This document shows positions 1 to 56,923 of a stretch of 56,923 bases of DNA, one piece after another (position 1 is the stretch's first letter; each line of letters opens with the position of its first letter). The notes beneath the pieces were generated by a model. The model was given only the letters and a program-made list of their open reading frames with translations. It did no database searches and was not told the DNA's origin. Made by a program: the position numbers and the translations under genes. Where the stretch lies: positions 1 through 56,923 of the forward strand of contig JAKLID010000001.1 of NCBI GenBank assembly GCA_022709795.1, written 5' to 3'. This stretch comes from Patescibacteria group bacterium (GTDB taxonomy: Bacteria > Patescibacteriota > Patescibacteriia > UBA2196 > GWA2-42-15).

Positions 1-2
1 GT

Positions 3-3000
3 AAGGGCGCCTGTCAGGGTGGCGGTACAACGGATACCGTTGATCCGGTCGTTAACACTTTTTCCCCCAGAGCCAGAAGTAATAGCGAACCAATAGTTTT
101 TGACTGGTCGGTTGGCGACAATAAGAGTTTGAACAACGTGGAATTATATTATACCGGAAATGTTTCTGACCAGTGTGATGGAAGTCAATGGACGCTGGTG
201 GCTGGACAGACAAAAGCTATTAGCGGCACGGCAGCAAGCGGTACGTTTTCAGATGCGCCAGCTAGCGGTGATTGGTGTTATGGCTTGCATGCGGTGGATA
301 CAGCTGGCAATATTGGCTACGAGCCGGAAGTTTTGAAATTATCTAAAACTAATACAATATTGCTTGATTCGCCGGCTCCTATCTTTGATTACATCGATGC
401 GACCTATCATACCTCTGTGACACTAGATGTTGCTTCCGCTGATAAGGGGGCTATCGTGATGATCGCTATTGATACAGAGGCAGTGACTGATGATGGTAGA
501 CCGCTTGGTCAGATTACTATTAATAAAATAACAAATCCAAATGGGGCCAAAGCAACAGAGAAAATTATTAAGGCTTATTCTTTTGGAGAATATTTGGCTT
601 GGTTTGCTCCGAAGATAAAAATTGTTTTAAATTACACGGACGCGGAAATAGAGGGAGTGGAAGAAAATAGTTTGTATGTTGGACTTCATGACGGCGCTGC
701 CTGGACAAAACAAGCTGGCGTCCTTGATAGGGCTAGTAATACCGTAACTTTGGAAGTAGAGCATTTTAGTGAGTATGCCCTGATAGGGAATTTAGCTGTT
801 TCCACAGATTGTAATGACAGTACTAAAGATAAAAATTGTTCTGTGAGTAAACCAAAATATTGTAAGAATGGAACTTTAGTAGATAAAGCATCTCTGTGTG
901 GTTGCCCGAGCGGGCAAGTGGTTAATGGAGAAGAATGTCAATTGATTAGTATTACTACCACACAAACTTGCGCTCAGAAAGGCGGGGTGGTTTGTGCCTC
1001 CACCAGCCAAACCTGTTCAACCGGGAGCTTTGTGGCGGCGAGCGATACTAATTATTGCTGTCAGGGAAGTTGCCAGACAAATAAACCCTTTTCTTTGATA
1101 ATTTTACCAGATACGCAAGAGTATAAAAGTTATCCAGAGATATTCAATTCACAGACAAAATGGATAAAGAATCATGCTGCAGACAATAATATAAAGTTTG
1201 TGCTTCATGAGGGCGATGTCACTGACAATGATGAAGATGAACAGTGGAACAAAGCGCAAACGGCAATGTCAATAATCGATGGGACTGTGCCATATGCAAT
1301 AGCTCAAGGTAACCATGATGGTGTGCCTAATAATTTAAGAAATACGACCAAACTGAATAGCTATTTTCCCAAATCAAAAGTGAATCCCGGCGGAACATTC
1401 GAATCAGGCAAAATTGACAATGCTTGGTATACTTTTAGCGCCGGTGGTAAAAATTGGCTGGTACTGGCTCTGGAATATTGCCCAAGAGATGAGGTGGTAG
1501 ATTGGGCCAATGAAGTGCTCTCCAGCCACCCAAATCATTGGGGAATAATGGTCACTCATACCTATCTCTTTGAAGATGGTACGCACCATGATACTAGCCA
1601 GCAATTTTCTTGCAAAGGACAATACTATACAGAAATACATAATGATGCCAATGAGGGCATCGAGCTCTGGAATGAATTTGTCAGCCAGCACAACAATATG
1701 ATCATGGTTTTTAATGGGCATCTACTTGGCAATCATGATACGGGTGCGGCGGCGAGATTGGTGAGTAATGGCAAGTATGGCAATAAGGTATATGAAATGC
1801 TGGCAAATTATCAAGAACTTCAGCCCAATGGCGGAAACGGATATTTCAGAATTGTAGAAATTGACACAGCAAAAAAGACCATTGGCGTAAAAACTTATTC
1901 ACCATACGCAAATGCTTTTTTAGAGGATGATGGAAATCAATTTAAATTTACTGGAGTTAATTTTGATTTGGAGCCCTCAGAAACCCTCAGCTCGCCCGCG
2001 GCTGTCAGTAATTATTTGGATTCTGCTAGTAAAACTACGGTGGCCTTAGATATATCTTCGGCGGACAAAGAAGTTTCCGTGATGGCAGCTGCTGAGACAG
2101 AGTTAACGACTGGCAATGGTGGGGCACTCAACAAAATCACTATTATAGAAAATACAAATCCCGCCAGTGCTAAGTCAACAGAAAAAATTATCAAGGCTTA
2201 TACTTTGGGAGAAAGCGGGGCGGAGTTTGATCCAGGTGTGGAAATTATCTTTACTTATACGGACGCGGAAATCGCCGGGGTGGCGGAAGACAGTTTGTAT
2301 ATCGGACTTTTGGAAAATAATACTTGGACAAAACAAGCCAGTATTCTTGACAAGGGAAGCAATACAGTGGCCCTGGAGGTAAATCATTTCAGTGACTATG
2401 CCTTGATAGGCGCGCTGGCGGCTGGCCAAGGTGGTAATGGCGCGACCACGGGAGGTGGTGGCACAACGGTGAGCTACAAAGCTGACTTTAACTGTGACAA
2501 TGAAGTAGGCATAAAAGATCTAGGCGGGATGATGTCTTGCTGGTTGTCGGCTTACAAAGACGGTTGCTATACAGCAGCACCAGATGGGTGCGACTATGAT
2601 ATGGATATCAATGTCCCTCCAGATGGTAAAATAACCGTAGCTGATCTGGCAGCATTATTGAGTTGCTGGGGAGACAAGGCGAGAACGAATACTACTTGCC
2701 ATAAAATCACAACACCTACCTGCACTGAGCAGGGAGGGACGAGCTGTGGGGCTGGACAAACCTGTTCGACGGGAGGCTTTGTGGCGGCAAGCGATAGCAA
2801 CACTTGTTGTCTTGGAACGTGCCAGGTACCTAGTACTACTTATCAGTGGTACTATTCAGAGTGGTCAACTTGCACTAATGGTATGCAGACCAGGACTGTT
2901 TATTGCCAGTCTCCGACTGGCGAACAAGTAGCTGACAGCTATTGCAACGGCGCTGGGACCAAACCAGCGACCAGCCAGATTTGCAATACCATTACTTATT

Positions 3001-6000
3001 CCTGGAAGTATTCAGAGTGGACCGAATGTATTAATGGTACAAAAACCAGGACAGCCGGCTGTTATAGCGGTAATCTTTTGGTCGATGATAGTTATTGTGC
3101 TAGTTTGACCAAAGAGATTTTGAGCCAAAGTTGTTCCATCCCAAAAACCTGCACTGAGCAGGGGGGGATAGCTTGCACCTCCAACCAGACTTGTTCGGCT
3201 GGCAGCTTTATAACAGCGAGTAATACTGATTATTGTTGTGTGGGGACGTGCCAAGATGCTGACGCCAGTTGTACTACCTTGACCCTGCCGGCGAGCTTAT
3301 TGACTCCTGGCAGTGACGTAATACCTTCTAGTTTTAATGTAAAACACCCAAGCGCGGTGACAGACAAGGATGGTAATATTCACTTGGTTTATGTTTTTGG
3401 CAAGGCCGGACCAGAGTGTCCCAAGGGTGTTTATTATCAAAAATACACTAAGTCCAGCAATAGCTGGTCAGCGCCAGAAGTGGTGACGGACACGAACAAA
3501 GGATATACTTCTTCGGGCACCGGGCAGTATGTCGAACTTTTATTGCCTTTAAGATTTAAACCAGAGATCGCGATTGATGATAATGACAACCTGCACTTGG
3601 TTTATGTTTTCGGCAATCCCAATGATTATAAAGATGATAACACTATTTATTATTCATACCGAGCCAAGGGCGCCAGCCAATGGGAAAAACCAGTGGTGAT
3701 ACATCTGAGCAATGATGCCAGAAATCCCGAAATTACTGCTTCTACGCAAAGTGTTTGGATTGCCACGCGATTGCGCAATCGCAGTGATAATACGGGTTGC
3801 GATGATGGCAGAAAATCATTGGCTTTATATAAGAAAAGTAATAGCCCCAGCGCAGCTTGGCAAGCTATTACCGTGCAAGATTGGGCGTGCATGAATTACT
3901 ACCCCAATACGGCCTCCCAGGGCGCTTTGAATTATGTTTATGTTTATTCCAGAGGCACCGGCGACTCCAAGGCCTGCAGTTATTTTAAATGCGAAAATTC
4001 TAGTTGTAGTGGACCAACACAACTGATGGATGCTTCTTGCTCAGAGCAAGGCGCTGGCATGGCATTAGACGGGTCAAATAATCCATACTTTGCCATAAGC
4101 GTGGGTGATACTAGTACGATAAAAATATTTAAGGCTGATAGCGAGTTACTAAGTTTGTCTGGCGAAAAAAATCAGGCCGTTATTAGTTCCGGCTTTGATG
4201 ATCAAAATAATTTTTATTTATTAACAACTGATACTCCTAGTCCGGAAAATGACATCAGTTTTGCTTATGATGAGACAAATTATCAAACCCAAAAATATGC
4301 AATCTTAAAAAAAGATTCTACCGGCAATTTGACAATCGGCACACCCTTAACGGCGGTTTCCAGCCAACCCAATAATACTATGGAAGGCACCTTGGCAGTG
4401 ACGAGCGATAATGCCATGGCAATCTGGATAGATTTGAAAGATGGTTATTTGCACTGGCGCTGGCTGAATGGCGCGCCACTCAACAAGGGTACCTCGCCTG
4501 TTTGCGGTAATGGGGCAGTAGAATCAGGCGAAACTTGCGATGGCTCGGCTGGCACGCCAGCCAATGCTACTTGTGCGGCGAATTGTCTGAGCTTTACTTG
4601 TAATGGCGGCTATCAGCTGAATACCGCGCGAACTGGTTGTGAGGTATCAGCAGCTCCAGCCTCGGCTGACAGCTCCTGCGAGAGTAAGGTGTCTGCTACA
4701 GTGAACGGCAATGAGTATTTTATCTCTCCGAGCGGCAATGATACTAATGGCGGGACCTTGAACGCGCCATTCAAAACTATCACCAAGGCGCTCTTGGCTG
4801 CCAATCCTGGTGATACAATAACTCTCCGGGGCGGAACCTATAAAGAAATAATAAATGCGGGTGGAACTGGCGGGCAGCCAGGAGAATATTTGTTGATTAG
4901 AAATTATCAGAATGAGGCAGCGATCATAGATGGCACTGGCTTGGGCGGTGAGGCTTGTCTCAATTTTATCAATTCATCATATGTAAAAATAAAGGGACTG
5001 AAAATCACTGGCTGCGATCGGAGTGGTATTATTATCGGGAACAATAGCTCGATTGATGAGGTCGAGGTTTATAATATTAATAAATCAACGACTCAGCGGG
5101 GCCGAGGCGTGGTGATCTCTGGTACGGCAAGCGCTAAAAAAACTGGGACAGAGTTGGTGAATTCCATTATTAGAGATAATCAGGGAACGCAGGGAACGAG
5201 TGGCGTTTATATTTGGGACGCGGATAGTTTGTGGCTGTGTGGCAATACAATTTATGGGAATAATGATGATGGAATAGACGGTCTGACCGGAGCGATAAAT
5301 TCAACTTTTGAAAATAATTATATTTATGACAACAAGGGCGATGGCTTGAAACTCGGACAATTTGGGAGTAATGGCAGCGCCGGAAACGAAGCCAAAAATA
5401 ATATGATAAAAAATAATATTTTTTATAACAATTCCAACGGACTCACGATTACTGGTTTTAATAACAAGATATATTATAATACCCTGGTGCGTGGCAATAC
5501 CAGAAGTAATACTTTTGTCTTGAGTGGCAAGGATAATATTATAAAAAATAACCTGATTGGCACGAGTGTTATGCTGGCCAATGACTTGGCCAACCAGACA
5601 CACAATCCGGCGAGTTTTCAGCTGGGTTATAATCTTTTTTACCCGACTGGCAATAGTATAACTTACGGAGAGAGTCTGAGCGCGGCAAAATTGATCTATG
5701 GCACGATGGGTGATCTGTGCTTTAATGAAAGTTTGGGCTGCAATTCGGTGGATGATGCGCTAGGCCTTGTTAATTCGGCCAATGGCGACTTTCGGCTGGC
5801 GGCTACTAGCCCGGCGATTGGCAAGGCAGACGGAACGGTTGGAATTAATAGAGATTATGCGGGGACGACCAGGCCGCAAGGGTCGAGCTATGATATTGGC
5901 GCTTATGAATATGTGAGTGGCCAAGTTTTGGGAGTGAAGATCCAAAAGGTTGATGAGCTGACAAAAAAACCAGTGGGGACATTGTTTTTAGCGCTGATTT

Positions 6001-6068
6001 TGGCCTTGAGCGCTTTGGCTTTAACCTGGCTTTGGGGGTTAAAGTTTTTACTTGGGGATAAAAAGTAA
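3..6068 (+). CDS. Giant secreted/cell-surface multidomain protein, 5' partial (reading frame open to the window edge)
   Basis: Frame 3 has no stop between nt 3 and the TTG at 129, so the N-terminus lies outside the window. Domains read from the translation: two duplicated ~145-aa modules; three Cys-rich motifs (TCxxxGGxxCxxxQTCSxGxFxxASxxxxCCxGxCQ); a calcineurin-like metallophosphoesterase (LPDTQEY, HEGDVTDN, QGNHDG, VTHTY, FNGHLLG); dockerin/EF-hand-like repeats (DFNCDNEVGIKD, NVPPDGKITVAD); two WSxC..TRT..C TSP1-like repeats; a propeller/BNR-like region (DKDGNIHLVYVF, DDNDNLHLVYVF); a CGNGxxExGExCD repeat; a right-handed beta-helix (NAPFKTITKALLAANPGDTITLRGGTY plus NNxIxxN repeats); and a C-terminal hydrophobic anchor LFLALILALSALALTWLWGL. 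Confidence 0.85.
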   Translation, partial: KGACQGGGTTDTVDPVVNTFSPRARSNSEPIVFDWSVGDNKSLNNVELYYTGNVSDQCDGSQWTLVAGQTKAISGTAASGTFSDAPASGDWCYGLHAVDTAGNIGYEPEVLKLSKTNTILLDSPAPIFDYIDATYHTSVTLDVASADKGAIVMIAIDTEAVTDDGRPLGQITINKITNPNGAKATEKIIKAYSFGEYLAWFAPKIKIVLNYTDAEIEGVEENSLYVGLHDGAAWTKQAGVLDRASNTVTLEVEHFSEYALIGNLAVSTDCNDSTKDKNCSVSKPKYCKNGTLVDKASLCGCPSGQVVNGEECQLISITTTQTCAQKGGVVCASTSQTCSTGSFVAASDTNYCCQGSCQTNKPFSLIILPDTQEYKSYPEIFNSQTKWIKNHAADNNIKFVLHEGDVTDNDEDEQWNKAQTAMSIIDGTVPYAIAQGNHDGVPNNLRNTTKLNSYFPKSKVNPGGTFESGKIDNAWYTFSAGGKNWLVLALEYCPRDEVVDWANEVLSSHPNHWGIMVTHTYLFEDGTHHDTSQQFSCKGQYYTEIHNDANEGIELWNEFVSQHNNMIMVFNGHLLGNHDTGAAARLVSNGKYGNKVYEMLANYQELQPNGGNGYFRIVEIDTAKKTIGVKTYSPYANAFLEDDGNQFKFTGVNFDLEPSETLSSPAAVSNYLDSASKTTVALDISSADKEVSVMAAAETELTTGNGGALNKITIIENTNPASAKSTEKIIKAYTLGESGAEFDPGVEIIFTYTDAEIAGVAEDSLYIGLLENNTWTKQASILDKGSNTVALEVNHFSDYALIGALAAGQGGNGATTGGGGTTVSYKADFNCDNEVGIKDLGGMMSCWLSAYKDGCYTAAPDGCDYDMDINVPPDGKITVADLAALLSCWGDKARTNTTCHKITTPTCTEQGGTSCGAGQTCSTGGFVAASDSNTCCLGTCQVPSTTYQWYYSEWSTCTNGMQTRTVYCQSPTGEQVADSYCNGAGTKPATSQICNTITYSWKYSEWTECINGTKTRTAGCYSGNLLVDDSYCASLTKEILSQSCSIPKTCTEQGGIACTSNQTCSAGSFITASNTDYCCVGTCQDADASCTTLTLPASLLTPGSDVIPSSFNVKHPSAVTDKDGNIHLVYVFGKAGPECPKGVYYQKYTKSSNSWSAPEVVTDTNKGYTSSGTGQYVELLLPLRFKPEIAIDDNDNLHLVYVFGNPNDYKDDNTIYYSYRAKGASQWEKPVVIHLSNDARNPEITASTQSVWIATRLRNRSDNTGCDDGRKSLALYKKSNSPSAAWQAITVQDWACMNYYPNTASQGALNYVYVYSRGTGDSKACSYFKCENSSCSGPTQLMDASCSEQGAGMALDGSNNPYFAISVGDTSTIKIFKADSELLSLSGEKNQAVISSGFDDQNNFYLLTTDTPSPENDISFAYDETNYQTQKYAILKKDSTGNLTIGTPLTAVSSQPNNTMEGTLAVTSDNAMAIWIDLKDGYLHWRWLNGAPLNKGTSPVCGNGAVESGETCDGSAGTPANATCAANCLSFTCNGGYQLNTARTGCEVSAAPASADSSCESKVSATVNGNEYFISPSGNDTNGGTLNAPFKTITKALLAANPGDTITLRGGTYKEIINAGGTGGQPGEYLLIRNYQNEAAIIDGTGLGGEACLNFINSSYVKIKGLKITGCDRSGIIIGNNSSIDEVEVYNINKSTTQRGRGVVISGTASAKKTGTELVNSIIRDNQGTQGTSGVYIWDADSLWLCGNTIYGNNDDGIDGLTGAINSTFENNYIYDNKGDGLKLGQFGSNGSAGNEAKNNMIKNNIFYNNSNGLTITGFNNKIYYNTLVRGNTRSNTFVLSGKDNIIKNNLIGTSVMLANDLANQTHNPASFQLGYNLFYPTGNSITYGESLSAAKLIYGTMGDLCFNESLGCNSVDDALGLVNSANGDFRLAATSPAIGKADGTVGINRDYAGTTRPQGSSYDIGAYEYVSGQVLGVKIQKVDELTKKPVGTLFLALILALSALALTWLWGLKFLLGDKK
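361..797 (+). repeat. Internal duplicated module, copy 1, within the giant surface protein gene
   Basis: The protein segment LLDSPAPIF...EKIIKAYSFGE...NYTDAEIEGVEENSLYVGL...TVTLEVEHFSEYALIGNLA matches copy 2. DNA stretches such as tacacggacgcggaaata and agtttgtatgttggactt recur nearly identically in copy 2. Confidence 0.8.
1987..2421 (+). repeat. Internal duplicated module, copy 2, within the giant surface protein gene
   Basis: LSSPAAVSNYL...EKIIKAYTLGE...TYTDAEIAGVAEDSLYIGL...TVALEVNHFSDYALIGALA is collinear with copy 1 at 361-797. Confidence 0.8.
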
Positions 6069-6180
6069 AAAAATTTACTGAGTTCAGTATCTTTAATCCC
6101 AACTTGATAGCTGTCGAGGCGGGATTTTTTGGCTAAAATAAGCCTAACTCTTTACAGTTAGGTTAAAAAATACTAAGCTA

Positions 6181-6621
6181 ATGGTAAGTTGTGGACATCA
6201 ATTAACCAATAACAATATGTTTGGTAAAAATCAAACCTTAGAAGATAATGGCTCCGGAGTGGATACAATTATCGGGCCATCAGTCAGCGTGGAGGGAAAT
6301 TTCAAAGGTGAGGGTAATATTATCGTGGAGGGAGAAATCAAGGGCAGCCTAAAAACTAAGGGCTATCTAAAGGCCTCGGAGAGCTCGGTAATCGTGGCTA
6401 GTGTGGTAGCTAATGAGGCGGAAATTGCCGGGCAGCTGGTCGGCAATATTAAGATTAAGGCTGGTTTGGAAATCAAGGCCACGGCGGTTATCCAGGGAGA
6501 TATTGAGGCGCAAACAATTGAGGTGGCCAACGGCGCGATTATTAATGGTAATATAAAAATGAAGATGGAGGCTGGAGAAAAGATGGTGGCCAACGGCGGC
6601 TCAGTTGAAGAGGAAAAATAA
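6181..6621 (+). CDS. Bactofilin family cytoskeletal protein
   Basis: The repetitive beta-helical pattern is typical of bactofilin/DUF583: SVSVEGNFKGEGNIIVEGEIKGSLKTKGYLKASESSVIVASVVANEAEIAGQLVGNIKIKAGLEIKATAVIQGDIEAQTIEVANGAIINGNIKM. An alternative ATG start lies at 6217. Confidence 0.85.
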   Translation: MVSCGHQLTNNNMFGKNQTLEDNGSGVDTIIGPSVSVEGNFKGEGNIIVEGEIKGSLKTKGYLKASESSVIVASVVANEAEIAGQLVGNIKIKAGLEIKATAVIQGDIEAQTIEVANGAIINGNIKMKMEAGEKMVANGGSVEEEK

Positions 6622-6646
6622 TTTTTAAGATACTAAAAACACCAGC

Positions 6647-7408
6647 ATGTATTGCTATATTTACGATATTTTCACCAATCAAAAGAAATATGAAAAGCAA
6701 CTCTTGAAAATAGAGTTGCTTTTGGCAGATTTGGGCATTGCCGGCAAAACTTATAAATTGAATGTCTTGAAAAATTTGGAGGGAGTGATCGCTGAGGCAG
6801 TGAATGAAGGTATAAAAACAATCGTGGCGGTCGGCAATGATCAAACAGTGAGTAAGATAGTCAATCTGATCATTGACCAGGGTCTAACCTTGGGTATTAT
6901 ACCAGTCGGTGAGAATAATCTGCTGGCTACGTCGCTTGGTATAAAATCTAGCGAGGAGGCCGGCCAAATATTGGCGGCCAGAAAAATCGGGCGCCTGGAC
7001 GTGGGAAAAATCAACGATCAATATTTTCTTCTGGGGCTAGAATCTGGTGATAGTAATATTGTTTTTGATTTAAAGGACTATAATATTCAACCCAGGGATA
7101 ATAATGGGGCGGTGGGCCTGTATAATATTAATATTAGTAATTATGAGTTTCGGGCTGATCCGGAAGACGGGATAATGGAAGCGGTTTTCGCCCCAAAAAA
7201 ACAGGTCTGGTGGCAAAATATTTGGCATAAAGAGGGGGCAAAACCGGAAAGAATCAGTGTTTTCCCGGTCAGAGGACTGATAATCAACCACCAGAAAAAA
7301 CCAATTACTATCAATGTTGACCGCCAAAGAACGATCAAAACGCCGGCGGTGGTAGAAGTATTAAAGAATAAATTAAGAGTAATTATCGGCAAAGAAAAGA
7401 GTAACTAA
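6647..7408 (+). CDS. Diacylglycerol-kinase catalytic-domain (YegS/BmrU-like) lipid kinase family protein
   Basis: IVAVGNDQTVSKIVNLI (a degenerate GGDGT motif) and LGIIPVGENNLLATSLGI match the DAGK_cat / NAD-kinase-like fold. Substrate is unknown. Confidence 0.65.
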   Translation: MYCYIYDIFTNQKKYEKQLLKIELLLADLGIAGKTYKLNVLKNLEGVIAEAVNEGIKTIVAVGNDQTVSKIVNLIIDQGLTLGIIPVGENNLLATSLGIKSSEEAGQILAARKIGRLDVGKINDQYFLLGLESGDSNIVFDLKDYNIQPRDNNGAVGLYNINISNYEFRADPEDGIMEAVFAPKKQVWWQNIWHKEGAKPERISVFPVRGLIINHQKKPITINVDRQRTIKTPAVVEVLKNKLRVIIGKEKSN

Positions 7409-7431
7409 AAATACCCCGAGTGGGGTATTTT
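7407..7431. terminator. Bidirectional intrinsic terminator between convergent genes
   Basis: AAAATACCCC-GAGT-GGGGTATTTT: a perfect stem flanked by an A-run and a T-run. Confidence 0.65.
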
Positions 7432-7451
7432 GAATTGTTAAACAAAAAGTC

Positions 7452-7757
7452 TTAAAGATTCTTTTCCGTGACCGGAAGGGTCTTTTTTTCTTTTTGGGTC
7501 AGTAAGCGGCTTTTGCGTTGGTTGGTAAAAGTATTATCAGAAACAATGATTTTATTTTTTTGAATATCAACTATTTGTCCGCGGTTGATAACCAGTTCAT
7601 TATTCAAAAGGCCGGAGATCAGATTGTGGGGGCGCACAAGATAATCAATAATACTCTGTGATTCAGTTTCAATATTAAAATCAACCAAATGGCCGATGGC
7701 CTCGCCTGACTCGGTAAAAACAGGGAGGTTAATTAAGTTTTTGCTGGTTTGTATCAT
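7452..7757 (-). CDS. PRC-barrel domain protein
   Basis: LINLPVFTESGEAIGHLVDFNIE...ELVINRGQIVDIQKNKIIVSD resembles YlmC/YmxH-type PRC barrels. The start was moved to the internal ATG at 7757, because the longer ORF to 7844 overlaps the yidC 3' end heavily. Confidence 0.65.
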   Translation of the reverse strand: MIQTSKNLINLPVFTESGEAIGHLVDFNIETESQSIIDYLVRPHNLISGLLNNELVINRGQIVDIQKNKIIVSDNTFTNQRKSRLLTQKEKKTLPVTEKNL

Positions 7758-8529
7758 TGTTTTTAATTTCTTTAATTTTGGCGGGCAAAGAGTCGGTTGG
7801 CACGACAACGGTTTGATTTTTGGGGAAATGCTTTTTGAAAACATAGAGTTGCTGCAAGGCGGTGAGTAGGGTACTCAGAAACCAATAGAAGGTCAGACCA
7901 GCAGGCAAGCTAATGCCAATCACAAAAGTGAAGATCGGCATAAAATAAAGGGTTTGTTTATTGAGAGCAGAGGTCAAATTCTCATCTTTGGCGCCGGCAA
8001 CTTTTGGCTGGCGCTTGGTGATCAACATGCTCGAGGCCCAATATTGAGCCAGGGCGGAGAGGGCGGCCAAGGGGATACTTTTGGCGGAGAAATCTAGAAA
8101 ACCAAAGGCTATGGCATTGATCTGACCGGGATTATAAACAAAAGAGTAGAGGGCGCTCAAGCTTTCCGGCTTGAGCCCATCGCGAAAAACATTATAAACC
8201 GCAATTAAAAAGGGGAGTTGAATCAAAAGGGGCAGACAAGAGGAGGCAGGGGAAATTTTTTCGGTTTTGTAAAGAGCCATTAATTCGCGGCCCATAATCT
8301 CTTGATTGCCTTTATATTTGGCTTTGAGGGCATCGACCTTGGGTTGGAGGTCTTGCAGTGATTTCTGGGCTTTGATTGATTTGACAGATAAGGGGTAGAG
8401 AATCAGTTTGATGAAAATAGTCATCAAAACCACGGCAATACCAATATCTTGAAAAGAAACGGTATTATAGAAAAAAACTAGGAGGTTAAAAAGCGGCTGA
8501 TAGATAAAAAGATGGTAAAGTTGAATCAT
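7729..8529 (-). CDS. yidC: Membrane protein insertase YidC (short form)
   Basis: Position in the rpmH-rnpA-yidD-yidC cluster. Multi-TM protein with motifs LYPLSVKSIKAQKSLQDLQPKV, ELMALYK...ISPASSCLPLLIQLPFLIAVY and PAGLTFYWFLSTLLTALQQ. Confidence 0.9.
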   Translation of the reverse strand: MIQLYHLFIYQPLFNLLVFFYNTVSFQDIGIAVVLMTIFIKLILYPLSVKSIKAQKSLQDLQPKVDALKAKYKGNQEIMGRELMALYKTEKISPASSCLPLLIQLPFLIAVYNVFRDGLKPESLSALYSFVYNPGQINAIAFGFLDFSAKSIPLAALSALAQYWASSMLITKRQPKVAGAKDENLTSALNKQTLYFMPIFTFVIGISLPAGLTFYWFLSTLLTALQQLYVFKKHFPKNQTVVVPTDSLPAKIKEIKNNDTNQQKLN

Positions 8530-8535
8530 AGTTGG

Positions 8536-8796
8536 TTATTTTATTGGATCATAACCGCCACGAGACCAAGGATGACAGTGGATAATCCGCTTAATTGATA
8601 GCAATAGGCCTTTAAACAGGCCATACTGCTCAAGCGCACTAATACTATAATTAGAGCAGGTGGGGTAGAAACGGCATTGGCCATGGGGTTTGACTAATTT
8701 ACCCCAGAAACTATGGTCAAAAGACAGGGTTTTTTGATAAATTTTTATAAAAAAAATGGCTAATCTACGTGGAAATAAATAAACTTTAGGGATCAT
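8536..8796 (-). CDS. yidD: Membrane protein insertion efficiency factor YidD
   Basis: CRFYPTCSNYSISALEQYGLFKGLLLSIKRIIHCHPWSRGGYDP is the YidD signature. A 4-nt overlap with rnpA is typical. Confidence 0.9.
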   Translation of the reverse strand: MIPKVYLFPRRLAIFFIKIYQKTLSFDHSFWGKLVKPHGQCRFYPTCSNYSISALEQYGLFKGLLLSIKRIIHCHPWSRGGYDPIK

Positions 8797-9146
8797 TTGG
8801 ACAGAGATTTAAAAATATGGGCTTGATTAAATAGAAATAACAGTTCTTGTTCTAACTCTTGATAATTTAAAACCAGTGAGGCAGGCTTGGTATTAATAAT
8901 AATATCTAAATTATCTTTAATATTAGCCAAATTTTTTCTAATAATGGTGCGGATTTGTCTTTTTAATAAATTCCTGGCTGTGGCTTTTTTGCTAATATTG
9001 GTGGAAATAATAATACCAAAACGAGTGGTTGGTCTGGCGGCCAAGGAAATCTTCAGATTAAAAAAGGGACTAAAATATGTTTGCCCTTTTTTAAAAACCA
9101 GATCATAATCTTTTTTAGTTCTCAGACGATTGTTTTTAGCCAACAT
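8793..9146 (-). CDS. rnpA: Ribonuclease P protein component
   Basis: Basic ~117-aa protein (NRLRTKKDYDLVFKKG, ATARNLLKRQIR) located immediately downstream of rpmH. Confidence 0.9.
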   Translation of the reverse strand: MLAKNNRLRTKKDYDLVFKKGQTYFSPFFNLKISLAARPTTRFGIIISTNISKKATARNLLKRQIRTIIRKNLANIKDNLDIIINTKPASLVLNYQELEQELLFLFNQAHIFKSLSK

Positions 9147-9171
9147 ATATTTTGGCTAATATTAAATAAAA

Positions 9172-9312
9172 TTAAACACTAAGCCTGGTTCTCTTCTTGT
9201 GGCGGCGGCGAGTAATGACTTTGGCGCCATTTTTGGTGGACATGCGGACCAAAAAGCCGTGAGTTTTAGCTCTCTTTCTTTTTTTGGGCTGATATGTTCT
9301 CTTGGTAGCCAT
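9172..9312 (-). CDS. rpmH: 50S ribosomal protein L34 (absent from the supplied ORF track, too short)
   Basis: Manual translation of the minus strand gives [46 protein letters not shown] followed by a stop. Confidence 0.92.
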
Positions 9313-9405
9313 AAATAGAGGATAATTTATAATTTAAAGCAAAAATCAATTTTAGAATAACACAAAAATTAAAACAAATCAAAGGGCAAAGATTTTAATA
9401 ACTTT

Positions 9406-9476
9406 TTATCAACATATACACCACAATATCCACACCTTGTACACTTTTTATTAATTTGCTGTGCCTTTGTGTATAA
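9406..9476. promoter_or_regulatory. DnaA-box-like sites in the rpmH/dnaA divergent intergenic region
   Basis: TTATCAACA (9406-9414), ATATCCACA (9426-9434) and TGTGTATAA (reverse complement TTATACACA, 9468-9476). Each differs from TTATCCACA at one position. Confidence 0.5.
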
Positions 9477-9539
9477 GTGTCGAATGTGCTATTATTGAGG
9501 TAGAAAAAATAAAAAAGATAAATAATTTCCTAGAAAAAT

Positions 9540-10910
9540 ATGACCAAAGACGAATTGTGGCAGGCCGTGCTCGGAGAACTGGAATTAAGTCTCTCAAAGG
9601 CCAATTTTATTACTTGGTTTAAAAATACTTTTATTATTGCCGAAGAAAATGAACAGGTAATTATTGGGGTGCCAAATCTTTTTACCCAGGCCTGGTTTGA
9701 AAAGAAATATCATGATTTAATCATAAAAACCCTGAAAAAAATCACCAATAATCGGGTAAAAAATATTATTTATAAAATAGAGGTTCACAAGCCAGATGGG
9801 CTAATGTTAGCCGAAAAAATAGAGGTTACTTTTAATCAGCCGACTAGGGAAGTAGAATTTTTAGCTAGCACCAATGAGTCTCACGGTTTAAACCCGAAAT
9901 ATACCTTTGAAAAATTTATCGTGGGTAAAAATAATGAGTTGGCTCATGCCGCAGCCAAGGCAATCAGCGAAAAACCAGGGGAAATTTACAATCCGCTCTT
10001 CCTTTATGGCGGAGTGGGGTTGGGTAAGACCCACTTATTACAAGCAGTCGGCCATGTTTTATTACTAAAAAACCCAAAAATCAAGGTTTTGTACACAACC
10101 TGTGAAAAATTTACTAATGATTTTGTCCAGGCGATCAGGACTGGCAAAACCAAGGCTTTTCAGGACAAATACCGCGATGTGGATCTTTTGATTATAGATG
10201 ATATCCAGTTTATGGAAGGAAAAGAACAGACCCAGGAACAGTTTTTCCATACTTTTAATGATTTATACCAAAAAAACAAGCAAATCGTGATTTCTTCCGA
10301 CCGGCCACCCAAAGCGATTCCCACCCTGGAGGATCGCTTGCGCTCCAGATTTGAATGCGGGATGATCGCGGATATTGGCGAGCCGGATCTGGAGACCAGA
10401 ACCGCGATTTTGGGGGCAAAACTAGCGGAAAAGAACTATTTTCTGTCAGAAGAGATTATAAATCACATTGCTTCAACGATTCAGAGTAATATCCGCGAGC
10501 TGGAAGGGGCATTAAACCGAATAATTGCCCACCATGAACTAAAAAAGGAAACACCTACCCTGGAATCGGTAAAAGCGATTGTTTCTGGGTTGGTAAATCT
10601 ACCTAGAAAGGGCTCTATCGCGCCAAAATTAATAATTCAAACCGTGTCGGAATATTTTAGTATTAGTATAAATGATATTATCGGCAGTTGTAGAAAAAAA
10701 GAATTGGTGGTGCCAAGACAAATTATTATGTATTTTATGAGAGAAGAGCTGGATGCCTCATTTCCTAATATTGGCAATGAGCTCGGGGGGAGAGACCATA
10801 CCACAGCTATGCACGCCCATACAAAAATTAAAAACAAATTAATTGACGATGATAAACTAAGGCAAGATATAACAATATTAAAACAAAAGATATTTAATAG
10901 CGCAGTCTAA
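9540..10910 (+). CDS. dnaA: Chromosomal replication initiator DnaA
   Basis: AAA+ Walker A LFLYGGVGLGKTHLL, Walker B LLIIDDIQF, sensor SNIRELEGAL, and the C-terminal DNA-binding helix GGRDHTTAMHA. Confidence 0.97.
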   Translation: MTKDELWQAVLGELELSLSKANFITWFKNTFIIAEENEQVIIGVPNLFTQAWFEKKYHDLIIKTLKKITNNRVKNIIYKIEVHKPDGLMLAEKIEVTFNQPTREVEFLASTNESHGLNPKYTFEKFIVGKNNELAHAAAKAISEKPGEIYNPLFLYGGVGLGKTHLLQAVGHVLLLKNPKIKVLYTTCEKFTNDFVQAIRTGKTKAFQDKYRDVDLLIIDDIQFMEGKEQTQEQFFHTFNDLYQKNKQIVISSDRPPKAIPTLEDRLRSRFECGMIADIGEPDLETRTAILGAKLAEKNYFLSEEIINHIASTIQSNIRELEGALNRIIAHHELKKETPTLESVKAIVSGLVNLPRKGSIAPKLIIQTVSEYFSISINDIIGSCRKKELVVPRQIIMYFMREELDASFPNIGNELGGRDHTTAMHAHTKIKNKLIDDDKLRQDITILKQKIFNSAV

Positions 10911-11141
10911 GTCGGGAAGTGGTGGAAAGAGTGGTGGAAAAAATGTTTAATAAGAACAAAAGACAGATTGATAATTAGTTATCCGGTGATTGTGCCCACA
11001 AAACAGAGAGAGTTAAGCACTACAAATTAAGGTTTTAATTATAATTAAAACCAATAAAAATAAGAAAAAATATAATTATCAACTTTTACACAGCTATTAA
11101 TAATAATATGAGTTATATATAGCAATTAATTATTTATTATT
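10911..11141. promoter_or_regulatory. Candidate oriC (dnaA-dnaN intergenic region with DnaA-box-like sites and an AT-rich unwinding region)
   Basis: TTATCCGGT, TTATCAACT and TTTTACACA box-like 9-mers are followed by a nearly pure A/T tract (attaataataatatgagttatatatagcaattaattatttattatt) just before dnaN. Confidence 0.45.
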
Positions 11142-12248
11142 ATGAAAATAACTTGCACTCAAGAAAATTTAATTAAGGGCTTGAATATAGTCGCGCACAT
11201 TGCTGGAAAGAATATTAGTTTACCTATTTTGAATAATATTTTAATTAAAGTAGAAGACGGGGTGATAAAACTAATGAGCACTAATTTGGATATTGGGATA
11301 AAAACCACTATTCGCGGTAAAATAGAAAAAGGCGGTGAGACAACAGTGGGGGCAAAGATTTTGACTGATTACGTGGCGCTTTTGGCTGGGGGCAATGTGA
11401 CGATGGAAATAGTAGATAATAATTTGCTAATTAAGACTGAAAATCAGGAGACGTCTATTCGCTGTCAGGGGGCGGAAGAATACCCGGTAATTCCCTGGAT
11501 TGAGGCGACAAGTGGGGTGAGTTTGGAGGCAAAAATTCTAAAAGAGGTGTTGGGGCAGGTTATAAATAGCGCCTCATATGAGGATATTCGGCCGGAATTG
11601 TCAGGTGTTTTGATGGCAGCAGAGAAGGACACACTTGTGATGGCAGCAACAGATAGCTATCGTCTGGCTGAAAAAAAGATTAAAATCACCAAAAATAACC
11701 TAAATCAAGAAAAAGCCTATAAAATAATACCACTTAGGGTATTGCAAGAGGTGCTGCGGGTGTGCGGCGAGGGAGAGGAGCGGGTGGAAATCAACTTTAG
11801 TGACAGCCAGGTGGTTTTCAACTTTCAGGAGACCACTATTATGTCCAGACTAATCGAGGGTAACTATCCGGACTATAAAGAAATTATTCCCAAAGAATGG
11901 AAGACACGGGTGGTGGTAGACAAGACAGGGTTAATTTCACAAGTGAAGGTAGCAAGTTTGTTTTCCCGGGCTGGTATTAATGATGTGTTTCTAGAATTTA
12001 ATAAGGATAATAAGATTATTATTTCGGCGGCCAATGTCCAATATGGAGAAAATAAATCCAAAATAGAGGCCACAGTAGAAGGGGAAAACAATAGTGCGGT
12101 TTTTAATTATAAATATTTACTGGACGGCTTGCAAAATATTAATCATAAGAAAATAGTCATAGAAGTGAATTCGGCTGATATGCCGGTGATTTTGCGGCCG
12201 GAGGGGGGCGATGATTATTTATATTTGATAATGCCAATCAGGAGATAG
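11142..12248 (+). CDS. dnaN: DNA polymerase III beta sliding clamp
   Basis: Position after dnaA, ~368 aa, and typical clamp motifs (MKITCTQENLIKGLNIV, ATDSYRLAEKK, LIEGNYPDYKEIIP, PVILRP...YLIMPIR). Confidence 0.95.
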   Translation: MKITCTQENLIKGLNIVAHIAGKNISLPILNNILIKVEDGVIKLMSTNLDIGIKTTIRGKIEKGGETTVGAKILTDYVALLAGGNVTMEIVDNNLLIKTENQETSIRCQGAEEYPVIPWIEATSGVSLEAKILKEVLGQVINSASYEDIRPELSGVLMAAEKDTLVMAATDSYRLAEKKIKITKNNLNQEKAYKIIPLRVLQEVLRVCGEGEERVEINFSDSQVVFNFQETTIMSRLIEGNYPDYKEIIPKEWKTRVVVDKTGLISQVKVASLFSRAGINDVFLEFNKDNKIIISAANVQYGENKSKIEATVEGENNSAVFNYKYLLDGLQNINHKKIVIEVNSADMPVILRPEGGDDYLYLIMPIRR

Positions 12249-12285
12249 GAATCAAAAAAGCAAGAAAACAAGAAAGCAAAGAACA

Positions 12286-12317
12286 AAAATCACCCCGCGG
12301 TCGCGAGATGATTTTTT
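12286..12317. terminator. Hairpin with flanking A/T runs between convergent dnaN and the 3D-domain gene
   Basis: AAAATCACCCCGCGGTCGCGAGATGATTTTTT, an imperfect GC-rich stem. Confidence 0.4.
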
Positions 12318-12328
12318 GGTGAGGATGA

Positions 12329-12886
12329 TTATTTTAAGATATTAATTTTTATATAGCGCGAACCCCAACTTTTGGCAGCAGACAGATCAGGCATCCAGAT
12401 ATCAATATGGTGATAGTAGCGCGCGTTCATACGATCCAGTACCACAAAAACTTTGGAGCCGTAATAATCGGGGATTTGGATTTTGGTGCCTTTGGGAAAA
12501 GCATTGCTGGCAATCATTCCCCAAAAAACATGATCGCCCCAAGCGGCAATAAAGGGTGAGTCATCGGTTTCCGCGGCGCGCGAGGTATAAGCAGTGGCGG
12601 TGATATAGGTGGTATAATATTCTATCTCTTCAGTTGTTGGTAAAGAAGAATCAATGATTTTATCAACAAGCTCATCAGCAGGAAGAACAGGATTGTCGGG
12701 GTGATTGACAAATAATAATTCCACCGGACCGCGACCGTAATTTAAAGTCACTTCTTGTTTAGCAAAAACAACATGGGGATTGATTTGGATAAGGGCAAAA
12801 AGCAAAGAAACCACAAAAAGGACTCTTTTGTAAAAAATTAGTGATTTTTTGTCTAATAACATATATAAAATAGTATTGTTGGCCAA
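12329..12886 (-). CDS. 3D-domain (MltA/RlpA-like double-psi barrel) cell-wall protein with N-terminal membrane anchor
   Basis: ATAYTSRAAETDDSPFIAAWGD...AFPKGTKIQIP...VFVVLDRMNARYYHHIDIWM matches the 3D domain pattern. N-terminal hydrophobic segment VLFVVSLLFALIQI. Confidence 0.75.
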   Translation of the reverse strand: MANNTILYMLLDKKSLIFYKRVLFVVSLLFALIQINPHVVFAKQEVTLNYGRGPVELLFVNHPDNPVLPADELVDKIIDSSLPTTEEIEYYTTYITATAYTSRAAETDDSPFIAAWGDHVFWGMIASNAFPKGTKIQIPDYYGSKVFVVLDRMNARYYHHIDIWMPDLSAAKSWGSRYIKINILK

Positions 12887-13030
12887 TTAAAAAACTTCCC
12901 ATATTTGGAAAGTTCTACTGTTATTATATTAGCATACTTGAGGAAAAATGTCAATCTAAAAAATAAATTAAAATAAAATAAGAAACAAATATTAAAAATT
13001 GTTTTTTAAATTTGAGTGAGGTGAATAAAT

Positions 13031-15253
13031 TTATTTTTTAATATATTCTTTGGAGTCTTCCAGTTTGATACTGATCAGTTTGGAGATACCATCTTCACCC
13101 ATAGTGACGCCATAGAGCAGCTTGGCTTTTTCCATAGTGGCGCGGTTGTGGGTGATGACAATAAATTGTGTTTTGTGGGAGAGGTCGGAGAGAATTTGAG
13201 CGAAGCGAAGAGAATTGGATTCATCGAGAGCGGCATCAACTTCGTCCAAGACAACAAAGGGTGCGGGATTGGAGGAAATAATAGCGCAGATCAGAGCAAT
13301 ACTCGTCAGGGCGCGTTCGCCGCCCGAGAGGATGCTGATGGATTTTAATTTTTTGCCGGGCGGGGTGGCGTAGATTTCAATACCGCTGTAGCCGTCTTTG
13401 GATTTTTCTTGAAAGAAATTGGTGGCCGGAGAATTGTCAGCAAGAGATTCTTCCTCGGCTGGCTTGAAATCTTCCTTGATCAGGGAGAGCTCTGCTTGAC
13501 CGCCGTTGAAGAGAATTTTAAAATATTTTTGGAAATAAGTATTAATCTCGTTAAAAGATTCTGACATTTGTTTTTTGATAATCTGTTCCAAATCAGTAAT
13601 TACTTTTTTGAGGGAAGCAATTGTCTGGTTTAGATCATTGGTCTGAGCGGTCAAAAAATCATAACGCGCCTGAACCCGCTGATACTCTGTTTCCACTTCC
13701 GGATCTAGGCCGCCAATGATTTCTAGTTGGCCCTTGAGCCGGTTTATTTTATCTAGGATGGAGAAATTTTGTGCCTGGTCACCCTGGGGCAGGGAAGCGG
13801 TTCGGAGCACTTCGAGGGAGCCCAGTTCCTGAATAATTTCTTGTTTCAAATCAAAGCGTTTGGTTTCGACTCTGGCCAGAGAGATTTTGACTTCATTGAG
13901 CTGATTGTTGGAAAGAGAAAAAGCCTGCTGGGCGGCTTGATATTTTTGCTGGGTTTGCCAGAGGGCAGAGCGTTTGGCCTCATCTTCAGAGAGGAGGTGC
14001 TGAATTTTTGTCTGTAGTTCTCCGGCCTGATGATCCAGGTCGGCGATTTTTTTATCCAAAGCTCGCAGTTCCTGGGGCGGTTCAGGTTTGTTTGCCACAG
14101 CGTCTTCGGCGCGCAAATAGGGCTTGATGAAGAGTAGGAGTGATTTTACGCGGTCATTCAGATCAGCCAGAAGTATTTTGAAACTAGACGCTGCCAAGCC
14201 TCGCCCCAAATCAGCCAAAGCTTTTTGGCCCAGGGAATTGATATTTTCAATTTGTTGGTTGAGCTCAGTTATTTTATCCAAAGAGAGGGTTTTGGTATTG
14301 GTATGGGGCCGGGTTTTTTCAACGAGGGATGATTTCATGGTCCAGAGTTCTTCTCTGGTGCGCATTTTCTTATCCAAAACAGCCTGCTGCTCCAGCCGCA
14401 ATTTTTCTATTTCTTGATTTAAGCCGCTATTTTTGACAATATTATCCAGCTCAGCCTCTAATTTTTTCCACTGATCCTCGTGGATTTTTTTATCAGCCTC
14501 AAGTTGGTTTATTTTGCTCAATTCTTGCTGGTAATCACGATCAATAGTTTGCCAGTAAGCGCTGTAATAGTTGAGGCGCAACTCATTGAGCTCAGCCTCA
14601 ATCTCCTTGCGTTTGTTGAGTTTTTTGATCTGACGAGTGAGGAGATTTAATTGGGGTTCCATTTCTTTGAGACGGATGTTGGCGGTAGTGAGGTTTTGCC
14701 AGACCTGATTGAGCTTGACAATGGTTTGATTTTTTTTGATTTGATATTGTTTGACGCCGGTGGCTTCGTCAAAAAATTCCTTGCGCTCTTCTGGGGTGGC
14801 GATGAGAAAATTATCAATCATACCCTGGCCGATGATGGCATAGGTGCGGTGGCCAAAATTGGCTTGAGTGAGGAGCAAATTAATGTCGGCGAGTTTACTT
14901 TTGCCACCATTGATCAAATACTCACTTTCGCCATTACGATAGATTTTCCTGGTAATCAAAAGGTCGCGGTAATCAATAGGCACTTTCCCGTCAGTATTAT
15001 CCAATTCCATAGAGACCTCGGCCAGACCCAGGCGGGCTTTTTTGTCAGAGCCGGAAAAGATGACATCCTCGCTTTTTTTGCCACGGAGGGTCTTGATACT
15101 TTGTTCACCCATGACCCAGCGGAGAGAGTCGGCAACATTGCTTTTGCCAGAGCCATTGGGGCCGACCACGGCAGTGATGCCACTCGTGAATTCCAGGGTG
15201 GTTTTTTTGGCAAAAGATTTGAAGCCGTTGATTTCTAGCTTTTTTAAGTACAT
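13031..15253 (-). CDS. smc: SMC-family chromosome condensation ATPase, unusually short (~740 aa), no recognisable hinge
   Basis: N-terminal head MYLKKLEINGFKSFA...VVGPNGSGKSNVADSLRWVMGEQS, C-terminal head LSGGERALTSIAL and FVVLDEVDAALD, with continuous coiled-coil-like sequence between them. The ATG at 15253 is preferred over the TTG at 15268. Confidence 0.85.
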   Translation of the reverse strand: MYLKKLEINGFKSFAKKTTLEFTSGITAVVGPNGSGKSNVADSLRWVMGEQSIKTLRGKKSEDVIFSGSDKKARLGLAEVSMELDNTDGKVPIDYRDLLITRKIYRNGESEYLINGGKSKLADINLLLTQANFGHRTYAIIGQGMIDNFLIATPEERKEFFDEATGVKQYQIKKNQTIVKLNQVWQNLTTANIRLKEMEPQLNLLTRQIKKLNKRKEIEAELNELRLNYYSAYWQTIDRDYQQELSKINQLEADKKIHEDQWKKLEAELDNIVKNSGLNQEIEKLRLEQQAVLDKKMRTREELWTMKSSLVEKTRPHTNTKTLSLDKITELNQQIENINSLGQKALADLGRGLAASSFKILLADLNDRVKSLLLFIKPYLRAEDAVANKPEPPQELRALDKKIADLDHQAGELQTKIQHLLSEDEAKRSALWQTQQKYQAAQQAFSLSNNQLNEVKISLARVETKRFDLKQEIIQELGSLEVLRTASLPQGDQAQNFSILDKINRLKGQLEIIGGLDPEVETEYQRVQARYDFLTAQTNDLNQTIASLKKVITDLEQIIKKQMSESFNEINTYFQKYFKILFNGGQAELSLIKEDFKPAEEESLADNSPATNFFQEKSKDGYSGIEIYATPPGKKLKSISILSGGERALTSIALICAIISSNPAPFVVLDEVDAALDESNSLRFAQILSDLSHKTQFIVITHNRATMEKAKLLYGVTMGEDGISKLISIKLEDSKEYIKK

Positions 15254-15445
15254 AATATAGAAACTCAAAACTCAAAATTTAAAACTCAAAAGTATTGATA
15301 AGCATAAACAAAAGAGACCGGGATGGGTCACTTTTATTATATCAGGAAAAGGGTTTTGGGCAAAAGAGAGGTGGGGTGGTAATTAATTTAATGAGTGTCG
15401 GAGTCCCTGGCGGAGACTCCGACGGGGCGGAAAAATTCAATTTCA

Positions 15446-15530
15446 GATAACGTATCGGCACATGCGAAGTTGTGTAGCAATTTGCGCGGAGGCTTTCGGA
15501 GAAAACCGCAGCCGCATGTGCCTTGTTATC
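15446..15530. repeat. attC-like structured site 3 (distal end of the array)
   Basis: GATAAC-GTATC-GGCACATGCG ... CGCATGTGCC-TT-GTTATC: an imperfect palindrome with an asymmetric unpaired spacer. The left arm is nearly identical to that of site 2. Confidence 0.6.
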
Positions 15531-15594
15531 GGATGTAGCGAAAAGTTTTTGTTTTGCCGAATGGCAAAATGATTATTTGGGGGTATTTTAATTT

Positions 15595-16194
15595 TTATTT
15601 TATTTCAATATTTTTTACGATTTTATCAAAATCTGACTTTATTTCTGGAGTCTTTGATGTGTAGTTTGCGCTTATACGGACTATGCCACCTTTACTATTC
15701 TTAAATATGATAGCGTCTACTGTACCCACGCCATCAAATATTGAATAGGAATACTGAATTGCCGACTTTCCACCAACCGCAATGTTTTTGTATTTTGAGT
15801 TAAAACTTGATTCTGGGTTATTTTTTGCCCAATTCAACGGCGAATCATTATTTTTGTTCTCATAAGATATAATTTCAATTCCCGGAGTGTCGCCTTCAAA
15901 TTTCTTTTCACCAATCCACAAATATGCGCGCTCAACAACCTTTCCGCCCATATCTTGATTTTCATTTAAATTATACTGAGCTGGATATTCAAAACTCACA
16001 CCGATTTTTTCACTTGCAAATATCTTACTACTAACATGTTTTGACGTGGATGAAACAACTTCTTTTCTTAGTTCAGTCTCTGTTTTTTTTGATTCAGTGG
16101 TAACTGTTTTTGGGAAATTACCCTCTGAATTTGAGCAACCAGAAAGCATGATGGATGTGCTTAGTGCGAATGCGATGCAAAATTGCTTTTTCAT
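15595..16194 (-). CDS. Cassette ORF: lipoprotein of unknown function
   Basis: MKKQFCIAFALSTSIMLSGC carries a lipobox (LSGC). The start is taken at the ATG at 16194, because the upstream part of the tracked ORF lies in the repeat frame. I recognise no family. Confidence 0.7.
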   Translation of the reverse strand: MKKQFCIAFALSTSIMLSGCSNSEGNFPKTVTTESKKTETELRKEVVSSTSKHVSSKIFASEKIGVSFEYPAQYNLNENQDMGGKVVERAYLWIGEKKFEGDTPGIEIISYENKNNDSPLNWAKNNPESSFNSKYKNIAVGGKSAIQYSYSIFDGVGTVDAIIFKNSKGGIVRISANYTSKTPEIKSDFDKIVKNIEIK

Positions 16195-16263
16195 TTTGTT
16201 ATATAAAAAATAAAATACCCCCAAATAATTAACGCCGAAGGCGCAAAAACTTTTTGCTATTTC

Positions 16264-16444
16264 CGATAACGTATCGGCACATGCGAAGTTGCGCCGTGGA
16301 TTATTGATTATTTTTGTTAATATCGCTTTATTTGATTATACCACTAAACTTACCATTTCGTCAGCGCAATTTGGGAGAGGAAATTTTGCATACCTTTAAA
16401 ATATAATTGCGCAAAATTTCTGAACCGCATGTGCCGTGTTGTCT
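16264..16444. repeat. attC-like structured site 2
   Basis: CGATAAC-GTATC-GGCACATGCG ... (long loop) ... CGCATGTGCC-GT-GTTGTCT. The loop contains the GCAATTTGGGAGAGG motif, which is related to loops of site 3 and the satellite site at 38658. Confidence 0.6.
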
Positions 16445-16560
16445 GATGTATTTTTTCATCTTCTGCTTAATTGCACAAAACTTGTTTATTCTACTAGAAA
16501 ATTTGATTTTTTAAATTAAAAGTTTTTGTTTTGCCTTTAGGTAAAACAGATTATTTGGGG

Positions 16561-17703
16561 CTATTTTTTATTTTTTATCAAAATTTGTCCTCTTCCTATC
16601 CACTCAATCAACTCGTTGGCTTGGGCGTCGATATTCAAAAGAAGTTCTGGGTAGCATGGCTGCAATTCGGCGTTAAAAATCAACAACTCTTTTAATCCCC
16701 GTGCGTAGTCAAATCCTAGCTTTTCGCAATTCTGTAAAAATTTTCTTCTGAAAGGTATTAGCTTTTCTTTTCGTGAATCTGATACAACTGAAAAAGTTTT
16801 CATATCCGATACAATCCTATGAAAAACTCGCAATAATTCCATTGTAATTCGGCAGAGCTGAATATCTGAGCTATTGGTAATTTCTGAAAATTTTGTAATC
16901 AGTGGCATGATGTGATCGACCTCGTAGGCTTTGTCTGAATTGTTCACCAACATCAATAGTCTTTCTATGCCCACAACTGAAAATGACCAAAAATTTTCCC
17001 AATGAACTAAATCGACGATTGTGCCGTCCTTGTAAATTGGTCGCCACAACAAATTTTCGATTGAGGCTATATCCAATGGCTCATCCAAATTATCCGTTTT
17101 GTATAGAATTTCATTTCGATAACCCCACGCAACGGGTGGAGTGAAATTTAGAGCCAATAGAGTTGTTCTTGTTTGGTCGGGTATGAATTGTTCGTCGTTG
17201 ATTCCAAATTCTTTTGCAATCTTGATAAATGGGTCGGCTTCGAGATTTTTATCAAACTTATATTTTCCAGCAGTTATTTCTTCGGCTTTTCCGCCTGATA
17301 AATATGAAATAACGAAGCGTTGTGGCTCTAGCCCCAACTCATTTATCAAAAACTCGAAAATTTTTCTGATAGTAAAATCGGCGATGTCTTTGCGTTGCTC
17401 ATCCGTAACATCCTTTCCGCCAACAAAGCCTGACACATCAGCCATATCAAAAAGCAAAAGATGGATATCGTCCATGGCATCATTGAAGTCATTAACTCGT
17501 ATCACTTGTTGAATTGTTGAAAAGTTGTAGGCCTCAGAATTGTCTAAATAATTACCGAATTTTTCAAGAAATGGCGCCTCACCAAAACTTATGTTGAAAT
17601 TTCCAGGAAAGCCCTTGTTCACAATCAAAGAGCGAGGAATCTTTTGAACTCCTGAATATTTAGAAAAATTTTCAATTTTATTCCTTAACTCTAAATATTT
17701 CAT
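16561..17703 (-). CDS. Cassette ORF: stand-alone alanyl-tRNA-synthetase N-terminal (catalytic/tRNA-recognition) domain homolog, divergent
   Basis: By-eye collinear similarity to the AlaRS N-domain: LELRNKIENFSKYSG ~ AEIRQAFLDFFHSKG; ISFGEAPFLEKF ~ TNAGMNQFKDVF; STIQQVIRVNDF...HLLLFDMADVSGF ~ TSQRCVRAGGKHNDL...HHTFFEMLGNFSF; AWGYRNEILY ~ GPCGPCTEIFY; VVGIERLLMLV ~ GMGLERIAAVL; CRITMELLRVFHRIV ~ LRVIADHIRSCAFLI. No editing or C-Ala domains are present. Confidence 0.65.
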   Translation of the reverse strand: MKYLELRNKIENFSKYSGVQKIPRSLIVNKGFPGNFNISFGEAPFLEKFGNYLDNSEAYNFSTIQQVIRVNDFNDAMDDIHLLLFDMADVSGFVGGKDVTDEQRKDIADFTIRKIFEFLINELGLEPQRFVISYLSGGKAEEITAGKYKFDKNLEADPFIKIAKEFGINDEQFIPDQTRTTLLALNFTPPVAWGYRNEILYKTDNLDEPLDIASIENLLWRPIYKDGTIVDLVHWENFWSFSVVGIERLLMLVNNSDKAYEVDHIMPLITKFSEITNSSDIQLCRITMELLRVFHRIVSDMKTFSVVSDSRKEKLIPFRRKFLQNCEKLGFDYARGLKELLIFNAELQPCYPELLLNIDAQANELIEWIGRGQILIKNKK

Positions 17704-17829
17704 AAAAAATAAAAAATAGCCCCAAATAATCCCGCCGTAGGCGGAAAAACTTTTAATTTAAAAAATCAAATTTTCGTCTTTGTTCATTGCACGGAACCCG
17801 AAATTACCACCAAAGATGAAAAAATATTT

Positions 17830-17927
17830 CAGACAACGTTCGCGTGTATGCGATGTTTTGTGGAGCGTAGCGGAACAAAATATGGGTGGAGCGACCTTAG
17901 GAGCGTAACCGCATACACGCTGTTATA
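17830..17927. repeat. attC-like structured site 1
   Basis: AGACAAC-GTTCGC-GTGTATGCG ... CGCATACAC-GCT-GTTATAC. The architecture matches sites 2 and 3, with compensatory changes in the inner stem. Confidence 0.55.
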
Positions 17928-18124
17928 CGCTGTTCAAAAAATATTTTTCATTCAATTTCATTTTGACAGGCTTTTTATTCAATAATCATAAATTTGTTTT
18001 TTTGTTTTGGATTTTGGGCAGAGGGGTTAGGGGTGAATGCCCAAATCCAAAACTCCTTATTCTGTTTGAGGGAGGGGCAAGAGGGGAACTAAAGGGGTGA
18101 ATTGCCCCGACCGAAAACACTTCT

Positions 18125-20419
18125 TTAATCAAAATCTGTCTGATCTTTTTTATTAAAGTTATTCAGAAATAAATCAATTGCCTCTTTATTGTTTTGATAT
18201 TGCTCTGAGTTTTCTTCTTTTATTCCTTCCAGTTTTGTTTTTAACTCCTCTAAATCAAGGAAATCTGACAAACTTTTATAATTAAATCTTTTTGTAACCC
18301 TCGTGCCATAGTCACCAATAGTTTGGCTTCTGCTTTCCGAAACGAATTTAGCTATGAAGACCAGTAATTTTTGATTGGCATCACTAATTGTTTTTATGAA
18401 GTCTCCCCACTTACTATCTTTGCTCCATTCTTTCCAACGGTACAAAATGTAAAGTAAGTTTTTATGTTTCAATAAATCATCAGGGTTAGTTTCTTCGATT
18501 TTTTCAAGACATAATTTTTGTAAATCTTCAATTTTATCTTCCGGCACAACAAATTCGTCCGAATCTTTGCCCTTTTCTTTTCTTGATGACTCCAAAGAAA
18601 CTTTTTGTATTGGACCGAAGAGACCTTTGGACTGCGGTATAGCTTCTTTTAATATTTCATAATTTTTGCTTTTATCAGACTCTCTTTTTAGCAACTGATA
18701 AATTATTCTCATCAAATCCATATCTATTCCGAAATCCCACATCCCAACTTTTTCTTCGGGCAAATCATCGGAAATGTTGAAAAGTGTCTTAACTACATTC
18801 TTTGCATTATCTTGCGAAATACGAGTTTGATCACCTGTAAAATCTTGAATCCTTTGTAAAACCTTCCTGATTTTCTTTTTCTCAATGTACTCCCTAATAA
18901 TCTTTTCAAGATCTTCTGTTGAATTTGTTTTGCTTAAAATTTCCTCAATTTCAAACTGGCTTAATTCTTCCTCGTCACCACCAGGAATTAGCGTAAAGTA
19001 GCTATCAAAATTATTTGTAGCACATACCCTTAAGTTATTGCTCCAAATAGACTGCCATTCGTGTCCGTGCGTTGAATAACCGTACTGAAAAATGCCGTCA
19101 ACTTGTGGAAATAATCTTTTTAATAACTCAAGAACAGATTCTTTTATTTCGCTTGGTAGTGCATTCAACGCTTTTTCAATTTCATCTTTTCTTGGATTGT
19201 TATCCCTTGAACTTCGCTCGTTCCTATCAGTAGAAGTAAAAATCACACTTTTATCACGCATGAATAAGTAAAAATCCGGCGCAAAAATTCTAATTGCCTC
19301 AATGGCAATGAAATCTATCGGGTTTACTTCCATTATCTTACCTTGATACATCTGAGAGATATTAAATTCCAAACTGCTTGCGAACCTTTTTACATCTCGT
19401 ATGTTTTTGAAAAAATCTTTGAAACCTGAATGATAAACATTTACCCAATACGGTTCGTCTTGTCCAAAATATTTTTGTGCAGATTCAGGTAATATGCTCA
19501 AAATCCGATCTAGCTCTTTGAAAAGAAATGTGGATATTTTTGATGGTTTTGCAAAAGGCACGTTAAAATGCACTTGGACTATCTTATTCAAATAATCCTT
19601 TCCTGAAACACCAATTTGCTCTTCAAGATTTTGCTCAACAATTTTTCTATCAAAAGCCAAGAGATAAATTGTATTTGGAAAGTCTGCGTTTATCCGAATT
19701 AGTCTAAAAATTTGTTTAATTTCTGATTGATTTAGTCTATCAATATCGTCAATGACGATCACAATTTTTTTATTTCGTTCCAAAAGCTCTTTTTTTATTT
19801 CGTTTTTTAATTCTGTAATAGATTTTTTATTCACTAAATACTTCTGTTGAAAAAAATCTGACAAACCAAGCAAAAAATCTTTAAATAATCCAACCAAAAA
19901 TAAAACGAGACCTATCCCAAAAAATGTATATTTAATCCAGTTTGCCGGTATCTCTAACCATTGTATTATTTGGCTGGACGAAATACCGATTAAGCCCAAG
20001 CCCAGAAGAACTTTTGATGAAAGAATACTTAAAGTTTCCTTTTTGGGTGTAAGACTTAGTAATTTAGAGTACAGCTTCAGTTTTTCTGCAATCTTTTTAT
20101 CTTTTGATGAGCCATGTTTAATCTCAAGTTCTTTGGCTATTTCGTTAAAAAAGTGAGTACTGAGATTTTTTTCTTCGGAAAAGCCCCACGGATTAAATCC
20201 AATAATTGTTGGTTTATCGTCGTTTTTTGTGGCCTCAATGTACTCATTGGCTAGGTTAATAACTGACGATTTTCCAGATCCCCATTCACCATAAATCGCA
20301 ATAACAAGACTTTCTTTTTCTTTCCAATCCAAAAGTGCTTTCCCAAGATGTTGAGAAAATCTTTTTCTGCTTAGGAAATCATCTTTTTCGGTTTCGATTG
20401 GTTTGTCGTAAATAAACAT
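18125..20419 (-). CDS. KAP-family P-loop NTPase with inserted transmembrane helices
   Basis: Walker A IAIYGEWGSGKSSVINL. Two hydrophobic helices (VLLGLGLIGISSSQII, FFGIGLVLFLVGLF) lie between Walker A and Walker B (IVIVIDDIDRL), the hallmark KAP topology. The start codon is 2 nt after the res stop. Confidence 0.9.
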   Translation of the reverse strand: MFIYDKPIETEKDDFLSRKRFSQHLGKALLDWKEKESLVIAIYGEWGSGKSSVINLANEYIEATKNDDKPTIIGFNPWGFSEEKNLSTHFFNEIAKELEIKHGSSKDKKIAEKLKLYSKLLSLTPKKETLSILSSKVLLGLGLIGISSSQIIQWLEIPANWIKYTFFGIGLVLFLVGLFKDFLLGLSDFFQQKYLVNKKSITELKNEIKKELLERNKKIVIVIDDIDRLNQSEIKQIFRLIRINADFPNTIYLLAFDRKIVEQNLEEQIGVSGKDYLNKIVQVHFNVPFAKPSKISTFLFKELDRILSILPESAQKYFGQDEPYWVNVYHSGFKDFFKNIRDVKRFASSLEFNISQMYQGKIMEVNPIDFIAIEAIRIFAPDFYLFMRDKSVIFTSTDRNERSSRDNNPRKDEIEKALNALPSEIKESVLELLKRLFPQVDGIFQYGYSTHGHEWQSIWSNNLRVCATNNFDSYFTLIPGGDEEELSQFEIEEILSKTNSTEDLEKIIREYIEKKKIRKVLQRIQDFTGDQTRISQDNAKNVVKTLFNISDDLPEEKVGMWDFGIDMDLMRIIYQLLKRESDKSKNYEILKEAIPQSKGLFGPIQKVSLESSRKEKGKDSDEFVVPEDKIEDLQKLCLEKIEETNPDDLLKHKNLLYILYRWKEWSKDSKWGDFIKTISDANQKLLVFIAKFVSESRSQTIGDYGTRVTKRFNYKSLSDFLDLEELKTKLEGIKEENSEQYQNNKEAIDLFLNNFNKKDQTDFD

Positions 20420-20421
20420 AG

Positions 20422-23097
20422 CTAGTTTTTAAATGCCTCCGCCAACTGTTTAAAGCTCGTCGGTTTGTACTTGTCCCATTCTTCCTGCTTCACATAAAGC
20501 ATTTTGTAGGCGATTTTTTTCTGTCTTTCGCTTGCGTCCTCGCACCATTGCCCCAACCTCTTTATCTTTTCAATATCGTCTAAATCTTCTCGTCCTTTTG
20601 TTTCCACAATATAAATCGTTTTATTGTCCGTTTTTACGAAAAAGTCGGGATAATAACTGGAAATTGCCCCGCTCGCGTTTTTATAATCAATTTTGAAATG
20701 AATTTCATAATAATTTTTAGCGAAAGAAATCACATCGTCAGCGCCTTCTAAAAAGTCGGCAAATTCAAGTTCAAAATCGCTATCCCCGACAATTTTATTG
20801 AATACGCTCTTTTTGGGTAGCAAATATTTTTTATCGGTAACAACAAACGGTCTTGCACTGCTTATTTTGAGATAATTTTTTATTTCCGTGTCGCCAACAT
20901 CTTGCACGGTCAGATTATTTATTTCCTTTTTGAATGTTTCCACGATAGTTTTTACCGCTTCCAACTCGGATAAATTTCTCAAAATATTTGCGTCATTCAG
21001 ATCAACTTTTTCGCTGAATAAATCGTTGCCGATAAATTCTTTTACTTTGCCAAAAAGTATATCGTAGCACCCAAAAAGGCGCAGTTCTTTCATTATTCTT
21101 TGCACAAAAAATCCGACAACGCTTTGATAATTTGGTTCAACAGTACTATTCAAAATCGTTGTGTGATGAAGTTTGTCATCAATTACTTCCTTAAAAACAA
21201 TCTCTTTCTTTTCTTCCTCTGAAAATTGTTTTATTGAGATTTTTTCGTGCTTAAATCCGGCAACATTCAATAAATTAAGATTTTTATATTCTCTTTGTAT
21301 TCTCGGCGTTAAAACCGGCAATTCAATGTCTAAATTTTCAATGTCTTTTTTTACATTCTGATTATCAACTTCAATAACAGTCGGTGTAATCGGCGAGCCG
21401 GAACGATCCATTTTTCGTTTTTCTAGCTCAACGCCTTCCGCCTTGATTGATTCCACAAACTCCATAAAGGCGGGCGTGCCGATAACGCTCACATATTCCT
21501 CAACATCTTGACCAAAAAACATTCGACGAAGACCGCGACCCAATGTCTGCTCCGGCAATATCTTTGAATCAGAGCCATACGGGCGTAAACCAACGATTGT
21601 CGTTACATTTTTGACATCCCAACCCTCTTTAAGCATTAAAACGGAAACTATCACCTTGTAGGGGCTTTCCATGCTGTCTATCTCATTAGCTTTCTTTCTC
21701 AAATCTTGCAGTTCTTTTTCCTTTTTTCCGGTAACTGTTTCCGATATTTCACCGCTCTTGTTTGTATGAATGGTTAAAACCGCGCCTTTCAATTGCGGAT
21801 AACTTTTTTCCAAAAACTCCGCCACATCGTCGCAATTTTTTGTGTCGTCCGTCATTATGAAAAGAATCGATTTTTTGCCGGTCGGCTCAAGTTCCTTGTA
21901 TGTTTTTCCCCATTCTTCAACTCCTAGCCGGATGTAGTCCTCGTATTTTTCAGAAAATATTGAGCTTTGTTTTTCTTGCAATTTCGCTCGGCTCGCCTGA
22001 TCCGGCAAAACCGGATTTTTTACCACACCCTGATGTATTGCTTCAACCAAAGGATAATCAGAAACGGTTTGCACAAAAATTTCCCCACGATTATTTTTTG
22101 GCGTAGCCGTAACATCAATTTGCAAAGCTAATTTTTTGCCCTTTTGCAATAATCTGTTGTGGATATCTTCAATAGATTTAAACCACGCCATTTTTGGATC
22201 GTGGATATGGTGGGCTTCGTCGTTGATAACCATTAACTCATCAACATCGCGGACTATTTCGCCCAAATCAATTTTTGAATCATTGGTTTTGCCGACAACC
22301 TTGTCGCCCAAAAAATAATCTGATGTATCTTCATCTTCAAAACTCGCTTCGTTGATACTACCTTCATAAACTCTATGGATGTTAGTCAGAAAAATATTTC
22401 CCGATTTTGAAATCGTGCCAACTTCGTCCTGTAAATGTAGTTTGATTTGAAAATCATCTTGCCAATTTTGCCCACTATATCCGTTATCCGGCAAAATCGG
22501 ATCTTCGTAAAATATTTTCAATCCTTCAAAATCGGTTTTAATTCTATCTAAAACGATAATGTTCGGCGTGATAAGCAAGAAGTTTTTAGAAAGTTCTGAG
22601 TTTTCCTCGTAGAGTTTGTGAAAATATGACCAAGCCAAGAGCAAGCTCATTACTTTTGTTTTTCCGCTTCCTGTTGCCATTTTAATCACAAAGCGGAGCC
22701 AGTCCTCGGTAAACATATTCGGGCTTACCCGACCCAATTTATCAAACTTGATCAAATCGTATTTATTGGCAACTTTCTCAACATCATAAATCCAAATAAT
22801 CGTTTCTACCGCTTCTCGCTGGGCGTAATAATATTGAAAGGCAACACTTGTGCCGTCTTTGGCAAAAATTGTGTGCGGTTCTTTAAACCACCAATTCAAG
22901 AGTGCTTTTGAAGTTTCGCTCGCGCCTTCGTAGTTGTTTTTTCGCCACTCAGCTACTTTTTCCCGAAGTTCCGGCACAAAAGGTGGCAAAAGTTTTTCAT
23001 AACCTTCTTTGCGCAAATCTTCATCAGCCGGAAACCACCTGATTGACGGATCGAGTATTTGGAATTTATCTTTGGGAAAATTTTTGTGTAATGCCAT
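20422..23097 (-). CDS. res: Type III restriction enzyme Res subunit (SF2 DEAH helicase plus C-terminal PD-(D/E)xK nuclease)
   Basis: Motif I KMATGSGKTKV, motif II VINDEAHH, motif VI LPEQTLGRGLRR, and C-terminal YYPDFFVK...IYIVETKG. The start is set at the ATG at 23097, 4 nt after the mod stop; the longer tracked ORF overlaps mod. Confidence 0.9.
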   Translation of the reverse strand: MALHKNFPKDKFQILDPSIRWFPADEDLRKEGYEKLLPPFVPELREKVAEWRKNNYEGASETSKALLNWWFKEPHTIFAKDGTSVAFQYYYAQREAVETIIWIYDVEKVANKYDLIKFDKLGRVSPNMFTEDWLRFVIKMATGSGKTKVMSLLLAWSYFHKLYEENSELSKNFLLITPNIIVLDRIKTDFEGLKIFYEDPILPDNGYSGQNWQDDFQIKLHLQDEVGTISKSGNIFLTNIHRVYEGSINEASFEDEDTSDYFLGDKVVGKTNDSKIDLGEIVRDVDELMVINDEAHHIHDPKMAWFKSIEDIHNRLLQKGKKLALQIDVTATPKNNRGEIFVQTVSDYPLVEAIHQGVVKNPVLPDQASRAKLQEKQSSIFSEKYEDYIRLGVEEWGKTYKELEPTGKKSILFIMTDDTKNCDDVAEFLEKSYPQLKGAVLTIHTNKSGEISETVTGKKEKELQDLRKKANEIDSMESPYKVIVSVLMLKEGWDVKNVTTIVGLRPYGSDSKILPEQTLGRGLRRMFFGQDVEEYVSVIGTPAFMEFVESIKAEGVELEKRKMDRSGSPITPTVIEVDNQNVKKDIENLDIELPVLTPRIQREYKNLNLLNVAGFKHEKISIKQFSEEEKKEIVFKEVIDDKLHHTTILNSTVEPNYQSVVGFFVQRIMKELRLFGCYDILFGKVKEFIGNDLFSEKVDLNDANILRNLSELEAVKTIVETFKKEINNLTVQDVGDTEIKNYLKISSARPFVVTDKKYLLPKKSVFNKIVGDSDFELEFADFLEGADDVISFAKNYYEIHFKIDYKNASGAISSYYPDFFVKTDNKTIYIVETKGREDLDDIEKIKRLGQWCEDASERQKKIAYKMLYVKQEEWDKYKPTSFKQLAEAFKN

Positions 23098-23101
23098 AAT
23101 A

Positions 23102-25324
23102 TTAAATATTAACCTCAATAACTTTTGTCGTATCGTTGCCGAATATGTCAATCACCTTGATTGCGATTTTCATTTTGCCTTTTGGCGCATCTTTGAAAGC
23201 TGAAGTTAGCTCAAGCGTTCGGTCTTTTTTGGTTCTGAAAGATTGCCATTCGTTTTCAAAAATATAACTTCCTGTCCATTCTTCTTTTTCTTCGCCTGTT
23301 CTTTCGTCAACTACGCGCACGATTTCTCTTTTACTTTCAAAATCAAAATCCACTGACCAATAATCAATCCAGTCCGTCCATTTTTTAGTCAATACTTCAC
23401 GCTCAATAATATCGGTGTTTTTATCTTTGGAAATTTTTATCACCTGGCCATTTTCAATGATTATTTTATTTCCGCCGGATTGTAATTTTTCTTCCACTTC
23501 GCCAGTGTTATCTTGGTTATAGAAAACCGAAAAATCGGATAGCTCAATCGCTACTTCTTTGGCGTTGCCTCGTCCGCGAATTATTGGTTTAACTTCAATG
23601 TAGGCGATATCATAAAATTTGACCTGTCCTTTTTCCACCGCTTTTTTATCAAAAACTTCGCGGGGAATGACTTTGAATTGTACATCAATGCCGAGCTTTT
23701 TGGCGCTTTCAAAATCTAGCCCCATTTCATAGTCAAATCCCAAAACATCGGCTTTGGTTATTTTCTTTTCTTTGCACTCACTGATTATTTTTTCCAGAAA
23801 ATCATTGGTAATAGGCGAATCAATTGATCCAATGGCGATTAATCTATCTCTCTTTTTTCCGACAAAAGCATTAAAAGAATCAACTGGTTCGGCTTTGTAA
23901 GCTGATAAAATAAGTTTTATAAATTCTTTTTCTTTATTTTCTCGTTGGATTCTTTTTTCTTCTTCACGCAAATTTTCATTCACAGTCAAATACTTTGCTC
24001 GTTCGTATTTACCGATGTTTAAAATCTCAAACGCCCGAAAATCCTTGCCGGCTTTTTTAAGTTCTCTCTGCACGCCAATCATTCTTTTGCGAGTAGTGTG
24101 AATAGAAAATTTGCCGACATCGGAAGCAATCCACTTTCTACCCATTTTTTCAGCGACAGCAATCGTGGTTCCTGATCCATTAAAAAAGTCTGCTACTAAA
24201 TCGCCCTCTTTTGTAGATATATCTATAATTCTTTGTAAAAGTGGCTCTGCGTTTTCTGTTGGATAACCAGTTTTGAAAGCATAGCCTGCAACATCAGTCC
24301 AGTTTGTGTCCAAGGTGTCTGTGTTTTTTGCCTTTACCCAGTATTGTAGCTTATTTGGATTGTTTGGATTTATTCGAAGCAAACCTTCTTTATACATTTT
24401 CTGTATATTGTCTTCGCTGAATTTAAAATGCTTTCCTGTAGGTGGATAAAATATTTTCCCATCAATTACTCTTTCTCTTGGTCGTCTTTCTCCGCTACTA
24501 TCATCTGAGGCACGCCAGTAGCCCGCGCGTTCATTTTCCAGTACTTTGGTAATATGTTGGAATTTTGAATTATTCTTAAAATAGACAAACAAGGAGTCGT
24601 TCGCCGTTGGCAGTGAGACTTTACCCTGTTCGGTAATATTTTTCTTTATCCTGTTAATGACAATTTCGCTCTGAAATTTATCTTTACCAAAAATCTCGTC
24701 TAACATTGCCTTGGTATAATGACCCCAATGCCAATCAATACGAAAGAAAAAAATACCATCATCAGCGAGCAAATCTTTCATTAGTTTAACTCTTTCATAA
24801 AGCATTGATAGAAAGGTGTTTCCGCCACTACCCCAAGTATTGCGATATGCAAATTCTTCAATTATAGACGGCGATTTTTGAATTGTTTCGCCTTCACCAA
24901 TTGATACTCCAATTGAATAATCTAACCCTGCACTAAATGGCGGATCAATATAAATTAGTTTTAGCCCGCCTTCTGCTTCAATTTGTTTTCGCAAAGGACC
25001 ATTTTTGAGCGATGATAAAATCAACTTATTGTCGCCCCAAATAAGTTTATTTGACCAACCCTTGATCTGTCTGCCAGAAGTATCAAATAGTGTAGTTTGT
25101 GCTGTGATTTTTTCTTCGCTTCTCGGCTCGTCAATATGCTCAATTGCCTGAAAAGGCAAAACCATATTTTCTACTTCATCAGTTTTGCCATTCCACAAAA
25201 GCTCAACCTCACGTTCGGTATCAAAAAGCAAAAACCGGTATTTTTCCGGCAATGGTTTGCCCGATTCCAAATACTTTATAACATCTCTTTTTTCGTTGTC
25301 GGTGAGGTTTAGTTTATTGCTCAT
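23102..25324 (-). CDS. mod: Type III-like N6/N4 DNA methyltransferase Mod (beta-class motif order) with ~300-aa C-terminal extension
   Basis: LIWGDNKLILSSL, catalytic motif IV LIYIDPPFSAG upstream of AdoMet motif I DFFNGSGTTIAVA, collinear with EcoP15I Mod. The extra C-terminal region ends in VIDIFGNDTTKVIEV. Confidence 0.9.
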   Translation of the reverse strand: MSNKLNLTDNEKRDVIKYLESGKPLPEKYRFLLFDTEREVELLWNGKTDEVENMVLPFQAIEHIDEPRSEEKITAQTTLFDTSGRQIKGWSNKLIWGDNKLILSSLKNGPLRKQIEAEGGLKLIYIDPPFSAGLDYSIGVSIGEGETIQKSPSIIEEFAYRNTWGSGGNTFLSMLYERVKLMKDLLADDGIFFFRIDWHWGHYTKAMLDEIFGKDKFQSEIVINRIKKNITEQGKVSLPTANDSLFVYFKNNSKFQHITKVLENERAGYWRASDDSSGERRPRERVIDGKIFYPPTGKHFKFSEDNIQKMYKEGLLRINPNNPNKLQYWVKAKNTDTLDTNWTDVAGYAFKTGYPTENAEPLLQRIIDISTKEGDLVADFFNGSGTTIAVAEKMGRKWIASDVGKFSIHTTRKRMIGVQRELKKAGKDFRAFEILNIGKYERAKYLTVNENLREEEKRIQRENKEKEFIKLILSAYKAEPVDSFNAFVGKKRDRLIAIGSIDSPITNDFLEKIISECKEKKITKADVLGFDYEMGLDFESAKKLGIDVQFKVIPREVFDKKAVEKGQVKFYDIAYIEVKPIIRGRGNAKEVAIELSDFSVFYNQDNTGEVEEKLQSGGNKIIIENGQVIKISKDKNTDIIEREVLTKKWTDWIDYWSVDFDFESKREIVRVVDERTGEEKEEWTGSYIFENEWQSFRTKKDRTLELTSAFKDAPKGKMKIAIKVIDIFGNDTTKVIEVNI

Positions 25325-25499
25325 AGTTTTTTATTACCTATTGTTATTGTATTCGTTTTCCCCTTATAAATAAATCGTTTTCGTAGCGAAGCGGAGAAAA
25401 CACCTTATACCCCTTTCTAATAAATAAAAAAACAAATTTATTCCCCTTTTTAAAAAGCCTGTCAAAATTTCTTATTATCGGAAAAATATTTTTTGAATT

Positions 25500-25577
25500 G
25501 CGTATAACTCGTTTATATGCGAAGTGTTGGCGTAATAGTGACCTTTTATTGTCTATTAGGCGAACTTCGTTGTATAA
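25500..25577. repeat. Recombinase-proximal structured site 0 (attI-like position)
   Basis: GCGTATAAC-TCGTT-TATATGCGAAGT ... ACTTCG-GTTGTAT. The left arm is the same type as the attC-like sites and the right arm is truncated. The right box overlaps a TATAAT (25573-25578) about 48 nt upstream of the recombinase ATG. Confidence 0.45.
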
Positions 25578-25625
25578 TTAAATAGAGGATGTTAATAAGT
25601 TAATATTAACAAAACTCAAGTAAAT

Positions 25626-26456
25626 ATGCAAAATTTTAATTATTTGTTAAAAACAGAAGAAGAACTAAAATTGAGAAACTATAGCCGAAAAACTATAAAA
25701 AGTTATTTAGCGTGTTTACAAAAATATATTGATTTTTTAACTAAGAATTCAACGAGCATAAAAAATTTGTCATCAGAAGAAAAGGTAAAAAAGTTTTTGT
25801 TAATGCATCAAGATAGGGGCGATGCCGGACAAACCATAAATTTGTATTTAAATGCTATTAAATTTTTTTATCGCGAGATTTTAAAATCAAATGAGAAAAT
25901 TGATTTAAAGTTTGCCAAAACCAGTAAAAAATTACCAGAGGTTTTATCGCGGTTAGAAATTGAAAAAATTTTAGCCAGTATTGAAAACAAAAAACATAAA
26001 TTATTAATTGCTTTAAGTTATGGCGCGGGACTGCGGGTGAGCGAGGCAATAAATTTAAAGATTAAAGATATTGATTTAGAAGAATTAACCATTCATTTGA
26101 GAGAAGCTAAAGGCAAGAAAGATCGTTTAACTATTTTTTCAGGAAAAATTAAAAAAGATTTGCAAAGAATAATGGTTGGCAAGTCTGCCAATGATTATGT
26201 TTTCGAAAGCGAAAGACAGGGTAAATTAACAGAGAGAACAGCGCAAAAAGTTTTTTATAAGGCCTTGAAAAAAGCGGGGATAAAAAAGCCAGCTTCTTTT
26301 CATTCTCTACGGCATAGTTTTGCCACCCATTTATTGGAAAATGGCGTGGATGTGCGCTATGTGCAGGAGCTTTTGGGGCATGCGAATATCCGGACAACGC
26401 AGATTTATACCAAGGTGATAAATCCGAGTTTGAAGAATATAAAGAGCCCGCTATAA
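25626..26456 (+). CDS. Tyrosine site-specific recombinase (Xer/IntI-like, SAM-like N-domain)
   Basis: N-domain LRNYSRKTIKSYLACLQKYIDFL. Catalytic boxes GLRVSEAINL (R), KGKKDRLTIF (K), HSLRHSFATHLL (HxxR) and LLGHANIRTTQIYTKV (H...Y). The spacing between the K box and the HxxR box is Xer-sized. Confidence 0.9.
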   Translation: MQNFNYLLKTEEELKLRNYSRKTIKSYLACLQKYIDFLTKNSTSIKNLSSEEKVKKFLLMHQDRGDAGQTINLYLNAIKFFYREILKSNEKIDLKFAKTSKKLPEVLSRLEIEKILASIENKKHKLLIALSYGAGLRVSEAINLKIKDIDLEELTIHLREAKGKKDRLTIFSGKIKKDLQRIMVGKSANDYVFESERQGKLTERTAQKVFYKALKKAGIKKPASFHSLRHSFATHLLENGVDVRYVQELLGHANIRTTQIYTKVINPSLKNIKSPL

Positions 26457-26461
26457 AAAAT

Positions 26462-26490
26462 ACGGGATCCCTCGGCAAGCTCGGGATAAA
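26462..26490 (+). repeat. Dispersed motif ACGGGATCCCTC-N-CGGGATAAA, copy 1, ending 15 nt upstream of the flippase ATG
   Basis: ACGGGATCCCTCGGCAAGCTCGGGATAAA. The same 12-mer and 9-mer recur at 40100-40130 and 49849-49894 in the same orientation. Confidence 0.6.
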
Positions 26491-26505
26491 GTTCTAATCA
26501 AAAAT

Positions 26506-27945
26506 ATGAGATTAGCTAGTAAAATCGCTTTAAATACCATTATTCATACGGCTGGGAAGTTTGGCGCGTCAATCGTGGGACTTTTGATCGTGGCAATTTT
26601 GGCCAGGTATTTGGGGGTGGCGGGCTATGGCCAGTACACTACGGTTTTTTCTTATCTTTTCTTTTTCGCGGTGCTGTCGGATCTGGGGTTGTATGTGGTG
26701 GTGGTCAATGAATTGAAACGCAGTCGGTTTGGCGAGGAAAAATTTTTGAATAATATTTTTACTCTGCGAGCGGTGTCGGCGACAGTGATGATGGTTTTGG
26801 CTTCTGGATTAGTGTGGTTTTTCCCTTATGATGGTCTGGTCAAATTGGGTGTAGTGGTGGCCGCGGTGTCTATTTGGTTGAGTCTCTTGGACCAGATCAT
26901 GGTGGCCTTTTTTCAAAATCGGGCCGAGATGAAAAGGGTGGCCGTGGCCGAGATTGTAGGTAAGGTGGTGACTTTGATTTTGGTAATAATCGCGGTGCAG
27001 GCGCGAATGAATCTGATCGTGGTCTTGGTCGTGGCGGTCATTGGCGGCCTGGTCAATTGTGGCATAAATTTTAGTTATTTACTCAAATTTACTAAAATTA
27101 AATTGGCTTTTGATAAAGTTGTGTGGCGAGAAATTTTTCATTTATCGTGGCCAGTAGCATTGACCTCGGTTTTTTCTTTGATTTATTTCAAAGCCGATAC
27201 CTTGCTCCTGTCGGTGTTGCCGGCGAATGAAATTTATGCCGCGACGCAAAATGAGACAGTGGGGATTTATGGCGCGCCGTATAAAATATTAGAAGTATTG
27301 ATTGCTTGGCCGGCGATTTTTATGGGGCTGGTGTCGCCGGTGTTGTCTCGGGCGGCCGGAGAGGCAAGGTGGGAAGATTTCAAACGGGTATTTAAAAGGG
27401 CGATGTCTGGACTTTTGATGATTGCGCTGCCCATGATTGTCGGGGCAATAATCGTAGCCAAGCCATTGATGGTACTCGTGGCGGGACAGGAGTTCGCGCG
27501 GTCAGCGCCGATTTTGCAGATTTTGATTTGGGCGACAGCGATAATATTTTTGAGTCACCTGACGACCTATGCTTTGATTGCACTGGGTAAACAAAAAAAG
27601 ATGATCGGCTATTATCTGGTGGCGGCCGTGGGCGCGGTGATCGGCTATTTGATTTTGATACCCAAGTACAGTTATTTTGGCGCGGCGGGGATGACCGTAG
27701 GGGTGGAATTATTTATGCTGATGGCGACTTTGGTATTACTCCGAAAAAATGTGGCCGTAGGGCTGGACTGGAAATTACTCGGCAAAATAATGGTGGCGAC
27801 AGGGGTGATGGGAATGACTTTAATGGTAGCGGGTGGTATTAATGTGGTGATACAGATTGTTATTGGCGCGATAGTATATGTGGGGGTGTTATATGGGTTG
27901 AAAGGAGTGGATAAGGAGATGGTGAGAGAAATGTTAGGAAGGTAG
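26506..27945 (+). CDS. MOP-superfamily polysaccharide/lipid-linked oligosaccharide flippase (Wzx/MurJ-like)
   Basis: A ~480-aa polytopic membrane protein with the N-terminus ASKIALNTIIHTAGKFGASIVGLLIVAILARYLGVAGYGQY, typical of the polysaccharide biosynthesis protein family. Confidence 0.8.
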   Translation: MRLASKIALNTIIHTAGKFGASIVGLLIVAILARYLGVAGYGQYTTVFSYLFFFAVLSDLGLYVVVVNELKRSRFGEEKFLNNIFTLRAVSATVMMVLASGLVWFFPYDGLVKLGVVVAAVSIWLSLLDQIMVAFFQNRAEMKRVAVAEIVGKVVTLILVIIAVQARMNLIVVLVVAVIGGLVNCGINFSYLLKFTKIKLAFDKVVWREIFHLSWPVALTSVFSLIYFKADTLLLSVLPANEIYAATQNETVGIYGAPYKILEVLIAWPAIFMGLVSPVLSRAAGEARWEDFKRVFKRAMSGLLMIALPMIVGAIIVAKPLMVLVAGQEFARSAPILQILIWATAIIFLSHLTTYALIALGKQKKMIGYYLVAAVGAVIGYLILIPKYSYFGAAGMTVGVELFMLMATLVLLRKNVAVGLDWKLLGKIMVATGVMGMTLMVAGGINVVIQIVIGAIVYVGVLYGLKGVDKEMVREMLGR

Positions 27946-28067
27946 GGCAGTAGGTTGGTAGGGGAGTAATGATATAGACAAGTGGGAGTGAGGGGTTTGT
28001 GTCTTTCTAAAATTTCTAATTCCTAATTCCTAATTTCTAATAAAATCTCAAATCCAAAATTCAAATT

Positions 28068-28186
28068 GTCATTCTCGGACTTGGCCGTGCGAACGGCCAA
28101 GATCCGGGAATCCAGACCTTGTTATTTTAATAAATTCTTTTCTTCTTGCTTTTTATTTCTGGATCCCCGGGTCGCCCGAGGATGAC
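28068..28186. repeat. MITE-like inverted-repeat element upstream of the O-antigen-ligase-like gene
   Basis: The left arm is GTCATTCTCGGAC[TTGGCCGTGCGAACGGCCAAG]ATCCGGGAATCCAGA. The reverse complement of the right arm is GTCATCCTCGGGCGACCCGGGGATCCAGA. The arms flank an AT-rich core. Confidence 0.5.
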
Positions 28187-28216
28187 AGGGGGAAGAGTAT
28201 GACCAATAAGTAAAAT

Positions 28217-29587
28217 ATGTTTTATACTATTTTAATAATTTTATATTTTCTAGGGTTTGGGTTTTTGGCGTGGCGGAAAATGGAGTGGGCTATTTATGCG
28301 GTGGTATTTGGATTGCCGAGTTATTTGATCCGATTTAATGTCGGGCCATTGCCGATGACGGTGTTGGAGGGGATGATCTTGATTTCATTTGGGGCGTGGT
28401 TGGTAAAATCATTTAAACATTTTAACATTTTAGCATTTAAACAATTTAGTTTTAGAAAATTAAAACAATGGACAGAAAAATGGAAAGGACTCTTGGGGCC
28501 GATAATTTTGTTTTTACTGGCAGGATCAATGGCGGTCATGGTAGCGCCGGACACACGGGTGGCGATGGGATTGTGGAAAGCGTATTTTATTGAGCCGATT
28601 TTATTTTTTATAGTTTTTGTTTCGGTGGTCAGAAAAGATGATCTAAAAAATATTGTTTGGGCGTTGGCGGGATCGAGTTTGGTGGTGAGTGTGGTAGCGG
28701 TTTATCAAAAGATAACAGGGGAGTTGATTGCTAATGATTTTTGGGCGGCAGAAGCGACGAGGCGGGTGAGCGGGGTGTTCCCGTATCCGAATGCGCTGGC
28801 GTTGTATTTGGGGCCGATCGTGGTGTTGTTGATAGGGTTATTAGCAATATTAATTAGTGGTTATAAAAAGCAGAAACAAGAATACAAGAATACAACCCGC
28901 CTGCCGGCGAGGCAGGAAACACAAGAATATATAAAAATTGTAATATTGACGTTGATCATTGTAGTAAATTTGTTGGCAATATATTGGAGCGGGTCGAAGG
29001 GGGCGATGCTCGGGATAGCGGCGGGAATATTTTTTTATGCTCTGTTTTGGGCGGGTAAGAGAAAATATTTTTGGCCGGTGGTGGTGGTCGGGATTTTACT
29101 GGCGGGTTGGTTGTGGCAGAGCGGGCGGATAAATCTGAAGGGGAATTATAGCGTGGAGGGCGGAGATTCAGTCAGTGTGAGGAGTGAGATGTGGCAGGAG
29201 AGCTGGCAGATGATAAAAGATCATTATATTTTGGGCGCCGGACTCGGCGGTTATCAGGAGGCCATGGTTGGCTACCACAAAAAAGAATATATTGAGATTT
29301 ACCTTTATCCGCATAATATTTTTCTGAACTTTTGGAGCGAGATAGGATTATTGGGATTATTGGCGTTTATCGTGATTATTGTTTGGTATTATTGGAGAGG
29401 GCTGGCTCATGCCAAGAGCGGTGGTAAAGAGATAAAAGTGATTTTAATGGCAGCCATGACGGCAATAATAATTCATGGTTTGGTGGACGTGCCATATTTT
29501 AAAAATGATTTAAGTGTGTTTTTTTGGCTAATGATCGGGCTGATGTTCATAGTAAATATTGGCCAAAAAAGCCAAGACGGGGTATAA
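28217..29587 (+). CDS. O-antigen ligase/polymerase-like (Wzy_C family) membrane protein
   Basis: A ~12-TM protein with a central SGSKGAMLGIAAGIFFYALF loop-helix region typical of O-antigen ligase-like proteins. Contains an in-frame low-complexity insertion at 28866-28930. Confidence 0.75.
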   Translation: MFYTILIILYFLGFGFLAWRKMEWAIYAVVFGLPSYLIRFNVGPLPMTVLEGMILISFGAWLVKSFKHFNILAFKQFSFRKLKQWTEKWKGLLGPIILFLLAGSMAVMVAPDTRVAMGLWKAYFIEPILFFIVFVSVVRKDDLKNIVWALAGSSLVVSVVAVYQKITGELIANDFWAAEATRRVSGVFPYPNALALYLGPIVVLLIGLLAILISGYKKQKQEYKNTTRLPARQETQEYIKIVILTLIIVVNLLAIYWSGSKGAMLGIAAGIFFYALFWAGKRKYFWPVVVVGILLAGWLWQSGRINLKGNYSVEGGDSVSVRSEMWQESWQMIKDHYILGAGLGGYQEAMVGYHKKEYIEIYLYPHNIFLNFWSEIGLLGLLAFIVIIVWYYWRGLAHAKSGGKEIKVILMAAMTAIIIHGLVDVPYFKNDLSVFFWLMIGLMFIVNIGQKSQDGV

Positions 29588-29629
29588 TATAATCAAGAAA
29601 ACAATAAAGCAAAAAATCAAAATAACAAT

Positions 29630-31702
29630 ATGGTAAATAGTGATCACATACAAAAACAATTAAATGATTTGTTGGATAATGGCGATGATGGATCGGAAGA
29701 CGATGTTTTTTTGGCCGAGGATCTACATGCCGGGCAGACAATAGTCCCGCAACCACAAAAAAATGAGCCGATCATCCAACCAACAAAAAAAGAAGAAGAA
29801 CCAGCGCCGTTGTATGAAAGAGAGATGGCTGATTTGCTGCCGCCAGAACCAGTCGAGGTAGACAAAGTAAAGACAGCAGAAGGGGGAGATTTGCCAGAAG
29901 AAAAATTGACAAAAGAACTGCCAGACAGAGCCGAGGAGGCGATAAATACAACAGAACAAGCGGCGGATAAAGAACAAAAAGAAGAGAGGAGTGAAGAGAC
30001 AAACAAGGCTAAGGATTTTGTGCGCAGCAGTTTCAACTTTTTGGATAAAAGCCAGGGCGAACTCAATGAAAAAATCAAGGCGATTGAGAATGAGCGCAAA
30101 GAAAACGGCATAAAGATGCAAGCAATGAATTTGGGATTGGGTTATATTAATCTCAAGGGCTTGCCAATCATGCCGGAAGTTTTGAAATTAATTGATGAGG
30201 AAGAAGCTAAGAAGGCGAGAATAATTTGTTTTTTATATAGAAAAGGAGAGGAAATCCGGTTGGCGACGAGCGAGATGACAGCGGCAGTAGAACAGACAGT
30301 GGGCAATCTGCAGGCAGAATATCCAGAGGTCAGAATAGGCGTTTATTTGACCAGCGAGGAGAGTATGGAGGCAGCCCTAAAATTGTATTCTTCGTTACCC
30401 AGACGAGTGGCAAGAATCAACGACATAGAGGTTTTGGAGAAAGAGATAGCAGACTCTAGTTTAGAAATGGAGGATATAAAAGAGGTGCAGGACAAGGTCG
30501 GTCAGGCTTCCACTACGGAGATATTGGGGATTTTGGTGATGGCGGCGACGAGGATTGAAGCGAGTGATATTCATATCGAGGCGGAAGAGGAGGGAGTGAA
30601 AGTCCGTTTTCGTATTGACGGGGTTTTGCATGACGTGGCGATGCTCCGAAAAGAAGCTTGGAGTAATTTGGTGGCCAGAATAAAACTGAATGCGGGACTG
30701 AAAATAAATATTCAGGACCGGCCGCAAGATGGTAATTTTACCTTGAACGTGCAGGGCAAGTCGATTGACTTTCGTGTTTCCATGCTGCCAACTAATTATG
30801 GCGAGAGCGTGGTAATCAGAATTTTGTTTCATGACAAAATCCGCAAGATGAATTTGAACAATTTGGGGATTGATGATTACAATTTCGCGATAGTGGAAAA
30901 AGAAATTGCCAAGCCCAACGGACTTTTGGTGATCACTGGTCCGACTGGATCTGGTAAAACAACTACGTTGTATTCAATTTTAAACAAACTGAACACGGCG
31001 GATAATAAGATAATCACCGTGGAAGACCCAATCGAATATAAACTGGAGGGAATCAATCAATCGGAAGTAAAGGAGGATAAGGGTTATACTTTTGCCAAAG
31101 CCCTGAGGTCTATCGTGCGTCAAGATCCGGACATCTTGCTCGTGGGTGAAATCCGTGATCAGGAGACGGTAGAAATAGTTTTAAACGCGGCTTTGACGGG
31201 GCATCTGGTACTTTCCACAATTCATGCCAACAGCGCGGCCGGAGTGATCCCGAGATTTATGGCCTTGGGAGCCAAGCCGTATTTATTATCACCATCGATC
31301 AATGTTTCTATTGCGCAGAGATTGGTCCGCAGGGTCTGCAATTTTTGTAAGCAGCCAGTAGTTTTGGACGACAAAGAAAAAGAGCGGGTGGCTCAAGAGA
31401 TGGGGTCTTTGCCGGAGAAGCGCAAGCAGATGGTTGGGATGACGGAATTCAATAATCCGGTTTTTTATAAAGGCCAGGGGTGCAAAGAATGTTCCGGGCT
31501 GGGGTATAAGGGGCAGGTGGGGATATTTGAAATTTTACAAATTACCGATGAGCTGAAACAAATGATCCTTGATGGGGATGTTTCAGAGCAACAGATAAGA
31601 CAGGCGGCGATCAAGAATGGCATAGTAACTTTGGCCCAGGATGGGATATTGAAAGCGATGCAGGGGATCACTAGCTTGGAAGAAGTCTTTAGGGTGACCT
31701 AG
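29630..31702 (+). CDS. GspE/PilB-family type II/IV secretion (type IV pilus assembly) ATPase with acidic N-terminal extension
   Basis: Walker A VITGPTGSGKTTTLYS, Asp box, Walker B DILLVGEIRD, His box LVLSTIHAN, and the tetracysteine CNFCK...CKECSGLGYKG. Confidence 0.9.
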   Translation: MVNSDHIQKQLNDLLDNGDDGSEDDVFLAEDLHAGQTIVPQPQKNEPIIQPTKKEEEPAPLYEREMADLLPPEPVEVDKVKTAEGGDLPEEKLTKELPDRAEEAINTTEQAADKEQKEERSEETNKAKDFVRSSFNFLDKSQGELNEKIKAIENERKENGIKMQAMNLGLGYINLKGLPIMPEVLKLIDEEEAKKARIICFLYRKGEEIRLATSEMTAAVEQTVGNLQAEYPEVRIGVYLTSEESMEAALKLYSSLPRRVARINDIEVLEKEIADSSLEMEDIKEVQDKVGQASTTEILGILVMAATRIEASDIHIEAEEEGVKVRFRIDGVLHDVAMLRKEAWSNLVARIKLNAGLKINIQDRPQDGNFTLNVQGKSIDFRVSMLPTNYGESVVIRILFHDKIRKMNLNNLGIDDYNFAIVEKEIAKPNGLLVITGPTGSGKTTTLYSILNKLNTADNKIITVEDPIEYKLEGINQSEVKEDKGYTFAKALRSIVRQDPDILLVGEIRDQETVEIVLNAALTGHLVLSTIHANSAAGVIPRFMALGAKPYLLSPSINVSIAQRLVRRVCNFCKQPVVLDDKEKERVAQEMGSLPEKRKQMVGMTEFNNPVFYKGQGCKECSGLGYKGQVGIFEILQITDELKQMILDGDVSEQQIRQAAIKNGIVTLAQDGILKAMQGITSLEEVFRVT

Positions 31703-31737
31703 AGACAGCAAACAACAGACAATAAACAACAAATAAT

Positions 31738-31763
31738 AAAGTCCCACTAGCGTGGGACTTTTA
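31738..31763. terminator. Bidirectional intrinsic terminator
   Basis: AAAGTCCCAC-TAGC-GTGGGACTTTT between the convergent pilB-like and M23 genes. Confidence 0.65.
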
Positions 31764-31791
31764 TATATTATTATTTTGAGAGAAAGAAAAA

Positions 31792-33105
31792 TTAGAGATA
31801 GCTAAGAGGATTCACTTTGACGCCATTAATTTTAAGCTCCAGATGAATGTGCGGGCCGGTGGAATAGCCGGTAGAACCGACCTCACCCAAGACTTCGCCC
31901 GCACTGACCTGATCACCGACCTTGACATACAGTTTTCGCGAATGACCATAGCGAGTTTTGACGCCATTGCCATGGTCAACAATAATATTGTAGCCATAAC
32001 CACTGCTCCAGCCAGCAAGCTCGACGCGACCACTATCCAGAGCATAGATGGGTGTACCAGCTTTGGCGCCGATATCGATGGCTTGGTGGCGCCAGCTATA
32101 ATATTGAGTGAGGCGACGCGAAGTGCTGGGCCAGATAAATTTGCCATTGGCGGCGGTGGTGGGTTTGGCAAAAACACTTTTTGTTGAGCCAGACCGCTGA
32201 GCCACGACAGTTTGGCCGGTGAGGGGCTTGGCATCAGGGATGATGAGCTTTTGACTGATTTTTATAGCGGCATTGGCGTCGAGATCGTTGAAGGATAAAA
32301 TTTTGTCCGCGCTAATATTAAATTTTCTAGCAATACTGCCAACGGTGTCGCCGCGTTTGACTGTGTAGGAGAGGCCATTGATCGGTAGAATAGTCAATTT
32401 GTCGCCTGGGCGAAGGTAGCTTTTCAGGGTGAGATTATTTTCCCAGAGCAGGGTATTGATGGAGAGACCAAATTTGGCAGCGATGGTGCTGAGGGTGTCA
32501 CCAGATTGGACTTCATAGGTTTGGACAGAATTGGATTGACCTTGACTAGCGGTAGTTCCGGGCGCGGCAAAAGGAGAGGTATTTGGTTCGATTAAGGCTT
32601 CGCCTGATTGGGAGAGCAGAGCCAGATTGTCAGCAGTCGGAGTGGCAGAAGTAGTAATATTATTTTTTTTGGTTTCCAGGGCACAGAGCTGGCCGATGAT
32701 TGTTTCCGAGGAGGGGTTTTTGCTATTGAAAAGCGGGCGTTCAACAATTTCTTCGGCCGTGTCAGAAATAAAAATTTTGGCCAGTACACTGTCTTTATTA
32801 AATTCTTCGGCATAGGTAGAGCGAGTAGAAAAATTGTTGAAGATAATCAAAATAAAAATAACAAGAAGAATAGAGGGAACTAAATATTTTTGACGAAAGT
32901 TTCGTGGGAAAGATGGCGATTGGTCAGCGGCAGGCGATCCAAAAAAAGTTTTAATAGCTTGTTTTTTGGCAAACAAAAAAACCTTGTAGACAGGGACAAG
33001 GAATCGCTTGAAAAATATTTGCCACAAATTTTTACCAAGCCCAGAGGTTATTTTGAGGGTAACCCGGGAGACAAGGGAAACAAGTTGGTTTAAAATTTTT
33101 AGCAT
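31792..33105 (-). CDS. LysM-domain M23 family metallopeptidase
   Basis: Two LysM repeats (YEVQSGDTLSTIAAKFGLSINTLLWENNL; YTVKRGDTVGSIARKFNISADKILSFNDL). M23 motifs HQAIDIGAKAGTPIYA and GSTGYSTGPHIHLEL. The ATG at 33105 is preferred; a TTG at 33222 would extend the ORF. Confidence 0.85.
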   Translation of the reverse strand: MLKILNQLVSLVSRVTLKITSGLGKNLWQIFFKRFLVPVYKVFLFAKKQAIKTFFGSPAADQSPSFPRNFRQKYLVPSILLVIFILIIFNNFSTRSTYAEEFNKDSVLAKIFISDTAEEIVERPLFNSKNPSSETIIGQLCALETKKNNITTSATPTADNLALLSQSGEALIEPNTSPFAAPGTTASQGQSNSVQTYEVQSGDTLSTIAAKFGLSINTLLWENNLTLKSYLRPGDKLTILPINGLSYTVKRGDTVGSIARKFNISADKILSFNDLDANAAIKISQKLIIPDAKPLTGQTVVAQRSGSTKSVFAKPTTAANGKFIWPSTSRRLTQYYSWRHQAIDIGAKAGTPIYALDSGRVELAGWSSGYGYNIIVDHGNGVKTRYGHSRKLYVKVGDQVSAGEVLGEVGSTGYSTGPHIHLELKINGVKVNPLSYL

Positions 33106-33273
33106 AAAAATTAACAAATTGGTAGCCAATTCGTTGCTATTTAGAGTATCAAAAAAGAGCGATTTAGTAAAGCTCGGACAATTTGATTTTGAGAGAAGAA
33201 AGTGATAAGATAGGAATAACAATAAAGCAAAAAATTTAGAAATCAGATATCAGAAATTAGAAACTAGAAACAT

Positions 33274-36237
33274 ATGGAAAAATATAATCCACAAGCAATA
33301 GAGCCAAAGTGGCAAAAGGTTTGGGATGAGCAGGGTGTATTCGCGGCCGAAGAGGATAAGGCTAAGAAGAAATTTTTTGGTTTGATTGAATTTCCTTACC
33401 CTTCTGGCGACGGGTTGCACACGGGTCATTTGCGTTCCAATACCGCCATGGATATTATTTGTCGCAAAAGAAGGATGCAGGGTTATAACGTTTTATATCC
33501 GATCGGCTTTGATGCCTTTGGCTTGCCCACAGAAAATTACGCCATTAAGAAAAAAATAAAACCCCAAGAAGCGACAGCCAAAAATATTGCTACTTTTACC
33601 AAACAACTTAAAGAAGCGGGTTTTTCTTTTGATTGGAGCCGGTCATTTTCTACAACTGATGAAGATTATTATAAATGGACACAGTGGATTTTTGTGCAGA
33701 TGTTTAAACGCGGCTTGGCGGAAAAGAAAAAAGAAACGATTAATTGGTGCACTTCATGCAAAATTGGTTTGGCCAATGAAGAGGTGGTGAATGGTGTGTG
33801 CGAACGTTGTGGCGGCGAAGTGGTGAAAAAAATAAAAGAGCAGTGGGTTTTGAAAATTACCAAGTATGCCGATCGGCTGATCAAAGACTTGGACACAGTG
33901 GATTATTTGGAAAGAATAAAAACACAACAGGTGAATTGGATCGGTAAGTCTGTTGGGGCGGAGATACGATTTAAGATTTATGATTTAAGATTTAAGAATG
34001 AACCCCTTGATGAATTGGTGGTGTTTACAACCAGACCCGACACATTGTTTGGGGCGACGTTTATGGTGGTGGCGCCGGAACATCAGCTTATCAGCAATTT
34101 CCAAGATACAATTTCCAATTTCCAAGAAGTGAAAAATTATATAGAAGAGGCAAAGAAGAAATCGGATTTAGAAAGAACGGATTTGAATAAAGAGAAAACT
34201 GGTGTGGAGATAAAAGGCATTAAAGCGATTAATCCGGTCAATGGCCAAGAGATACCGATTTTTGTGGCAGATTATGTGATGATGGGTTATGGCACAGGCG
34301 CGATTATGGCCGTGCCAGCGCATGATGAAAGAGACTATGAGTTTGCGAAGAAGTATAATATTTCAATCAAAGAAGTGGTTGCACCATTGATTAAAAAAGA
34401 AACTAAGGATGATAAACCAACAGAAAAAAGAGATGTGGTATGCGCCATTGTTAAAGATGTCAAAAAAAATCAAATTTTATGTTTGAATTGGAAGAAGACG
34501 GGTTGGAAAGCTTTTCCAATGGGAGGAACTGACGGAGAAAATTTAATTGATGCTGCAAGAAGGGAGGTGAGGGAAGAAACTGGTTATAAAAATATAAGAT
34601 TTGTCAAAAAAATAGGCGAACCTTTTTATCAAAATTTTTGGCGACCGCACAAAGATTCAAATGTCTTTGGTAAATTTGAAACTTTATTTTTTGAATTGGA
34701 AGATTATGAAAAAGATGAAGTTAATGAAAAAGAAAAAGAGCAGCATGAGGCTGTGTGGATTGATGAAGACAAAGTTAAAGAGTTTATTAATGTTAGCGGC
34801 CCGGAATTAATATGGCAAAGATATAGTGGGTTGGATGAAAAGTGTTTTTTAGGAGAAGGGATAGCAATTAATTCTGGTGAGTTTAACGGATTATCCACAA
34901 CAGAATTTAAAGAAAAAATAGTTAATTGGTTGAAAGAGACTGTTTTGGGTAAAAAACAAATTCAATATAAACTTCATGACTGGATTTTTTCCAGACAAAG
35001 ATATTGGGGAGAGCCCATACCGCTAATTTTTTGTGCTAATTGCAAAAAATTAGCGGAAAATCCGAAATCCGAAATCCGAAATCCGAAATTAAATGAAGGA
35101 GAGATTTTAAATCCAGGTTGGTATGTCGAGGAAAATTTGCCCGTGGTTTTGCCAGACATAGATGATTATTTACCAACTGACGAGGGCGATTCGCCATTGG
35201 CTAAAAAAGAAGATTGGGTAAAAACAAAATGCCCGGTGTGTGGTGAGGAAGCGCGAAGAGAAACAGATGTCATGCCGAATTGGGCGGGGTCAAACTGGTA
35301 TTTTATTCGCTATACTGATCCGAAAAATGATCAGATGATGGTTGACCCAGCCAAAGCCAAGTATTGGTTGCCGGTGGATTGGTATAATGGCGGCATGGAA
35401 CATACAACTTTACATCTTTTGTATTCTAGATTTGTGTGGAAATTTTTGTATGACATTGGCGCGGTGCCAAAAGAATGCGGAGTAGAACCATATGCCAAAC
35501 GCACAGCCCACGGCATGATTTTGGGTGAAGGCGGAGTCAAGATGAGTAAATCCAAAGGCAATGTGATTAACCCAGATGAATATGTCAAAAAATATGGGGC
35601 AGACACGCTTCGTGTTTATGAAATGTTTATGGGGCCGTTTGATCAGCCAATTGCTTGGGAGGATAAGAGCGTCAATGGGGTGTATAGATTTTTGAATAGA
35701 ATATGGTTATTGCAGGACAAGCTCCAAGCTCCAAGCTCCAAGCTCCAAATAAATTCCAAATCACAAATCCCAAATCCAAAACTAGTTACATTACTACATC
35801 AAACAATTAAGAAGGTGGGGGAAGATATCGAAGAGATGAAATTTAATACAGCCGTGGCGCAAATGATGATTTTGTTAAATGAATTAGAAAAGCAGGAAGA
35901 AATTTCTGCAACCCATTATTCATTATTTATTATTCTATTATCCCCTTTTGCGCCACACTTGGCAGAGGAATTGTGGCAGAAACTTGGACACAAAGAATCT
36001 ATTCAAAAAGAAAATTGGCCAGAGTATGATGTGAATTTGATTAAGGCAGAAGAATTTGAACTAGTGGTGCAAATCAACGGTAAGGTACGGGAGAAAATTT
36101 TAGTGCCAGCAGAAATTGGCGAAGCGGAGGTAAAGGAGTTGACCATGAAAAATGAAAAGGTTTTGAAGTGGCTAAACGGACAAGAGCCAAAGAAAATTAT
36201 TTATGTCAAAGGCAAGTTGGTAAGTATGGTGATATAA
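33274..36237 (+). CDS. leuS: Leucyl-tRNA synthetase with an inserted Nudix domain and several in-frame low-complexity insertions
   Basis: Class I HIGH motif (PYPSGDGLHTGHLR), CP1 editing motifs TTRPDTLFGATFMVVAPEH and GTGAIMAVPAHDERDYEFAKKY, RQRYWGEPIP, and KMSKS (VKMSKSKGN). Confidence 0.95.
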   Translation: MEKYNPQAIEPKWQKVWDEQGVFAAEEDKAKKKFFGLIEFPYPSGDGLHTGHLRSNTAMDIICRKRRMQGYNVLYPIGFDAFGLPTENYAIKKKIKPQEATAKNIATFTKQLKEAGFSFDWSRSFSTTDEDYYKWTQWIFVQMFKRGLAEKKKETINWCTSCKIGLANEEVVNGVCERCGGEVVKKIKEQWVLKITKYADRLIKDLDTVDYLERIKTQQVNWIGKSVGAEIRFKIYDLRFKNEPLDELVVFTTRPDTLFGATFMVVAPEHQLISNFQDTISNFQEVKNYIEEAKKKSDLERTDLNKEKTGVEIKGIKAINPVNGQEIPIFVADYVMMGYGTGAIMAVPAHDERDYEFAKKYNISIKEVVAPLIKKETKDDKPTEKRDVVCAIVKDVKKNQILCLNWKKTGWKAFPMGGTDGENLIDAARREVREETGYKNIRFVKKIGEPFYQNFWRPHKDSNVFGKFETLFFELEDYEKDEVNEKEKEQHEAVWIDEDKVKEFINVSGPELIWQRYSGLDEKCFLGEGIAINSGEFNGLSTTEFKEKIVNWLKETVLGKKQIQYKLHDWIFSRQRYWGEPIPLIFCANCKKLAENPKSEIRNPKLNEGEILNPGWYVEENLPVVLPDIDDYLPTDEGDSPLAKKEDWVKTKCPVCGEEARRETDVMPNWAGSNWYFIRYTDPKNDQMMVDPAKAKYWLPVDWYNGGMEHTTLHLLYSRFVWKFLYDIGAVPKECGVEPYAKRTAHGMILGEGGVKMSKSKGNVINPDEYVKKYGADTLRVYEMFMGPFDQPIAWEDKSVNGVYRFLNRIWLLQDKLQAPSSKLQINSKSQIPNPKLVTLLHQTIKKVGEDIEEMKFNTAVAQMMILLNELEKQEEISATHYSLFIILLSPFAPHLAEELWQKLGHKESIQKENWPEYDVNLIKAEEFELVVQINGKVREKILVPAEIGEAEVKELTMKNEKVLKWLNGQEPKKIIYVKGKLVSMVI
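34425..34800 (+). other. Nudix hydrolase domain inserted within LeuRS, after the CP1 editing domain
   Basis: Nudix box GGTDGENLIDAARREVREETGY (Gx5Ex7REVxEExG). It is preceded by RDVVCAIVKD..NQILCLNWKK and followed by GKFETLFFELED...HEAVWIDEDKVKEFI. Canonical LeuRS sequence resumes at GIAINSGEFNGLS. Confidence 0.65.
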
Positions 36238-36261
36238 TATTTTTAAAAATAAAATAAAACT

Positions 36262-36456
36262 ATGTATTTACACAGCAGGAACGAGCGTGGCTCTGGTAAC
36301 GCTTATTACATATTACTTTTAATAATTTTGGTGGTGGTGATGTTTTTTTTGATGTGCGATTTTAATCTGTTGCCAGGCGGTGTGTGTCTGAGCGTGGAAT
36401 CAGTGATAGACAAAATAAGCCGGCAGATAAATGATTGGCTGAGTATTAAATATTAA
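36262..36456 (+). CDS. Small hypothetical membrane protein
   Basis: A 64-aa ORF with one hydrophobic helix (YYILLLIILVVVMFFLM). There is no other support. Confidence 0.3.
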   Translation: MYLHSRNERGSGNAYYILLLIILVVVMFFLMCDFNLLPGGVCLSVESVIDKISRQINDWLSIKY

Positions 36457-36524
36457 TAAATCAAAATAGATAACCTGGGCCGTGGAGTGGCCTAGTTTTG
36501 TTTCATAAATTAAAAAACAGCAAG

Positions 36525-37790
36525 ATGAAACCATTTAATAATGCCTTGGAACAATTAAAGAAAGCGGCAGAGCTGGTAGAATTAAATAAAAATATTTGGG
36601 AAAGAATAAAAAAGCCGGACAATGTTTTGCAGGTGTCTTTGCCGGTCAAGCTGGATAATGGAGAATGGGAAGTATTTGAGGGATACCGAGTACAATATAA
36701 TAACAGCCGCGGGCCGTACAAGGGCGGGATCAGATTTCACCCCAAGACTGATTTGAATGAAGTCAAGGCCTTGGCTTTTTGGATGACAATCAAATGTGCA
36801 GTGGTGGGTATTCCTTATGGCGGAGCCAAAGGCGGAATCACCGTGGATCCTAAAAAATTATCAGTGGGAGAATTGGAAAGATTGACGCGGGCTTTCACTC
36901 AAAAATTGGTTGGTTTTATTGGGTCGGAAAAAGATATTCCAGCGCCGGACGTGAATACCAATTCGCAGATCATGGCGTGGATGGCAGATGAATATTCAAA
37001 AATAAAGGGCTATAATGTGCCGGGTGTAGTGACGGGCAAGCCATTGGAATTTGGCGGCTCACTCGGCAGAAATGAGGCCACTGGGCTGGGTGGATTTTTT
37101 GTTTTTGAGCAACTGGCTAAAAGATTGAAATTAAATTCCAAGAAGACAACAGTGGCGATCCAGGGATTTGGCAATGTCGGTTGTAATCTGGCTGTGTTTT
37201 TGCACCGGGCTGGTTATAAAATAGTGGCAGTATCTGATTCGCAGGGAGGAATTTTGAATAAAAACGGGGAAGAGATGGATCCAGAGGAGATAATGAAAGC
37301 CAAAAAACAAAAAGGACAAATCGATGGTTGCTATTGTCGGGGGACAGTTTGTGATTGTCTGAATTTTGCCAAAATAGATAATGAAAAATTGTTGCAATTG
37401 CCAGTAGATGTTTTGGTGCCAGCGGCTTTGGAGGGGGCGATTCATGAGAAGAACGCAGGTAAAGTAAAGGCAAAAATAATTTTAGAAATGGCTAATGGTG
37501 GCGTGACACCTGGAGCGGAAGAGAAATTAAATAAGAAAGGGATAACGGTGGTGCCGGATGTTTTGGCGAATGCTGGTGGGGTGGTAGTGTCGTATTTTGA
37601 GTGGGTGCAAAATTTACAAAATTATTATTGGACACTGGAGGAGGTAAACGAGAAGCTGAAAAAAATAATGGATGAAGCGTTTGAGGAAGTCTGGCAGAAA
37701 AAGGAAAAATATCAGACAAATTTGCGGATGGGGGCGTTTGCTTTGGCCTTGGAGAGAATAGAGAGGGCGATGAGGGTGAGAGGGATGTAG
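36525..37790 (+). CDS. gdhA: Glutamate dehydrogenase (Glu/Leu/Phe/Val dehydrogenase family)
   Basis: GPYKGGIRFHP, catalytic Lys box PYGGAKGGI, and Rossmann motif VAIQGFGNVG. The ATG at 36525 is preferred over the TTG at 36498. Confidence 0.9.
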   Translation: MKPFNNALEQLKKAAELVELNKNIWERIKKPDNVLQVSLPVKLDNGEWEVFEGYRVQYNNSRGPYKGGIRFHPKTDLNEVKALAFWMTIKCAVVGIPYGGAKGGITVDPKKLSVGELERLTRAFTQKLVGFIGSEKDIPAPDVNTNSQIMAWMADEYSKIKGYNVPGVVTGKPLEFGGSLGRNEATGLGGFFVFEQLAKRLKLNSKKTTVAIQGFGNVGCNLAVFLHRAGYKIVAVSDSQGGILNKNGEEMDPEEIMKAKKQKGQIDGCYCRGTVCDCLNFAKIDNEKLLQLPVDVLVPAALEGAIHEKNAGKVKAKIILEMANGGVTPGAEEKLNKKGITVVPDVLANAGGVVVSYFEWVQNLQNYYWTLEEVNEKLKKIMDEAFEEVWQKKEKYQTNLRMGAFALALERIERAMRVRGM

Positions 37791-37881
37791 GGTTGTAGGT
37801 ACGTAGGGAGGTAGGTGGGTAGTTAAGTAGGTGTGTAGGGAAGTAGGATTTATGATTTAAGAAATTAAGATATTTTAATTT

Positions 37882-38574
37882 ATGTTAAAGAAACAACAAT
37901 ACCAAAATCCATATAAAAAAATTCAGCCGGAAATAAGCGAACCGTACACTTTAATTTATTTGGTGCGGCATTGCCACCCGGATTATGAACAAGAAGACCG
38001 GGTGGGCGATAAATCACTCCCACTTTCTGCCGTTGGCATCACGCAGGCGAATTTATTGGTAAAAAATAAATTAGGTAAGCTGGAAATTGACCGGGTTTAT
38101 GCCAGTGAATTTGTGCGGGCCAAACAAACGGCGGAAATTTATGCCAAAAAATCAGGACACAAAATAAAAATTGATCCGCGGTTGAATGAAATAGACTGGG
38201 ACAATTGGTATAAGATGAAATATTTTAAGATGACTGATAAAACCAGAGTGAAAAGGGTCAAGGGCTATCGAGCGATGGATAAAATTTTGTCCAACTACCA
38301 AGACCAAAGCCGGCGCCTCTTGGCTGATTATTGGCTAAAAAACAGAAATAAGAAAATTGTTCTTTTTTGTCATGGTAATCTGATCCGGAGTATGGTGACC
38401 GGGATTTTGAATACTGACGTGGTCGGTTTTCTGTCCATGGAAATTTACCAGTCATCAGTGACCAAGCTCGTTATCGACCGCGACGGTTATATTAAGATAA
38501 ATTATATCAATAGCATTTGCCATTTGCCGCACCGGCCAGCGGAAGATTTGTTTCATTTTGCGATCAGCCAGTAG
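37882..38574 (+). CDS. Histidine phosphatase (phosphoglycerate-mutase-like) family protein
   Basis: N-terminal LIYLVRHCHP (RHG-type motif), ASEFVRAKQTAE, and the distal catalytic His in LFCHGNLIRS. Confidence 0.8.
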   Translation: MLKKQQYQNPYKKIQPEISEPYTLIYLVRHCHPDYEQEDRVGDKSLPLSAVGITQANLLVKNKLGKLEIDRVYASEFVRAKQTAEIYAKKSGHKIKIDPRLNEIDWDNWYKMKYFKMTDKTRVKRVKGYRAMDKILSNYQDQSRRLLADYWLKNRNKKIVLFCHGNLIRSMVTGILNTDVVGFLSMEIYQSSVTKLVIDRDGYIKINYINSICHLPHRPAEDLFHFAISQ

Positions 38575-38627
38575 AAATGATACGCGAATAGTTTTGCGAA
38601 TATATGCGAATGCTTTTGCGAATAAAG

Positions 38628-38655
38628 AAAACCCGGGCGAGGAGCTCGGGTTTTT
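38628..38655 (+). terminator. Intrinsic terminator after the histidine phosphatase gene
   Basis: AAAACCCGGGCGAGGAGCTCGGGTTTTT. Confidence 0.6.
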
Positions 38656-38657
38656 AT

Positions 38658-38733
38658 GTTAAGAATAGAGCGAAGCAATTTGGGTGGAGGCTCTCGAAAG
38701 AGCCGCAACTAGATGCTCGTTGTTAGCTGATGT
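38658..38733. repeat. Satellite attC-like site related to array site 3
   Basis: GCGAAGCAATTTGGGTGGAGGCTCTCGAAAGAGCCGCA...GTTGTTAGCTGATGTA aligns with site 3 GCGAAG..AGCAATTTGCGCGGAGGCTTTCGGAGAAAACCGCA...GTTATCGGATGTA. The stems are degenerate. Confidence 0.5.
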
Positions 38734-38743
38734 AATTTTAATT

Positions 38744-39532
38744 TCATAAACTCATTTTCGCTTCAATATTTTTTTTCTGAAAATCATATTTTTTTGGTAA
38801 GGTGGCTAATACGGAATTTAGTTCAGCCATACTGTCGGCGTTTTTAACCCCTTCGTTTAAACAAGTTATAATACGCTCAAGAGTTTCATTAATTTGCCAG
38901 TCATAATCTTTTTTTATGTCAAGTTCAAGCGTTTTAATTAAATTATATATATATCCCATCTGCCCTTTTTGTTTATGTTCAAATGCCTTTCTCACTAAGT
39001 TATCTCTTTGCACATCTTCGTAATTTGCTTGGATTTCTTGAATTTTTGATTCATGTTCTTTCAACGAAGCACTTACAGATGATTTAATCTTAGAGTCAAG
39101 TTTTGTGTTTAGTTCAGCTAAATTTTTTTCAACTTGGCTTTTAACATCGGAAAGCATCTTTTGTGTTGCTAAATTGACTGTATCCTTTTCTGACTGAATT
39201 GTTGTCAACATTTTTTCTTTATCTGCACTTAATTCAGCGCGCACCTTTTCTTTGAAGGTGTTGAATTTATTTTTGTTTAAAGAAAAATTTTGAAAAAAAT
39301 TTAGCCCAACCACGGCTAAGAAAACCGTAATGAGGCCGCCAAGGGCCCAATAGATAGTGTTAAGTATTTTATTATTTGTCTGGTCAAGTGTGTTGATCTG
39401 TTTTTCCAGCGCTTGAACTTGACTTATTGTCACGAAATTTTCAGTGGTAGTAGTAGTCTGTGCAAAAACATCTAAATTGTAAGCAAAAAGGGTTGCTAAT
39501 AGTATTGAGGCAAAAATGAGTTTATTTTTCAT
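38744..39532 (-). CDS. Secreted/membrane-anchored coiled-coil protein of unknown function (probable solo cassette)
   Basis: Signal peptide MKNKLIFASILLATLFAYNLDVFAQ, one internal TM helix (ALGGLITVFLAVVGLNFF), then a long heptad-like region. AT-rich and flanked by cassette-type repeats. Confidence 0.7.
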   Translation of the reverse strand: MKNKLIFASILLATLFAYNLDVFAQTTTTTENFVTISQVQALEKQINTLDQTNNKILNTIYWALGGLITVFLAVVGLNFFQNFSLNKNKFNTFKEKVRAELSADKEKMLTTIQSEKDTVNLATQKMLSDVKSQVEKNLAELNTKLDSKIKSSVSASLKEHESKIQEIQANYEDVQRDNLVRKAFEHKQKGQMGYIYNLIKTLELDIKKDYDWQINETLERIITCLNEGVKNADSMAELNSVLATLPKKYDFQKKNIEAKMSL

Positions 39533-39550
39533 AAAATTAAAATTATTTCA

Positions 39551-39588
39551 GTTAAATCGTTGATATGTGGAATATGTATCGTTTAAAC
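39551..39588. repeat. Short attC-like hairpin upstream of the solo cassette
   Basis: GTTAAA-TCGTT-GATA...TATC-G-TTTAAAC. It has the same box / 5-nt spacer / box layout, and the TCGTT spacer is identical to that of site 0. Confidence 0.35.
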
Positions 39589-39635
39589 TATAGATTAATT
39601 TTATAATGCCCAGAAAACAAATACAAGGCCAGAAA

Positions 39636-40094
39636 TCAGGCTTGTTTTTTGCTAAAGTCATAGAGCGCAATGCTTCCGGCGATAGCGACGTTCAAAGATT
39701 CTTTTTGGCCGAGCATGGGGATGGAGATGATGGCATCAGCTTGGCTCAAGATTTTTTTACTAATACCTTTGACTTCGTTGCCGACAATGAGAGCGCAGGG
39801 GAATTAGGGTTGGAAGGTGGTGAGGTTTTTGGTGTGCGGCCCGGTTTCTAAGGCATAAATTTTTATACCTTGTTTTTTAAATTTAGGAATAAGCAGATGA
39901 GTTTGCCAATGTTTTTCCCAAGGGACGAAAGCATCGGCGCCGAGAGCGACTTTGGCGATTTTGGGGTTGGGTGGGGTGGCGGTATAGCCGCAGAGATAAA
40001 TTTTTGTCACACCAAAAACATCGGCGGAACGAAAGAGGGAACCGATGTTATAGAGACTTCTGATATTTTGGGCGATTAAATAGATTTCTTTCAT
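39636..40094 (-). pseudogene. SpoU/TrmH-family RNA 2'-O-methyltransferase interrupted by an in-frame TAA (39804-39806)
   Basis: The N-part is MKEIYLIAQNIRSLYNIGSLFRSADVFG...TFQP. After the TAA the same frame continues FPCALIVGNEVKGISKKILSQADAIISIPMLGQKESLNVAIAGSIALYDF, which covers the conserved SPOUT motifs 2 and 3. Confidence 0.75.
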
Positions 40095-40099
40095 AGGAC

Positions 40100-40130
40100 A
40101 CGGGATCCCTCACTGGCGTTCGGGATAAAC
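40100..40130 (+). repeat. Dispersed motif ACGGGATCCCTC-N-CGGGATAAA, copy 2
   Basis: ACGGGATCCCTCACTGGCGTTCGGGATAAAC. It lies between the SpoU pseudogene start and a duplicated SpoU 5' fragment. Confidence 0.6.
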
Positions 40131-40135
40131 TGCGG

Positions 40136-40210
40136 TTAGTCGACATTAAACAAGGAGCGGATGTTTTGGGCGATAAGAAATAATTCAGCTTTTTGGTTGG
40201 ATTTAGACAT
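40136..40210 (-). pseudogene. Remnant 5' fragment of a second SpoU-type methyltransferase gene
   Basis: The minus strand reads MSKSNQKAELFLIAQNIRSLFNVD then a stop, paralogous to MKEIYLIAQNIRSLYNIGS of the adjacent gene. DNA GATGTTTTGGGCGATAAGAAATA compares with GATATTTTGGGCGATTAAATAGA. Confidence 0.5.
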
Positions 40211-40348
40211 AGGATGGTGGCGTGTTTGGTGAAGTTTCAAATTTTTTGGTTCAGGTCAGAGACCTGAACCAACTAGTTTCATTAGTATTTATTTATAAGG
40301 ATGATTATGATAGAATTATAGTAAGATAACAGAATTGGTCAAATAAAT

Positions 40349-40981
40349 ATGTTGGTTTACCCAAATTATAAAATTGAAAAAGAGCTTTATCAACGCGGGT
40401 TTCAGGGAGTGGCGGGGCTGGACGAGGCAGGCAGGGGCGCGTGGGCTGGGCCAGTGGTGGCAGCAGCGGTGGTTTTGCCGCGTGACTTTAAAATTAAGGG
40501 ACTGCGCGATTCAAAATTATTGAGCCCTAAGCAGCGAGAGGAATTATTCGTAGTCATCAATAAAAATGCCATGGCGGTTGGCGTCGGCATTATTTCTGAA
40601 AAGATTATTGATAGTGAGGGGATAATCAGGGCGACTAGGGAGGCATTTCTACAGGCGATAGAGAAGATAAAAGAAAAAGTGGACTATCTTTTGGTGGACG
40701 GGATAAAAATATTTGAACACAGCTTGCCAATAGACTGGCATATCAAAGGCGACAGAAAAATAGGCTCTATCGCGGCGGCCAGCGTGATCGCCAAAGTGAC
40801 GCGGGATCACATTCTCCGAGATTATCACCAGAAATATCCGTTTTATGGTTTTGATCAACATAAGGGCTATGGGACGGCCAAACACACAGAGTCTTTGGAA
40901 AAACACGGCTGGTGCGATATCCACCGAAAGACCTTCCGCCCAATTATTGAGAAGGGATATTATCAGCGAGAGGAGGGATAA
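40349..40981 (+). CDS. rnhB: Ribonuclease HII
   Basis: VAGLDEAGRGAWAGPVVAAAVVL, DSKLLSPKQRE, ASVIAKVTRD, GYGTAKH. Confidence 0.93.
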   Translation: MLVYPNYKIEKELYQRGFQGVAGLDEAGRGAWAGPVVAAAVVLPRDFKIKGLRDSKLLSPKQREELFVVINKNAMAVGVGIISEKIIDSEGIIRATREAFLQAIEKIKEKVDYLLVDGIKIFEHSLPIDWHIKGDRKIGSIAAASVIAKVTRDHILRDYHQKYPFYGFDQHKGYGTAKHTESLEKHGWCDIHRKTFRPIIEKGYYQREEG

Positions 40982-41048
40982 AGACAATTTGATTTTTTGG
41001 GCGTTTTTTTGTATAATAACTTTATTGAATCTATAAAAATTTAATTAT

Positions 41049-41612
41049 ATGGAAAATAAAAAGTTTCCAGGCGGGCGGGAGCTTTTGGATGCCCACGACC
41101 TACTGATCAACCAACTGGGTATAAACTACGGCGCCAAGGTGGCGGACCTTGGGTGCGGGACCACTGGCTATTTTGCTTTTCAGGCAGCGCAAACAGTGGG
41201 AGACACTGGGATGGTTTACGTGGTGGATATTCAGAAGGTGATTTTGAAAAATATTGATAACCGGGCCAAGATGCTCGGGTTTAACAATATTAGAACAGTC
41301 TGGTCTAATTTGGAAGAATACGGAGCGACAGATATTAATGATGCGACAATTGATTATGCTTGTTTGATCAATGTGCTTTTCCAGAATAAAAAACCGGAGA
41401 CGATTCTCCGGGAAGCGGCAAGGATGCTGCGCCGAGGCGGTAAATTACTCGTGATCGATTGGAAACAAGGTCGGTTTCCTTTCGGACCAGTGGCGGAGAT
41501 CAAGGTGACACCGGAGCGGACGAGAGAATTGGCAATGGGCGCCGGACTCAAAGAGATGAAAGAAATAACGGCCGGTAAATTTCATTACGGCATAATTTTT
41601 GAAAAAATATAA
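41049..41612 (+). CDS. Class I SAM-dependent methyltransferase
   Basis: Motif I VADLGCGTTGYFA, acidic motif II VYVVDIQ, and motif post-III LRRGGKLLVIDW. Confidence 0.8.
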   Translation: MENKKFPGGRELLDAHDLLINQLGINYGAKVADLGCGTTGYFAFQAAQTVGDTGMVYVVDIQKVILKNIDNRAKMLGFNNIRTVWSNLEEYGATDINDATIDYACLINVLFQNKKPETILREAARMLRRGGKLLVIDWKQGRFPFGPVAEIKVTPERTRELAMGAGLKEMKEITAGKFHYGIIFEKI

Positions 41613-41616
41613 TTTT

Positions 41617-42009
41617 ATGAGCAATTTATTGACTTTGAATTATTGGTTTAGTCTTAATCCGGAACCGTGGCTCCAGACCAGCTTCCGGCTGCTGCTCTCA
41701 GTTTTTGGCGGGATGATAATTCTCGGTTTGTTGGCCGGATTATTCGTGCGAAAAAATAAAGAAGACAATTTGAAAAGGAAGTTTTGGGATAAAGTGCAAA
41801 ATTTATTTTTGCTAATCGGTTTTTTGGGAGTGGTGTTAGTTTTTTCTAGGCAGCAAAGAATCGGATTTTTGGGCATGCCATTTCTATTATTGATCTTGGG
41901 CCTCTGGGCGCTATATTGGACTAGTAGGATCGTGCGATACGTGGTCAAAATAATACCGGAGAGACGAGAGGAACAAAAGAAAAAAGAAGAAAAGAAAAAA
42001 TATTTATAG
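41617..42009 (+). CDS. Small integral membrane protein with Lys/Glu-rich tail
   Basis: Three hydrophobic helices and a C-terminal EEQKKKEEKKKYL. The ATG at 41617 is preferred over the TTG at 41599. Confidence 0.55.
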   Translation: MSNLLTLNYWFSLNPEPWLQTSFRLLLSVFGGMIILGLLAGLFVRKNKEDNLKRKFWDKVQNLFLLIGFLGVVLVFSRQQRIGFLGMPFLLLILGLWALYWTSRIVRYVVKIIPERREEQKKKEEKKKYL

Positions 42010-42014
42010 CCGCT

Positions 42015-42380
42015 ATGAACACAAAAGAGAAAGGCAGGCTGGGAGAGAGATTGGCAGAAGATTATTTGCAAAAGAATAATTATAAAATAAGAGAGAAAAA
42101 TTATTATACACGCTGGGGGGAGATAGACATCGTGGCGGAAGACGAGGGAAGCGGGGAAGTAGTTTTTGTGGAAGTGAAGATGCGCAATTCAAATACCTGT
42201 GGTTATCCAGAAGAGGCGGTGGATGAAAGAAAAGTGGAAAAGATGGCGCTAGCAGCAGAAAATTATCTGGAGAAAAAAGAAGAACAGTGTGACTATCGCT
42301 TTGATTGCTTGGCGATTGTCGGTGATTTGGCCAGCCGCAAAGCAACCATAAAACATTATAAGAATATTGGTTTAAGTTGA
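42015..42380 (+). CDS. yraN: YraN-family (UPF0102) endonuclease-like protein
   Basis: KGRLGERLAEDYLQKNNYKIREKNY..RWGEIDIVAED...VVFVEVKMR. Confidence 0.85.
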   Translation: MNTKEKGRLGERLAEDYLQKNNYKIREKNYYTRWGEIDIVAEDEGSGEVVFVEVKMRNSNTCGYPEEAVDERKVEKMALAAENYLEKKEEQCDYRFDCLAIVGDLASRKATIKHYKNIGLS

Positions 42381-42383
42381 ATT

Positions 42384-42626
42384 ATGGAACAAATTGTTTT
42401 TGACAAAAAGCGACCGATCGCGTGCACAGTGGATAGATTTGAAGGCCAGCGGGCGGTTTTAAAATTGGAAGATGGCCAGTCTTTGGGTTGGCCGATTGAC
42501 AAACTGCCAGGTGGAGTGAGCGAGGGGTCGGAAGTCAAAATATTTTTGACGACAGCCAAAAACGAGGAAGAAGAGCGGGAGCGCACAGCTAAGGCGGTTT
42601 TGAATGAGTTGTTAAAAACAGAATAA
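42384..42626 (+). CDS. DUF3006-like small protein
   Basis: The VDRFEGQRAVLKLEDGQSLGWPIDKLPGGVSEGSEV pattern. Confidence 0.6.
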   Translation: MEQIVFDKKRPIACTVDRFEGQRAVLKLEDGQSLGWPIDKLPGGVSEGSEVKIFLTTAKNEEEERERTAKAVLNELLKTE

Positions 42627-42628
42627 TT

Positions 42629-44491
42629 ATGCTGAAAAAAATAATTGAAGCTGGCGAACTTGCTGGCAGTAAAATAATTACTAAATGGCTATTAGGAGTA
42701 GCCGTTTTTTTGATCGTGGCGATTGTTTTTGGCGGAGCAGTGGTGATTTATAATTATTATTACAACGGGCGGGTATATCCGGCAGTCAGGTTTGACGAGC
42801 TTGATTTGGGTGGCAAAACAAAAGAACAGGCGCGGAGCCTGATTCAGGCTAAAATTGACCAGTTGCTGGAGAAAGGCGTAGCTTTTAATTATAATGAACA
42901 AAGGGAAATAATAAAGCCAATAATTTATGGGTCAGACAGTGAGGGCCTGGCCTATGAGCTATGGAATTATGATTTGGACAAGATGGTAGATAATATATAC
43001 GCGGTGGGGAGGGGTGACGGAGGCTGGCTGGAAAGAATAGAGGGATTGTTTGGCCGGGTCAGAGTAGAGCCAGAATATAGAATAAAAGAAAAGGAAGTGG
43101 GTGAAATATTGAAAGAAAAATTTGGCCAACTGGAAGAACCAGGCGAAGAGGCTGAATTGGTTTTTGCAGCTGAGGGACCAATAGTAAGTGAAGAAAAAAT
43201 AGGCAGGGTTTTTGATTATGAACAAGCGTTGGCTGGCTTGAAAGAAAATATCTTCAAATTGGACAACCGCGAGATAAATTTGGTAATGGTGAATGATTTA
43301 CCCCAAGTAACCAAGGAGAAAGTAGAAAATTTATTAACCCTGGTAGAACCAGCAGTGGATTTGGCACCGATCACTTTGAAATTTAAAGAAGAAGCAGAGG
43401 GAAAAATTTTAACCGACAAGAAGTGGACAATAAAAAAGAGTGAGTGGCAGGCATGGTTGAAAGCCAAAGATAATGGTCAGGGCGAGGCCTATATCGGGAT
43501 TGATGAAACTAAAGCTAGTGAAAGACTAAAAGAGATTGCCGAGGGTATTGATCAGCCAGCCAAAGACGCCAGGTTTACCATGCAGGACGGGCGGGTGGTG
43601 GAATTCCAGTCATCGCAGGACGGGCGGGTGGTCAACATCGAGGAGACCATTCAAACAATAGAAATAAAAGTTTTGAGAGAAAAAAACAGCGAGGTCGATC
43701 TGATGATGACGATTGATAAATCCCAATTGACCAATGAGGGAGTGAATGATCTAGGGATTAAAGAATTGGTGGGCCAAGGGGAATCAAATTTTGCTGGTTC
43801 GCCCAAAAACAGAATACACAATATCGGAGTGGGAGCGGCGGCCTTGAATGGACTTTTGATCAAGCCGGGGGAAGAATTTTCTATAAATAAAGCCTTGGGA
43901 ACAATTGACGGTAGTACTGGATACAAGCAGGAGATGGTGATCAAGGGTGATAGGACGATTCCCGAGTATGGCGGCGGTTTGTGCCAAATCGGGACAACAT
44001 TATTCCGGTTGGCAATCAACACTGGTTTGCCAATCACGGAAAGGCGCAATCATTCTTACCGGGTCAGCTATTATGAACCAGCTGGCACAGACGCGACGAT
44101 CTATGGTCCATGGCCGGATTTGAAATTTATCAATGACACAGGTAATTATTTATTATTACAAACTAGAGTAGAAGGGACAAAAGCATATTTTGATTTTTGG
44201 GGGACAAGAGATGGGCGCGAGGTGGCGACGACGACGCCGACAATTTATAATATTGTGTCAGCCGGGGAAACAAAAATAATAGAAACGGAAGACCTGAAGC
44301 CGGGAGAAAAGAAATGCACGGAGCGAGCGCACAATGGCGCAGACGCGTATTTCAAGCGGACAATCATTTGGCCGGAAGGATTTAGTAAGGAAAAAGTGGA
44401 AGAAACTTTCCGGTCGCATTATGTACCGTGGCAGGCGGTGTGTCTCATTGGGAAAGTGGCGACGAGTACTAGTGAGGTGATAGGTGAGTAG
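42629..44491 (+). CDS. VanW-family protein with N-terminal membrane anchor
   Basis: TM helix LLGVAVFLIVAIVFGGAVVIY. C-terminal VanW core IPEYGGGLCQIGTTLFRLAINTGLPITERRNHSYRVSYY. Confidence 0.85.
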   Translation: MLKKIIEAGELAGSKIITKWLLGVAVFLIVAIVFGGAVVIYNYYYNGRVYPAVRFDELDLGGKTKEQARSLIQAKIDQLLEKGVAFNYNEQREIIKPIIYGSDSEGLAYELWNYDLDKMVDNIYAVGRGDGGWLERIEGLFGRVRVEPEYRIKEKEVGEILKEKFGQLEEPGEEAELVFAAEGPIVSEEKIGRVFDYEQALAGLKENIFKLDNREINLVMVNDLPQVTKEKVENLLTLVEPAVDLAPITLKFKEEAEGKILTDKKWTIKKSEWQAWLKAKDNGQGEAYIGIDETKASERLKEIAEGIDQPAKDARFTMQDGRVVEFQSSQDGRVVNIEETIQTIEIKVLREKNSEVDLMMTIDKSQLTNEGVNDLGIKELVGQGESNFAGSPKNRIHNIGVGAAALNGLLIKPGEEFSINKALGTIDGSTGYKQEMVIKGDRTIPEYGGGLCQIGTTLFRLAINTGLPITERRNHSYRVSYYEPAGTDATIYGPWPDLKFINDTGNYLLLQTRVEGTKAYFDFWGTRDGREVATTTPTIYNIVSAGETKIIETEDLKPGEKKCTERAHNGADAYFKRTIIWPEGFSKEKVEETFRSHYVPWQAVCLIGKVATSTSEVIGE

Positions 44492-44591
44492 GTAGGTAGG
44501 GTGGTAGGCTGGTAGGCGAGTAGGGGGGGTAGAATTTAAGAATTAAGATTTATGATTTAGGAATAGGAAAATTATTGGGATATTAAATATT

Positions 44592-44624
44592 AAAAAATAC
44601 TCTGTTGGGGCAGAGTATTTTTTA
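44592..44624. terminator. Bidirectional intrinsic terminator
   Basis: AAAAAATACTCTG-TTGGGG-CAGAGTATTTTTT between the convergent VanW and kinase-like genes. Confidence 0.65.
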
Positions 44625-44629
44625 ATATT

Positions 44630-45133
44630 TTATTGTTTTTGCTGTGGCAGATGAGAAAGAATAATTTTTAGCGTATCGTCTAGGCTGCCAGTGGCGTCAA
44701 TATTGATACCGTAATTAAAGGCGGAAACGAGCGAGTGGACAGCTTTGGCCGCGGCTGGGCCGTAAGATTTGGCGCGCTGGTTGTCTCTTCGAATGCATAA
44801 TTCCAGTGGTGCTTTGAGGGTAAAAATATAATGTTTAAAGGGTAAATTTTTGACAAGGTGATCAATTACTTCTCGATGATAGAAGCAGGCGTCAAAAATA
44901 ACAGTCTGGCCGGAAGCCAGTAATTTTTGTGCTTCTGGTAAAATTAGTTCATTGGCTTGGATAAAGTTTCCCGCAGGAATGCATGGTGCATCAGGTGGGA
45001 TTTGGTCTAGTCCGTGTTGTTCCAAAATTTCATCCATACCAAAATAATGAGCGTCTAATAATGATGCAAGTTTTTTGGCAAGAGTTGTTTTGCCGCTAGC
45101 GAGCGGGCCGCGGAGGAGGATAGGATAAGACAT
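44630..45133 (-). CDS. P-loop kinase-like ATPase (AAA_33 / zeta-toxin-like fold)
   Basis: Walker A LLRGPLASGKTTLAKKLA. Small size, and the RRDNQR motif is typical of small-molecule/nucleotide kinases. Confidence 0.65.
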   Translation of the reverse strand: MSYPILLRGPLASGKTTLAKKLASLLDAHYFGMDEILEQHGLDQIPPDAPCIPAGNFIQANELILPEAQKLLASGQTVIFDACFYHREVIDHLVKNLPFKHYIFTLKAPLELCIRRDNQRAKSYGPAAAKAVHSLVSAFNYGINIDATGSLDDTLKIILSHLPQQKQ

Positions 45134-45168
45134 GGCTGGAGAGAGAATTATTTTTTAGTTCAATCGAA

Positions 45169-45184
45169 GGACGATTGAACCAAC
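45169..45184 (+). repeat. 16-nt direct repeat GGACGATTGAACCAAC, copy 1
   Basis: Identical to 45695-45710. It forms the 3' arm of the perfect hairpin GTTCAATCG-AAGGA-CGATTGAAC (45158-45180). Confidence 0.8.
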
Positions 45185-45185
45185 A

Positions 45186-45602
45186 TTAATTATCTCGGGC
45201 GGTAAGATGTATTAGTTCTGGCGGGATTTTCCGAACACGGATTCTGGTTTCTTTATTTAAAAACATTTTGACAAGCCGATGCAGGCCATCCAGGGCCAGC
45301 CACTCACCTTTTTTATTTTTCATTATATCAATCGGGTAGGAAGTATCGGCGTTTTTAATTTTATCCCTATGTGCTGGATAGTGATCCGGATTATTTATGA
45401 CTTCATTGGGGGCAATGATGATATTACCGTTTTCATCTTCCCAAAAAGGGATGTCAAAAATCCAGAGCAGCTCGTCAATGTCTATCTCTTCTACTGGAAC
45501 TTCTAGCGCCCATAACTTTTTATTATCACGCCAAAAGGGAAGATCAAAAGAATGCTCTTCGTGTCTGGGATCAACATATATTTCTTTTTTAGGAGTCTTC
45601 AT
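45186..45602 (-). CDS. Small ParB/sulfiredoxin-fold-like protein (DGLHR motif)
   Basis: PIDIMKNKKGEWLALDGLHRLVKMFL resembles the ParB N-domain DGxHR motif. The ATG at 45602 is preferred over the upstream start. Confidence 0.5.
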   Translation of the reverse strand: MKTPKKEIYVDPRHEEHSFDLPFWRDNKKLWALEVPVEEIDIDELLWIFDIPFWEDENGNIIIAPNEVINNPDHYPAHRDKIKNADTSYPIDIMKNKKGEWLALDGLHRLVKMFLNKETRIRVRKIPPELIHLTARDN

Positions 45603-45694
45603 GGGGGTTTTGTAAATATAGGAAATAGCGTGTATTAATTCTACCAAAATTAACCAATAATTTAAAACCCCACTCTTCACGAAGGGCGGGGCAG

Positions 45695-45710
45695 GGACGA
45701 TTGAACCAAC
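45695..45710 (+). repeat. 16-nt direct repeat GGACGATTGAACCAAC, copy 2
   Basis: Identical to 45169-45184. The two copies bracket the ParB-like ORF. Confidence 0.8.
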
Positions 45711-45720
45711 GGAGGAGGAT

Positions 45721-46650
45721 TTATTTATTAAAAAAGTATTCTGTCAAAACGAAGATCAGCCAGAAGAGGAACAAAACAAAGCTTTCTTTTTTGGAGATAG
45801 TTTTTTCGGTGTGCATGAAATAGGAAAGGATGAAGGTCGCCAAGAGCATAAAGACACCAGTAATATAAATAATTCTTGGTGGGAAGACAAAAGGATTAAT
45901 CAGGGTGATAAGGCCAACCACGATAGTGGCATCAGCCAAAACCGTTCCCAAAATGTCGCCGACAGCTAGAGCGTCATTGTGTTTTTTGATTGACCGTAGG
46001 GAAAAAAGCAGCTCTGGCATGGTCGTGCCGATGCCAACAATTAACATACCAATGAGAATCGGGTCAACACCCAAATCATGGGCTAGGCTCGTGGCCGAGG
46101 TCACCGTGAAATGCGAACCGACAAGCAGGACAACCATGCTGAAAATTAGGAGTAAAAAATTTTTATAGTGGCTATTTTTGTTATGGGAGATGGATGATTC
46201 TCTGGCTCCATTTTTAAAAGCAAAATAATAAAATATAAGGCCACTAATAATAAGAGCTATTCCTTCTAGACGTGAATAGTAGCCATCAAGGCCGAGGATC
46301 AGAGGAAGGAGAAACAAAAAAGGATAAATGACATTGTTTTTCAGAATTTTACTTTCAATTTTGATATTTCTGCCAGACAGGGCGATAATGATGACAAAAA
46401 CCAAGGTCAGATCGGCAACGTTGGAGCCAAAAAGGGTGCCCAAGCCAAATGACGGGATACCTTCAAGTGAGGAATTGATAGAGATAAATGTTTCTGGCAA
46501 GATGGAGATTATGGCTACAATAATAAAGCCGATGGTGTATTTGGATAGTTTAAAATCAGCTGCCAGGCGGGCGGCATACTCAGTGGCCCAGACGGCACTT
46601 TTAATTACTAGATAGAGTGAGGCGGCTAAGATAATTAAATTTAAAAGCAT
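45721..46650 (-). CDS. CaCA-family sodium/calcium exchanger membrane protein (YrbG-like)
   Basis: Two alpha-repeats: LGTLFGSNVADLTLV and GDILGTVLADATIVVGL. About 10 TM helices. The ATG at 46650 is preferred. Confidence 0.85.
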   Translation of the reverse strand: MLLNLIILAASLYLVIKSAVWATEYAARLAADFKLSKYTIGFIIVAIISILPETFISINSSLEGIPSFGLGTLFGSNVADLTLVFVIIIALSGRNIKIESKILKNNVIYPFLFLLPLILGLDGYYSRLEGIALIISGLIFYYFAFKNGARESSISHNKNSHYKNFLLLIFSMVVLLVGSHFTVTSATSLAHDLGVDPILIGMLIVGIGTTMPELLFSLRSIKKHNDALAVGDILGTVLADATIVVGLITLINPFVFPPRIIYITGVFMLLATFILSYFMHTEKTISKKESFVLFLFWLIFVLTEYFFNK

Positions 46651-46703
46651 AGGATTTTTGATAATTAGAGTCTTCTTTAATTTTATCAGAAATAACTGGA
46701 AAA

Positions 46704-46870
46704 ACAAAAAACACCCCTCATTTGCGGGGTGTCTTGGAAAATCACTAATTACTCCAAGAGAAGAAAATCCTTATAAGGAAAATTCGAGTCGAAACCAGAA
46801 TTACCCTTAAAAGAGATCCCCATGCTCGTCGTCTCTTGGAGAAATCAAGGATTAGTTTATTTTTAAACGT
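46704..46870 (-). ncRNA. Structured 5' leader / riboswitch-like RNA ending in an intrinsic terminator, upstream of the CaCA exchanger
   Basis: On the minus strand, a closing helix CTCCAAGAGA...TCTCTTGGAG encloses internal hairpins. It is followed by the terminator ACACCCCGCAAATGAGGGGTGTTTTTT, which ends about 53 nt before the exchanger ATG. Confidence 0.45.
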
Positions 46871-46876
46871 CTAGCC

Positions 46877-46905
46877 ATCATATCATAAGTGCTCTGGCTT
46901 GTCAA
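46877..46905 (-). promoter_or_regulatory. Near-consensus sigma70-type promoter for the leader RNA
   Basis: On the minus strand, TTGACA (46905-46900), a 17-nt spacer, then TATGAT (46882-46877). Confidence 0.55.
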
Positions 46906-46953
46906 GGCGGGATTATTCTGATAGAGTAGATTTATAGATAATTAAAGAAATAT

Positions 46954-48354
46954 ATGGAAAATAAGAGAAAAAATAAGGGGGAAGGATTGCTTTTAAAAAG
47001 CGAGCTTTTTTGGGATACAGCCAGTCAAAAAGAGCAAAGAGAAGCGGAAAAATTGGCGGAAGAATACAAGGATTTTTTGGACGTGGCTAGGACAGAAAAA
47101 CAAACTATCAGGCGGGCGAGTGAATTGGCGAGAAAAAGCGGTTTTGTGGAGATTAACTTGGATGAAAAACTACCCAAGGGCAAGACGAGAATGATTTTTG
47201 TCAATCGTGGCAAGAGCGCGATCATGGTGGAGATTGGCAAGAAAGGATTGGAAGTAGGAGCAAGTTTTTTGATTGCACATGTGGATTCACCGAGGATGGA
47301 TCTGAAAGTCAAGCCGCTTTATGAAGACGGGGGAATCGCTTATCTCAAGCCGAATTATTATGGGGGAATCAAAAAATATCATTGGCCGGTGACGCCTTTG
47401 GCGATGCAGGGCACGGTGGTTTTGAAAAATGGGCAGGAGATAGAAATCAATATTGGGCTCAAGGAGAATGATCCGGTATTTGTAATTTCTGATTTATTGC
47501 CGCATTTGGATAATGAAAGAATGGATAAGCCCTTGGGTAAAGCGATTGACGCGGAGGAATTAAATATTATTGTCGGAACGCGGCCAGTGGCTGACAAAAA
47601 AGTGAAAGACCGGGTGAAGATGGCGGTGTTGGAGTGGTTGAATAAGAATTATAAAATTAGTGAAGAAGAATTATTTACGGCGGACATCAGATTTGTGCCG
47701 GCCTATAAACCCAAAGATGTGGGTTTTGACCGAGGACTTATTGCGAGTTATGGCCAGGATGATCGAGTGTGCGTATTTGCAGCACTGAAAGCTTTTTTGG
47801 AAGCAAAAAATAAGCGGCCAAGTATTTTATACCTGGTAGATAAAGAGGAAATTGGTAGTATTGGCTCAACCGGGGCGGAGTCTCTATTTTTGGAAAATGT
47901 TGTTAGTTACCTAACTAGAGAATCGAAAGTGGAGATTGATGTTTATGATTTTTATAGAAAATCAAAAGGCGTTTCCGCTGATGTGACCGCGGCTTATGAT
48001 CCGGATTACAAGCAGGCTTATGATATTAATAATGTGGCGCAGCTGGGGCATGGGGTGGTGATAGAAAAGTATTTGGGCCACCGTGGAAAATCTTATACGA
48101 TGGAAGCAGAACCATTTTTTATCAGAGAAATTATCAATCTATTTAATAAGAATAAAGTAGCTTGGCAGACTGGACACTTGGGCAAGGCGGATGCTGGCGG
48201 AGGCGGATCAATCGCTGGATATTTGGCTAACCGTAATATGGAAGTAGTAGATATGGGAGTGGCTTTACTCAACATGCATGCGCCGTGTGAACTTTCGAGT
48301 AAGGCGGACATTTTTTCCGCGTATAAAGGGTATAGGGTGTTTTTGGAAAATTAG
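46954..48354 (+). CDS. M18-family aminopeptidase (aminopeptidase 1 type)
   Basis: IAHVDSPRMDLKVKPLYEDGGIAYLKPNYYGGIKKYHW, YGQDDRVCVFA, EEIGSIGSTGA, LNMHAPCE. Confidence 0.85.
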   Translation: MENKRKNKGEGLLLKSELFWDTASQKEQREAEKLAEEYKDFLDVARTEKQTIRRASELARKSGFVEINLDEKLPKGKTRMIFVNRGKSAIMVEIGKKGLEVGASFLIAHVDSPRMDLKVKPLYEDGGIAYLKPNYYGGIKKYHWPVTPLAMQGTVVLKNGQEIEINIGLKENDPVFVISDLLPHLDNERMDKPLGKAIDAEELNIIVGTRPVADKKVKDRVKMAVLEWLNKNYKISEEELFTADIRFVPAYKPKDVGFDRGLIASYGQDDRVCVFAALKAFLEAKNKRPSILYLVDKEEIGSIGSTGAESLFLENVVSYLTRESKVEIDVYDFYRKSKGVSADVTAAYDPDYKQAYDINNVAQLGHGVVIEKYLGHRGKSYTMEAEPFFIREIINLFNKNKVAWQTGHLGKADAGGGGSIAGYLANRNMEVVDMGVALLNMHAPCELSSKADIFSAYKGYRVFLEN

Positions 48355-48452
48355 ATTATTTTTAAAAAATAATAAAGCGGGTAATAAGGTTTGGGACATT
48401 TACCAACACCTCCCCCTACCCCCTCCTCAACTGAGGAGGGGAGAAAGACATT

Positions 48453-49469
48453 ATGTCAGAAGAAAGGGTGATAACCCCAGAAGAAAAAGAAGAGGATCAG
48501 GGTTTTGATTTGACACTTCGGCCGCAAAGCTTGGATGAATTTATCGGGCAGGGACAAATCAAAGCCAATCTGAAAATTTTTATTGAAGCGGCTCGGCAGC
48601 GAGGCGAGGCTTTGGAGCACGTCTTGTTTTATGGCGCGCCAGGACTCGGCAAAACGACGTTGTCACACATTATTGCCAAAGAGATGGGGGTAAATATCAA
48701 AGTGACTTCAGGGCCGGCAATAGAAAAAGCCGGGGACTTGGCAGCAATTTTGACCAATTTAGATAAAGGCGACGTGCTGTTTATTGACGAGATCCACCGG
48801 ATGAATCGGAATATTGAAGAGATTCTTTATCCGGCGATGGAAGATTATGCCCTAGATATTATTATTGGCAAGGGGCCGTCAGCCAGAACTTTGAAACTGG
48901 AATTACCACAATTCACCTTGGTGGGGGCGACAACCAGACTGAGTATGTTGTCCTCGCCTTTGCGTGATCGCTTTGGTAATATTTTCAGAATTGATTTTTA
49001 TAAACCAGAAGAAATACACGAGGTGGTCAAGCGGTCGGCCAAGATATTGAAAGTGAAGGTGGACGAGGCGGCGGCGGAAGAGATCGCCAAGCGTTCACGT
49101 TGGACACCGCGGATTGCCAATCGGATTTTAAAGAGAGTCAGAGATTTCAGCCAGGTAAAAGGCAAGGATGAAATAAATAAAGAGGAATGCGGGGCGGCCT
49201 TGGAGCTGCTCAATATTGATGAATTGGGTTTGGACGAGATTGACCGTCGAGTATTGAAAGTTATTATTGAAAAGTACAATGGCGGGCCAGTAGGACTCGG
49301 GACAATCGCGGCGGCGACCAATGAAGAAGTGGATACGATTGAAGAAATTTATGAACCGTTTTTACTACAACAGGGATTTTTGATGAGGACACCCAGGGGT
49401 CGAGCAGCGACCAAAAGCGCTTATGAGCATCTGGGATATCCGGTGCCAGAGGAAAATAGGTTATTCTAA
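48453..49469 (+). CDS. ruvB: Holliday junction branch-migration helicase RuvB
   Basis: [12 protein letters not shown], Walker [14 protein letters not shown], Walker [29 protein letters not shown]. Confidence 0.97.
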
Positions 49470-49519
49470 TTGCCTACAAATTACGAATTAAGTACAAATA
49501 TACAAATAAGGACAAGGAG

Positions 49520-49744
49520 ATGGAGATACCGATATTTATTTTTTTAATATTATTTCTTTTGCTAGCGGCGTGTTTTGCGCTGTTTTCTTTATTTCTATTG
49601 TATCACGCGGTCAAATTTGGAGTGGCGAGTTGGGCCAATATTTTGAGTTTGATGGTTTATATCGCGGTGGCTATTTTGATTTTGATGGGCGCCTATACTT
49701 ATATTGCTGCTGTCGATTGGAGTCAGACGATAAAGATTTTATAG
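49520..49744 (+). CDS. Small hypothetical two-helix membrane protein
   Basis: A 74-aa ORF with two hydrophobic helices and a GGAG 5-8 nt upstream of the ATG. Confidence 0.45.
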   Translation: MEIPIFIFLILFLLLAACFALFSLFLLYHAVKFGVASWANILSLMVYIAVAILILMGAYTYIAAVDWSQTIKIL

Positions 49745-49848
49745 AAATTAGCTACTTTATCCTGACCCCGCCCTTCGCGAGCGGCGGGAGAGCCGAGGGA
49801 ACCCGTCTAGATTAGAATAAATTATAATTAAAGTAATTACGTTGTGGC

Positions 49849-49894
49849 ACGGGATCCCTCCCCTGCAGAGCTCAGTGCGGGGATCGGGATAAAC
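49849..49894 (+). repeat. Dispersed motif ACGGGATCCCTC-N-CGGGATAAA, copy 3, ending 15 nt upstream of the next ATG
   Basis: ACGGGATCCCTCCCCTGCAGAGCTCAGTGCGGGGATCGGGATAAAC. The variable spacer forms its own hairpin CCCCTGCA..TGCGGGG. Confidence 0.6.
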
Positions 49895-49909
49895 TAATAA
49901 CAATAACGT

Positions 49910-50488
49910 ATGCTTAGTTTAAAATATTTACCACACAAAGAACCAGATGAGAAAGTGATTTTTGCCTTGCACCGGCATGGTTTTATTTTGTTTGCGATTG
50001 CGCTGGGATTTTTGTTGGCGGCACTTTTGCCATTAGGCGCTTATTTTTTGATTGAAGCAGAACTCTTGCCACTGTTTGGGAGTGATATTCTGACTATTTT
50101 TTTGCGATTGCTGATTTTTGTTTTTTATTTGTTTTGGTGGATGTTGTTTTATTACGCCTTCCTTGATTATTATCTAGATATCTGGATCGTGACAAACTAT
50201 CGGGTGATCGGCGTGGAACAAAAGGGATTATTCAATAGAAAGGTGTCGGAATATAAATTATTTAGGATACAAGACGTGATGATGGAACAAAAAGGAATAT
50301 TTTCTACGGTAGTTGATTTTGGGACAGTACACGTGCAAACGGCCGGGGAGCAGGAAACAGTTGATTTTCAACAAGTGCCCAACCCACATTATGTAGCTAG
50401 AGAGTTGATTCGCTTGATAGAATTTAATAAACAAAGATTGGCCAAGGAAGTCAATAAAAAAGATGGCAATGAAGATAAAACTATTTGA
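49910..50488 (+). CDS. Membrane protein with bacterial PH (YdbS/YdbT-like) domain
   Basis: Two N-terminal TM helices followed by DIWIVTNYRVIGVEQKGLFNRKVSEYKLFRIQDV...FGTVHVQTAG. Confidence 0.65.
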   Translation: MLSLKYLPHKEPDEKVIFALHRHGFILFAIALGFLLAALLPLGAYFLIEAELLPLFGSDILTIFLRLLIFVFYLFWWMLFYYAFLDYYLDIWIVTNYRVIGVEQKGLFNRKVSEYKLFRIQDVMMEQKGIFSTVVDFGTVHVQTAGEQETVDFQQVPNPHYVARELIRLIEFNKQRLAKEVNKKDGNEDKTI

Positions 50489-51497
50489 TTATAATTTACC
50501 AAAGGAGCTGATCGCCCAAAGACAGATAAAACCGCGAGACTATTCGCGGTTGTTGGTTGTTGAGAGAAAGGGGGGTGTTTTAAAGCATGATCATTTTTTT
50601 AATCTGGAAAAATATTTGGAGCCGGGAGATGTACTGGTTTTTAATAATTCAAAAGTATTTCCGGCGAGGATCAGATTTGATGAAGGAAGAGGGGAAATAT
50701 TTTTGTTGAAAGAATTGGGAGGAGGGAGATGGGAAGTATTGGGGAAGAAATTAGAAACTAGAAATCAGATATCAGAAATCAGATATCAGAAATTGGAGAA
50801 TGGATTAGAGCATAAGATAATGAAAAGATTAGAGAATGGAAATTGGGTGGTGAGATTTAATTTAAAGGGGAAGAAGTTTTACGATTGGTTGGAGAAGTAT
50901 GGGGAGACGCCGTTGCCACCGTACATTAAAACAAAAGATTCGGCGCAAATGAGAAAAGATTATCAGACAATTTATGCGAAAGAAAGAGGCTCGGTAGCGG
51001 CGCCGACGGCTGGACTACATTTCACTAAAAAACTTTTGACTACACTGAAGAAGAAAGGAATTAAAATGGAATTTGTGACATTACACGTGGGACAAGGAAC
51101 TTTTCAGCCAGTTAAGACGGAGCGGATTGAAGAACATAAATTGCATGAGGAATACGCGGTGTTGGACAAAGCGACAGCAGAGAGATTGAATAAGTATAAG
51201 AAAGAAGGGCGAAGAATTATCGCGGTGGGGACGACAAGCTGTCGAACACTGGAAGCGTTGGCGGAAAAAAATAGACGCTTAAAAGCGGCGAGCAAGTGGG
51301 TGAATATCTTTATTTATCCGGGGTATAAGTTTAAATTTGTGGATGGGTTGATAACAAATTTTCATTTGCCCAAGTCATCGCTTTTGATGTTGGTATCGGC
51401 GTTGGCGGGGAGGAAATTTATGATGGAGGTATATAAAAAAGCAGTGGAGAAAAAATATCGGTTTTATAGTTTTGGGGATGGGATGTTAATCAAGTAA
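50463..51497 (+). CDS. queA: S-adenosylmethionine:tRNA ribosyltransferase-isomerase QueA, with an in-frame low-complexity insertion
   Basis: LFDYNLPKELIAQRQIKPRDYSRLLVV, GSVAAPTAGLHFT, IIAVGTTSCRTLE, ITNFHLPKSSLLMLVSA, YRFYSFGDGMLI. Confidence 0.93.
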   Translation: MAMKIKLFDYNLPKELIAQRQIKPRDYSRLLVVERKGGVLKHDHFFNLEKYLEPGDVLVFNNSKVFPARIRFDEGRGEIFLLKELGGGRWEVLGKKLETRNQISEIRYQKLENGLEHKIMKRLENGNWVVRFNLKGKKFYDWLEKYGETPLPPYIKTKDSAQMRKDYQTIYAKERGSVAAPTAGLHFTKKLLTTLKKKGIKMEFVTLHVGQGTFQPVKTERIEEHKLHEEYAVLDKATAERLNKYKKEGRRIIAVGTTSCRTLEALAEKNRRLKAASKWVNIFIYPGYKFKFVDGLITNFHLPKSSLLMLVSALAGRKFMMEVYKKAVEKKYRFYSFGDGMLIK

Positions 51498-51543
51498 AAA
51501 GGCAAAAGTCAAAAGGCAAAATTAAGGAAAAAATAAGGACTGT

Positions 51544-51586
51544 CCTTGAGAACGAGAAGGACAGTCCTTATTTTTTGCGGCTTGAC
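51544..51586 (+). terminator. Intrinsic terminator after queA
   Basis: TAAGGACTGTCCTT-gagaacgag-AAGGACAGTCCTTA followed by TTTTTT. Confidence 0.75.
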
Positions 51587-51684
51587 TTTTGGGGTGGGAG
51601 GGATAGAATGAATTGATTAATTTAAAAGACAAAAATAAAGTAAACATTTGAACAAACTGACAATATAAACAGGAGGGAGAAACG

Positions 51685-52089
51685 ATGTACTTTTATAGAG
51701 AGAACAGCCGGCGGTTGACTGGTAAGCGTATCGCGCTGGGAAATATATTTTTTATATCTTCCTATCCACTGCCAGGCCTGGCAAGGGTTGTTGGCGCGGA
51801 AGCTTTGCCTAAGTTCCCCAGCATCCGTAAGGGGTCGATTATTGACCACTTGTTGGTTGGCGGGCGGTTAGTGAGAGCCAAGTTAAAGTATTTAGGTTGG
51901 AACTACAAACTCTTGCCTATGGCTTCAGATGATGTTGATTTTTATAAGGGGGAGAAAATTAGGTTTTTAGTTTTTCAAACTCGTGCTGGGAGGATTTGGG
52001 TGAGACATGAAGTCTGCGCGTTCTCGGGGGAGACTGAAATTATAATTCCTAGGAAAACCACTAATAAAATCAGGAAGGATGGTGTATGA
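51685..52089 (+). CDS. Hypothetical protein, first gene of a self-contained two-gene module
   Basis: Strong SD AGGAGGG 7 nt upstream of the ATG. The promoter-like TTGACT-16-TAGAAT lies at 51592-51619. I recognise no family. Confidence 0.55.
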   Translation: MYFYRENSRRLTGKRIALGNIFFISSYPLPGLARVVGAEALPKFPSIRKGSIIDHLLVGGRLVRAKLKYLGWNYKLLPMASDDVDFYKGEKIRFLVFQTRAGRIWVRHEVCAFSGETEIIIPRKTTNKIRKDGV

Positions 52090-52448
52090 TGTATGCTATC
52101 ACTATTATGTATATCGTAAATATCTTTAGGGGAGGGGAAAAATCATTGGGCAATGGAGTGGTGGCAATTTGTAATTTCAAGCCACAGGGACGAGTGCATT
52201 CTAATGTTTTTGGAATGTCCTTTCCAAGGATATTTTTAGGGAAAAGGGTTATTGATGGAATTTACGTTGGCTTAATAGCGTTTAAGGGAAAGTGGACCAA
52301 CTTGGGCTCGGCGCGTACCCACCGATTGAGCAAAAAAATCGTGGGTCGAGTGGCTGGTAAGGGGGAGAGGTGGGTGCTGTATCGACGGGGGAATAGGTGG
52401 CTGGCGGTAGATTGGGGATGGGCCACCGAATCAAAGAATGTGAAATAG
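52086..52448 (+). CDS. Hypothetical basic Trp/Arg/Gly-rich protein, translationally coupled (ATGA overlap) to the upstream ORF
   Basis: The start overlaps the upstream stop (gtATGAtg), with GGAAGGA upstream. I recognise no family. Confidence 0.5.
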   Translation: MMYAITIMYIVNIFRGGEKSLGNGVVAICNFKPQGRVHSNVFGMSFPRIFLGKRVIDGIYVGLIAFKGKWTNLGSARTHRLSKKIVGRVAGKGERWVLYRRGNRWLAVDWGWATESKNVK

Positions 52449-52464
52449 CATCTTGTTTGATTTA

Positions 52465-52503
52465 AAAGCCCCGACAGGAATTTCCGGTCGGGGCTTGTTT
52501 TTA
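52465..52503. terminator. Bidirectional intrinsic terminator
   Basis: AAAGCCCCGAC-aggaatttccg-GTCGGGGCTTGTTTTT between the two-gene module and convergent ruvA. Confidence 0.7.
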
Positions 52504-52509
52504 TATAAA

Positions 52510-53085
52510 TTATTTACCTAGATATTTCAATGCAGATTTGAGTTGATCTTCCATCTTGGTAATATCGGGAGGAATTTTTTTGAGAGCATCACGAACATCT
52601 TTCTCACTATAGCCAAGCGAGACGAGCGCATCAAAGGCTTCGGTTTCAGAATCGGAAAGATTGATTTCGGTTTCCGAGACAGGCAAGGAGTCCAGTTTGT
52701 TTTTTAATTCTACGACAATGCGCTCGGCGGTTTTTTTGCCGATGCCGGAAACCTTGTAGAGAATGGCTGGGTCGTCGCGGAGGATGGCTTTTTTTAGATC
52801 AGACATTTTGGCGGCTTCCAAAACACCCAGAGCGGTTTTGGGCCCGACACCGGAGATGGTGATGAGGAGTTCAAAAAAGCGTAGTTCTTCTGGCTGGCTA
52901 AAACCAAAAAGACTCATGGCGTCTTCGCTGTGGCGCAGGTGGGTGTAGAGTTCTAGCTCGGTGCCGATTTTGATTTTTTTCAAGAGAGTGGCAGGGATGA
53001 AAATTTGGTAGCCGACATTATTGACTAGGAGAGTGATGGTTTTGGCGGTTTTGGCGAGGATGGAGCCTTTGAGATAAGAAATCAT
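52510..53085 (-). CDS. ruvA: Holliday junction DNA-binding protein RuvA
   Basis: MISYLKGSI, LFGF...ELRFFELLITISGVGPKTAL, VSGIGKKTAERIVVELK, and C-terminal domain III ALVSLGYSEKDV. Confidence 0.95.
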   Translation of the reverse strand: MISYLKGSILAKTAKTITLLVNNVGYQIFIPATLLKKIKIGTELELYTHLRHSEDAMSLFGFSQPEELRFFELLITISGVGPKTALGVLEAAKMSDLKKAILRDDPAILYKVSGIGKKTAERIVVELKNKLDSLPVSETEINLSDSETEAFDALVSLGYSEKDVRDALKKIPPDITKMEDQLKSALKYLGK

Positions 53086-53208
53086 GGGGAAAGTATTTAG
53101 TATTAAGTATAGAGTATTAAGTATGGAACGAAGACAAGGTAAGTTTAGCTTATTTGGGCTTTTTTTGGAATGATTGACTGGGGCTACGGGGGTGGATAAG
53201 GTGTGGAT

Positions 53209-53236
53209 TTGACAGATTCACCAATTCTGGTATAAT
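53209..53236 (+). promoter_or_regulatory. Consensus sigma70-type promoter upstream of the 23S rRNA
   Basis: TTGACA (53209-53214), a 16-nt spacer, then TATAAT (53231-53236). Confidence 0.6.
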
Positions 53237-53784
53237 AGTGAAGTAGTAAAAAAGAAGATGTTTTTAGCCTAGTTTGGCTAAAATAATACAGTAGATATTA
53301 ATAATATGGTAAAAGTAACATTATTAACTCAAAGTCTAAGCGGTTAGCTTTAAACTGTGTTTTTTTAGCTCGAAGCCGCTTAGAAAAGCGGTTTTTTGTT
53401 ACCCTTAATACAAAATACGAATAAGTACGAATATACCTGCCTCGCGTTGACGTGAGTCGAGGCGGGCAAATAGAACAAAATTGAATCAATTTAGTTTTTA
53501 GGGCCAATCCCTGACAAGTGAATTGATTGGAAAGTAATTTAAAAAATATTTATAAAAAGAGGGAAAGAGGAAAAATTGCAATATTAAATGTAAGTGTAAA
53601 ATAAAGAATTCCTAAATATAAATTTTTAGGAATCCGTAACTCAAGGCGTGTGGTGGATGCCTAGACATCAAAAAGCGATGAAGGACGTAGCAGCCTGCGA
53701 TAAGCCTCGGTTAGGTGGCAAGCAACCTGTGATCCGGGGATTTCCGAATGGGGAAACCCTGCCGTGCAAACCACGGCAAGCCGT

Positions 53785-54005
53785 GCTTTGCGCGGAATTT
53801 CCAATTTCCAATTTCCAATTTCTCCGCCAATTTTCGATTGGGTAGCTTCTCATATCGGGAAGGCGGATCACCCTTGGGGTGACAAATAATTTTCAATTTT
53901 CAATTTTCAATTTTCATTCTGCAATGGCGGAATTGTAATTTGAGCTTTGGAGTTTGGAATTTGTTTGGAACTTGGGATTTGTATCTTGGGATTTCCGCGC
54001 AGAGC
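53785..54005 (+). other. 23S intervening sequence 1 (extended hairpin in the helix 9/10 region)
   Basis: GCTTTGCGCGGAATTTCCAATTTCCAATTTCCAATTTC pairs with GGAACTTGGGATTTGTATCTTGGGATTTCCGCGCAGAGC. About 220 nt occupy the place of a short helix in E. coli. Confidence 0.7.
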
Positions 54006-54523
54006 GCGGTAGTATACCCGCTGAAGTGAAACATCTCAGTAGGCGGTGGAAAATAAATCAATGAGATTCTCCTAGTAGTGGCGAACGAACGGGGAACAGC
54101 CCAAACTCTTTCAAGTGTTTATTGCGGCGGCGTGATGTTTAATTATGTCGCGTCAAGGCAATGATAAAGGTGCAAGCCGTTGCTTGATTGAGGGTAACAA
54201 GATAGTTACATTTCCGTTACTTGTAAGACGGGAGGCTAGTTACAAAAATTATTATTAACTGAAGGCCACTGGAAAGTGGCTACCAAAGTAGGTGATAGTC
54301 CTGTAAGTTAAAATAATAATCCTAGTCAGTAATTATTCTTAAGTAGAGCGAGACACGTGAAATCTTGCTTGAAGTCGGGTCGACTATGATCCAAGGCTAA
54401 ATATTTTTGATGATCGATAGTGAACTAGTACCATGAGGGAAAGGTTAAAAGCACCCCGGTTAGGGGGATGAAATAGTATCTGAAACCACATGCTGACATA
54501 GAATCAGAGCCGTGTATAGCACG

Positions 54524-54665
54524 GAATTTCCAATTTCCAAATCCCAATTTCCAAATAATTTCCAATTTCCAAATCTCAATTTTCATCTCGCAAACGCGGG
54601 ATTGGAGTTTGAGTATTGGAGCTTGAGATTTGTTTGGAACTTGGAAATTGTATTTTGGAGCTTCC
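54524..54665 (+). other. 23S intervening sequence 2 (extended hairpin in the helix 25 region)
   Basis: The 5' arm is CGGAATTTCCAATTTCCAAATCCCAATTTCCAAATAATTTCCAATTTCCAAATCTC. The complementary 3' arm is GAGATTTGTTTGGAACTTGGAAATTGTATTTTGGAGCTTCCG. It starts with the same words as IVS1. Confidence 0.7.
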
Positions 54666-56060
54666 GCGCTGTGCGCGGTGATGGTGTGCCTATTGAAGAA
54701 TGAGCCAACGAGTTTATTTATGTTACTTGTTTAACCTGCCGATTTGGCGGGGGAGGCAAAGGGAAACCGAGTCTTAACCAGGCGTATACCTTTTAATATT
54801 ATTGGCTTGACACTCAAGCTAATAATATTGAAATGGTAAGGTAGCATGTATAAAACCCGAAACCAGGCGAGCTAGCCATGGACAGGATGAACCCTGAGTA
54901 AAATCAGGAGGAGGTCCGAACCCACCAGCCGTGCAACACTGGGGGATGAGCCGTGGTTAGGGGTGAAATTCCAATCGAGCTTGGTAATAGCTGGTTCTCC
55001 TCGAAATATCTTATAGGATAGCGTCTTTTGTTCGCACCTAGGGGTAGAGCACTGGAAGGAAGTGGAGTGGTTCGCCATATCCCTTTCTATCAAACTCCGA
55101 ATACTAGGTGTTTAAAAAAGGCAGTCAGACTACGGGGGCTAAGCTTCGTCGGTCTAAAGGGAAATAGCCCAGATCTTAAGTTAAGGTCCCTAAATCTACG
55201 TTAAGTGTGAAAGGTAGTGGATTTTCTTATACAACTAGGAGGTTGGCTTAGAAGCAGCCATCCTTTAAAGAAAGCGTAATAGCTCACTAGTCAAGAATTT
55301 CTGCGCCGAAAATTTATCGGGGCTCAAACGTAGTACCGAAACTAAGGGATCCGACGTTAAGTCGGATCGGTAGAGGAGTATTCCATATTCAATGAATTCG
55401 TTTCGTGAGGAACGGAGGAGGATATGGAAGTAAGAATGTTGGCATGAGTAGCAAAAAGACCGGTGAGAAACCGGTCCACCAAAAATCCAAGGTTTCCTGG
55501 GCAACGCTAATCGACCCAGGGTTAGGCGATCCTAACCGCGTGTCCAAACGGATACGAGGGATGGAAAAGCAGGTTAATATTCCTGCCCCGCATAAGTATT
55601 ATCCTCACATTGACACATCTTGAAACCGGGAGCATATTTCGGCTATATATGTTTGTTTCGACGAAAGTCGGGATGAAGAAGCGAAGCCTCCGGGTAGAGC
55701 GAATTTTCGGGGACAAGGTGTCGAGAAAAGATGTGTTGTTATGTATTTATGCGTCCGTACCGTAAACCGACTCAGGTGGGTGAGGCGAGAAGCCTAAGGT
55801 GTACGAGATAACCATTATTCAGGAACTCGGCAAATTAACGGGCGTAACTTCGGAATATGCCCTCCCCGACAGCGCAAGCTCGTCGGGGCGCAGTTAACGA
55901 ACTCAAGCGACTGTTTACCAAAAACACAGGTCCCTGCTAAAGTCGCAAGACTATGTATAGGGACTGATGCCTGGCCAGTGTCAGAACGTTAAGTAGAGAG
56001 GTGCAAGCCTTGAAACCAAGCGCTGATGAACGCCGGCGATAACTATAATCGTCCTAAGGT

Positions 56061-56798
56061 TCTCCGCTAAAGTTAGCCTAATTTTAGCAGAGAAGGACTG
56101 GGACGATTATGAAAATTCGTTGCCTATTATTATCGCGAGATAATATTGTCCTTAAAAAATCAGCTGTATGCGAAGAACCCTTCAAAAGATTTTTACTACT
56201 CGTTTTTTAAACAGTAAAAAGGTAAAAATACACGGAGGCAATTCGCAGGAAACTAATTAAATTAGGATCCTCAGAGACCAAATGCTGAGATCTAGATAAA
56301 AATATGAAACTAAATCCTTATTGGGTCGTTGGTTTCGTTGATGGAGAAGGAACTTTTTATGTCGGTATTAATCATCAAGATTCAATGACGGTTGGCTATC
56401 AGGTGTTACCCGAATTTAGGGTAGTACAGCACAAAAGAGACATTAAACTATTATATAGTTTAAAAGAATTTTTTGGATGCGGGGTAGTCAGAGTCAATCA
56501 CGATGAAAGATATGAATTGCGGGTGAGAGATATAAAACACCTGAAAGATATAATTATTCCCTTTTTCCAGAAATACGAACTAAATACCCAAAAGAAATTT
56601 GATTTTTATAAATTCCAAAAAATTATTGGATTGATGGCAGAAGGGCGCCATCTCAAGGAAACGGGAGTGTTGGAAATAATAAAAATCGCGGAACAGATGA
56701 ATAGGAAAGAAAAAATTTCCGTGATAGGGATAAAAGAAGAGATATTATCTAGACCAAATTAGAGTCCATGCATCGCAGATAATGCGATGAAGGAACAG
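56061..56798 (+). mobile_element. Group I intron in the 23S rRNA at the position equivalent to E. coli U1931
   Basis: The conserved exon sequence CGTCCTAAGGT is interrupted and resumes as AGCGAAATTCCTGACGGGTGAGTTCCGTCCCGCACGAATGGC. The 5' exon ends in T and the intron ends in G, as expected for group I splicing. Confidence 0.8.
56304..56762 (+). CDS. Intron-encoded single-motif LAGLIDADG homing endonuclease
   Basis: LNPYWVVGFVDGEGTFYV (the LAGLIDADG motif), about 150 aa like the I-CreI/I-CeuI class, and located entirely within the intron. Confidence 0.85.
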   Translation: MKLNPYWVVGFVDGEGTFYVGINHQDSMTVGYQVLPEFRVVQHKRDIKLLYSLKEFFGCGVVRVNHDERYELRVRDIKHLKDIIIPFFQKYELNTQKKFDFYKFQKIIGLMAEGRHLKETGVLEIIKIAEQMNRKEKISVIGIKEEILSRPN

Positions 56799-56923
56799 AG
56801 CGAAATTCCTGACGGGTGAGTTCCGTCCCGCACGAATGGCATAACGACTTGAGAACTGTCTTAATAATGGGCTCGGCGAAATTGCAATGGCGGTAAAGAT
56901 GCCGCCTCCTCACAGTTAGACGA

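Follow-up and report, generated by a model that had tools for sequence, protein, structure and literature searches.

Introduction

Integrons are defined by an integrase that has a special domain for folded attC sites. A folded site is also used by CTX phage, whose forked single-strand hairpin, attP(+), implies one strand exchange with resolution by replication, and among Xer recombinases XerS has a dif site that adjoins its own gene. Surveys that apply the integrase definition find integrons to be rare or absent outside a few phyla, with no mention of CPR bacteria, a very large and mostly uncultured radiation with tiny genomes and a poorly understood flux of accessory genes. Recombinases without that special domain, when encoded beside attC sites, have been judged not to be integron integrases (Cury et al., 2016; PMC4889954), and the dif sites of Thermococcales do not adjoin xerA (PMC2958812). 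Our literature search returned nothing that ties CPR or Patescibacteria to integron-like arrays and no published description of the system.

Here we analyse a 56,923-nucleotide stretch of a Patescibacteria genome (the window). It probably carries an integron-like cassette array beside a non-IntI tyrosine recombinase, a site-specific platform for gene capture in a CPR bacterium. What an initial annotation had noticed in this DNA proved largely real: it was confirmed in part, and its interpretation is supported, since all those of its proposed comparative tests that we ran speak for an integron-like platform with a non-IntI recombinase.

The locus resembles integrons in the simple double-stranded site that adjoins its recombinase gene; in its mostly single-ORF cassettes of about 0.7 kb, which share one orientation and read away from the recombinase; in the folded imperfect palindrome 3′ of each ORF, with YAAC and GTTR at its ends; and in an unpaired region whose asymmetry singles out one strand. 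It differs in its recombinase, which lacks the IntI-specific extra domain; in its folded sites (S), which are three-way junctions with a 3-nt bulge rather than R/L-box hairpins with extrahelical bases, and whose left half closely copies the attI-like site (S0); in the long terminal inverted repeats of its cassettes; in its promoters, which seem to lie in cassettes or S loops, no Pc being found; and in its CPR hosts.

Single-recombinase Xer/dif systems (archaeal XerA, XerS/difSL and XerH/difH) share with the locus an Xer-sized recombinase, here one that passes the XerA model, and a dif-like palindrome with 11-bp arms, placed by the gene as for XerS. In contrast to those systems, S0 has a 7-bp rather than a 6-bp centre and no skew switch, and it is followed by an array of folded sites and cassettes, up to 13 or more. 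In IMEX elements, the CTX phage attP(+) above all, one strand likewise carries a pair of dif-like halves in inverted arrangement, and these fold into a hairpin mimicking the core site of the host, with an imperfect centre; the cassettes here, however, are not phages or plasmids, were not found in viral contigs, and form many tandem units with three-way junctions. Finally, the pdif modules of Acinetobacter are discrete gene modules between Xer-type sites, which are reshuffled from one replicon to another and show inverted symmetry around each module, but pdif sites are plain 28-bp XerC/XerD duplexes of alternating orientation on plasmids, whereas the elements here are folded, 90-210 nt long, of one orientation, chromosomal, and beside the recombinase gene.

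Results and discussion

The recombinase lacks the IntI-specific domain

25626-26456, + strand: tyrosine recombinase of 276 aa, IntI/XerA-like group, without the IntI-specific extra domain

The protein matches Phage_integrase and Phage_int_SAM_4 in Pfam. It just passes the cut-off of the NCBIfam model NF040815 (XerA_Arch; 223.1 bits against 220), misses that of integrase_gron (TIGR02249; 219.8 against 265), to which it aligns in two stretches that skip model positions ~178-247, and scores 181-187 with the XerC and XerD models, far under their cut-offs. As in integrons, the most similar solved structure is VchIntIA (2a3v, the top PDB match with 165 bits, in which chain residues 199-237 have no partner), compared with 146 bits for XerA (4a8e). 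By these comparisons it is closest to IntI and XerA. The gap in TIGR02249 and the unmatched VchIntIA residues bear out the initial view that the IntI insertion is missing; since it is this extra domain that binds extrahelical bases, recognition of folded sites here has no known structural basis. The recombinase has ~8000 homologues and is ~70% identical across Patescibacteria. Nearly all CPR have a member of this family, and its strong conservation there is that of a housekeeping Xer; cassette capture may therefore be a side activity.

A dif-like core site adjoins the recombinase gene

25497-25525, + strand: S0, double-stranded core site (attI/dif analogue), ATTGCGTATAA-CTCGTTT-ATATGCGAAGT; imperfect inverted arms of 11 bp around a 7-bp centre
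25549-25578, + strand: recombinase promoter, TTGTCT-18-TATAAT (promoter scan)

S0 lies 100 nt upstream of the recombinase start codon and is the sole match to its pattern in the window at up to 3 mismatches. It is kept directly upstream of the gene in 23 loci (consensus ATTtcgnatAA-CTcgTTt-nTATgCGAAgT), and the identity of its arms is highest with a 7-nt centre (11-7-11). S0 occupies the place of an attI-like primary insertion site adjoining the recombinase gene, and the proximal cassette ends exactly at its AAC (inverted repeat I4, below). The initial annotation had drawn it as a fourth folded site. The left part, 25497-25525, is real; neither the complementary box nor GTTGTAT at 25569 shows conservation, and both fall on the recombinase promoter, so we rejected both the right arm and a crossover at 25569, which is in the promoter −10 region. 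S0 is a dif-like core site, not a hairpin, and has no such right arm. A second copy of its inner-arm motif lies between the −35 and −10 boxes (CTATTAGGCGAAC here, TATTATGCGAA in relatives; 20 upstream regions aligned by eye).

If S0 were the dif site of a CPR dimer resolvase, the array could be parasitic, built from IMEX-like small elements that exploit the host Xer, enter dif through a folded hairpin as CTX phage does and have accumulated there; it would then not be a capture device run by the host. The passed XerA cut-off and the ubiquity and ~70% conservation of the family in CPR would suit this, as would the 11-7-11 palindrome, the left arm of which resembles the XerC arm of E. coli dif, the empty S0 sites without cassettes (e.g. 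in L020), and the established cases of hairpin use by CTX phage and of a dif site beside the xerS gene. However, the array and S0 have positive GC skew to their left and right alike, and dnaA and dnaN are 13-16 kb off (S0 is 15 kb from dnaA); by these measures S0 is not a terminus site. Nor does it look like a single 11-6-11 dif at a replication terminus, having 11-7-11 spacing and, within the window, a second S0-like site 14 kb away. It adjoins the recombinase gene in every lineage examined. The cassettes are integron-sized, mostly single ORFs in one orientation that encode accessory proteins, with no replication, transfer or phage functions, so that self-transmissible or replicating units of the IMEX kind are not what lies between the sites; neither the S nor the S0 pattern occurs in 2.9 million viral contigs. 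Hitch-hiking on Xer/dif, which overlaps mechanistically with a capture platform and differs only in the beneficiary, is on this evidence unlikely.

Folded sites are three-way junctions that mimic S0

17826-17934, + strand: S1, folded site (attC analogue), with outer box ATTTCAGACAAC, bulge, P1 GCGTGTATGCG/CGCATACACGC, P2, P3 and outer box GTTATACGCTGTT; 98.4 bits with covariance model R1, in its training set
16259-16450, + strand: S2, folded site with a large P2 insert; R1 69 bits, E = 1e-12, outside the training set
15440-15537, + strand: S3, distal folded site with left box ATTTCAGATAA; R1 83 bits, in the training set; folding z = −3.1

The architecture first described for these sites was found again: in each, a YAAC box is followed by 5-6 nt of 5′ spacer, an inner box of 10-11 nt, its complement, a spacer of 2-3 nt and a GTTR box, and the inner stems differ compensatorily (GGCACATGCG/CGCATGTGCC in S3 and S2 versus GTGTATGCG/CGCATACAC in S1). 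The attC-like logic claimed for them needs amending. The structure is conserved with compensatory changes, but the sites are three-way junctions, not simple hairpins; by eye, a 3-nt bulge and the junction replace extrahelical bases beside the YAAC and GTTR boxes and the paired inner box. S elements measure 90-210 nt, lie 3′ of each cassette's gene, and have, besides the bulge, the conserved junction sequences TTTGGGNGRAG and GAACC. Their left half is the S0 sequence with a centre 2 nt longer, and the hairpins are three-way junctions that mimic S0. For the left box of S3, ATTTCAGATAA, the prediction is that it served S0 as its outer arm until the first insertion. In S2, the insert holds a minus-strand promoter (CTGACG-18-TATAAT, 16364-16335; promoter scan) that points at the lipoprotein gene of the neighbouring cassette.

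The significance of the sites rests on conservation. The loose architecture is not rare and single-sequence folding is modest: compared with shuffles, the sites folded only modestly better (z = −3.1 for S3, −2.6 for S2 and −1.2 for S1), and a generic hairpin scan (AAC, spacer, 9-mer, complement, GTT), which gave 26-58 matches per shuffled window, was useless alone. Compensatory changes occur at 17 of the 28 pairs when the sites are aligned by MAFFT without fitting. Across 49 model matches, 92.7% of stem cells are paired (70.5% in shuffles; 31-50% with the partner slid) and the covariation score is 0.487 versus 0.144 in shuffles, data that fit DNA and RNA folding equally and cannot separate them. 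Two G.T pairs are near-invariant (44/48 and 40/46); the other strand would give A.C mismatches.

We considered whether S is instead a structured RNA or an intergenic regulatory repeat (a terminator, insulator or promoter carrier) in a variable region without site-specific recombination. Covariation and the conserved G.U-type pairs suit RNA as well as DNA; the junction sequences are conserved, a promoter lies in the S2 loop, and there are terminator-like hairpins beside cassettes. Yet 57 of the 62 cassette ORFs have the strand that folds better as their antisense strand, and the sites are confined to the vicinity of the recombinase gene, in one orientation, with a left half that copies the recombinase-linked core site. 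Rfam gave only 23S rRNA at gathering scores, and no credible family over the array at E values up to 10. The complementarity between boxes across cassettes, described next, has no explanation in RNA. This reading is very improbable.

The probable exchange point lies in the left-hand AAC triplets

For a site-specific capture system, exchange inside AAC/GTT would leave the first bases of a cassette complementary to its own site's far box, as in integrons. Of 75 comparisons made across a cassette, 39 show complementarity of the four variable bases next to AAC/GTT; of 76 made within a hairpin, 4 do. Perfect complementarity across the cassette joins 22/42 and 17/33 consecutive site pairs, compared with 1/37 and 3/39 within one hairpin; with permuted partners the mean number of perfect matches is 2.6 and 2.9, and the maximum in 20,000 permutations is 12. 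About half of consecutive site pairs are without perfect box complementarity, and in array L108 one cassette has mismatched boxes while the remainder of its inverted repeat is perfect. Complementarity across the cassette is the mark left by exchange of the integron type within the AAC triplet, and the array as a whole has one orientation and cassette ends complementary to the far box of their own site, as integrons do.

The GTT triplets listed in the initial annotation, above all 25569, did not hold up as points of exchange, which is better placed in the left-hand AAC triplets at 15449-51, 16268-70, 17835-37 and 25506-08. A crossover at the right-hand GTT boxes, with each S travelling with the gene on its left, was rejected because S0 has a left box only, because the repeat of the proximal cassette ends at the S0 AAC, and because, around the 380-aa gene, it is the S on the 3′ side that three arrays have in common. 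A breakpoint of the kind predicted was found once: homology between the window and L108 stops at 17840, three bases beyond the AAC of the S1 left box.

Cassettes carry accessory genes between inverted repeats

17935-25496, − strand: cassette 1, with a PifA-like KAP NTPase (18125-20419), type III Res (20422-23151) and type III Mod (23102-25324); Pfam, PADLOC
17922-17949/25481-25508 and 17988-18007/25422-25441: cassette 1 inverted repeats (I4, I22)
16451-17825, − strand: cassette 2, 380-aa protein, function unassigned, weakly AlaRS-like (gene 16561-17703)
16438-16462/17813-17837, 16497-16527/17745-17775 and 16549-16582/17698-17731: cassette 2 nested inverted repeats (I8, I2, I1)
15538-16258, − strand: cassette 3, lipoprotein with a signal peptide ending LSGC, 15595-16194 from the ATG (listed ORF to 16224)
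15525-15551/16244-16270 and 15572-15598/16203-16229: cassette 3 inverted repeats (I7, I5)

Pfam and PADLOC agree with the initial naming of the first cassette (type III Mod and Res with a KAP/PifA-like NTPase), and the signal peptide with that of the lipoprotein; the label AlaRS-like came down to a weak match of 41 residues (E = 9e-5) in a protein with 22 known homologues. Cassettes encode accessory proteins, mostly one each. Defence and toxin-antitoxin genes occur in them as in integrons, here type III restriction-modification plus PifA; the cassettes of array L094 include HicA. The promoter scan called no outward, Pc-like promoter at S0; promoter-like sites lie in S2 and the cassette 1 flank. 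Cassettes would carry their own promoters or use those in S loops.

Between sites, intervals have a median of 704 nt and the longest ORF lies on the strand opposite S in 57 of 62. Inverted repeats of 24-140 nt, starting at GTT and AAC, bracket every cassette; such long flanking repeats are not required by the integron model. These repeats, the tyrosine recombinase gene adjoining the array and the five intervals with the longest ORF on the other strand would be expected if the recombinase flipped single cassettes as on-off switches, in the manner of a shufflon or inverton. Both orientations should then be seen, but 57 of 62 cassettes are alike and every contig of the strain shows the same orientation. 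The two inverted half-structures also differ in their central region (~9 nt versus 6 nt) and so are not equivalent core sites, and phase-variable inversion accounts for neither the turnover of cassettes nor the conserved three-way junction. We give it hardly any credence.

The array recurs with different cassettes

The same design recurs across CPR lineages, and probably in Bacteroidota. Model R1 matches ~20 other CPR loci; in 979 kb, searched on both flanks and strands, 43 of 44 matches lie upstream of the recombinase gene and all 44 on its strand. At least 119 metagenome contigs match a pattern for the left half of S. When we started from the sites, the recombinase was present on 12 of 80 metagenome contigs, in 11 of the 12 at 0.7-1.9 kb downstream and on the same strand. 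The largest array has at least 13 sites. Repeated sites were not found in DPANN loci with homologous recombinases (L031 and L036).

Relatives have a common right flank (flippase, Wzy, T2SSE, GluDH) and different cassettes, the outcome that the initial annotation had asked for in its comparison of gene content between sites. In an all-against-all comparison of array proteins, almost nothing is shared between arrays. The 380-aa gene forms a cassette of three arrays (the window, L094 and L108) and is followed on its 3′ side by an S2-type site each time; L095 has it as a plain chromosomal gene within the cell-wall (dcw) cluster. The non-coding 3′ end of cassette 1 (17932-18100) is 98% identical to L018 2120-2290, a 171-nt cassette end in a genome whose recombinase is just 62% identical.

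Within the strain, contigs from other samples (with an identical recombinase or 380-aa protein) show no rearrangement and all keep Mod-Res-KAP-380aa-lipoprotein; the SMC protein, translated from the start codon used here, matched no record. No strain-specific circle or deletion junction was present among the 80 metagenome contigs fetched, and no recombination event was seen directly in either set. Junction-like box combinations in L097, L161 and L162 were assigned to other organisms because box types are widely shared, and are no evidence of strain circles or deletions.

A model for capture and its implications

The data above show the anatomy of the array, its conservation, the covariation of the sites, their linkage to the recombinase, the turnover of cassettes between genomes and the position of the exchange point; we infer the single-stranded state of S, the strand that is cut and all of the catalysis in the model that follows. 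The recombinase would act at double-stranded S0, just upstream of its own promoter. The + strand of S, which is non-coding for the cassettes, would fold in single-stranded form into a three-way junction. Its outer stem copies the S0 outer arm (ATTTCNNNYAA), and the 3-nt bulge stands for the central region; the inner arm (ATATGCGAAGT) is copied by P1 and the base of P2 on which it stacks, and the branch would leave inside that arm. One strand exchange in the invariant AAC, between S0 and a folded S on a circular or incoming single-stranded cassette, would place the cassette next to the recombinase gene, and replication would resolve the product as in integrons. Exchange between two S sites would remove cassettes.

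This touches the definition of the integron: cassettes follow an integron's logic here, next to a recombinase without the defining domain. How a three-way junction can be read in the absence of that domain is a new recognition problem. The visible descent of the folded site from a dif-like core site offers a testable path from Xer/dif to integrons. A large unexplored pool of cassettes, defence systems included, comes into view, and the terminal inverted repeats, together with the chromosomal relative of one cassette gene, give a lead on cassette genesis. A wider reading is possible, if a little short of probable: a sister system to integrons that spans phyla, in which recombinases of an IntI/XerA-like clade never gained the IntI extra domain. 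These recombinases would run arrays of cassettes in the majority of CPR lineages, and also in Bacteroidota and a number of Firmicutes, where their gene would point the other way with respect to the array; they would recognise three-way-junction sites that, as single strands, imitate the system's own dif-like core site, making it the missing intermediate between Xer/dif and integrons, and cassette ends might keep traces of how cassettes are made. If so, the repeats that abut cassette start and stop codons and the dcw-cluster gene could record that process. The probable Bacteroidota versions fall in groups with cultured species, which makes experiments feasible.

A second locus without a recombinase gene

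38575-39573, + strand: second locus, no recombinase gene; R1 32 bits, E = 6e-4; sequences read
38580-38625: four TTTTGCGAAT-type repeats
38621-38734: degenerate S, right half intact
38744-39532, − strand: single ORF with inverted-repeat ends
39545-39573: S0-like core, ATTTCAGTTAA-ATCGTTG-ATATGTGGAAT

The window also holds this second locus, in which a degenerate S and an S0-like core enclose a single minus-strand ORF.

A cassette array beside a Xer-like recombinase gene

Between an SMC gene and a tyrosine recombinase gene, the window holds five minus-strand genes in three blocks: a lipoprotein gene; a gene for a 380-aa protein of unknown function; and a type III restriction-modification pair with a gene for a PifA-like KAP NTPase. 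The genes dnaA, dnaN and yidC lie directly to the left of this region, and flippase, Wzy and T2SSE ATPase genes and, farther on, a 23S rRNA gene lie to its right.

Features of the array region and the second locus (window coordinates)
13031-15268, minus: SMC gene, left border of the array region
15440-15537, plus: S3, folded attC-like site
15538-16258, minus: cassette 3, lipoprotein gene
16259-16450, plus: S2, folded attC-like site
16451-17825, minus: cassette 2, gene of the 380-aa protein
17826-17934, plus: S1, folded attC-like site
17935-25496, minus: cassette 1, Mod, Res and KAP NTPase genes
25497-25525: S0, dif/attI-like core site
25626-26456, plus: tyrosine recombinase gene (276 aa), right border of the array region
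38575-39573, plus: second locus, without a recombinase gene

The array system is real and widespread; its mechanism, as proposed here, is drawn from comparative data. The array works like an integron, but integrons are defined by an integrase with the IntI extra domain, and because the recombinase here lacks that domain the array falls outside them. Recombinases without the IntI domain beside attC sites have been judged not to be integron integrases (Cury et al., 2016; PMC4889954). Integrons are very rare in Bacteroidetes and Firmicutes according to the IntegronFinder 2.0 paper, and CPR is mentioned neither there nor in the archaeal-integron paper. In the literature searched, CPR arrays of this kind are nowhere described, and the system is of high interest.

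The folded sites are conserved and linked to the recombinase gene

The initial annotation had described S3, S2 and S1, and all three were found in the window as described. Taken alone, they are statistically unremarkable: the generic architecture given for them has 26-58 matches in shuffled windows, and their folding energies are 1.2 to 3.1 sd better than those of shuffles. What establishes the three as real, judged by sequence comparison, is conservation. In a MAFFT alignment of twelve such sites from the window and relatives' loci, RNAalifold identified 28 pairs, 17 of them with changes on both sides, and the compensatory stem changes that had been noticed between sites were thus borne out.

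Elements of the site class S, in order
1. Outer box, ATTTCNNNYAAC
2. 3-nt bulge, on the 5′ side only
3. P1, 11-bp stem, sequence freely variable, pairing kept
4. P2 stem, beginning AAGTT...AATTT, with an invariant G.T
5. TTTGGGNGRAG, conserved, single-stranded
6. P3, third stem
7. GAACC, then the return strand of P1
8. Right end, GTTRNNNGATGT

With this common design of P1, P2 and P3 stems, the consensus fold is a three-way junction, so that the proposal of folded, structured sites stood while the simple hairpin did not. Inserts of at least 100 nt are tolerated in P2 and P3. The plus strand is the better folder, because two conserved G.T pairs become A.C mismatches on the other strand.

A covariance model built from the twelve-site alignment was run on both flanks and both strands of 979 kb (the window and 80 loci fetched through recombinase homologues) and gave 49 hits; S2, which was outside the training set, scored 69 bits. 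Paired cells made up 92.7% across these hits; shuffles reached 70.5% and slid partners 31-50%, and the covariation score was 0.487 vs. 0.144. The alignment behind these figures is fitted to the model, whereas the twelve-site RNAalifold alignment is not. All 44 CPR hits share the strand of the recombinase gene, and all but one, the degenerate site at 38621-38734 of the window, are upstream of it. Working in the opposite direction, from sites to recombinase, we searched a metagenome collection with a sequence pattern for the left half of S, which matched at least 119 contigs. Twelve of the 80 contigs fetched carried a recombinase homologue, which in 11 cases lay 0.7-1.9 kb downstream of the sites on the same strand. 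Arrays reach 13 sites in 12 kb (metagenome contig L153). On another contig, L167, a 219-nt fragment of a recombinase homologue (5307-5525) lies on the opposite strand within a nine-site array.

The recombinase and its core site

With the XerA model, whose cut-off is 220 bits, the recombinase scored 223; with the IntI model, whose cut-off is 265, it scored 220, in a match that falls in two pieces. Its best match among solved structures was VchIntIA (165 bits; XerA, 146 bits), and the stretch of VchIntIA with the IntI-specific insertion (residues 199-237) is missing from it; the enzyme indeed lacks the integron-integrase domain, as first supposed. Its homologues, about 8000 in all and many near 70% identity across CPR, fit the Xer-like group named ‘Cand’ (Smyshlyaev et al.; PMC8138268).

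Upstream of the recombinase start is a region conserved in 23 loci, with the core ATTtcgnatAA-CTcgTTt-nTATgCGAAgT. The two 11-nt arms of this core, S0, are imperfect inverted copies of each other, and mean arm identity is 6.35/11 with a 7-nt centre vs. 2.6-4.6 at other spacings. S0 is best described as an ordinary double-stranded tyrosine-recombinase core site. Of the ‘site 0’ initially drawn here, the left core holds; the right arm, comprising a complementary box and a GTTGTAT box, is not conserved and coincides with a promoter, TTGTCT-18-TATAAT. Most relatives carry a second copy of TTATGCGAA between the -35 and -10 elements, which suggests that the recombinase regulates its own expression.

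These cells may well have no other Xer-like enzyme, and the left arm of S0 resembles the XerC arm of E. coli dif. The main rival reading, in which S0 is a dif site and the recombinase serves in dimer resolution, seems improbable. GC skew is positive both to the left (+0.13 to +0.20) and to the right (+0.2 to +0.33) of the array, so S0 does not lie at a skew switch; dnaA is 15 kb from S0. Both observations argue against a conventional terminus dif. The skew is negative only across the array (16000-26000; -0.10 to -0.16), because the genes there point the other way. The cassette genes are oriented against the strand bias of their surroundings, and the strand of S that folds is the one rich in G.

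Returning to S0 as a recombination core, the left half of every S repeats it, outer arm and inner arm (..ATATGCGAAGT) alike. The AAC-ATGCG spacing is 10 nt in S vs. 8 in S0, and the centre of the left half of S as a duplex is therefore about 2 bp too long. We propose that S, when folded, would rebuild an S0-like site from its arms. The outer arm would pair with the right box, the centre would shrink to C-G and G.T pairs and the 3-nt bulge, and the inner arm would be rebuilt from P1 and the first four P2 pairs. The opposite strand of the fold would then read ATTT // CGCATAT, the outer-arm consensus ATTTCGCATA split by the P3 branch. This would account for the conserved G.T of S, since the ATTTC form of the arm is present on both strands.

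Exchange is placed in the left-hand AAC triplets

If strands were exchanged inside AAC/GTT, integron-style, the flanking bases should pair with the far box of the cassette and not with that of the same hairpin. We scored the four variable bases outside AAC/GTT for pairing across the cassette and within the hairpin, with 20,000 partner permutations. The later arrays are metagenome contigs found site-first and L094, reached through a cassette protein.

Perfect complementarity of the four variable bases flanking AAC/GTT
Loci reached through the recombinase: across cassette, 22/42; within hairpin, 1/37; permuted mean 2.6, maximum 12
Later arrays: across cassette, 17/33; within hairpin, 3/39; permuted mean 2.9, maximum 12

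Nine of 12 successive junctions in L153 match. One cassette of the locus L108 (388-1535 in reverse-complement coordinates) is an exception to pairing across the cassette: its boxes are mismatched (AGCT vs. GTCT), its terminal inverted repeat is otherwise perfect, and both adjoining hairpins have self-complementary boxes.

S0 has an AAC box only, the inverted repeat of the proximal cassette (I4; 17922-17949/25481-25508) ends at the AAC of S0, and the window and L108 cease to be homologous at 17840, three bases beyond the AAC in the left box of S1. On these grounds, together with the box pairing, we place exchange in the left-hand AAC triplets of the plus strand; the GTT triplets initially proposed as crossover points did not hold up, given the missing GTT box of S0 and the end of I4. 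Each S therefore travels with the gene on its right (window coordinates), 3′ of the ORF, as an integron attC does. Circles of cassettes 1, 2 and 3 would carry the junctions GAATTGCGTATAA joined to CGTTCGCGTGTATGCG, ATATTTCAGACAA joined to CGTATCGGCACATGCG and CTATTTCCGATAA joined to CGTATCGGCACATGCGAAGTTGTGTAGC, respectively, and loss of cassette 1 would leave ATATTTCAGACAA joined to CTCGTTTATATGCGAAGT.

Cassette content and cassette ends

Site-to-site intervals have a median of 704 nt, and the longest ORF lies opposite the S strand in 57 of 62. Content between sites differs strongly among close relatives, and includes methyltransferase, NUDIX, HIT and APH-like genes and many unknowns. With L089, whose recombinase is 79% identical, the window has the right flank in common (flippase, Wzy, T2SSE, GluDH) and not the left. 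Almost no cassette proteins were common to different arrays among the array proteins compared. We saw no rearrangement among contigs of the window strain or among metagenome hits for the left-half pattern.

Homologues of the 380-aa protein are few, 22 in 5.8 billion sequences. Its gene is a cassette in the window, in the Uhrbacteria array L094, where there are nine S sites and a HicA cassette, and in L108, which is 88% identical to the window in nucleotide sequence over 1.66 kb. An S2-type site lies 3′ of the gene in all three arrays, and the 5′ site varies. At L095 10001-11131, the gene of a homologue with 77% identity is an ordinary member of the dcw cluster; murD and a glycosyltransferase family 4 (MraY-type) gene are its neighbours, and the vicinity has no S sites. 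This copy may be the chromosomal source of a cassette, and its position hints at a role of the protein in peptidoglycan synthesis.

The window (17932-18100) and the Moraniibacteriota genome L018 (2120-2290) share a non-coding cassette end of 171 nt at 98% identity, although their recombinases are only 62% identical. The shared end includes a hairpin, TTTTGGATTTTGGGCAGAGGGGTTAGGGGTGAATGCCCAAATCCAAAAC, which recurs after S sites in L007, L009, L013 and L032.

Inverted repeats bracket every cassette, starting at the boxes, running 24-140 nt and reaching start and stop codons. Repeat families are common to unrelated genes; the module AAAAGTTTTT-hairpin-GATTATTTGGGG, for example, is found around the lipoprotein gene and again around the 380-aa gene. 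The repeats contain inward-facing terminator-like hairpins, and those of cassette 1 also hold sequences that read as promoter-like. On a cassette circle they would prolong the outer stem of S, giving a hairpin of great length. The repeats may belong to the recognition element, may help the fold to extrude, or may be left over from the making of cassettes.

The module of AAAAGTTTTT, a short hairpin and GATTATTTGGGGNTATTTT occurs at 15543-15598, 16203-16254, 16514-16582 and 17698-17754, inverted on both sides of two unrelated cassette genes and reaching their start/stop codons, and its local hairpins score as terminators that face inward; it also flanks the 380-aa gene in L094. Elsewhere, a GTTGTGC..AAAT right box stands only 15-40 nt from an ATTT..GCACAAC left box, with GAGCG/AGCG-rich sequence between them (L007 9290-9340; L013 9810-9873; L023 about 215-299; L027 3490-3531). 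Such pairs, beside S or S0, look like empty cassettes or stubs.

A second locus, homologues outside CPR and the host

The second locus contains four direct repeats of TTTTGCGAAT/ATATGCGAAT (the inner-arm motif of S0), a degenerate S with its right half intact, one minus-strand 262-aa ORF whose ends are inverted repeats, and a core resembling S0 in which AAA replaces AAC. The locus has the look of a lone cassette at a secondary site and may be likened to a CALIN (attC cluster lacking integrase).

Homologues without the IntI domain also occur outside CPR, in Bacteroidota and one Oscillospiraceae MAG, with S-like sites of the form YAAC, 5 nt, P1, CGAAGG ... P1′, T, GTTR. These sites lie downstream of the recombinase gene on the opposite strand, and the ORFs are on the recombinase strand; the gene is therefore inverted relative to the array. 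When 54 non-CPR loci were searched with a stringent pattern, 8 hits fell in the downstream, opposite-strand quadrant and 2 in the other three combined, even though the upstream flanks hold more than twice the sequence of the downstream flanks. Many Bacteroidota contigs end just past the recombinase gene.

S-like sites outside CPR
L040: 7503-11911
L050: 14494-14617, 17531-17718
L052: 12729-12914
L054: 11087-11207
L061: 15253-15375
L062: about 3819
L065: 11567-11690, 14699-14822
L071: about 7385, 12639

The closest recombinase homologues are from Patescibacteria, which identifies the host as the CPR bacterium it had been taken for. The 23S rRNA match (53630-56923) covers model positions 1-2083 over 3294 nt, which leaves about 1.2 kb of inserted sequence, and an ORF within it (56304-56762) encodes a LAGLIDADG endonuclease (Pfam E = 8e-28). 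The insert is an rRNA intron, typical of CPR.

Follow-up and report, generated by a model that had tools for sequence, protein, structure and literature searches.

The canonical attC site consists of an R box, an unpaired central spacer, an L box with extrahelical bases and a variable terminal structure. Canonical integrons recombine its bottom strand, and both strand choice and folding are thought to depend on the extrahelical bases, the central spacer and the variable loop. The canonical sites treated by Bouvier in 2009 and Nivina in 2016 reportedly lack the perfect L stem, the extra loop and the outer junction described below. Regarding the recombinase, Messier and Roy are said to have recognized in 2001 an additional IntI-specific domain around patch III of integron integrases; this domain is regarded as defining, and as necessary for attC recombination. 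IntegronFinder makes use of the additional domain around patch III (PMC9668308). In a description of canonical attC sites, neither an internal loop outside the R box nor an outer stem with a four-way junction can be found, and SSB is described there as flattening any attC hairpin that the integrase has not captured (PMC8946536). How cassettes are made is unresolved, and the list of integron-carrying phyla in a 2021 review omits Patescibacteria (PMC8618304); our literature search on integrons or attC in Patescibacteria, CPR or Parcubacteria found only resistome surveys.

The locus described here lies in a stretch of 56,923 nucleotides from a Patescibacteria group bacterium (contig JAKLID010000001.1 of assembly GCA_022709795.1), hereafter the window, and comprises the following features:

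25626..26456, plus strand: gene of a tyrosine recombinase of 276 aa with Pfam Phage_integrase and SAM_4 domains, IntI-like without the IntI-specific insertion
25509..25625, no strand assigned: attI-like region, putative crossover at AAC 25506-25508 (G|TT on the minus strand)
17837..25507, minus strand: cassette 1, with type III mod (23102-25324), res (20422-23151) and KAP NTPase (18125-20419) genes by Pfam matches; boundaries drawn at the AAC/GTT cores
16270..17836, minus strand: cassette B, ORF 16561-17703 (380 aa, no Pfam family)
15451..16269, minus strand: cassette C, ORF 15595-16194 (lipoprotein with a weak PsbP_2 match)
17835..17924, plus strand: attC-like site 1 (geometry scan), consisting of AAC, 4 nt, a 10-bp stem, a variable loop that includes GGAGCGTAGCGG on the plus strand, the stem, 1 nt and GTT
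16268..16440, plus strand: attC-like site 2 (geometry scan), with a long variable loop
15449..15527, plus strand: attC-like site 3 (geometry scan), the last of the array

The recombinase scores 223 bits with the NCBIfam XerA/integron integrase model, just over the XerA cutoff, and 219.8 with TIGR02249, under the cutoff of 265 and with the match split in two stretches. Its nearest solved structure by sequence is VchIntIA (IntI4; 2a3v, E = 2.8e-47), followed by XerA (1e-41 and 1e-39) and XerD. The alignment to VchIntIA covers residues 4-198 and 238-317 of the latter, with no counterpart for residues 199-237. At the Patescibacteria loci, recombinase matches span about 740-820 nt and leave no room for the insertion, except in L025, which has a shorter split match. 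Judged by sequence, the enzyme is nearest to IntI among tyrosine recombinases, yet it lacks the IntI-specific domain. Tools demanding this domain are unlikely to recognize such recombinases as integron integrases, so that the arrays may be reported without an integrase or missed.

Each cassette begins just past the G of a G|TT core and closes with its own AAC core and attC-like inner hairpin. The geometry AAC-N3-5-stem...stem-N0-2-GTT, which agrees with the imperfect palindromes with RYYYAAC...GTTRRRY cores that end integron cassettes, is represented by three sites in the window and also present in related genomes; of 62 metagenome loci, 60 have their attC-like sites in a single orientation, and 12 kb can hold up to 8-9 of them. 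Each L stem is a perfect 10-mer; asymmetry is found in the spacer (4-5 nt versus 1-2 nt) and, outside the R box, in a TG/TT loop. Site 2 is kept at 80-90% identity at six further loci (L186, L109, L106, L025, L118 and L132). Beside the recombinase gene, AAC|TCGTTTATATGCGAAG is found in both the window and L011, and the variant TCTTTATTATGCGAAG in L001. The attI-like sequence also occurs in metagenome contigs, in reverse orientation in L087, L150 and L189, and a different first cassette is found at each copy; the attI-like region beside the recombinase gene is probably the point of cassette insertion. Cassette B is also found in L099 (88% nucleotide and 91% amino acid identity), where homology stops at 17840, a few bases from the R-box core AAC 17835-17837, and one inner attC occurs with variable neighbouring R boxes on its left-hand side. 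From these two observations, together with the agreement of R boxes within cassettes (see below), each cassette would be mobile as a whole, and crossover would take place within the core G|TT.

Upstream of the recombinase gene, the 5' and 3' ends of all three cassettes are inverted repeats of 70-145 nt, named arms here, which together frame the cassette:

25422..25508, plus strand (shown on the bottom strand): 5' arm of cassette 1, from inverted blocks and alignment
17922..18007, plus strand (bottom strand): 3' arm of cassette 1, TG 17931-17932 opposite TT 25498-25499
17698..17837, plus strand: 5' arm of cassette B, mini-hairpin 17732-17744 (CCGCC-GTA-GGCGG), TT 17827-17828 as one side of the internal loop
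16438..16582, plus strand: 3' arm of cassette B, mini-hairpin 16528-16548 (GTTTTGCC-TTTA-GGTAAAAC; G·T pair on the plus strand only), TG 16447-16448, stop codon TAG of the ORF (16561-16563) inside the arm
16203..16270, plus strand: 5' arm of cassette C, mini-hairpin 16233-16243 (CGCC-GAA-GGCG; interruption of the arm 16230-16243), TT 16260-16261
15525..15598, plus strand: 3' arm of cassette C, mini-hairpin 15552-15569 (TTTTGCC-GAAT-GGCAAAA; interruption of the arm 15552-15571), TG 15534-15535

An earlier note on this DNA had claimed that long inverted repeats frame each cassette, and a repeat search of the window found collinear inverted blocks at the positions it gave in all three. These are 15525-15551/16244-16270 (89%) and 15572-15598/16203-16229 (96%) in cassette C; 16438-16462/17813-17837 (92%), 16497-16527/17745-17775 (100%) and 16549-16582/17698-17731 (97%) in cassette B; and 17922-17949/25481-25508 (93%), 17960-17977/25451-25468 (100%) and 17988-18007/25422-25441 (95%) in the mod-res-KAP cassette. 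Local alignments of arm versus arm score 28.5, 44 and 35.5, while partners shuffled by a first-order (dinucleotide-based) scheme score 9-11 on average (standard deviation 1.5-1.7, maximum 18); the similarity (28-44 versus 9-11 ± 1.6) is thus above chance. An alignment of the 160 nt that follow each R-box GTT to the reverse complement of the subsequent 10 kb gives the cognate arm as best match, in cassette B for the outer blocks only. According to an ungapped listing, complementarity begins exactly at GTT/AAC and the 9-nt R-box variants agree within cassettes. Family-wide, the sequence following GTT (3' arm, bottom strand) is complementary to that preceding the other AAC of the cassette (5' arm) over 28-145 nt. 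In two canonical cassettes of a class 1 integron taken as control, end complementarity ends after 8-9 nt and extended arms are absent. Two further points of the earlier note, that the symmetry reaches far beyond the attC-like core and that this is not a feature of classical integrons, are therefore borne out.

The frames, whose occurrence in relatives and covariation the earlier note had also raised, are not restricted to the window. Cognate arms adjoin the following AAC core at nine loci from related Patescibacteria (L001, L002, L005, L006, L010, L011, L012, L017 and L023), and the frame motif AAAAGTTTTT-N10-24-ATTATTTGGGG can be found on at least 119 metagenome contigs, with no match among viral contigs. 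The gap from flank to flank is 10-24 nt in true copies, the few other gap lengths being chance matches. The same arms are associated with different cargo: the 5' arm of cassette 1 is found in L011 (85% identity), which is 98% identical to the window over 17932-18126, on the 3' arm side, with a cargo protein at best 27% identical, and the 5' arm of cassette B is reused with unrelated ORFs in L102, L186, L170, L197 and L106. Cognate arms are more similar to each other than non-cognate ones (permutation p < 1e-4), and RNAalifold recovers a four-way junction with 62 pairs, 11 of them with double compensatory changes. Neither hairpin-less nor ORF-less frames were found among the loci examined, the shortest arm-to-arm distance being 719 nt, and these loci, a weak test in this respect, give no support to 'empty cassettes' or to hairpins as secondary insertions.

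The mini-hairpins of the window occupy corresponding positions, directly abutting the conserved blocks on both sides, but no two have the same sequence. While the description of the hairpins in the earlier note, conserved in position but different in every copy, is accurate inside the window, it does not extend to the family, where 112 homologous copies fall into two arm-specific classes and are not random. In all 26 framed cassettes, a GC-rich hairpin is found in the 5' arm and a GTTTTGC-type hairpin in the 3' arm, with the same polarity relative to the ORF. Positions 10-11 after GTT, which read TG in the 3' arm and AA in the 5' arm, correlate with the hairpin class. The arms are thus polar, and the symmetric context that had been expected to look the same after inversion is not what is found.

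Polarity is also seen between strands. GNA triloops occur on the bottom strand in 62 of 112 copies versus at most 5 on the top strand, and exact GCGN(N)AGC, in many cases GCGAAGC itself, in 50 versus 1 of 112; hairpin-stem wobbles on the bottom strand are G·T in 8 cases and A·C in 1, all these counts coming from related, not independent, sequences. The bottom-strand bias of GCGN(N)AGC is present in both arms despite their inversion and across at least five unrelated stem families. Outside the array the motif counts 26 versus 8 by strand, such a global count being uninformative because coding GC skew dominates. Only two of the four mini-hairpins of the window have GNA loops (C-GNA-G, at 16233-16243 and 17732-17744). 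Arm mismatches convert into bottom-strand wobbles in 11 cases by an automated tally (4 of them the conserved position-11 G/A, again in related, not independent, sequences), to which 4 were added by eye in L001, versus 2 for the top strand; this tally is brittle, global alignment being poor on short arms, and the ungapped listing is the trustworthy version. At positions 10-11, an invariant T·G pair and T·T mismatch are found in at least ten different frame families. Folding energy with DNA parameters is lower for the bottom strand in 13 of 17 cases, with a mean difference of only 0.5 kcal/mol. The mini-hairpins GCGAAGC and CCGAAGG, with the motif definition d(GCGNAGC)/d(GCGNNAGC), are extraordinarily stable in DNA and are found at single-stranded DNA priming origins (PMC13037366).

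From these comparisons we conclude that the frame would be a single-stranded DNA structure of the bottom strand, an extended attC, with a mechanism that we infer. On balance, if by a modest degree, it is probable that the frames make up the outer portion of a structured recombination site of unusual length, which serves an integron-like cassette system in Patescibacteria, so that the larger recombination substrate suggested in the earlier note is the reading favoured by the evidence. From the inside outward, the site comprises an L stem of 10 bp, the asymmetric spacer (4-5 versus 1-2 nt), an R stem of 9 bp with the crossover, a conserved internal loop of 2-3 nt (TT facing TG or TAG), outer stem 1, a four-way junction made by two mini-hairpins, and outer stem 2, with one strand extending to the start codon and the other to the stop codon. 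The internal loop sits 9 bp outside GTT, and the arms prolong the attC-like R-box stem outward past the crossover; as a mini-hairpin interrupts each arm at matching positions, the folded strand would form the four-way junction. For a model of the circular junction of cassette C, a four-way junction is predicted at -70.2 kcal/mol (z = -11.3), and with generic parameters the two strands are nearly equal (-70.2 versus -67.7 kcal/mol).

The structure would form where the bottom strand, which is antisense to the ORFs, is single-stranded, and the excised circular form of a cassette, in which its two arms flank its own attC, would allow the most complete fold. Within the array, an attC is flanked by the arms of two different cassettes, so that cognate pairing would be of benefit only if there is a free cassette intermediate. 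The frame may nucleate and stabilize the folded site, and may offer a regular duplex platform to a recombinase without the IntI domain that reads extrahelical bases. The strong GC hairpin and T-run of the 5' arm may also act as a terminator insulating each cassette. Against the extended attC stand, besides the nearly equal folding of the two strands and the two mini-hairpins of the window without GNA loops, the extension of 75-145 nt, which far exceeds what a recombinase footprint needs, and a terminator role of the 5' arm, with which the data are likewise compatible.

A broader proposal, possible but doubtful, is that Patescibacteria harbour a widespread, undescribed branch of the integron type, whose recombinase never had or has lost the IntI-specific domain and acts on a long branched single-stranded substrate. 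The R and L boxes would lie inside the four-way junction, with the GNA mini-hairpins and the fixed mismatch loop now selecting the strand and nucleating the fold; on excised single-stranded circles of a cassette they might even serve as primers for synthesis of the second strand, although a priming role of the frames is pure speculation. The 5' arm, the 3' arm and the attC constitute a conserved chassis around unrelated cargo, with start and stop codons at the arm edges, and cassettes would hence arise by placing genes into a pre-formed palindromic empty cassette.

It is unlikely that the arms serve transcriptional insulation, the mini-hairpins and their T-rich flanks being intrinsic terminators that face the ORF from both sides and block read-through, and the inverted symmetry being the consequence of one terminator module used twice. 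All four hairpins of cassettes B and C are terminator-like when read towards the ORF, those of the 5' arms have a strong GC stem with ATTATTTGGGGCTATTTTTT behind it, the form of an intrinsic terminator on the sense strand, and a promoter-like site lies just downstream in many cassettes. However, the 3' arm hairpin is followed on the sense strand by AAAAAC, without a U-tract, and is terminator-like on the antisense strand only, and in cassette 2 of L011, from another frame family, the hairpin is preceded by T-rich and followed by A-rich sequence and is a terminator in neither direction. In view of this cassette and of the directions in which the hairpins score, a terminator was rejected as sole explanation. 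Moreover, terminators require neither cognate co-variation of arms nor a conserved TG/TT loop by the crossover, nor GNA loops on the antisense strand in both arms.

Just as improbable is a functionless by-product, in which template switching or intramolecular gene conversion extends hairpin-prone attC sites outward and the arms stay alike through concerted evolution. Blocks of 97-100% identity adjoin wholly different hairpins, the arms are better kept than the cargo (as in L011), and arm complementarity enters coding sequence and even provides the TAG stop codon of several unrelated ORFs. Copying would nevertheless give perfectly complementary arms and inverted loops, whereas a fixed mismatch loop, arm-specific hairpin classes and GNA loops on the same strand are seen in more than 100 copies and at least ten frame families.

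An RNA panhandle, in which the 5' and 3' untranslated regions of a cassette mRNA pair and control stability or translation, is quite improbable. In cassettes B and C the arms directly adjoin the start codon and the stop codon, so that read-through transcripts from upstream would hold both arms. On the sense strand, however, A·A and C·A mismatches are found at positions 10-11 and A·C at several positions of the stem, and the loops read UUC, which is not a stable RNA loop type; the panhandle of the earlier note thus loses to the antisense strand, which is favoured by mismatches, wobbles and GNA loops. A promoter-like TTGACA-N16-TGaTAAGGT is found downstream of the 5' arm in many homologous cassettes (at least 11), and the 5' arm would then not be transcribed with the gene. 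Rfam returned only 23S rRNA over the whole window at the gathering threshold, and no family in a permissive scan of 15300-18300. Invertible, phase-variable cassettes flipping by recombination between the arms, also envisaged in the earlier note, are barely conceivable and were rejected: long inverted repeats do flank each ORF and the recombinase is weakly similar to tyrosine invertases (62 bits, cutoff 222), but the 26 framed cassettes have one polarity, with arm signature correlated with hairpin class, the attC-like sites are co-oriented, and no inverted copy was seen among the framed cassettes.

The extended-arm layout is not described for classical integrons, and our verdict is a variant integron system in a bacterium of the candidate phyla radiation, with its mechanism inferred. 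An IntI-like enzyme without the IntI domain, beside arrays whose cassettes show mobility bounded by the cores, points to one of two possibilities, namely an ancestral form intermediate between Xer and IntI, or another way of recognizing folded sites. Strand polarity is borne here by features outside the R box, namely the fixed mismatch loop and the two GNA mini-hairpins in the four-way junction. As both cassette ends are conserved and co-vary around unrelated cargo, models of cassette formation are constrained, and the frame family gives more than 100 natural examples for its study.

Compared with Xer/XerA, the recombinase has the size and domain layout of Xer, along with its score just over the XerA cutoff, and the long regular stem around the R box would resemble the duplex arm of a dif site. 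Unlike Xer enzymes, which act on duplex dif sites, it is found beside an array of cassettes with hairpin sites and is nearer in sequence to IntI than to XerA or XerD. Single-stranded DNA initiation or folding signals, such as the complementary-strand origin of phage G4, ssiA of RSF1010 and the sso of rolling-circle plasmids, are likewise strand-specific and branched, measure 100-300 nt, and carry GCGAAGC/CCGAAGG mini-hairpins that resist SSB and nucleases (PMC13037366); unlike for these signals, there is no primase, Rep or rolling-circle context here.

The sites resemble the canonical attC hairpin in their R and L stems, in the asymmetry of the spacer, in the variability of the loop, in their polarity towards the bottom strand and in a GC-rich apex able to carry GCGAAGC; in the class 1 control, this motif is seen in the attC of aac(6')-IIa, and it also occurs in loops of the sites described here. 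The latter differ in the perfect 10-bp L stem without obvious extrahelical bases, and in the additional conserved internal loop outside the R box and outer stem with four-way junction. While canonical sites end at the R box, with cassette ends complementary over about 7-9 nt, those described here continue for 28-145 nt. The resemblance to sedentary chromosomal integrons, e.g., the Vibrio cholerae superintegron and its VCRs, concerns the recombinase gene divergent from a co-oriented array, an attI-like site receiving different first cassettes, and unrelated cargo, including defence genes, separated by a conserved imperfect-palindrome repeat with AAC...GTT cores at which the boundaries lie; many cassettes are promoterless and some have their own promoter. 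Unlike in these integrons, the recombinase is without the IntI-specific domain and the conserved repeat passes the crossover and runs 28-145 nt into the next cassette, so that in each cassette a conserved 5' leader is complementary to the 3' trailer.

The best-supported reading of the frames, the pairs of inverted-repeat arms around the coding region of each cassette, is that they extend an attC-like site, folding in bottom-strand DNA, by supplying its outer stem; computational evidence shows their anatomy, generality, polarity, co-variation and crossover position. The cassettes all lie upstream of a recombinase gene, in the following layout:

25626-26456, plus strand: tyrosine recombinase gene, 276 aa
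25509-25625: attI-like segment
17837-25507, minus strand: cassette 1, type III mod-res and KAP NTPase
16270-17836, minus strand: cassette B, 380-aa protein without known family (ORF 16561-17703)
15451-16269, minus strand: cassette C, small lipoprotein
17835-17924, 16268-16440 and 15449-15527: attC-like imperfect palindromes separating the cassettes

In each of the three attC-like sites, AAC is followed by 4-5 nt, one strand of a 10-bp stem, a variable loop, the other strand of that stem, 1-2 nt and GTT. The long inverted arms described in the earlier note are confirmed in place, with blocks that are 89-100% complementary and collinear within each arm pair. Aligned locally, the arm pairs score 28.5, 44 and 35.5, whereas shuffling the partner leaves 9-11 ± 1.6 (maximum 18). 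A search of the following 10 kb, reverse-complemented, with the 160 nt immediately behind each GTT had its best match in the cognate arm for all cassettes, the match reaching the next AAC core in C and 1 and being limited to the outer blocks in B. In cassettes B and C, the mini-hairpins (four in all) are indeed located between conserved blocks, 17732-17744 being flush with them and the other three leaving 1-3 unpaired junction bases. That arms beyond the core are foreign to classical integron cassettes, as also claimed, is borne out in a class 1 integron control (L201), where end complementarity covers only 9 nt in the qnrVC1 cassette and 8 nt in the aac(6')-IIa cassette.

Cassette-end complementarity starts precisely at GTT/AAC. 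The first 9 nt constitute the R box, which differs among cassettes and mostly matches inside one cassette. Positions 10-11 read TG on the bottom strand in the arm at the ORF 3' end (TAG in the comparison loci L005 and L017, GGG in L012) and AA on the sense strand in the arm at the ORF 5' end (CA in L001), a fixed difference that 10 or more frame families and 17/17 non-redundant metagenome cassettes retain. Outside this loop lies a 14-17-bp stem, in place of which a "long" family including cassette B has some 90 nt, part of it an internal region specific to the class; outward from the outer stem follow two mini-hairpins and then a second stem, which at one end reaches the start codon and at the other enters the stop codon, the arm's own TAG being the ORF stop in the window, L099, L117 and L170. 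DNA folding of the circular-cassette junction of cassette C yields a four-way junction (-70.2 kcal/mol, z = -11.3), which RNAalifold recovered from 17 arm-pair constructs with 62 pairs. After the last core, the minus strand reads GTTATCTGAAATTG and retains the AA signature of the 5' arm, so that the array ends as if with a truncated cassette start; a GC-rich hairpin, CGGAGTCCCTGGCGGAGACTCCG, is found at 15395-15425, between the last attC-like site and an SMC-like gene (13031-15268).

Equivalent framing was found in nine related genomes (L001, L002, L005, L006, L010, L011, L012, L017 and L023), with arms of 28-90 nt belonging to several unrelated sequence families. An exact-match scan of metagenomes for AAAAGTTTTT-N10-24-ATTATTTGGGG located the frame motif on at least 119 contigs. 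Among the matches listed, 26 coding regions of 0.7-3.7 kb are enclosed by two converging frame copies, and the ORFs inside these framed cassettes represent 12 unrelated families, including radical-SAM/SPASM enzymes and membrane proteins. The radical-SAM/SPASM cassettes (11 of the 26) are 2-3 kb long and are therefore possibly multi-gene peptide-modification cassettes.

The inner attC and the arms also make up a chassis that is conserved while its cargo is unrelated. In L109, L118, L179, L186, L102 and L170, attC2 and the long arms of cassette B are present at 80-90% identity with unrelated ORFs enclosed, and L011 has the cassette 1 arms at 98% and 85% identity; there the recombinase is only 62% identical and the cargo is a type III mod-res with an AAA_15 ATPase, matching the window genes at 27% protein identity at best. 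Cassette B itself is present in L099, a 788-kb contig (88% nucleotide and 91% amino acid identity, the homologue of the minus-strand protein of 16561-17703 occupying 5985-7124), and homology stops at the R box; no Pfam or NCBIfam family scored above noise for the 380-aa protein. Cognate arms are more similar than non-cognate ones near the R box and beside the ORF (permutation p < 1e-4), and double compensatory changes occur at 11 of the 62 consensus pairs, e.g., AU replaced by UA or GC in the stem nearest the ORF. A 50-nt GC-rich insertion in L011 (2069-2119) falls exactly on the TG/TT internal loop in an arm otherwise 98% identical, and the attC variable loops of L151 and L160 contain a GC-rich palindrome, CCCGCCGTAGCTTTAGCGTAGGCGGG, a variant of which is present in that of L101. 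Both kinds of insert may be small mobile hairpins.

The 5' arm hairpin is, moreover, a plausible terminator, and a promoter-like site follows it directly in many cassettes, so that the insulating and structural roles may exist side by side. In radical-SAM/SPASM cassettes (L087, L108, L119, L133, L148, L151, L162, L185, L187, L196 and L198) this site is TTGACA-N16-TGaTAAGGT. A further conserved module upstream of cassette ORFs (25372-25412; plus strand AAATCGTTTTCGTAGCGAAGCGGAGAAAACACCTTATACCCC), also present left of attC units in L087, L089, L160, L187 and L195, reads on the sense strand GGGGTATAAGGTG followed by a GTTTTC...GAAAAC hairpin, and may represent a -10 element with a 5' leader hairpin behind it. 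Hairpins also occur between the 3' arm and the stop codon (window 18004-18052 and 18076-18108; L001 7801-7855; L011 about 2205-2245 and 8525-8560; L006 about 5620-5650). Their stems are variable and their conserved loop is G-rich on the plus strand, GAGGGG(N)TTA(A)GGGGTGAAT, a combination that suggests a structured element or a candidate protein-binding site; the G-runs could form a quadruplex.

Palindrome growth, with the frames as a pure by-product, fails to account for their conserved asymmetric features. The symmetric context in which the earlier note had placed each ORF does not hold, hairpin classes, loops and positions 10-11 all being polar; its different hairpin sequence in every copy is true of the window but not of the family at large. 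Across the 112 hairpin-bearing, arm-assignable copies among the matches listed, which are drawn from related sequences, the hairpins fall into two arm-specific classes: GTTTTGC-loop-GCAAAAC in 38 of 42 TG-signature arms, at the ORF 3' end, and GC-rich stems (TATCCGC, CCGCC, ATCCCGCC) in 36 of 44 AA-signature arms, at the ORF 5' end, among which a AAATTTCC-type stem is also found. On the antisense strand, both hairpins mostly close with GNA triloops, which breaks the inverted symmetry (62 of these 112 related copies, and no more than 5 on the sense strand; exact GCGN(N)AGC, 50 against 1). Loops of the GCGN(N)AGC type form extraordinarily stable DNA mini-hairpins known at single-stranded DNA priming origins (PMC13037366).

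Wobble pairs point to the same strand. G·T pairs fall on the antisense strand in hairpin stems 8 times against 1, and in arm mismatches 11 times in an automated tally (4 of them the conserved position-11 difference) plus 4 by eye in L001, against 2 on the other strand; folding with generic DNA parameters prefers the antisense strand in 13/17 constructs, the mean gain being only 0.5 kcal/mol. A panhandle of the cassette mRNA, one of the functions the earlier note had proposed, is disfavoured by the loop, wobble and position 10-11 signals, since the sense strand would carry A·A and C·A at positions 10-11 where the antisense strand has T·T and G·T. Invertible cassettes are likewise disfavoured, because all 26 convergent pairs comprise one arm per class in a single orientation relative to the ORF.

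The antisense strand of the cassettes is the bottom strand, which is the strand folded and recombined in canonical integrons. On that strand, the aac(6')-IIa attC apex of L201 (5200-5245) reads CCGCGAAGCGG, so the GCGAAGC mini-hairpin motif also tips a canonical attC. The extended attC-like site would be most complete in the excised cassette, a putative intermediate, and would presumably form in vivo, where the mini-hairpins might nucleate the fold or shield it from SSB (PMC8946536).

A literature search for integrons in Patescibacteria, the candidate-phyla-radiation phylum from which the window comes, found no paper, and the phylum is absent from the list of phyla with integrons in a 2021 review (PMC8618304). 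The nearest homologues of the recombinase belong to UBA2196 (85% identity), Kuenenbacteria, Moranbacteria and similar groups. By sequence, the solved structure closest to it is that of the Vibrio integron integrase (2a3v, E = 2.8e-47), with XerA and XerD ranking lower; the alignment to this best PDB match, VchIntIA, leaves out IntIA residues 199-237, an insertion of about 39 aa that corresponds to the IntI-specific domain. Every fetched Patescibacteria homologue is comparably short, and the recombinase falls below the cutoff of the integron-integrase model. As this domain is considered necessary and defining for an integron integrase (PMC9668308; PMC4792948), the system is not an integron by that definition; the long regular stem and external mismatch loop might make up for the missing domain. 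The attI-like site is adjoined by different first cassettes in different loci, and on every other criterion tested (an attI-like site, co-oriented hairpin sites and core-bounded cassettes) the system behaves like an integron.

Follow-up and report, generated by a model that had tools for sequence, protein, structure and literature searches.

The 380-residue product of a stand-alone gene in the window (the whole 56,923-nucleotide stretch of Patescibacteria group DNA analysed here) is, we believe with a little more conviction than doubt, an active and neofunctionalised descendant of an alanyl-tRNA synthetase (AlaRS) fragment, which would serve as an adenylate-forming ligase with a new substrate and probably a tRNA-like acceptor. 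An acyl- or aminoacyl-adenylate would still be made from ATP, the substrate being other than alanine, and the activated group would be passed to the 3′ end of the tRNA-like acceptor. The gene is carried on a discrete integron-type cassette, and the evidence for this and for the proposed activity is set out below (Table 1).

Homology and domain layout

The open reading frame, with its ATG start, lies exactly where the initial annotation had placed it, and the collinearity with the AlaRS N-terminal domain that had been judged there by eye is borne out by profile–profile comparison. With a family alignment of 85 sequences as the query, hhalign matches the AlaRS N-terminal fragments with a probability of 100% and an E-value of 8.6e-41, reproduces all seven of the pairings made by eye and aligns residues 1-380 to residues 3-375 of E. 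coli AlaRS. Searches with the single sequence fall below threshold, both for Pfam tRNA-synt_2c (PF01411; E 0.049, 12.6 bits, cut-off 30.3) and for TIGR00344 alaS (E 9.4e-5, 20.8 bits, cut-off 457); PF01411 is matched by 12 of 22 homologues. A PDB search with the single 380-residue sequence likewise returned noise only, the match to AlaRS fragments emerging with the family profile (E 7e-6). The AlphaFold2 (AF2) model of the protein (pLDDT 92.1, pTM 0.90) has AlaRS catalytic fragments as its top Foldseek matches (E 5e-18, TM 0.75-0.79), to which the sequence is 16-19% identical. Judged by profile and by predicted fold, the protein is a true, very distant homologue of the aminoacylation domain and of part of the tRNA-recognition domain of AlaRS, and the earlier proposal of a stand-alone catalytic-domain paralog agrees with the hhalign and fold matches alike.

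The family resembles the solved AlaRS fragments (E. coli 1-441, PDB 3HXU; Methylomonas, 9JC7 and 9JDN; A. aeolicus, 1RIQ; human, 4XEM) in its class II fold and in how motifs 1-3 are ordered, and as in these the motifs are followed by a helical tRNA-recognition domain and the ATP contacts are retained. In the PDB profile search residues 246-375 match residues 228-356 of 9JDN, and within the helical domain R292, H295, R296, D300 and R311 are conserved in all clades, three of them mapping to E. coli AlaRS positions (R292 to R288, D300 to D296 and R311 to R305). The protein differs from the fragments in its replaced alanine residues, in a new invariant set, in a 17-residue insert (conserved in the family alignment at G137, G146, K147 and Y148) and in ending some 65-85 residues earlier. 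Its C-terminus corresponds approximately to E. coli residue 375, which agrees with the initial statement that the editing domain and the C-Ala domain are absent; it is also shorter than the 441-461-residue AlaRS fragment whose activity is established, the tRNA-recognition domain being incomplete, and residues 375-380 are modelled at a pLDDT below 50. Unlike AlaRS itself, the family gene is accessory and mobile and not essential. The full-length alaS whose presence elsewhere in the genome the initial annotation had proposed to confirm is there (C58, 645 aa, 457 bits), with HxxxH/CxxxH editing motifs, and canonical alaS co-occurs in six of the six carrier genomes tested, namely this one and five others.

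Table 1. Features of the AlaRS-like cassette, its product and its surroundings (positions in the window).
Feature	Position	Strand	Basis or remark
ORF of the 380-aa stand-alone AlaRS-like protein	16561..17703	minus	ORF list, ATG start
Class II aminoacylation-domain homologue, residues 1-255 (motif 1 region, motif 2, motif 3)	16939..17703	minus	aligned to E. coli AlaRS ~3-250; AF2 strand/helix order
Motif 2 region, residues 64-89	17437..17514	minus	kept: Q65, R69, D72, H81, F85
Family-specific insert GGx5TxGKYxF, residues 137-153	17245..17295	minus	gap in AlaRS row of hhalign
Motif 3 segment FSVVGIER, residues 241-248	16960..16983	minus	G245-x-E247-R248 kept
Helical domain, residues 256-374, ~ first part of AlaRS tRNA-recognition domain	16582..16938	minus	PDB profile match
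Whole gene cassette, 1567 bp (leader, ORF, trailer, own attC-like site)	16270..17836	minus	direct-repeat spacing 1567 (D1)
attC-like site of the AlaRS-like cassette	16270..16462	minus	repeat families D1, D7; inverted pair I7
attC-like site of the upstream (defence) cassette	17837..17949	minus	bulged, imperfect hairpin
5′ leader arm of the ORF-framing inverted repeat	17704..17775	minus	I1 (34 nt, 97%), I2 (31 nt, 100%)
3′ arm of the ORF-framing inverted repeat	16497..16582	minus	I1, I2
Neighbouring cassette 1, separate from the AlaRS-like cassette	17837..25507	minus	Pfam; inverted pair I5 (start to own attC left arm)
Type III Mod (cassette 1)	23102-25324	minus	Pfam
Res (cassette 1)	20422-23151	minus	Pfam
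PifA-like KAP NTPase (cassette 1)	18125-20419	minus	PADLOC PifA 2.1e-86
Neighbouring cassette 3 with its own attC-like site	15451..16269	minus	819-bp repeat spacing; inverted pairs I4, I6; fold
PsbP-like lipoprotein (cassette 3)	15595-16224	minus	weak Pfam PsbP_2 match
XerA-like tyrosine recombinase, 276 aa, divergent from the cassette array	25626..26456	plus	Pfam Phage_integrase 3.4e-43

Active site

The residues that correspond to the ATP contacts of AlaRS are kept almost without exception across the family: R69 and F85 are each found in 84 of 84 sequences, G245 and R248 in 85 of 85 and E247 in 84 of 85. R69, F85 and R248 align to R69, F90 and R242 of E. coli AlaRS. The solved AlaRS complex shows ATP contacted by the motif-2 Arg, the motif-2 Phe and the motif-3 Arg, and by equivalence to Arg68 and Phe89 of that complex (9JC7) R69 would be the α-phosphate Arg and F85 the residue stacking on adenine, which AlaRS sandwiches between a Phe and an Arg (PMC12143591).

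At the alanine site the Asp of the DTGMGLER box, D235, is replaced by F241. The initial annotation, which had held several invariant AlaRS positions to be substituted, was thus right about this Asp, its pairing being one residue off (S242), and wrong about the motif-2 Arg, which is conserved as R69. AlaRS Trp170 and Gly237, which we take to be alanine-pocket residues, are replaced by L183 and V243, and across the family position 241 is I, L, F or V and position 243 is V, A or G. An invariant replacement set is formed by E42, L183, Y195, R196, T/S214 and E216 with a hydrophobic residue at 241, a partial description of the pocket in that the register of the strand with the equivalents of AlaRS E209, N212 and V214 is ambiguous (hhalign, AF2). 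In AlaRS, Asp235 holds the α-amino group of alanine, and the enzyme is itself able to adenylate lactate (PMC12143591).

Because neither the ATP triad nor some 20 further active-site positions vary among members from CPR bacteria and DPANN archaea, and because dN/dS is 0.07 (at dS 0.62 against the nearest relative, locus L012), indicating strong purifying selection, the pocket is by these patterns remodelled and not decayed, and the protein is not the degenerate pseudoenzyme for which it had been taken. A second, minimal but genuine alanyl-tRNA synthetase has in its favour a domain content like that of the Tupanvirus mini-AlaRS (PMC10036535) and the strong fold match to AlaRS; with the equivalents of D235, W170 and G237 all replaced, both single-sequence scores far under their cut-offs, a long branch between the family and AlaRS, and canonical alaS in every genome tested, we find it scarcely credible.

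The gene cassette

Similarity to the Moranbacteria locus L012 (88% at the nucleotide level) spans only 16187-17840, and the unit is bounded by ACG↓TTGTC and ACG↓TTATC (the arrow marks the crossover, at G↓TT). The attC-like site of the cassette consists of a left arm, ...CAGACAAC ACGGCACATGCGG, a 140-nt spacer and a right arm, CTTCGCATGTGCCGATACG; it folds as single-strand DNA with an 11-bp inner stem, and its spacer holds a sigma70-like promoter, CTGACG-18-TATAAT at 16364-16335. The G↓TT of the attC-like site of the upstream cassette forms the 5′ boundary of the AlaRS-like cassette. The pattern TCGCATRYRCNNNNACGTTRTC occurs three times in the window against 0.01 expected, and the three attC-like sites have one architecture, in which a bulge separates an outer stem of 6 bp from an inner stem of 10-11 bp and the loop varies; in each cassette the start is tied to the attC left arm of that cassette by an inverted pair (I5, I7 and I6). 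The ORF is itself framed by an inverted repeat, whose leader arm is accompanied by a terminator-like mini-hairpin just upstream of the start codon (17746-17730) and whose 3′ arm encodes the last residues, LIKNKK*, and contains an antisense-facing hairpin at 16525-16550 on the plus strand. No promoter belonging to the ORF is evident.

The same cassette, with the same ACG↓TTGTC and ACG↓TTATC bounds, is present in L012 and in a further locus, L013, with different upstream inner arms and in different arrays. The gene is packaged as a single integron-type cassette, and this has been transferred between Moranbacteria-like and Uhrbacteria-like genomes; the mobile cassette posited in the initial annotation is upheld. 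As in integrons, whose attC-bounded cassettes are driven by IntI and are known also from archaea (PMC9668308), the unit is a single promoter-poor ORF with a bulged imperfect palindrome and a G↓TT crossover, the first bases of a cassette pair with the left arm of the attC belonging to it, one and the same cassette turns up in different arrays, and the array is in one orientation, divergent from a tyrosine recombinase gene. The differences lie in the core boxes (GAYAAC/GTTRTC against RYYYAAC/GTTRRRY), in one cassette of 7.7 kb, in the ~80-nt inverted repeats that frame each ORF and in a recombinase that is Xer-sized and without the IntI-specific domain. The best model for this 276-residue protein is NCBIfam NF040815, ‘tyrosine recombinase/integron integrase’ (223 bits, cut-off 220), and it scores 219.8 bits against TIGR02249 (cut-off 265), in two pieces with about 55-70 model positions skipped; the additional domain around patch III that is specific to IntI is absent. 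An attI-like G↓TTATAC is read in the sequence between 25508 and 25507, near the recombinase gene.

The cassette adjoins a second one that encodes a PifA-like protein and Type III restriction-modification, and defence genes are frequent cargo of integron cassettes at large; together with the lost alanine site, these points would speak for a dead pseudoenzyme that works with the adjacent defence operon as a tRNA(Ala) binder or decoy or as a counter-measure against tRNA nucleases, as the initial annotation had suggested. Such defence neighbours are found only in the window, none standing beside L012, L013, L014 (the third close relative) or 38 other loci. The AlaRS-like protein has no match in PADLOC, in PHROGs or in a tblastn search of 50,697 phage records. 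The protein also lacks the stretch past residue 375 with which AlaRS reads G3:U70, and the invariant Arg/Phe/Arg triad with its roughly 20 pocket residues is hard to square with a mere binder. We regard the pseudoenzyme as very improbable. Because the same AlaRS-like cassette has other neighbours in two other genomes, its adjacency to the PifA/Type III cassette, which is a separate unit, is best read as an accident of cassette order, and the proposed link to defence finds no support.

Family and distribution

Neither Pfam nor NCBIfam names the family, and the literature searched contained no paper on it. It is rare. When 400 other Patescibacteria species were surveyed, canonical AlaRS alone came up, at weak scores, and no member of the family. 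It is limited to two groups of ultra-small symbionts, the CPR bacteria and the DPANN archaea, and its Patescibacteria and DPANN members intermix in a tree in which a long branch sets the family apart from AlaRS. It appears to cross the line that divides Bacteria from Archaea. Most members sit among housekeeping genes. Clustering of the neighbours of 42 loci brought out no enzyme as a conserved partner, be it MccF/S51, SAM synthetase, a carrier protein or a Mur ligase, and only TrmB-like regulators and tRNAs recur. A cell-wall role, considered from the mraY-murD position of P0004/L014, was rejected since this position is confined to one lineage, and a 387-aa gene downstream in locus L020, considered as a paralog, proved not to be one.

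A TrmB-like regulator lies near the gene in about 8 of the 42 loci, and its PLD-like C-domain is fused to four members. The C-terminal extensions of longer members, which gave no Pfam or PDB sequence match, correspond to the TrmB-like C-domain by their fold and by comparison with the TrmB-like neighbours. In sister clades a private, non-canonical tRNA abuts or overlaps the 3′ end of the ORF (11 of 41 loci), with anticodon UAC, UAU or UAG, a common acceptor stem NGGGGUG/CAUCCCN and discriminator A73, a T-loop of GUGCAA and no G18G19; a model built for these tRNAs scores them at 79-92 bits, against at most 72 bits for normal tRNAs. The members concerned have the same active-site constellation as the protein described here, and their stop codon overlaps the tRNA gene. 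The window's own clade, made up of the window copy, L012, L013 and L014, has neither a private tRNA nor a TrmB-like partner: neither Rfam (E up to 1) nor the model for private tRNAs, run unfiltered, brought up an RNA element in 15200-18300, ARAGORN detected no tRNA in the entire window, and private tRNAs are absent from the complete genome as well as from those of the other three.

Acceptor and substrate

A tRNA-like acceptor is proposed because the helices that bind the acceptor stem are conserved and because stop codons in sister clades overlap the private tRNA genes. The catalytic fragment of the Tupanvirus mini-AlaRS can on its own bind and charge an acceptor stem (PMC10036535). To the tRNA binder raised in the initial annotation the private tRNA genes beside sister-clade members lend indirect support, with tRNA as a substrate of the enzyme and not the target of a decoy. 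As this genome and those of the three closest relatives carry no private tRNA, the role of acceptor would here fall to a tRNA of the host or to some other molecule, and the link to tRNA in the window's clade is by homology only.

An amino-acid ligase with a non-tRNA acceptor, also raised in the initial annotation, is possible. Framed as a tRNA-independent ligase, which would pass a carboxylate or amino-acid adenylate to a small molecule, a carrier or a protein lysine in the manner of AsnA, the SerRS-like amino-acid:carrier-protein ligases or the lactyltransferase side-activity of AlaRS, it gains from the ATP site being kept while the Asp that binds the α-amino group is lost, from the adenylation of lactate by AlaRS (PMC12143591), from the neighbourhood and fusion link to the PLD-like C-domain, which binds small effectors in TrmB, and from the lack of a private tRNA in the window's clade. 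We nevertheless think it unlikely, given the invariant Arg, His and Asp of the conserved acceptor-stem-binding helices, the private tRNAs of the sister clades and the failure to find a carrier protein or a conserved metabolic partner in the 42 loci.

A known case of comparable domain content is AcmF, the aminoacyl-tRNA-dependent transferase of the ascamycin pathway in Streptomyces sp. 80H647 (PMC12945691), which is likewise stand-alone, consists of the aminoacylation and tRNA-recognition domains only, departs from AlaRS at the alanine site and occurs alongside canonical AlaRS. By the AcmF precedent, the protein would not activate its substrate with ATP but would bind a charged aminoacyl-tRNA with A76 in the old adenylate site and hand its aminoacyl group on to some acceptor, such as a small molecule. 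AcmF is indeed a truncated AlaRS-like protein, and in its alanine site both the Asn and the Asp are altered (PMC12945691); the family keeps the helical tRNA-binding domain and has tRNA genes in its sister clades. Compared by description, however, AcmF has reportedly lost the majority of its ATP-binding residues, whereas R69, F85 and R248 are invariant in the family; moreover, AcmF sits in a nucleoside-antibiotic cluster with AcmD, a dedicated AlaRS, and the hydrolase AcmE, while the window gene is a one-gene cassette and the 42 loci include no biosynthetic cluster and no AcmD-like or AcmE-like partner. Such a transferase is in our view distinctly unlikely.

The Tupanvirus mini-AlaRS offers a further comparison for an ATP-dependent ligase acting on a tRNA-like acceptor. 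Like the protein described here it lacks an editing domain and a C-Ala domain and is carried by a mobile genome, and its action via the acceptor stem only may be listed as a trait in common (PMC10036535). It differs in being a recent derivative of the host AlaRS that still charges tRNA-Ala with alanine, whereas the family is ancient and highly diverged and has lost the alanine pocket. A bolder extension, which we rate as quite improbable, would see in the family a natural, mobile ‘orthogonal’ synthetase system shuttling between CPR bacteria and DPANN archaea, in which an anticodon-blind AlaRS derivative with a rebuilt pocket and a non-alanine substrate would serve private deviant tRNAs (with a G55 T-loop and anticodons UAC, UAU or UAG reading NUA codons) under TrmB-like control, the window copy being a tRNA-less cassette that acts on host tRNAs.

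Implications

HisZ, EpmA/PoxA, AsnA and the SerRS-like ligases arose by the same route as that proposed here, in which the synthetase core was duplicated, the accessory domains were lost and the acceptor or substrate was changed; they derive from HisRS, LysRS, AspRS and SerRS and not from AlaRS. Synthetase paralogs with new chemistry, including HisZ, EpmA, AsnA and AcmF, have repeatedly revealed unexpected biology, and to our knowledge very few of them derive from AlaRS. We also know of no HisZ, EpmA, AsnA or SerRS-like paralog that is an integron cassette. The present family, AlaRS-derived and unnamed, combines an intact predicted ATP site with a wholly new invariant pocket, and in the window its gene is seen as a separate cassette within an integron-like system that has a Xer-sized recombinase. 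Should the loading of tRNA prove false, the protein would still present a small (380 aa), confidently modelled target in which to look for a new adenylate-forming activity. If, on the other hand, it does load a new substrate onto tRNA-like acceptors, the family would represent a natural, added aminoacylation activity, and may provide a ready-made orthogonal pair for engineering.

Fold and active site

The 380-aa product of the minus-strand ORF is a truncated homologue of alanyl-tRNA synthetase (AlaRS), as the initial annotation had held from by-eye collinearity with the AlaRS N-terminal domain. The homology is barely visible from the single sequence, for which Pfam tRNA-synt_2c gives only E 0.049 (12.6 bits) and TIGR00344 E 9.4e-5, and becomes decisive once relatives are added. 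A word search returned 22 homologues, 12 of them matching PF01411, and an exhaustive search 146 clusters at 50% identity. A profile of these homologues matches solved AlaRS catalytic fragments (E 7e-6), while an alignment of 85 family sequences matches AlaRS N-terminal fragments with an hhalign probability of 100% (E 8.6e-41), residues 1-380 aligning end to end with E. coli AlaRS 3-375 and all seven of the segments paired by eye being recovered. In the structure search with the AlphaFold2 model (pLDDT 92.1, pTM 0.90), the top 19 PDB matches are likewise AlaRS catalytic fragments (E 5e-18 to 4e-15, TM 0.71-0.79), followed by archaeal AlaRS and the GlyRS alpha subunit. Neither Pfam nor NCBIfam names the family, and a literature search found no paper on it.

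Conservation was computed over the 85 family members, among which identity to the query falls to ~25%, and picks out F36, N37, S39, E42, Q65, R69, D72 and F85 in the N-terminal part, G194, Y195, R196, E198, D/E211, T/S214 and E216 between residues 194 and 216, and G245, E247, R248, R292 and D300 between 245 and 300. R69, F85 and R248 align with R69, F90 and R242 of E. coli AlaRS; in a bacterial AlaRS complex with ATP and alanine, the Arg equivalent to R69 lies on the alpha-phosphate and the Phe/Arg pair equivalent to F85/R248 sandwiches the adenine (PMC12143591). This ATP triad is kept, and the alanine pocket is replaced by a conserved new one. The Asp that grips the alanine alpha-amino group (E. 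coli D235) has become the hydrophobic F241 (I/L/F/V across the family), AlaRS G237 is V/A/G, W170 an invariant Leu and M43 an invariant Glu, and a conserved 17-residue insert (137-153) has no counterpart in AlaRS in the hhalign alignment. The strand carrying AlaRS E209/N212/V214 is ambiguous in register, hhalign placing seven inserted residues there and the hairpin geometry of the model suggesting another pairing, and the family offers no conserved Asn there.

The same constellation is present in every family clade, bacterial or archaeal, and the window gene is under purifying selection (dN/dS 0.07 at dS 0.62 against its nearest relative). The active site is thus remodelled and under selection rather than decaying, and the earlier description of a degenerate copy does not stand. 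The substitution then reported for the Asp of the DTGMGLER box is real (F241), whereas the motif 2 Arg, also thought lost, is retained as R69. An AcmF-like aminoacyl-tRNA-dependent transferase is disfavoured, since AcmF lost the ATP residues that stay invariant here (PMC12945691).

The protein is not the organism's AlaRS. The source genome (931 kb, 93.5% complete) has a canonical alaS on another contig, C58 (645 aa, 457 bits, with DTGMGVER and the editing-domain His/Cys motifs), and five further paralog-carrying genomes each also have one (408-475 bits). A second true AlaRS is excluded on the aligned residues, the alanine pocket having been replaced. The end of a 605-nt contig, C87, encodes a second canonical-type alaS N-terminus, 54% identical to that on C58, which could come from a second alaS, from heterogeneity among strains or from slight contamination. 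The canonical AlaRS found in these Patescibacteria (locus L001 and open frames from the surveyed genomes) is short, about 580-650 aa, with catalytic and editing domains and apparently no C-Ala domain. Only one candidate tRNA-Trp occurs in the genome; its anticodon loop, CCCCAG, is 6 nt long, and its acceptor stem has a G3:U70 wobble and a C2-U71 mismatch.

Cassette array

The proposal of a mobile cassette is upheld. All three attC-like sites of the array are built alike, with an outer box of 6 bp (GAYAAC/GTTRTC) followed by a bulge, then an inner box of 10-11 bp (GGCACATGCG/CGCATGTGCC or a variant), and a spacer that varies. Their single-stranded DNA folds are bulged hairpins, and the right-arm pattern occurs three times in the window against 0.01 expected. 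The first 25-28 bases of each cassette are complementary to the left arm of its own site and not of the preceding one (inverted-repeat pairs I5, I7 and I6), which is the footprint of integron-type recombination at G|TT. A Moranbacteria locus (L012, 91% aa identity) has in common with the window only 16187-17840; there the same cassette begins at ACG|TTGTC behind a different inner arm and retains its own attC. In an Uhrbacteria locus (L013, 79%) the gene sits inside a cassette of the same build, and in L014 (77%) it is a bare ORF between a mraY-like gene and murD, without repeats. The array is AT-richer than the genome (~36% against 42% GC). Its recombinase reaches 223 bits (cut-off 220) with "tyrosine recombinase/integron integrase", a model of XerA type, and matches integron-integrase models in two pieces only, skipping the IntI-specific insert; the array is therefore an integron-like system rather than a classical integron.

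Inverted repeats of ~80 nt frame each cassette ORF and are complementary over 34 nt (97%) and 31 nt (100%). The start codon falls within them, they encode the last residues, and on both strands they contain terminator-like mini-hairpins pointing inward. In the comparison of the window with L012, these flanks are ~95% identical by eye and look more conserved than the ORF is at its synonymous sites (dS 0.62). For the AlaRS-like gene, a sequence scan of the stretch from the upstream attC-like site to the ATG found no promoter-like site; it did find a terminator-like hairpin, 25 nt ahead of the ATG. The attC spacer of this cassette holds a near-consensus, TG-extended promoter (CTGACG-18-TATAAT) aimed into the next cassette; contig C23 has a copy of it along with the attC right arm, with ACGTTAT at its end, upstream of a gene for a secreted Cys-rich protein.

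Coordinates of features in the window and, where a locus (L) or contig (C) is named, elsewhere; P, homologous proteins
Feature	Position	Strand	Remarks
Integron-like array, three cassettes	15440-26456	cassettes minus	attC-like bulged hairpins, G|TT crossover
Tyrosine recombinase, 276 aa	25626-26456		divergent from array; Xer-sized, without IntI-specific insert
attI-like G|TTATAC	25508|25507		
Cassette, 7671 bp		minus	Type III Mod/Res, PifA-like KAP NTPase
Cassette, 1567 bp	16270-17836	minus	AlaRS-like gene
AlaRS-like ORF, 380 aa	16561-17703	minus	ATG start
Cassette, 819 bp		minus	PsbP-like lipoprotein
ORF-framing repeats	16497-16582/17698-17775; 15525-15598/16203-16270		
Promoter-like site	16335-16364	minus	
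Promoter/attC copy	C23:33892-33913		
Second alaS N-terminus	C87:434-601		
Candidate tRNA-Trp	C12:47339-47409	minus	
Private tRNA genes	L018:1481-1553, L022:9141-9213, L026:9150-9413, L031:9145-9305, L035:3252-3324, L016:4687-4760, L025:2756-2833, L021:9138-9217, L045:9173-9245		at/over 3' end of family gene
tRNA-Ser	L017:7889-7976, L020:7796-7884, L021:7913-7998, L022:7745-7832, L051:6845-6930		upstream of family gene
TrmB-like neighbours (examples)	L026:7112-7915, L047:3977-4765	minus	
PLD-like fusions, roughly 150 aa	L049:9051-9554; P0025, P0045, P0067		
Tandem family copies	L027:6868-9191		

Distribution and genomic partners

The family is rare: it is absent from all 400 other evenly sampled Patescibacteria species, in which weak matches were the canonical AlaRS. 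Among 185,579 species genomes, a pattern scan located the family at 41 loci, in Moran-, Uhr-, Sacchari-, Pacei-, Buchanan-, Berkel-, Peregrini- and Vogelbacteria and in Pace-, Woese- and Nanoarchaeota. The family forms one clade on a long branch of the AlaRS-rooted tree, within which bacterial and archaeal rows interleave; its well-supported branches cannot be explained with fewer than four domain switches, a count subject to binning errors in metagenome-assembled genomes (MAGs), one 3.5-kb contig being labelled Gammaproteobacteria. On that contig (L023, binned "uncultured Gammaproteobacteria") the family member adjoins a methionyl-tRNA formyltransferase gene; this record probably reflects misbinning and not true presence beyond CPR/DPANN. 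In one Nanoarchaeota MAG two divergent family copies stand in tandem; they belong to different tree clades, and a TrmB-like gene lies directly upstream.

Gene contexts are mostly housekeeping and not conserved; the adjoining defence genes form a separate cassette whose adjacency is not conserved, and the suggested functional link to them falls away. A dead decoy tied to defence is accordingly disfavoured, the residue invariance and the lack of any PADLOC, PHROG or phage match also speaking against it.

One recurrent neighbour is a tRNA gene. At 11 of the 41 loci a same-strand tRNA gene begins within ~50 nt of the family ORF stop or overlaps it, against roughly 2 expected by chance, although the loci are not independent. 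Most are not ordinary: these private tRNAs have in common an acceptor stem NGGGGUG/CAUCCCN (usually G5:U68) and discriminator A73, a D-loop without G18G19 and a GUGCAA T-loop, and their anticodons vary (UAC, UAU, UAG). With a covariance model built from the private tRNAs themselves, these reach 79-92 bits, against no more than 72 for normal tRNAs; ARAGORN missed three of the genes, and one genome has both a normal tRNA-Ile(UAU) and a private tRNA. In five loci the family gene is closely preceded by an ordinary tRNA-Ser (GGA or CGA), which may serve the module as an insertion hot-spot.

At ~8 of 42 loci, from CPR and DPANN alike, a TrmB-family gene, usually divergent, adjoins the family gene. 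In four members, 522-543 aa long, the C-terminus is extended by a domain homologous to the C-domain of these neighbours (hhalign 99.1%, E 8e-19) and modelled with a PLD-like fold as in TrmBL2/TrmB; fusion and adjacency together make a Rosetta-stone link between the AlaRS-like enzyme and a TrmB/TrmBL2-like regulator. The wider family thus forms a module in which the enzyme is joined by one or more private tRNAs and a TrmB-like partner. The window gene and its relatives L012, L013 and L014 have active-site and helical-domain residues identical to those of the wider family, yet neither accessory: no private tRNA was found in the cassette, the whole source genome or the three relatives' genomes, and the only TrmB-like gene of the source genome is distant, on another contig. 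For this tRNA-less clade, a tRNA-independent ligase is a plausible alternative.

Functional implications

We favour for the family an enzyme that would still use ATP to adenylate a substrate, though not alanine, and would then pass the group to a tRNA-like acceptor at its 3' end. The acceptor would be recognised via its acceptor stem, as it is by AlaRS fragments and the Tupanvirus mini-AlaRS in charging the 3' end (PMC10036535). The gene, mobile as a cassette, would represent a synthetase paralog with a new function.

Follow-up and report, generated by a model that had tools for sequence, protein, structure and literature searches.

A Type III restriction operon ending in a PifA-like KAP NTPase gene: probably two defence modules in one mobile cassette

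The window analysed here (56,923 nucleotides, contig JAKLID010000001.1 of assembly GCA_022709795.1, a Patescibacteria group bacterium) carries on its minus strand the genes mod, res and KAP, which probably encode two autonomous, co-transcribed defence modules, that is, a layered restriction and abortive-infection cassette and no obligate three-part machine. The dedicated three-component Type III plus KAP system put forward in the original prediction was not borne out by a comparison of about 180 loci related to the operon, since near-identical KAP proteins have unrelated partners, close Res/Mod relatives occur in ten contexts without KAP, and the junctions lie at gene boundaries.

Gene content of the mod-res-KAP operon

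The operon consists of the following genes, in their order of reading:

23102..25324, minus strand: mod, Type III beta-class N6/N4 DNA methyltransferase, 740 aa (profiles, motifs)
20422..23097, minus strand: res, Type III restriction subunit, 891 aa, SF2 helicase with a C-terminal PD-(D/E)xK nuclease (profiles, motifs)
18125..20419, minus strand: KAP-family P-loop NTPase, PifA-like, 764 aa (PF07693, PADLOC PifA, hhalign)

The predicted positions, strand and spacing were confirmed by reading the start and stop codons directly. The mod stop codon (TAA, 23104-23102) is followed by tatt and the res ATG at 23097, leaving a gap of 4 nt, while the res stop codon (TAG, 20424-20422) is followed by ct and the KAP ATG at 20419, a gap of 2 nt. 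The same gene order with the same gaps recurs in the independent metagenome contigs L175, L176, L177, L083, L082 and L004. The co-transcription claimed earlier is supported: mod, res and KAP almost certainly form a single transcription unit, with probable translational coupling of KAP to res across the 2-nt gap. A TTG start for res at 23151, proposed by the ORF lister, was rejected because homologues of 889-896 aa fit the 891-aa ATG form.

Pfam and PADLOC profile searches gave the expected identities for all three proteins, and every motif quoted in the original prediction was located in the translations. Mod matches PF01555 (2.3e-32) and MTase_III (1.5e-93), with DPPF at residue 127 and FNGSG later at 381, and the solved structures closest to it by sequence are the Type III Mod proteins 6k0w, 7dsu and 4zcf (EcoP15I). 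Sequence variation in the Mod family falls in the target-recognition region (TRD, about aa 215-345). The C-terminal extension that had been singled out exists (about aa 420-740, roughly 320 aa past the methyltransferase domain), but it is not peculiar to this locus, since it is strongly conserved throughout the family. Res matches PF04851 (5.8e-18) and REase_III (8e-21), contains GSGKT at 143, DEAH at 293, QTLGRGLR at 517 and PDFFVK...VETK at 817, and shows Tn7_TnsA-like_N and RE_endonuc domain matches at its C-terminus (aa 762-874). Its nearest NCBIfam family, BPTD_3080, is reached with 284 bits, far under the 800-bit cut-off. More than 8000 homologous clusters were found for Res, with 78-97% identity among the best 120 listed.

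The pair resembles EcoP15I/EcoP1I-type systems in its mod-then-res operon, in a beta-class Mod with the TRD between motifs IV and I, and in the SF2 helicase motifs and C-terminal PD-(D/E)xK nuclease of Res. Unlike those systems, the window Res had no detectable match among solved structures in a sequence search, and in its family additional genes vary both in the mod-res interval (Bro-N, NYN, DUF3800, OLD-like ATPase) and behind res (KAP, PDC-S06, Ppl-like). The first module would be a classical two-subunit Type III enzyme; going by family membership, Mod would methylate one strand of a short asymmetric site, and Mod-Res would cleave unmodified DNA using ATP.

KAP matches PF07693 (5.8e-49) and PADLOC PifA (2.1e-86); its Walker A motif is GEWGSGKS, at residue 44, and its Walker B motif is VIVIDD, at residue 220. 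Alignment to F-plasmid PifA with hhalign (probability 99.6, 645 columns) and BLASTP (29% identity over the N-terminal 289 aa) indicates that KAP is a full-length homologue of this abortive-infection protein. Strong hydrophobicity is confined to two segments (about 129-150 and 161-190), both of them between Walker A and Walker B, in agreement with the two inserted helices described previously, and the AF2 model (mean pLDDT 80.6) contains long helices at 127-154 and 161-195. The C-terminal region of about 410 aa is helical.

Like PifA, which serves in the Pif exclusion of phage T7 by the E. coli F plasmid, KAP combines a KAP P-loop domain with a long helical C-terminal region and is the last gene of a short operon, 1-2 nt behind its upstream neighbour. 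Unlike KAP, PifA follows its own repressor PifC rather than a restriction system and has no counterpart of the hydrophobic helix pair between the Walker motifs (maximal 19-aa hydropathy 1.27 versus 2.16 in the window KAP).

Partners of KAP and of Res-Mod among related loci

The partners that precede KAP homologues of 90-95% protein identity are unrelated (Type III, Type II, Dcm/Vsr, DpnI), and more distant homologues follow Eco57I-like, PLD-Snf2 or Type I systems, AbiL or nothing. The gene or system upstream of KAP, with the identity of KAP to that of the window where given, was as follows:

L081 (95%) and L164 (83%): D12 methyltransferase and a 363-aa ORF, 1-nt gap
L001 (92%): N6_N4 methyltransferase, 2-nt gap
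L002 (91%): Dcm and Vsr
L003 and L090 (90%): DpnI
L005: ApaLI restriction system
L016 and L030: other Type III systems
L017 and L093: Eco57I-type systems
L045 and L102: Type I systems
L084 and L119: PLD-Snf2 and an Eco57I-type methyltransferase
L118: STAND protein
L161: AbiLi/AbiLii
L163: small enzymes, no defence partner
L013: histidine kinase

Close KAP homologues in L006 and L007 likewise have no defence partner. In many loci the coupling gap is 1-10 nt.

The swap junctions coincide exactly with gene boundaries. L001, L002 and L090 are homologous to the window only over the KAP ORF plus 1 nt ahead of its ATG and 6 nt past its stop codon, and the homology of L178 stops at the res stop codon. 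L166 keeps mod-res and the trailer, with KAP replaced by a Ppl-like gene and DUF2130, while in L081 the restriction system is exchanged within a common frame of leader, KAP and trailer. Type III-KAP junctions arose independently at least three times (cases L154, L016, L030 and L104); in L154, KAP is just 31% identical, yet Res is 73% identical.

The reciprocal view was obtained from contexts anchored on close Res or Mod homologues (91-97% identical), where KAP was absent in 10 of 10. The slot 3' of res was occupied in these by PDC-S06 (PrrC-like, AAA_13), a Ppl-like gene or no gene; the AAA_13 ATPase of these sister cassettes matches PADLOC PDC-S06 at 1e-175 and PrrC at 5.5e-10. No feature of Res or Mod was found to be specific to KAP-linked copies, Res being 97% identical both in L083 and in the KAP-less L183.

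In a seed BLAST of the loci with close KAP homologues, restriction genes lay upstream in 18 of 42 (43%) and downstream in 2 of 39 (5%; Fisher p = 7e-5), counts that favour upstream matches since the seeds were drawn from upstream genes. Pfam neighbour counts are unbiased, although aggregate rather than per locus. Among 74 proteins upstream of close KAP homologues they comprised N6_N4_Mtase (6), Eco57I (5), ResIII (5), N6_Mtase (4) and MmeI (3), as well as ApaLI, SwaI, NgoFVII and C5-methyltransferase; among 70 downstream proteins no restriction family appeared in the 25 commonest listed, and the neighbours were housekeeping or miscellaneous genes. For distant homologues (<40% identity) the linkage was much weaker (11/83), and other defence partners of KAP homologues were AbiL, PDC-S18, STAND and PDC-M36A. 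Judged from gene neighbourhoods, the KAP-restriction linkage is non-random and directional, with restriction genes enriched upstream on the strand of KAP; Type III is not the constant partner.

Function of the two modules and competing explanations

The second module would be a KAP NTPase of the PifA family encoded by one gene, with the two helices inserted into its P-loop domain as membrane anchor and the mod-res transcript as its messenger. Analogy with PifA, Tmn and the stand-alone KAP proteins whose defence role was validated recently makes it most likely that the protein acts alone and backs up restriction: its NTPase would be activated by a phage cue, leading to collapse of the envelope or energy state or else to a block of phage replication, so that phages escaping restriction are caught. 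The KAP NTPases of E. faecalis are single-gene defences that need both the Walker B motif and the C-terminal region (PMC13552941), and Tmn is a single-gene transmembrane NTPase showing synergy with neighbouring systems (bioRxiv 10.1101/2022.08.21.504612; PMC13001434). By description, these proteins share with the window KAP a membrane-inserted P-loop NTPase and a C-terminal part of several hundred residues without known domain; they are anti-phage modules beside other defence systems and were studied as separate genes, whereas the window KAP ends a restriction operon. The abortive-infection part of the layer first proposed (sensing or abortive infection) fits because KAP is a PifA homologue. 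Its effector mode is uncertain, since the E. faecalis protein is reported not to act via abortive infection (PMC13552941), and the mechanism of F PifA, a protein without the hydrophobic insertion, may not apply to KAP. The pairing probably arose by module shuffling, in which the KAP ORF was repeatedly placed directly behind restriction or other defence operons and the slot behind res also took up alternative NTPase defence genes.

The upstream bias, the tight coupling and the independent Type III-KAP junctions suggest that the pairing itself is perhaps selected, which leaves room for functional cross-talk. KAP might be coupled to the upstream enzyme, as PrrC is to EcoprrI or Tmn to Gabija: active restriction, or a generic consequence of its activity, would keep KAP latent or tune it, and inhibition or evasion of restriction by a phage would make KAP fire and give membrane-level abortive infection. 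The suicide NTPases linked to restriction, PrrC-EcoprrI and RloC, are likewise NTPase-driven back-up genes inside restriction operons, and the PrrC-related ATPase holds the exact slot of KAP in sister cassettes; KAP differs from them as a membrane NTPase that contains neither a HEPN nor an anticodon-nuclease domain. Cross-talk of this type is possible by analogy, and the 1-10 nt gaps, the restriction-KAP pairing retained in L081 and the published synergy of Tmn with ATPase-containing neighbours (bioRxiv 10.1101/2022.08.21.504612) are consistent with it. However, near-identical KAPs pair with structurally unrelated Type II, III, IIM, Dcm/Vsr and AbiL systems, close homologues in L163, L006 and L007 have no defence partner, and most Res homologues do without KAP. 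Such promiscuity makes masking of KAP by the restriction enzyme unlikely, as it does any specific protein-protein guard, while a generic cue alone could serve; on the whole we regard coupling to the upstream enzyme as a rather unlikely alternative to two autonomous modules.

An obligate three-subunit enzyme in which KAP tethers or assembles Mod-Res at the membrane would agree with the tight packing and with a general role of KAP NTPases as organisers of complexes at membranes, a proposal of Aravind et al. (2004) quoted in PMC13552941. This tethering, raised in the original prediction, is largely refuted by the comparative data and has hardly any probability left: the Res family is normally KAP-less, junctions fall exactly at ORF boundaries, no feature of Res or Mod sets the KAP-linked copies apart, and it is implausible that one conserved KAP docks to enzymes as different as those it follows. 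That the adjacency is selectively meaningless, KAP being a promoterless passenger at the 3' ends of cassettes or operons and restriction operons simply common in arrays, is improbable as well. In the homology-boundary comparison KAP brings along no conserved 5' region, it also follows non-defence genes (L013, L163), and its distant homologues are less linked to restriction; against this stand the upstream excess in the close clade, the housekeeping or miscellaneous genes downstream, and further partners that are also defence genes.

Boundaries of the cassette and the adjacent recombinase

The elements flanking the operon are listed below:

25626..26456, plus strand: divergent tyrosine recombinase, Xer/IntI-like, 276 aa (PF00589, 3.4e-43)
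25502..25576, minus strand: attI/attC-like site between recombinase gene and cassette, R' GTTATAC at 25508-25502 (sequence reading)
25325..25440, minus strand: conserved cassette leader upstream of mod (left homology boundary common to L175, L176, L178 and L081)
25401-25377, minus strand: hairpin GTTTTCTCCGCTTCGCTACGAAAAC within the leader
18004..18120, minus strand: 3' trailer, a pair of hairpins whose long loop is conserved (ATTCACCCCTTTAGTTCCCCTCT-like) (RNA fold)
17826..17930, minus strand: attC-like site closing the cassette (sequence reading; repeat family D7)

The leader presumably represents the operon's promoter or 5' UTR; it is also present ahead of another restriction system in L081 and of other cassettes in L166 and in L178. 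The trailer folds at -36.4 kcal/mol (z = -3.6), and such elements, with differing stem sequences, also follow cassettes in L161, L166, L175 and L178. The closing site is composed of R'' GCGTATAAC, L'' GCGTGTATGCG, L' CGCATACACGC and R' GTTGTCT; its ssDNA fold shows the L''/L' stem, the whole fold being non-significant (z = -1.05, 31/200 shuffles equal or better). The right half of the site at 25502..25576 is like those of the three attC-like sites. Homology to L175 and L176 spans window positions 25439 to 17932 and ends 2 nt short of the closing site, in line with the earlier view of the operon as one mobile cassette; the whole unit would move as a single attC-bounded cassette beside the recombinase.

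This arrangement resembles integron defence cassettes (bioRxiv 10.1101/2024.07.02.601686) in its divergent tyrosine recombinase with an ORF array in one orientation, in the imperfect-palindrome site closing each ORF (R''-L''...L'-R', GTTRYCY) and in defence cargo forming one cassette. It differs in the very large size (about 7.6 kb, three genes), in the conserved leader and trailer hairpins and in its host, which by its nearest relatives is probably of Patescibacteria type. Unlike integron integrases, the recombinase lacks the IntI-specific insertion, which is skipped in a two-piece match to TIGR02249 (220, under the 265 cut-off); it scores 223 bits against NF040815 'XerA/integron integrase' (cut-off 220). 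A homologue with 69% DNA identity occupies the equivalent position in L178.

Composition of the mod-res-KAP operon

Three ORFs make up the operon under study:

23102-25324, minus strand: mod, a long ORF head to tail with res and KAP
20422-23097, minus strand: res, a long ORF between mod and KAP
18125-20419, minus strand: KAP NTPase gene (PF07693 at 5.8e-49)

The mod stop lies 4 nt from the res ATG, with mod directly upstream, and 2 nt separate the res stop from the KAP ATG; the packing of the three genes on one strand is thus as the original prediction described it. The ATG start of res was accepted because Res homologues are uniformly 889-896 aa long. The motifs quoted for the three proteins were all found at the expected places, and PADLOC and profile searches identified each of them unambiguously. 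Mod has the motif order of a beta-class N6A/N4C methyltransferase, with DPPF at 127 preceding FNGSG at 381 and a variable target-recognition region (TRD, ~aa 215-345) between the two. It matches PF01555 and PADLOC MTase_III (1.5e-93), and its matches among PDB sequences are Type III Mods, EcoP15I included. Res contains the SF2 helicase motifs GSGKT, DEAH and QTLGRGLR and a C-terminal PD-x13-ETK motif of the PD-(D/E)xK endonucleases, and it is matched by PF04851 (ResIII), by C-terminal TnsA-like and RE_endonuc domains and by PADLOC REase_III. Type III systems are further defined by ATP-dependent cleavage that needs unmodified, inversely oriented sites, with Mod hemimethylating the DNA. The Res family is very large, since the search gave at least 8000 clusters, the best 120 of which are 78-97% identical and come from Patescibacteria, Gracilibacteria, Rikenellaceae, Desulfatiglans and others.

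The C-terminal extension that had been pointed out in Mod is real. The region ~420-740 contains no Pfam domain and, unlike the varying TRD, is strongly conserved over the whole Mod family; it thus belongs to the family as such and has nothing to do with KAP. The structure predicted for Mod by AF2 (mean pLDDT 54) was too poor to interpret this region.

The KAP protein matches PF07693 with 167.3 bits (curated cut-off 20) over residues 18-351, and its top PADLOC match is PifA (2.1e-86). A tblastn search of plasmids returned distant KAP proteins only, F PifA not being among the matches; the F-plasmid pifA sequence was retrieved under its accession, and the window KAP was aligned with it. BLASTP gave 29% identity over the N-terminal 289 aa, while a profile of 25 KAP homologues aligned to PifA in hhalign with a probability of 99.6 over 645 columns (query 11-739, PifA 14-721), so that the homology is full-length. 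The window KAP differs from F PifA in having two hydrophobic segments where F PifA has none, and in its neighbourhood, as the pifC repressor gene precedes pifA in F whereas res precedes the window KAP; PADLOC gave no PifC-type match among the proteins of the operon. In the Pif system, abortive exclusion is set off by phage proteins (T7 gp1.2 or gp10) and is accompanied by membrane leakage.

The only hydrophobic windows of KAP, ~129-150 and ~161-190, fall between Walker A (44) and Walker B (220), where two helices had been proposed, and the AF2 model (pLDDT 80.6) has long helices at 127-154 and 161-195 and an all-helical C-terminal half. From hydropathy and this model, KAP is predicted to have transmembrane helices inserted within its P-loop domain. 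Foldseek of the model against the PDB returned weak AAA+/STAND-type matches only (RdrA, ORC/Cdc6 and Avs4; E ~4e-4, TM <0.3) and gave no clue to a C-terminal effector, and a profile search of PDB sequences with KAP found nothing. Assignment to the Qat system was rejected: NF041923 (QatA) scored 54.6 bits where its cut-off is 600, and KAP is flanked by res and by a different cassette. KAP NTPases with C-terminal regions of obscure role act as stand-alone anti-phage proteins in Enterococcus faecalis, where neither the Walker B motif nor the C-terminal region is dispensable for defence (PMC13552941). [quoted passage not shown]

The integron-like element carrying the operon

The operon is the first unit of an array with the following parts:

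25626-26456: divergent tyrosine recombinase gene, 276 aa, Xer/IntI-like
25502-25576: attI-like site beside the recombinase gene
17930-17826, minus strand: attC-like site closing mod-res-KAP, an R''-L''/L'-R' imperfect palindrome
16561-17703, minus strand: 380-aa ORF, second cassette
16445-16258, minus strand: related attC-like site of this small cassette, R''-L''/L'-R' architecture
15595-16224, minus strand: 209-aa ORF, third cassette
15531-15440, minus strand: related attC-like site of the last small cassette, R''-L''/L'-R' architecture

The proposal that the operon behaves as one mobile cassette was borne out by the comparison loci (genome or metagenome contigs, numbered with an L): homology to L175 and L176 spans 25439-17932 and ends 2 nt before the attC-like site. 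The attC-like sites were identified by reading the sequences. All three palindromes of the window end in GTTRTCY-GAAAT, and homologous sites flank cassettes in L081, L166 and L178, the last with copies of one site on both sides of its unit of mod, res and a PDC-S06 gene. When four sites (two of the window and those of L166 and L178) were folded as single-stranded DNA, the L''/L' arms paired in all of them; the fold was significant in three of the four (z -2.9 to -4.2) but not in the site at 17930-17826, which closes the mod-res-KAP cassette (z -1.05). The recombinase passes the XerA/integron-integrase model NF040815. Against TIGR02249 it scores 219.8 bits, under the cut-off of 265, in two pieces, with residues 7-183 aligned to positions 2-177 of that profile and 197-276 to positions 248-327 of PRK15417; the match skips ~70 profile positions holding the IntI-specific insertion. 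The attC-like imperfect palindromes that close the cassettes may correspond to the attC sites of integrons. The recombinase is without the IntI-specific additional domain and fails the integron-integrase cut-off; judged by its sequence, the element is integron-like and not a canonical integron. The same platform design is seen in L178, L081 and L166; in the window, dnaA/dnaN (9540-12248) are only a few kb away from it. At 9236-10612 of L178 a reverse transcriptase gene (RVT_1) adjoins a bAvd gene, a pair that looks like a diversity-generating retroelement; it directly follows the attC-like sites closing the mod-res-PDC-S06 cassette.

Two conserved non-coding stretches belong to the cassettes. 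The leader, ~60 nt past the attC-like sites and ahead of the first ORF, forms in the window (25377-25440) a hairpin GTTTTCTCCGCTTCGCTACGAAAAC with flanks GGGGTATAAGG and TATAAGGGGAAAAC, and recurs in L081 (~1600-1680), L175 (~30-120), L178 (~1437-1520) and, for L166 and L178, also at their 3' ends. A role as promoter, attenuator or regulatory RNA is possible. The trailer (window 18004-18120) consists of one or two hairpins with conserved 17-21-nt loops (ATTCACCCCTTTAGTTCCCCTCT) and an RNA fold z of -3.6, and recurs in L161 (10296-10420), L166 (9442-9580), L175 (7350-7470) and L178 (8740-8810). Its stems vary among loci in a compensatory manner, for example GGATTTGGGC/GCCCAAAATCC versus GGGTGGCGGGC/GCCCACCACCC. 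An Rfam scan of the window returned 23S rRNA only and no family for either hairpin region, and searches of the operon for promoter and terminator consensus sequences were uninformative, with counts no higher than in shuffled sequence.

Partners of KAP and of mod-res

We collected 160 loci with KAP homologues from representative genomes and metagenomes, and more were added by exact-protein look-ups. An identical mod-res-KAP unit was found again in L175, L176 and L177, and the unit is also present in L083 (Res 97%, KAP 80% and Mod 72% identical), L082 and L004. Other Type III systems precede KAP in L016, L030 and L104, and in L154 a KAP only 31% identical lies 1 nt behind a Res 73% identical. 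Quite different partners, however, precede KAP genes that are 90-95% identical in protein to the window KAP.

Genes upstream of KAP at comparison loci
D12 methyltransferase and a 363-aa ORF: L081, L164
N6_N4 methyltransferase: L001
Dcm and Vsr: L002
DpnI: L003, L090
More distant clade members, ApaLI restriction system: L005
More distant, Eco57I/MmeI-type enzymes: L017, L093
More distant, PLD-Snf2 helicase and Eco57I-type methyltransferase: L084, L119
More distant, Type I HsdR or HsdS: L102, L045
More distant, AbiLi/AbiLii: L161
More distant, PDC-S18: L031
More distant, STAND NTPase: L118
More distant, no defence partner: L163, L006, L007

To quantify this linkage, homologues at least 40% identical were taken as a close set, comprising 54 loci after deduplication, 42 of them with at least one upstream ORF. 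In a Pfam scan of the two genes upstream of close KAPs (74 proteins), restriction-modification families dominated (N6_N4_Mtase 6, Eco57I 5, ResIII 5, N6_Mtase 4, MmeI_Mtase 3), and ApaLI, SwaI, NgoFVII and a C5 methylase were also matched. The two genes downstream (70 proteins) were housekeeping and miscellaneous, with no restriction family among the 25 commonest listed. Per-locus BLAST against verified restriction seeds gave 18/42 upstream versus 2/39 downstream (Fisher p = 7e-5), a comparison skewed to upstream matches because the seeds were taken from upstream genes; it serves only as a lower-bound tally beside the unbiased Pfam scan. Among homologues below 40% identity the link was much weaker (11/83 upstream, 2/75 downstream).

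Fortuitous adjacency had been considered when tblastn of the window Res and Mod against 80 KAP-homologue genome loci gave very few matches, and was dropped because the Pfam scans showed other restriction types among the upstream genes. The upstream enrichment means that the adjacency of KAP and restriction genes is not fortuitous. The predicted linkage of KAP with Type III genes holds in that the unit recurs, but the link is with restriction operons generally and not with Type III in particular; it is directional, with KAP as the last gene. A recurrent larger locus was seen in L147, L158, L160 and L156 (KAP ~30% identical), in which a ~1040-aa PLD-Snf2-like protein gene and a 1260-1380-aa Eco57I-like methyltransferase gene overlap into KAP on the same strand and a gene for a ~1330-aa protein follows KAP after 10-60 nt; these genes may form a multi-gene system of their own, with a distant KAP as one member.

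In the reciprocal test, KAP was absent from ten contexts anchored on Res or Mod proteins 91-97% identical. No defence gene stands behind res in L169-172 (a Tn3-bearing element), L173/L174, L167/L168 and L180, and an unannotated 269-aa ORF does so in L181/L182. A 758-aa AAA_13 ATPase (PADLOC PDC-S06 at 1e-175, with a weak PrrC match) follows res in L178/L179 and L183, and a 1061-aa Ppl-like ATPase with DUF2130 in L166; these third genes overlap res or start 2 nt after it. Several relatives have inserts between mod and res, namely Bro-N, NYN/KTSC, DUF3800 or an OLD-like ATPase (AAA_15/TOPRIM). The abundant Type III family (L166, L167, L173, L178, L180, L181, L183) thus shows two variable positions, the mod-res gap and the one after res. 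Relatives of mod-res also lie between mreB and mreC (L180) and between dnaB and rpoB (L173).

The junctions are sharp. Homology to L178 has the same left boundary as that to L175/L176 and ends on the right at the res stop codon, while that to L001, L002 and L090 is limited to the stretch from 1 nt before the KAP ATG through 6 nt past the KAP stop. L081 has the 95-nt leader upstream of mod and KAP in common with the window, with a different restriction system between them; L166 has mod-res and the 3' trailer in common, KAP being replaced. Such clean swaps at gene boundaries show that mod-res and KAP are separable modules, with a swap slot behind res.

Functional readings and further features of the window

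The best-supported reading is that the operon is probably a layered cassette, in which the Type III mod-res pair would act as an autonomous restriction system and first layer, and the PifA-like membrane KAP NTPase as an autonomous second defence module, both on one transcript and mobilised together. An obligate three-subunit enzyme, or a KAP that tethers the restriction complex to the membrane, as originally suggested, is very unlikely, as mod-res and KAP swap separately at gene boundaries. A generic guard or synergy relation, in which KAP is functionally related to the restriction system, would fit the directional enrichment of restriction genes next to KAP and the PrrC-like gene that fills the same slot in sister cassettes. 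We nevertheless regard it as less likely than the layered cassette. A specific partnership is disfavoured by the comparative data because a single conserved KAP follows unrelated systems. In the PrrC/EcoprrI pair, the cognate restriction enzyme masks the NTPase, and anti-restriction factors set it free; the present locus resembles this pair in having an NTPase gene embedded in a restriction operon (2-nt gap; recurrent upstream restriction genes).

A more far-reaching and doubtful proposal is that the PifA-like KAPs of this clade are specialised riders on restriction operons, selected as promoterless last genes. KAP would then fire at the membrane as a fail-safe when restriction is evaded or inhibited, following the logic of PrrC with a membrane effector. 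In a very widespread Type III family, the post-res position would be a slot dedicated to swapping NTPase suicide modules for one another (KAP, PrrC-like PDC-S06, Ppl-like), and in bacteria of candidate phyla a Xer-like recombinase would shuffle all this as attC-bounded cassettes.

Both restriction enzymes and KAP/PifA-type NTPases are familiar as defence modules, and mixed defences at one locus are common. We classify the locus with restriction-linked back-up defence, which is a known kind. In agreement with the original prediction, the literature searched contained no description of a Type III plus KAP system, nor of the restriction-KAP operon pattern. What is new is that KAP genes of one clade preferentially stand, tightly coupled, at the 3' end of many unrelated restriction operons, that modules are exchanged exactly at ORF boundaries, and that different NTPase defence genes are hot-swapped at the third position of an abundant Type III family. 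The locus offers a clonable test bed of ~7.5 kb for asking whether first-line restriction and second-line membrane defence add up or communicate, and for studying the triggers of KAP NTPases. It also points to integron-like arrays with non-canonical recombinases as vehicles by which multi-gene defence cassettes are carried in bacteria of candidate phyla.

Some features outside the operon were also recorded. A gene for an SMC homologue of 745 aa only (13031-15268) directly follows the last attC-like site; it passes the bacterial SMC equivalog with 631 bits in two pieces, so that it appears to lack much of the coiled coil and hinge. The 23S rRNA gene at 53630-56923 is cut by the window end, and its 3294 nt span model positions 1-2083 only, which implies insertions of ~1.2 kb; the gene contains the repeat families D2 and D3 (53779-54679). 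Bacteria of candidate phyla typically have inserted elements in their rRNA. At the other end of the window, a 1979-aa ORF (129-6068) contains internal cysteine-rich repeats of ~69 nt and ~60 nt (families D4 and D9).
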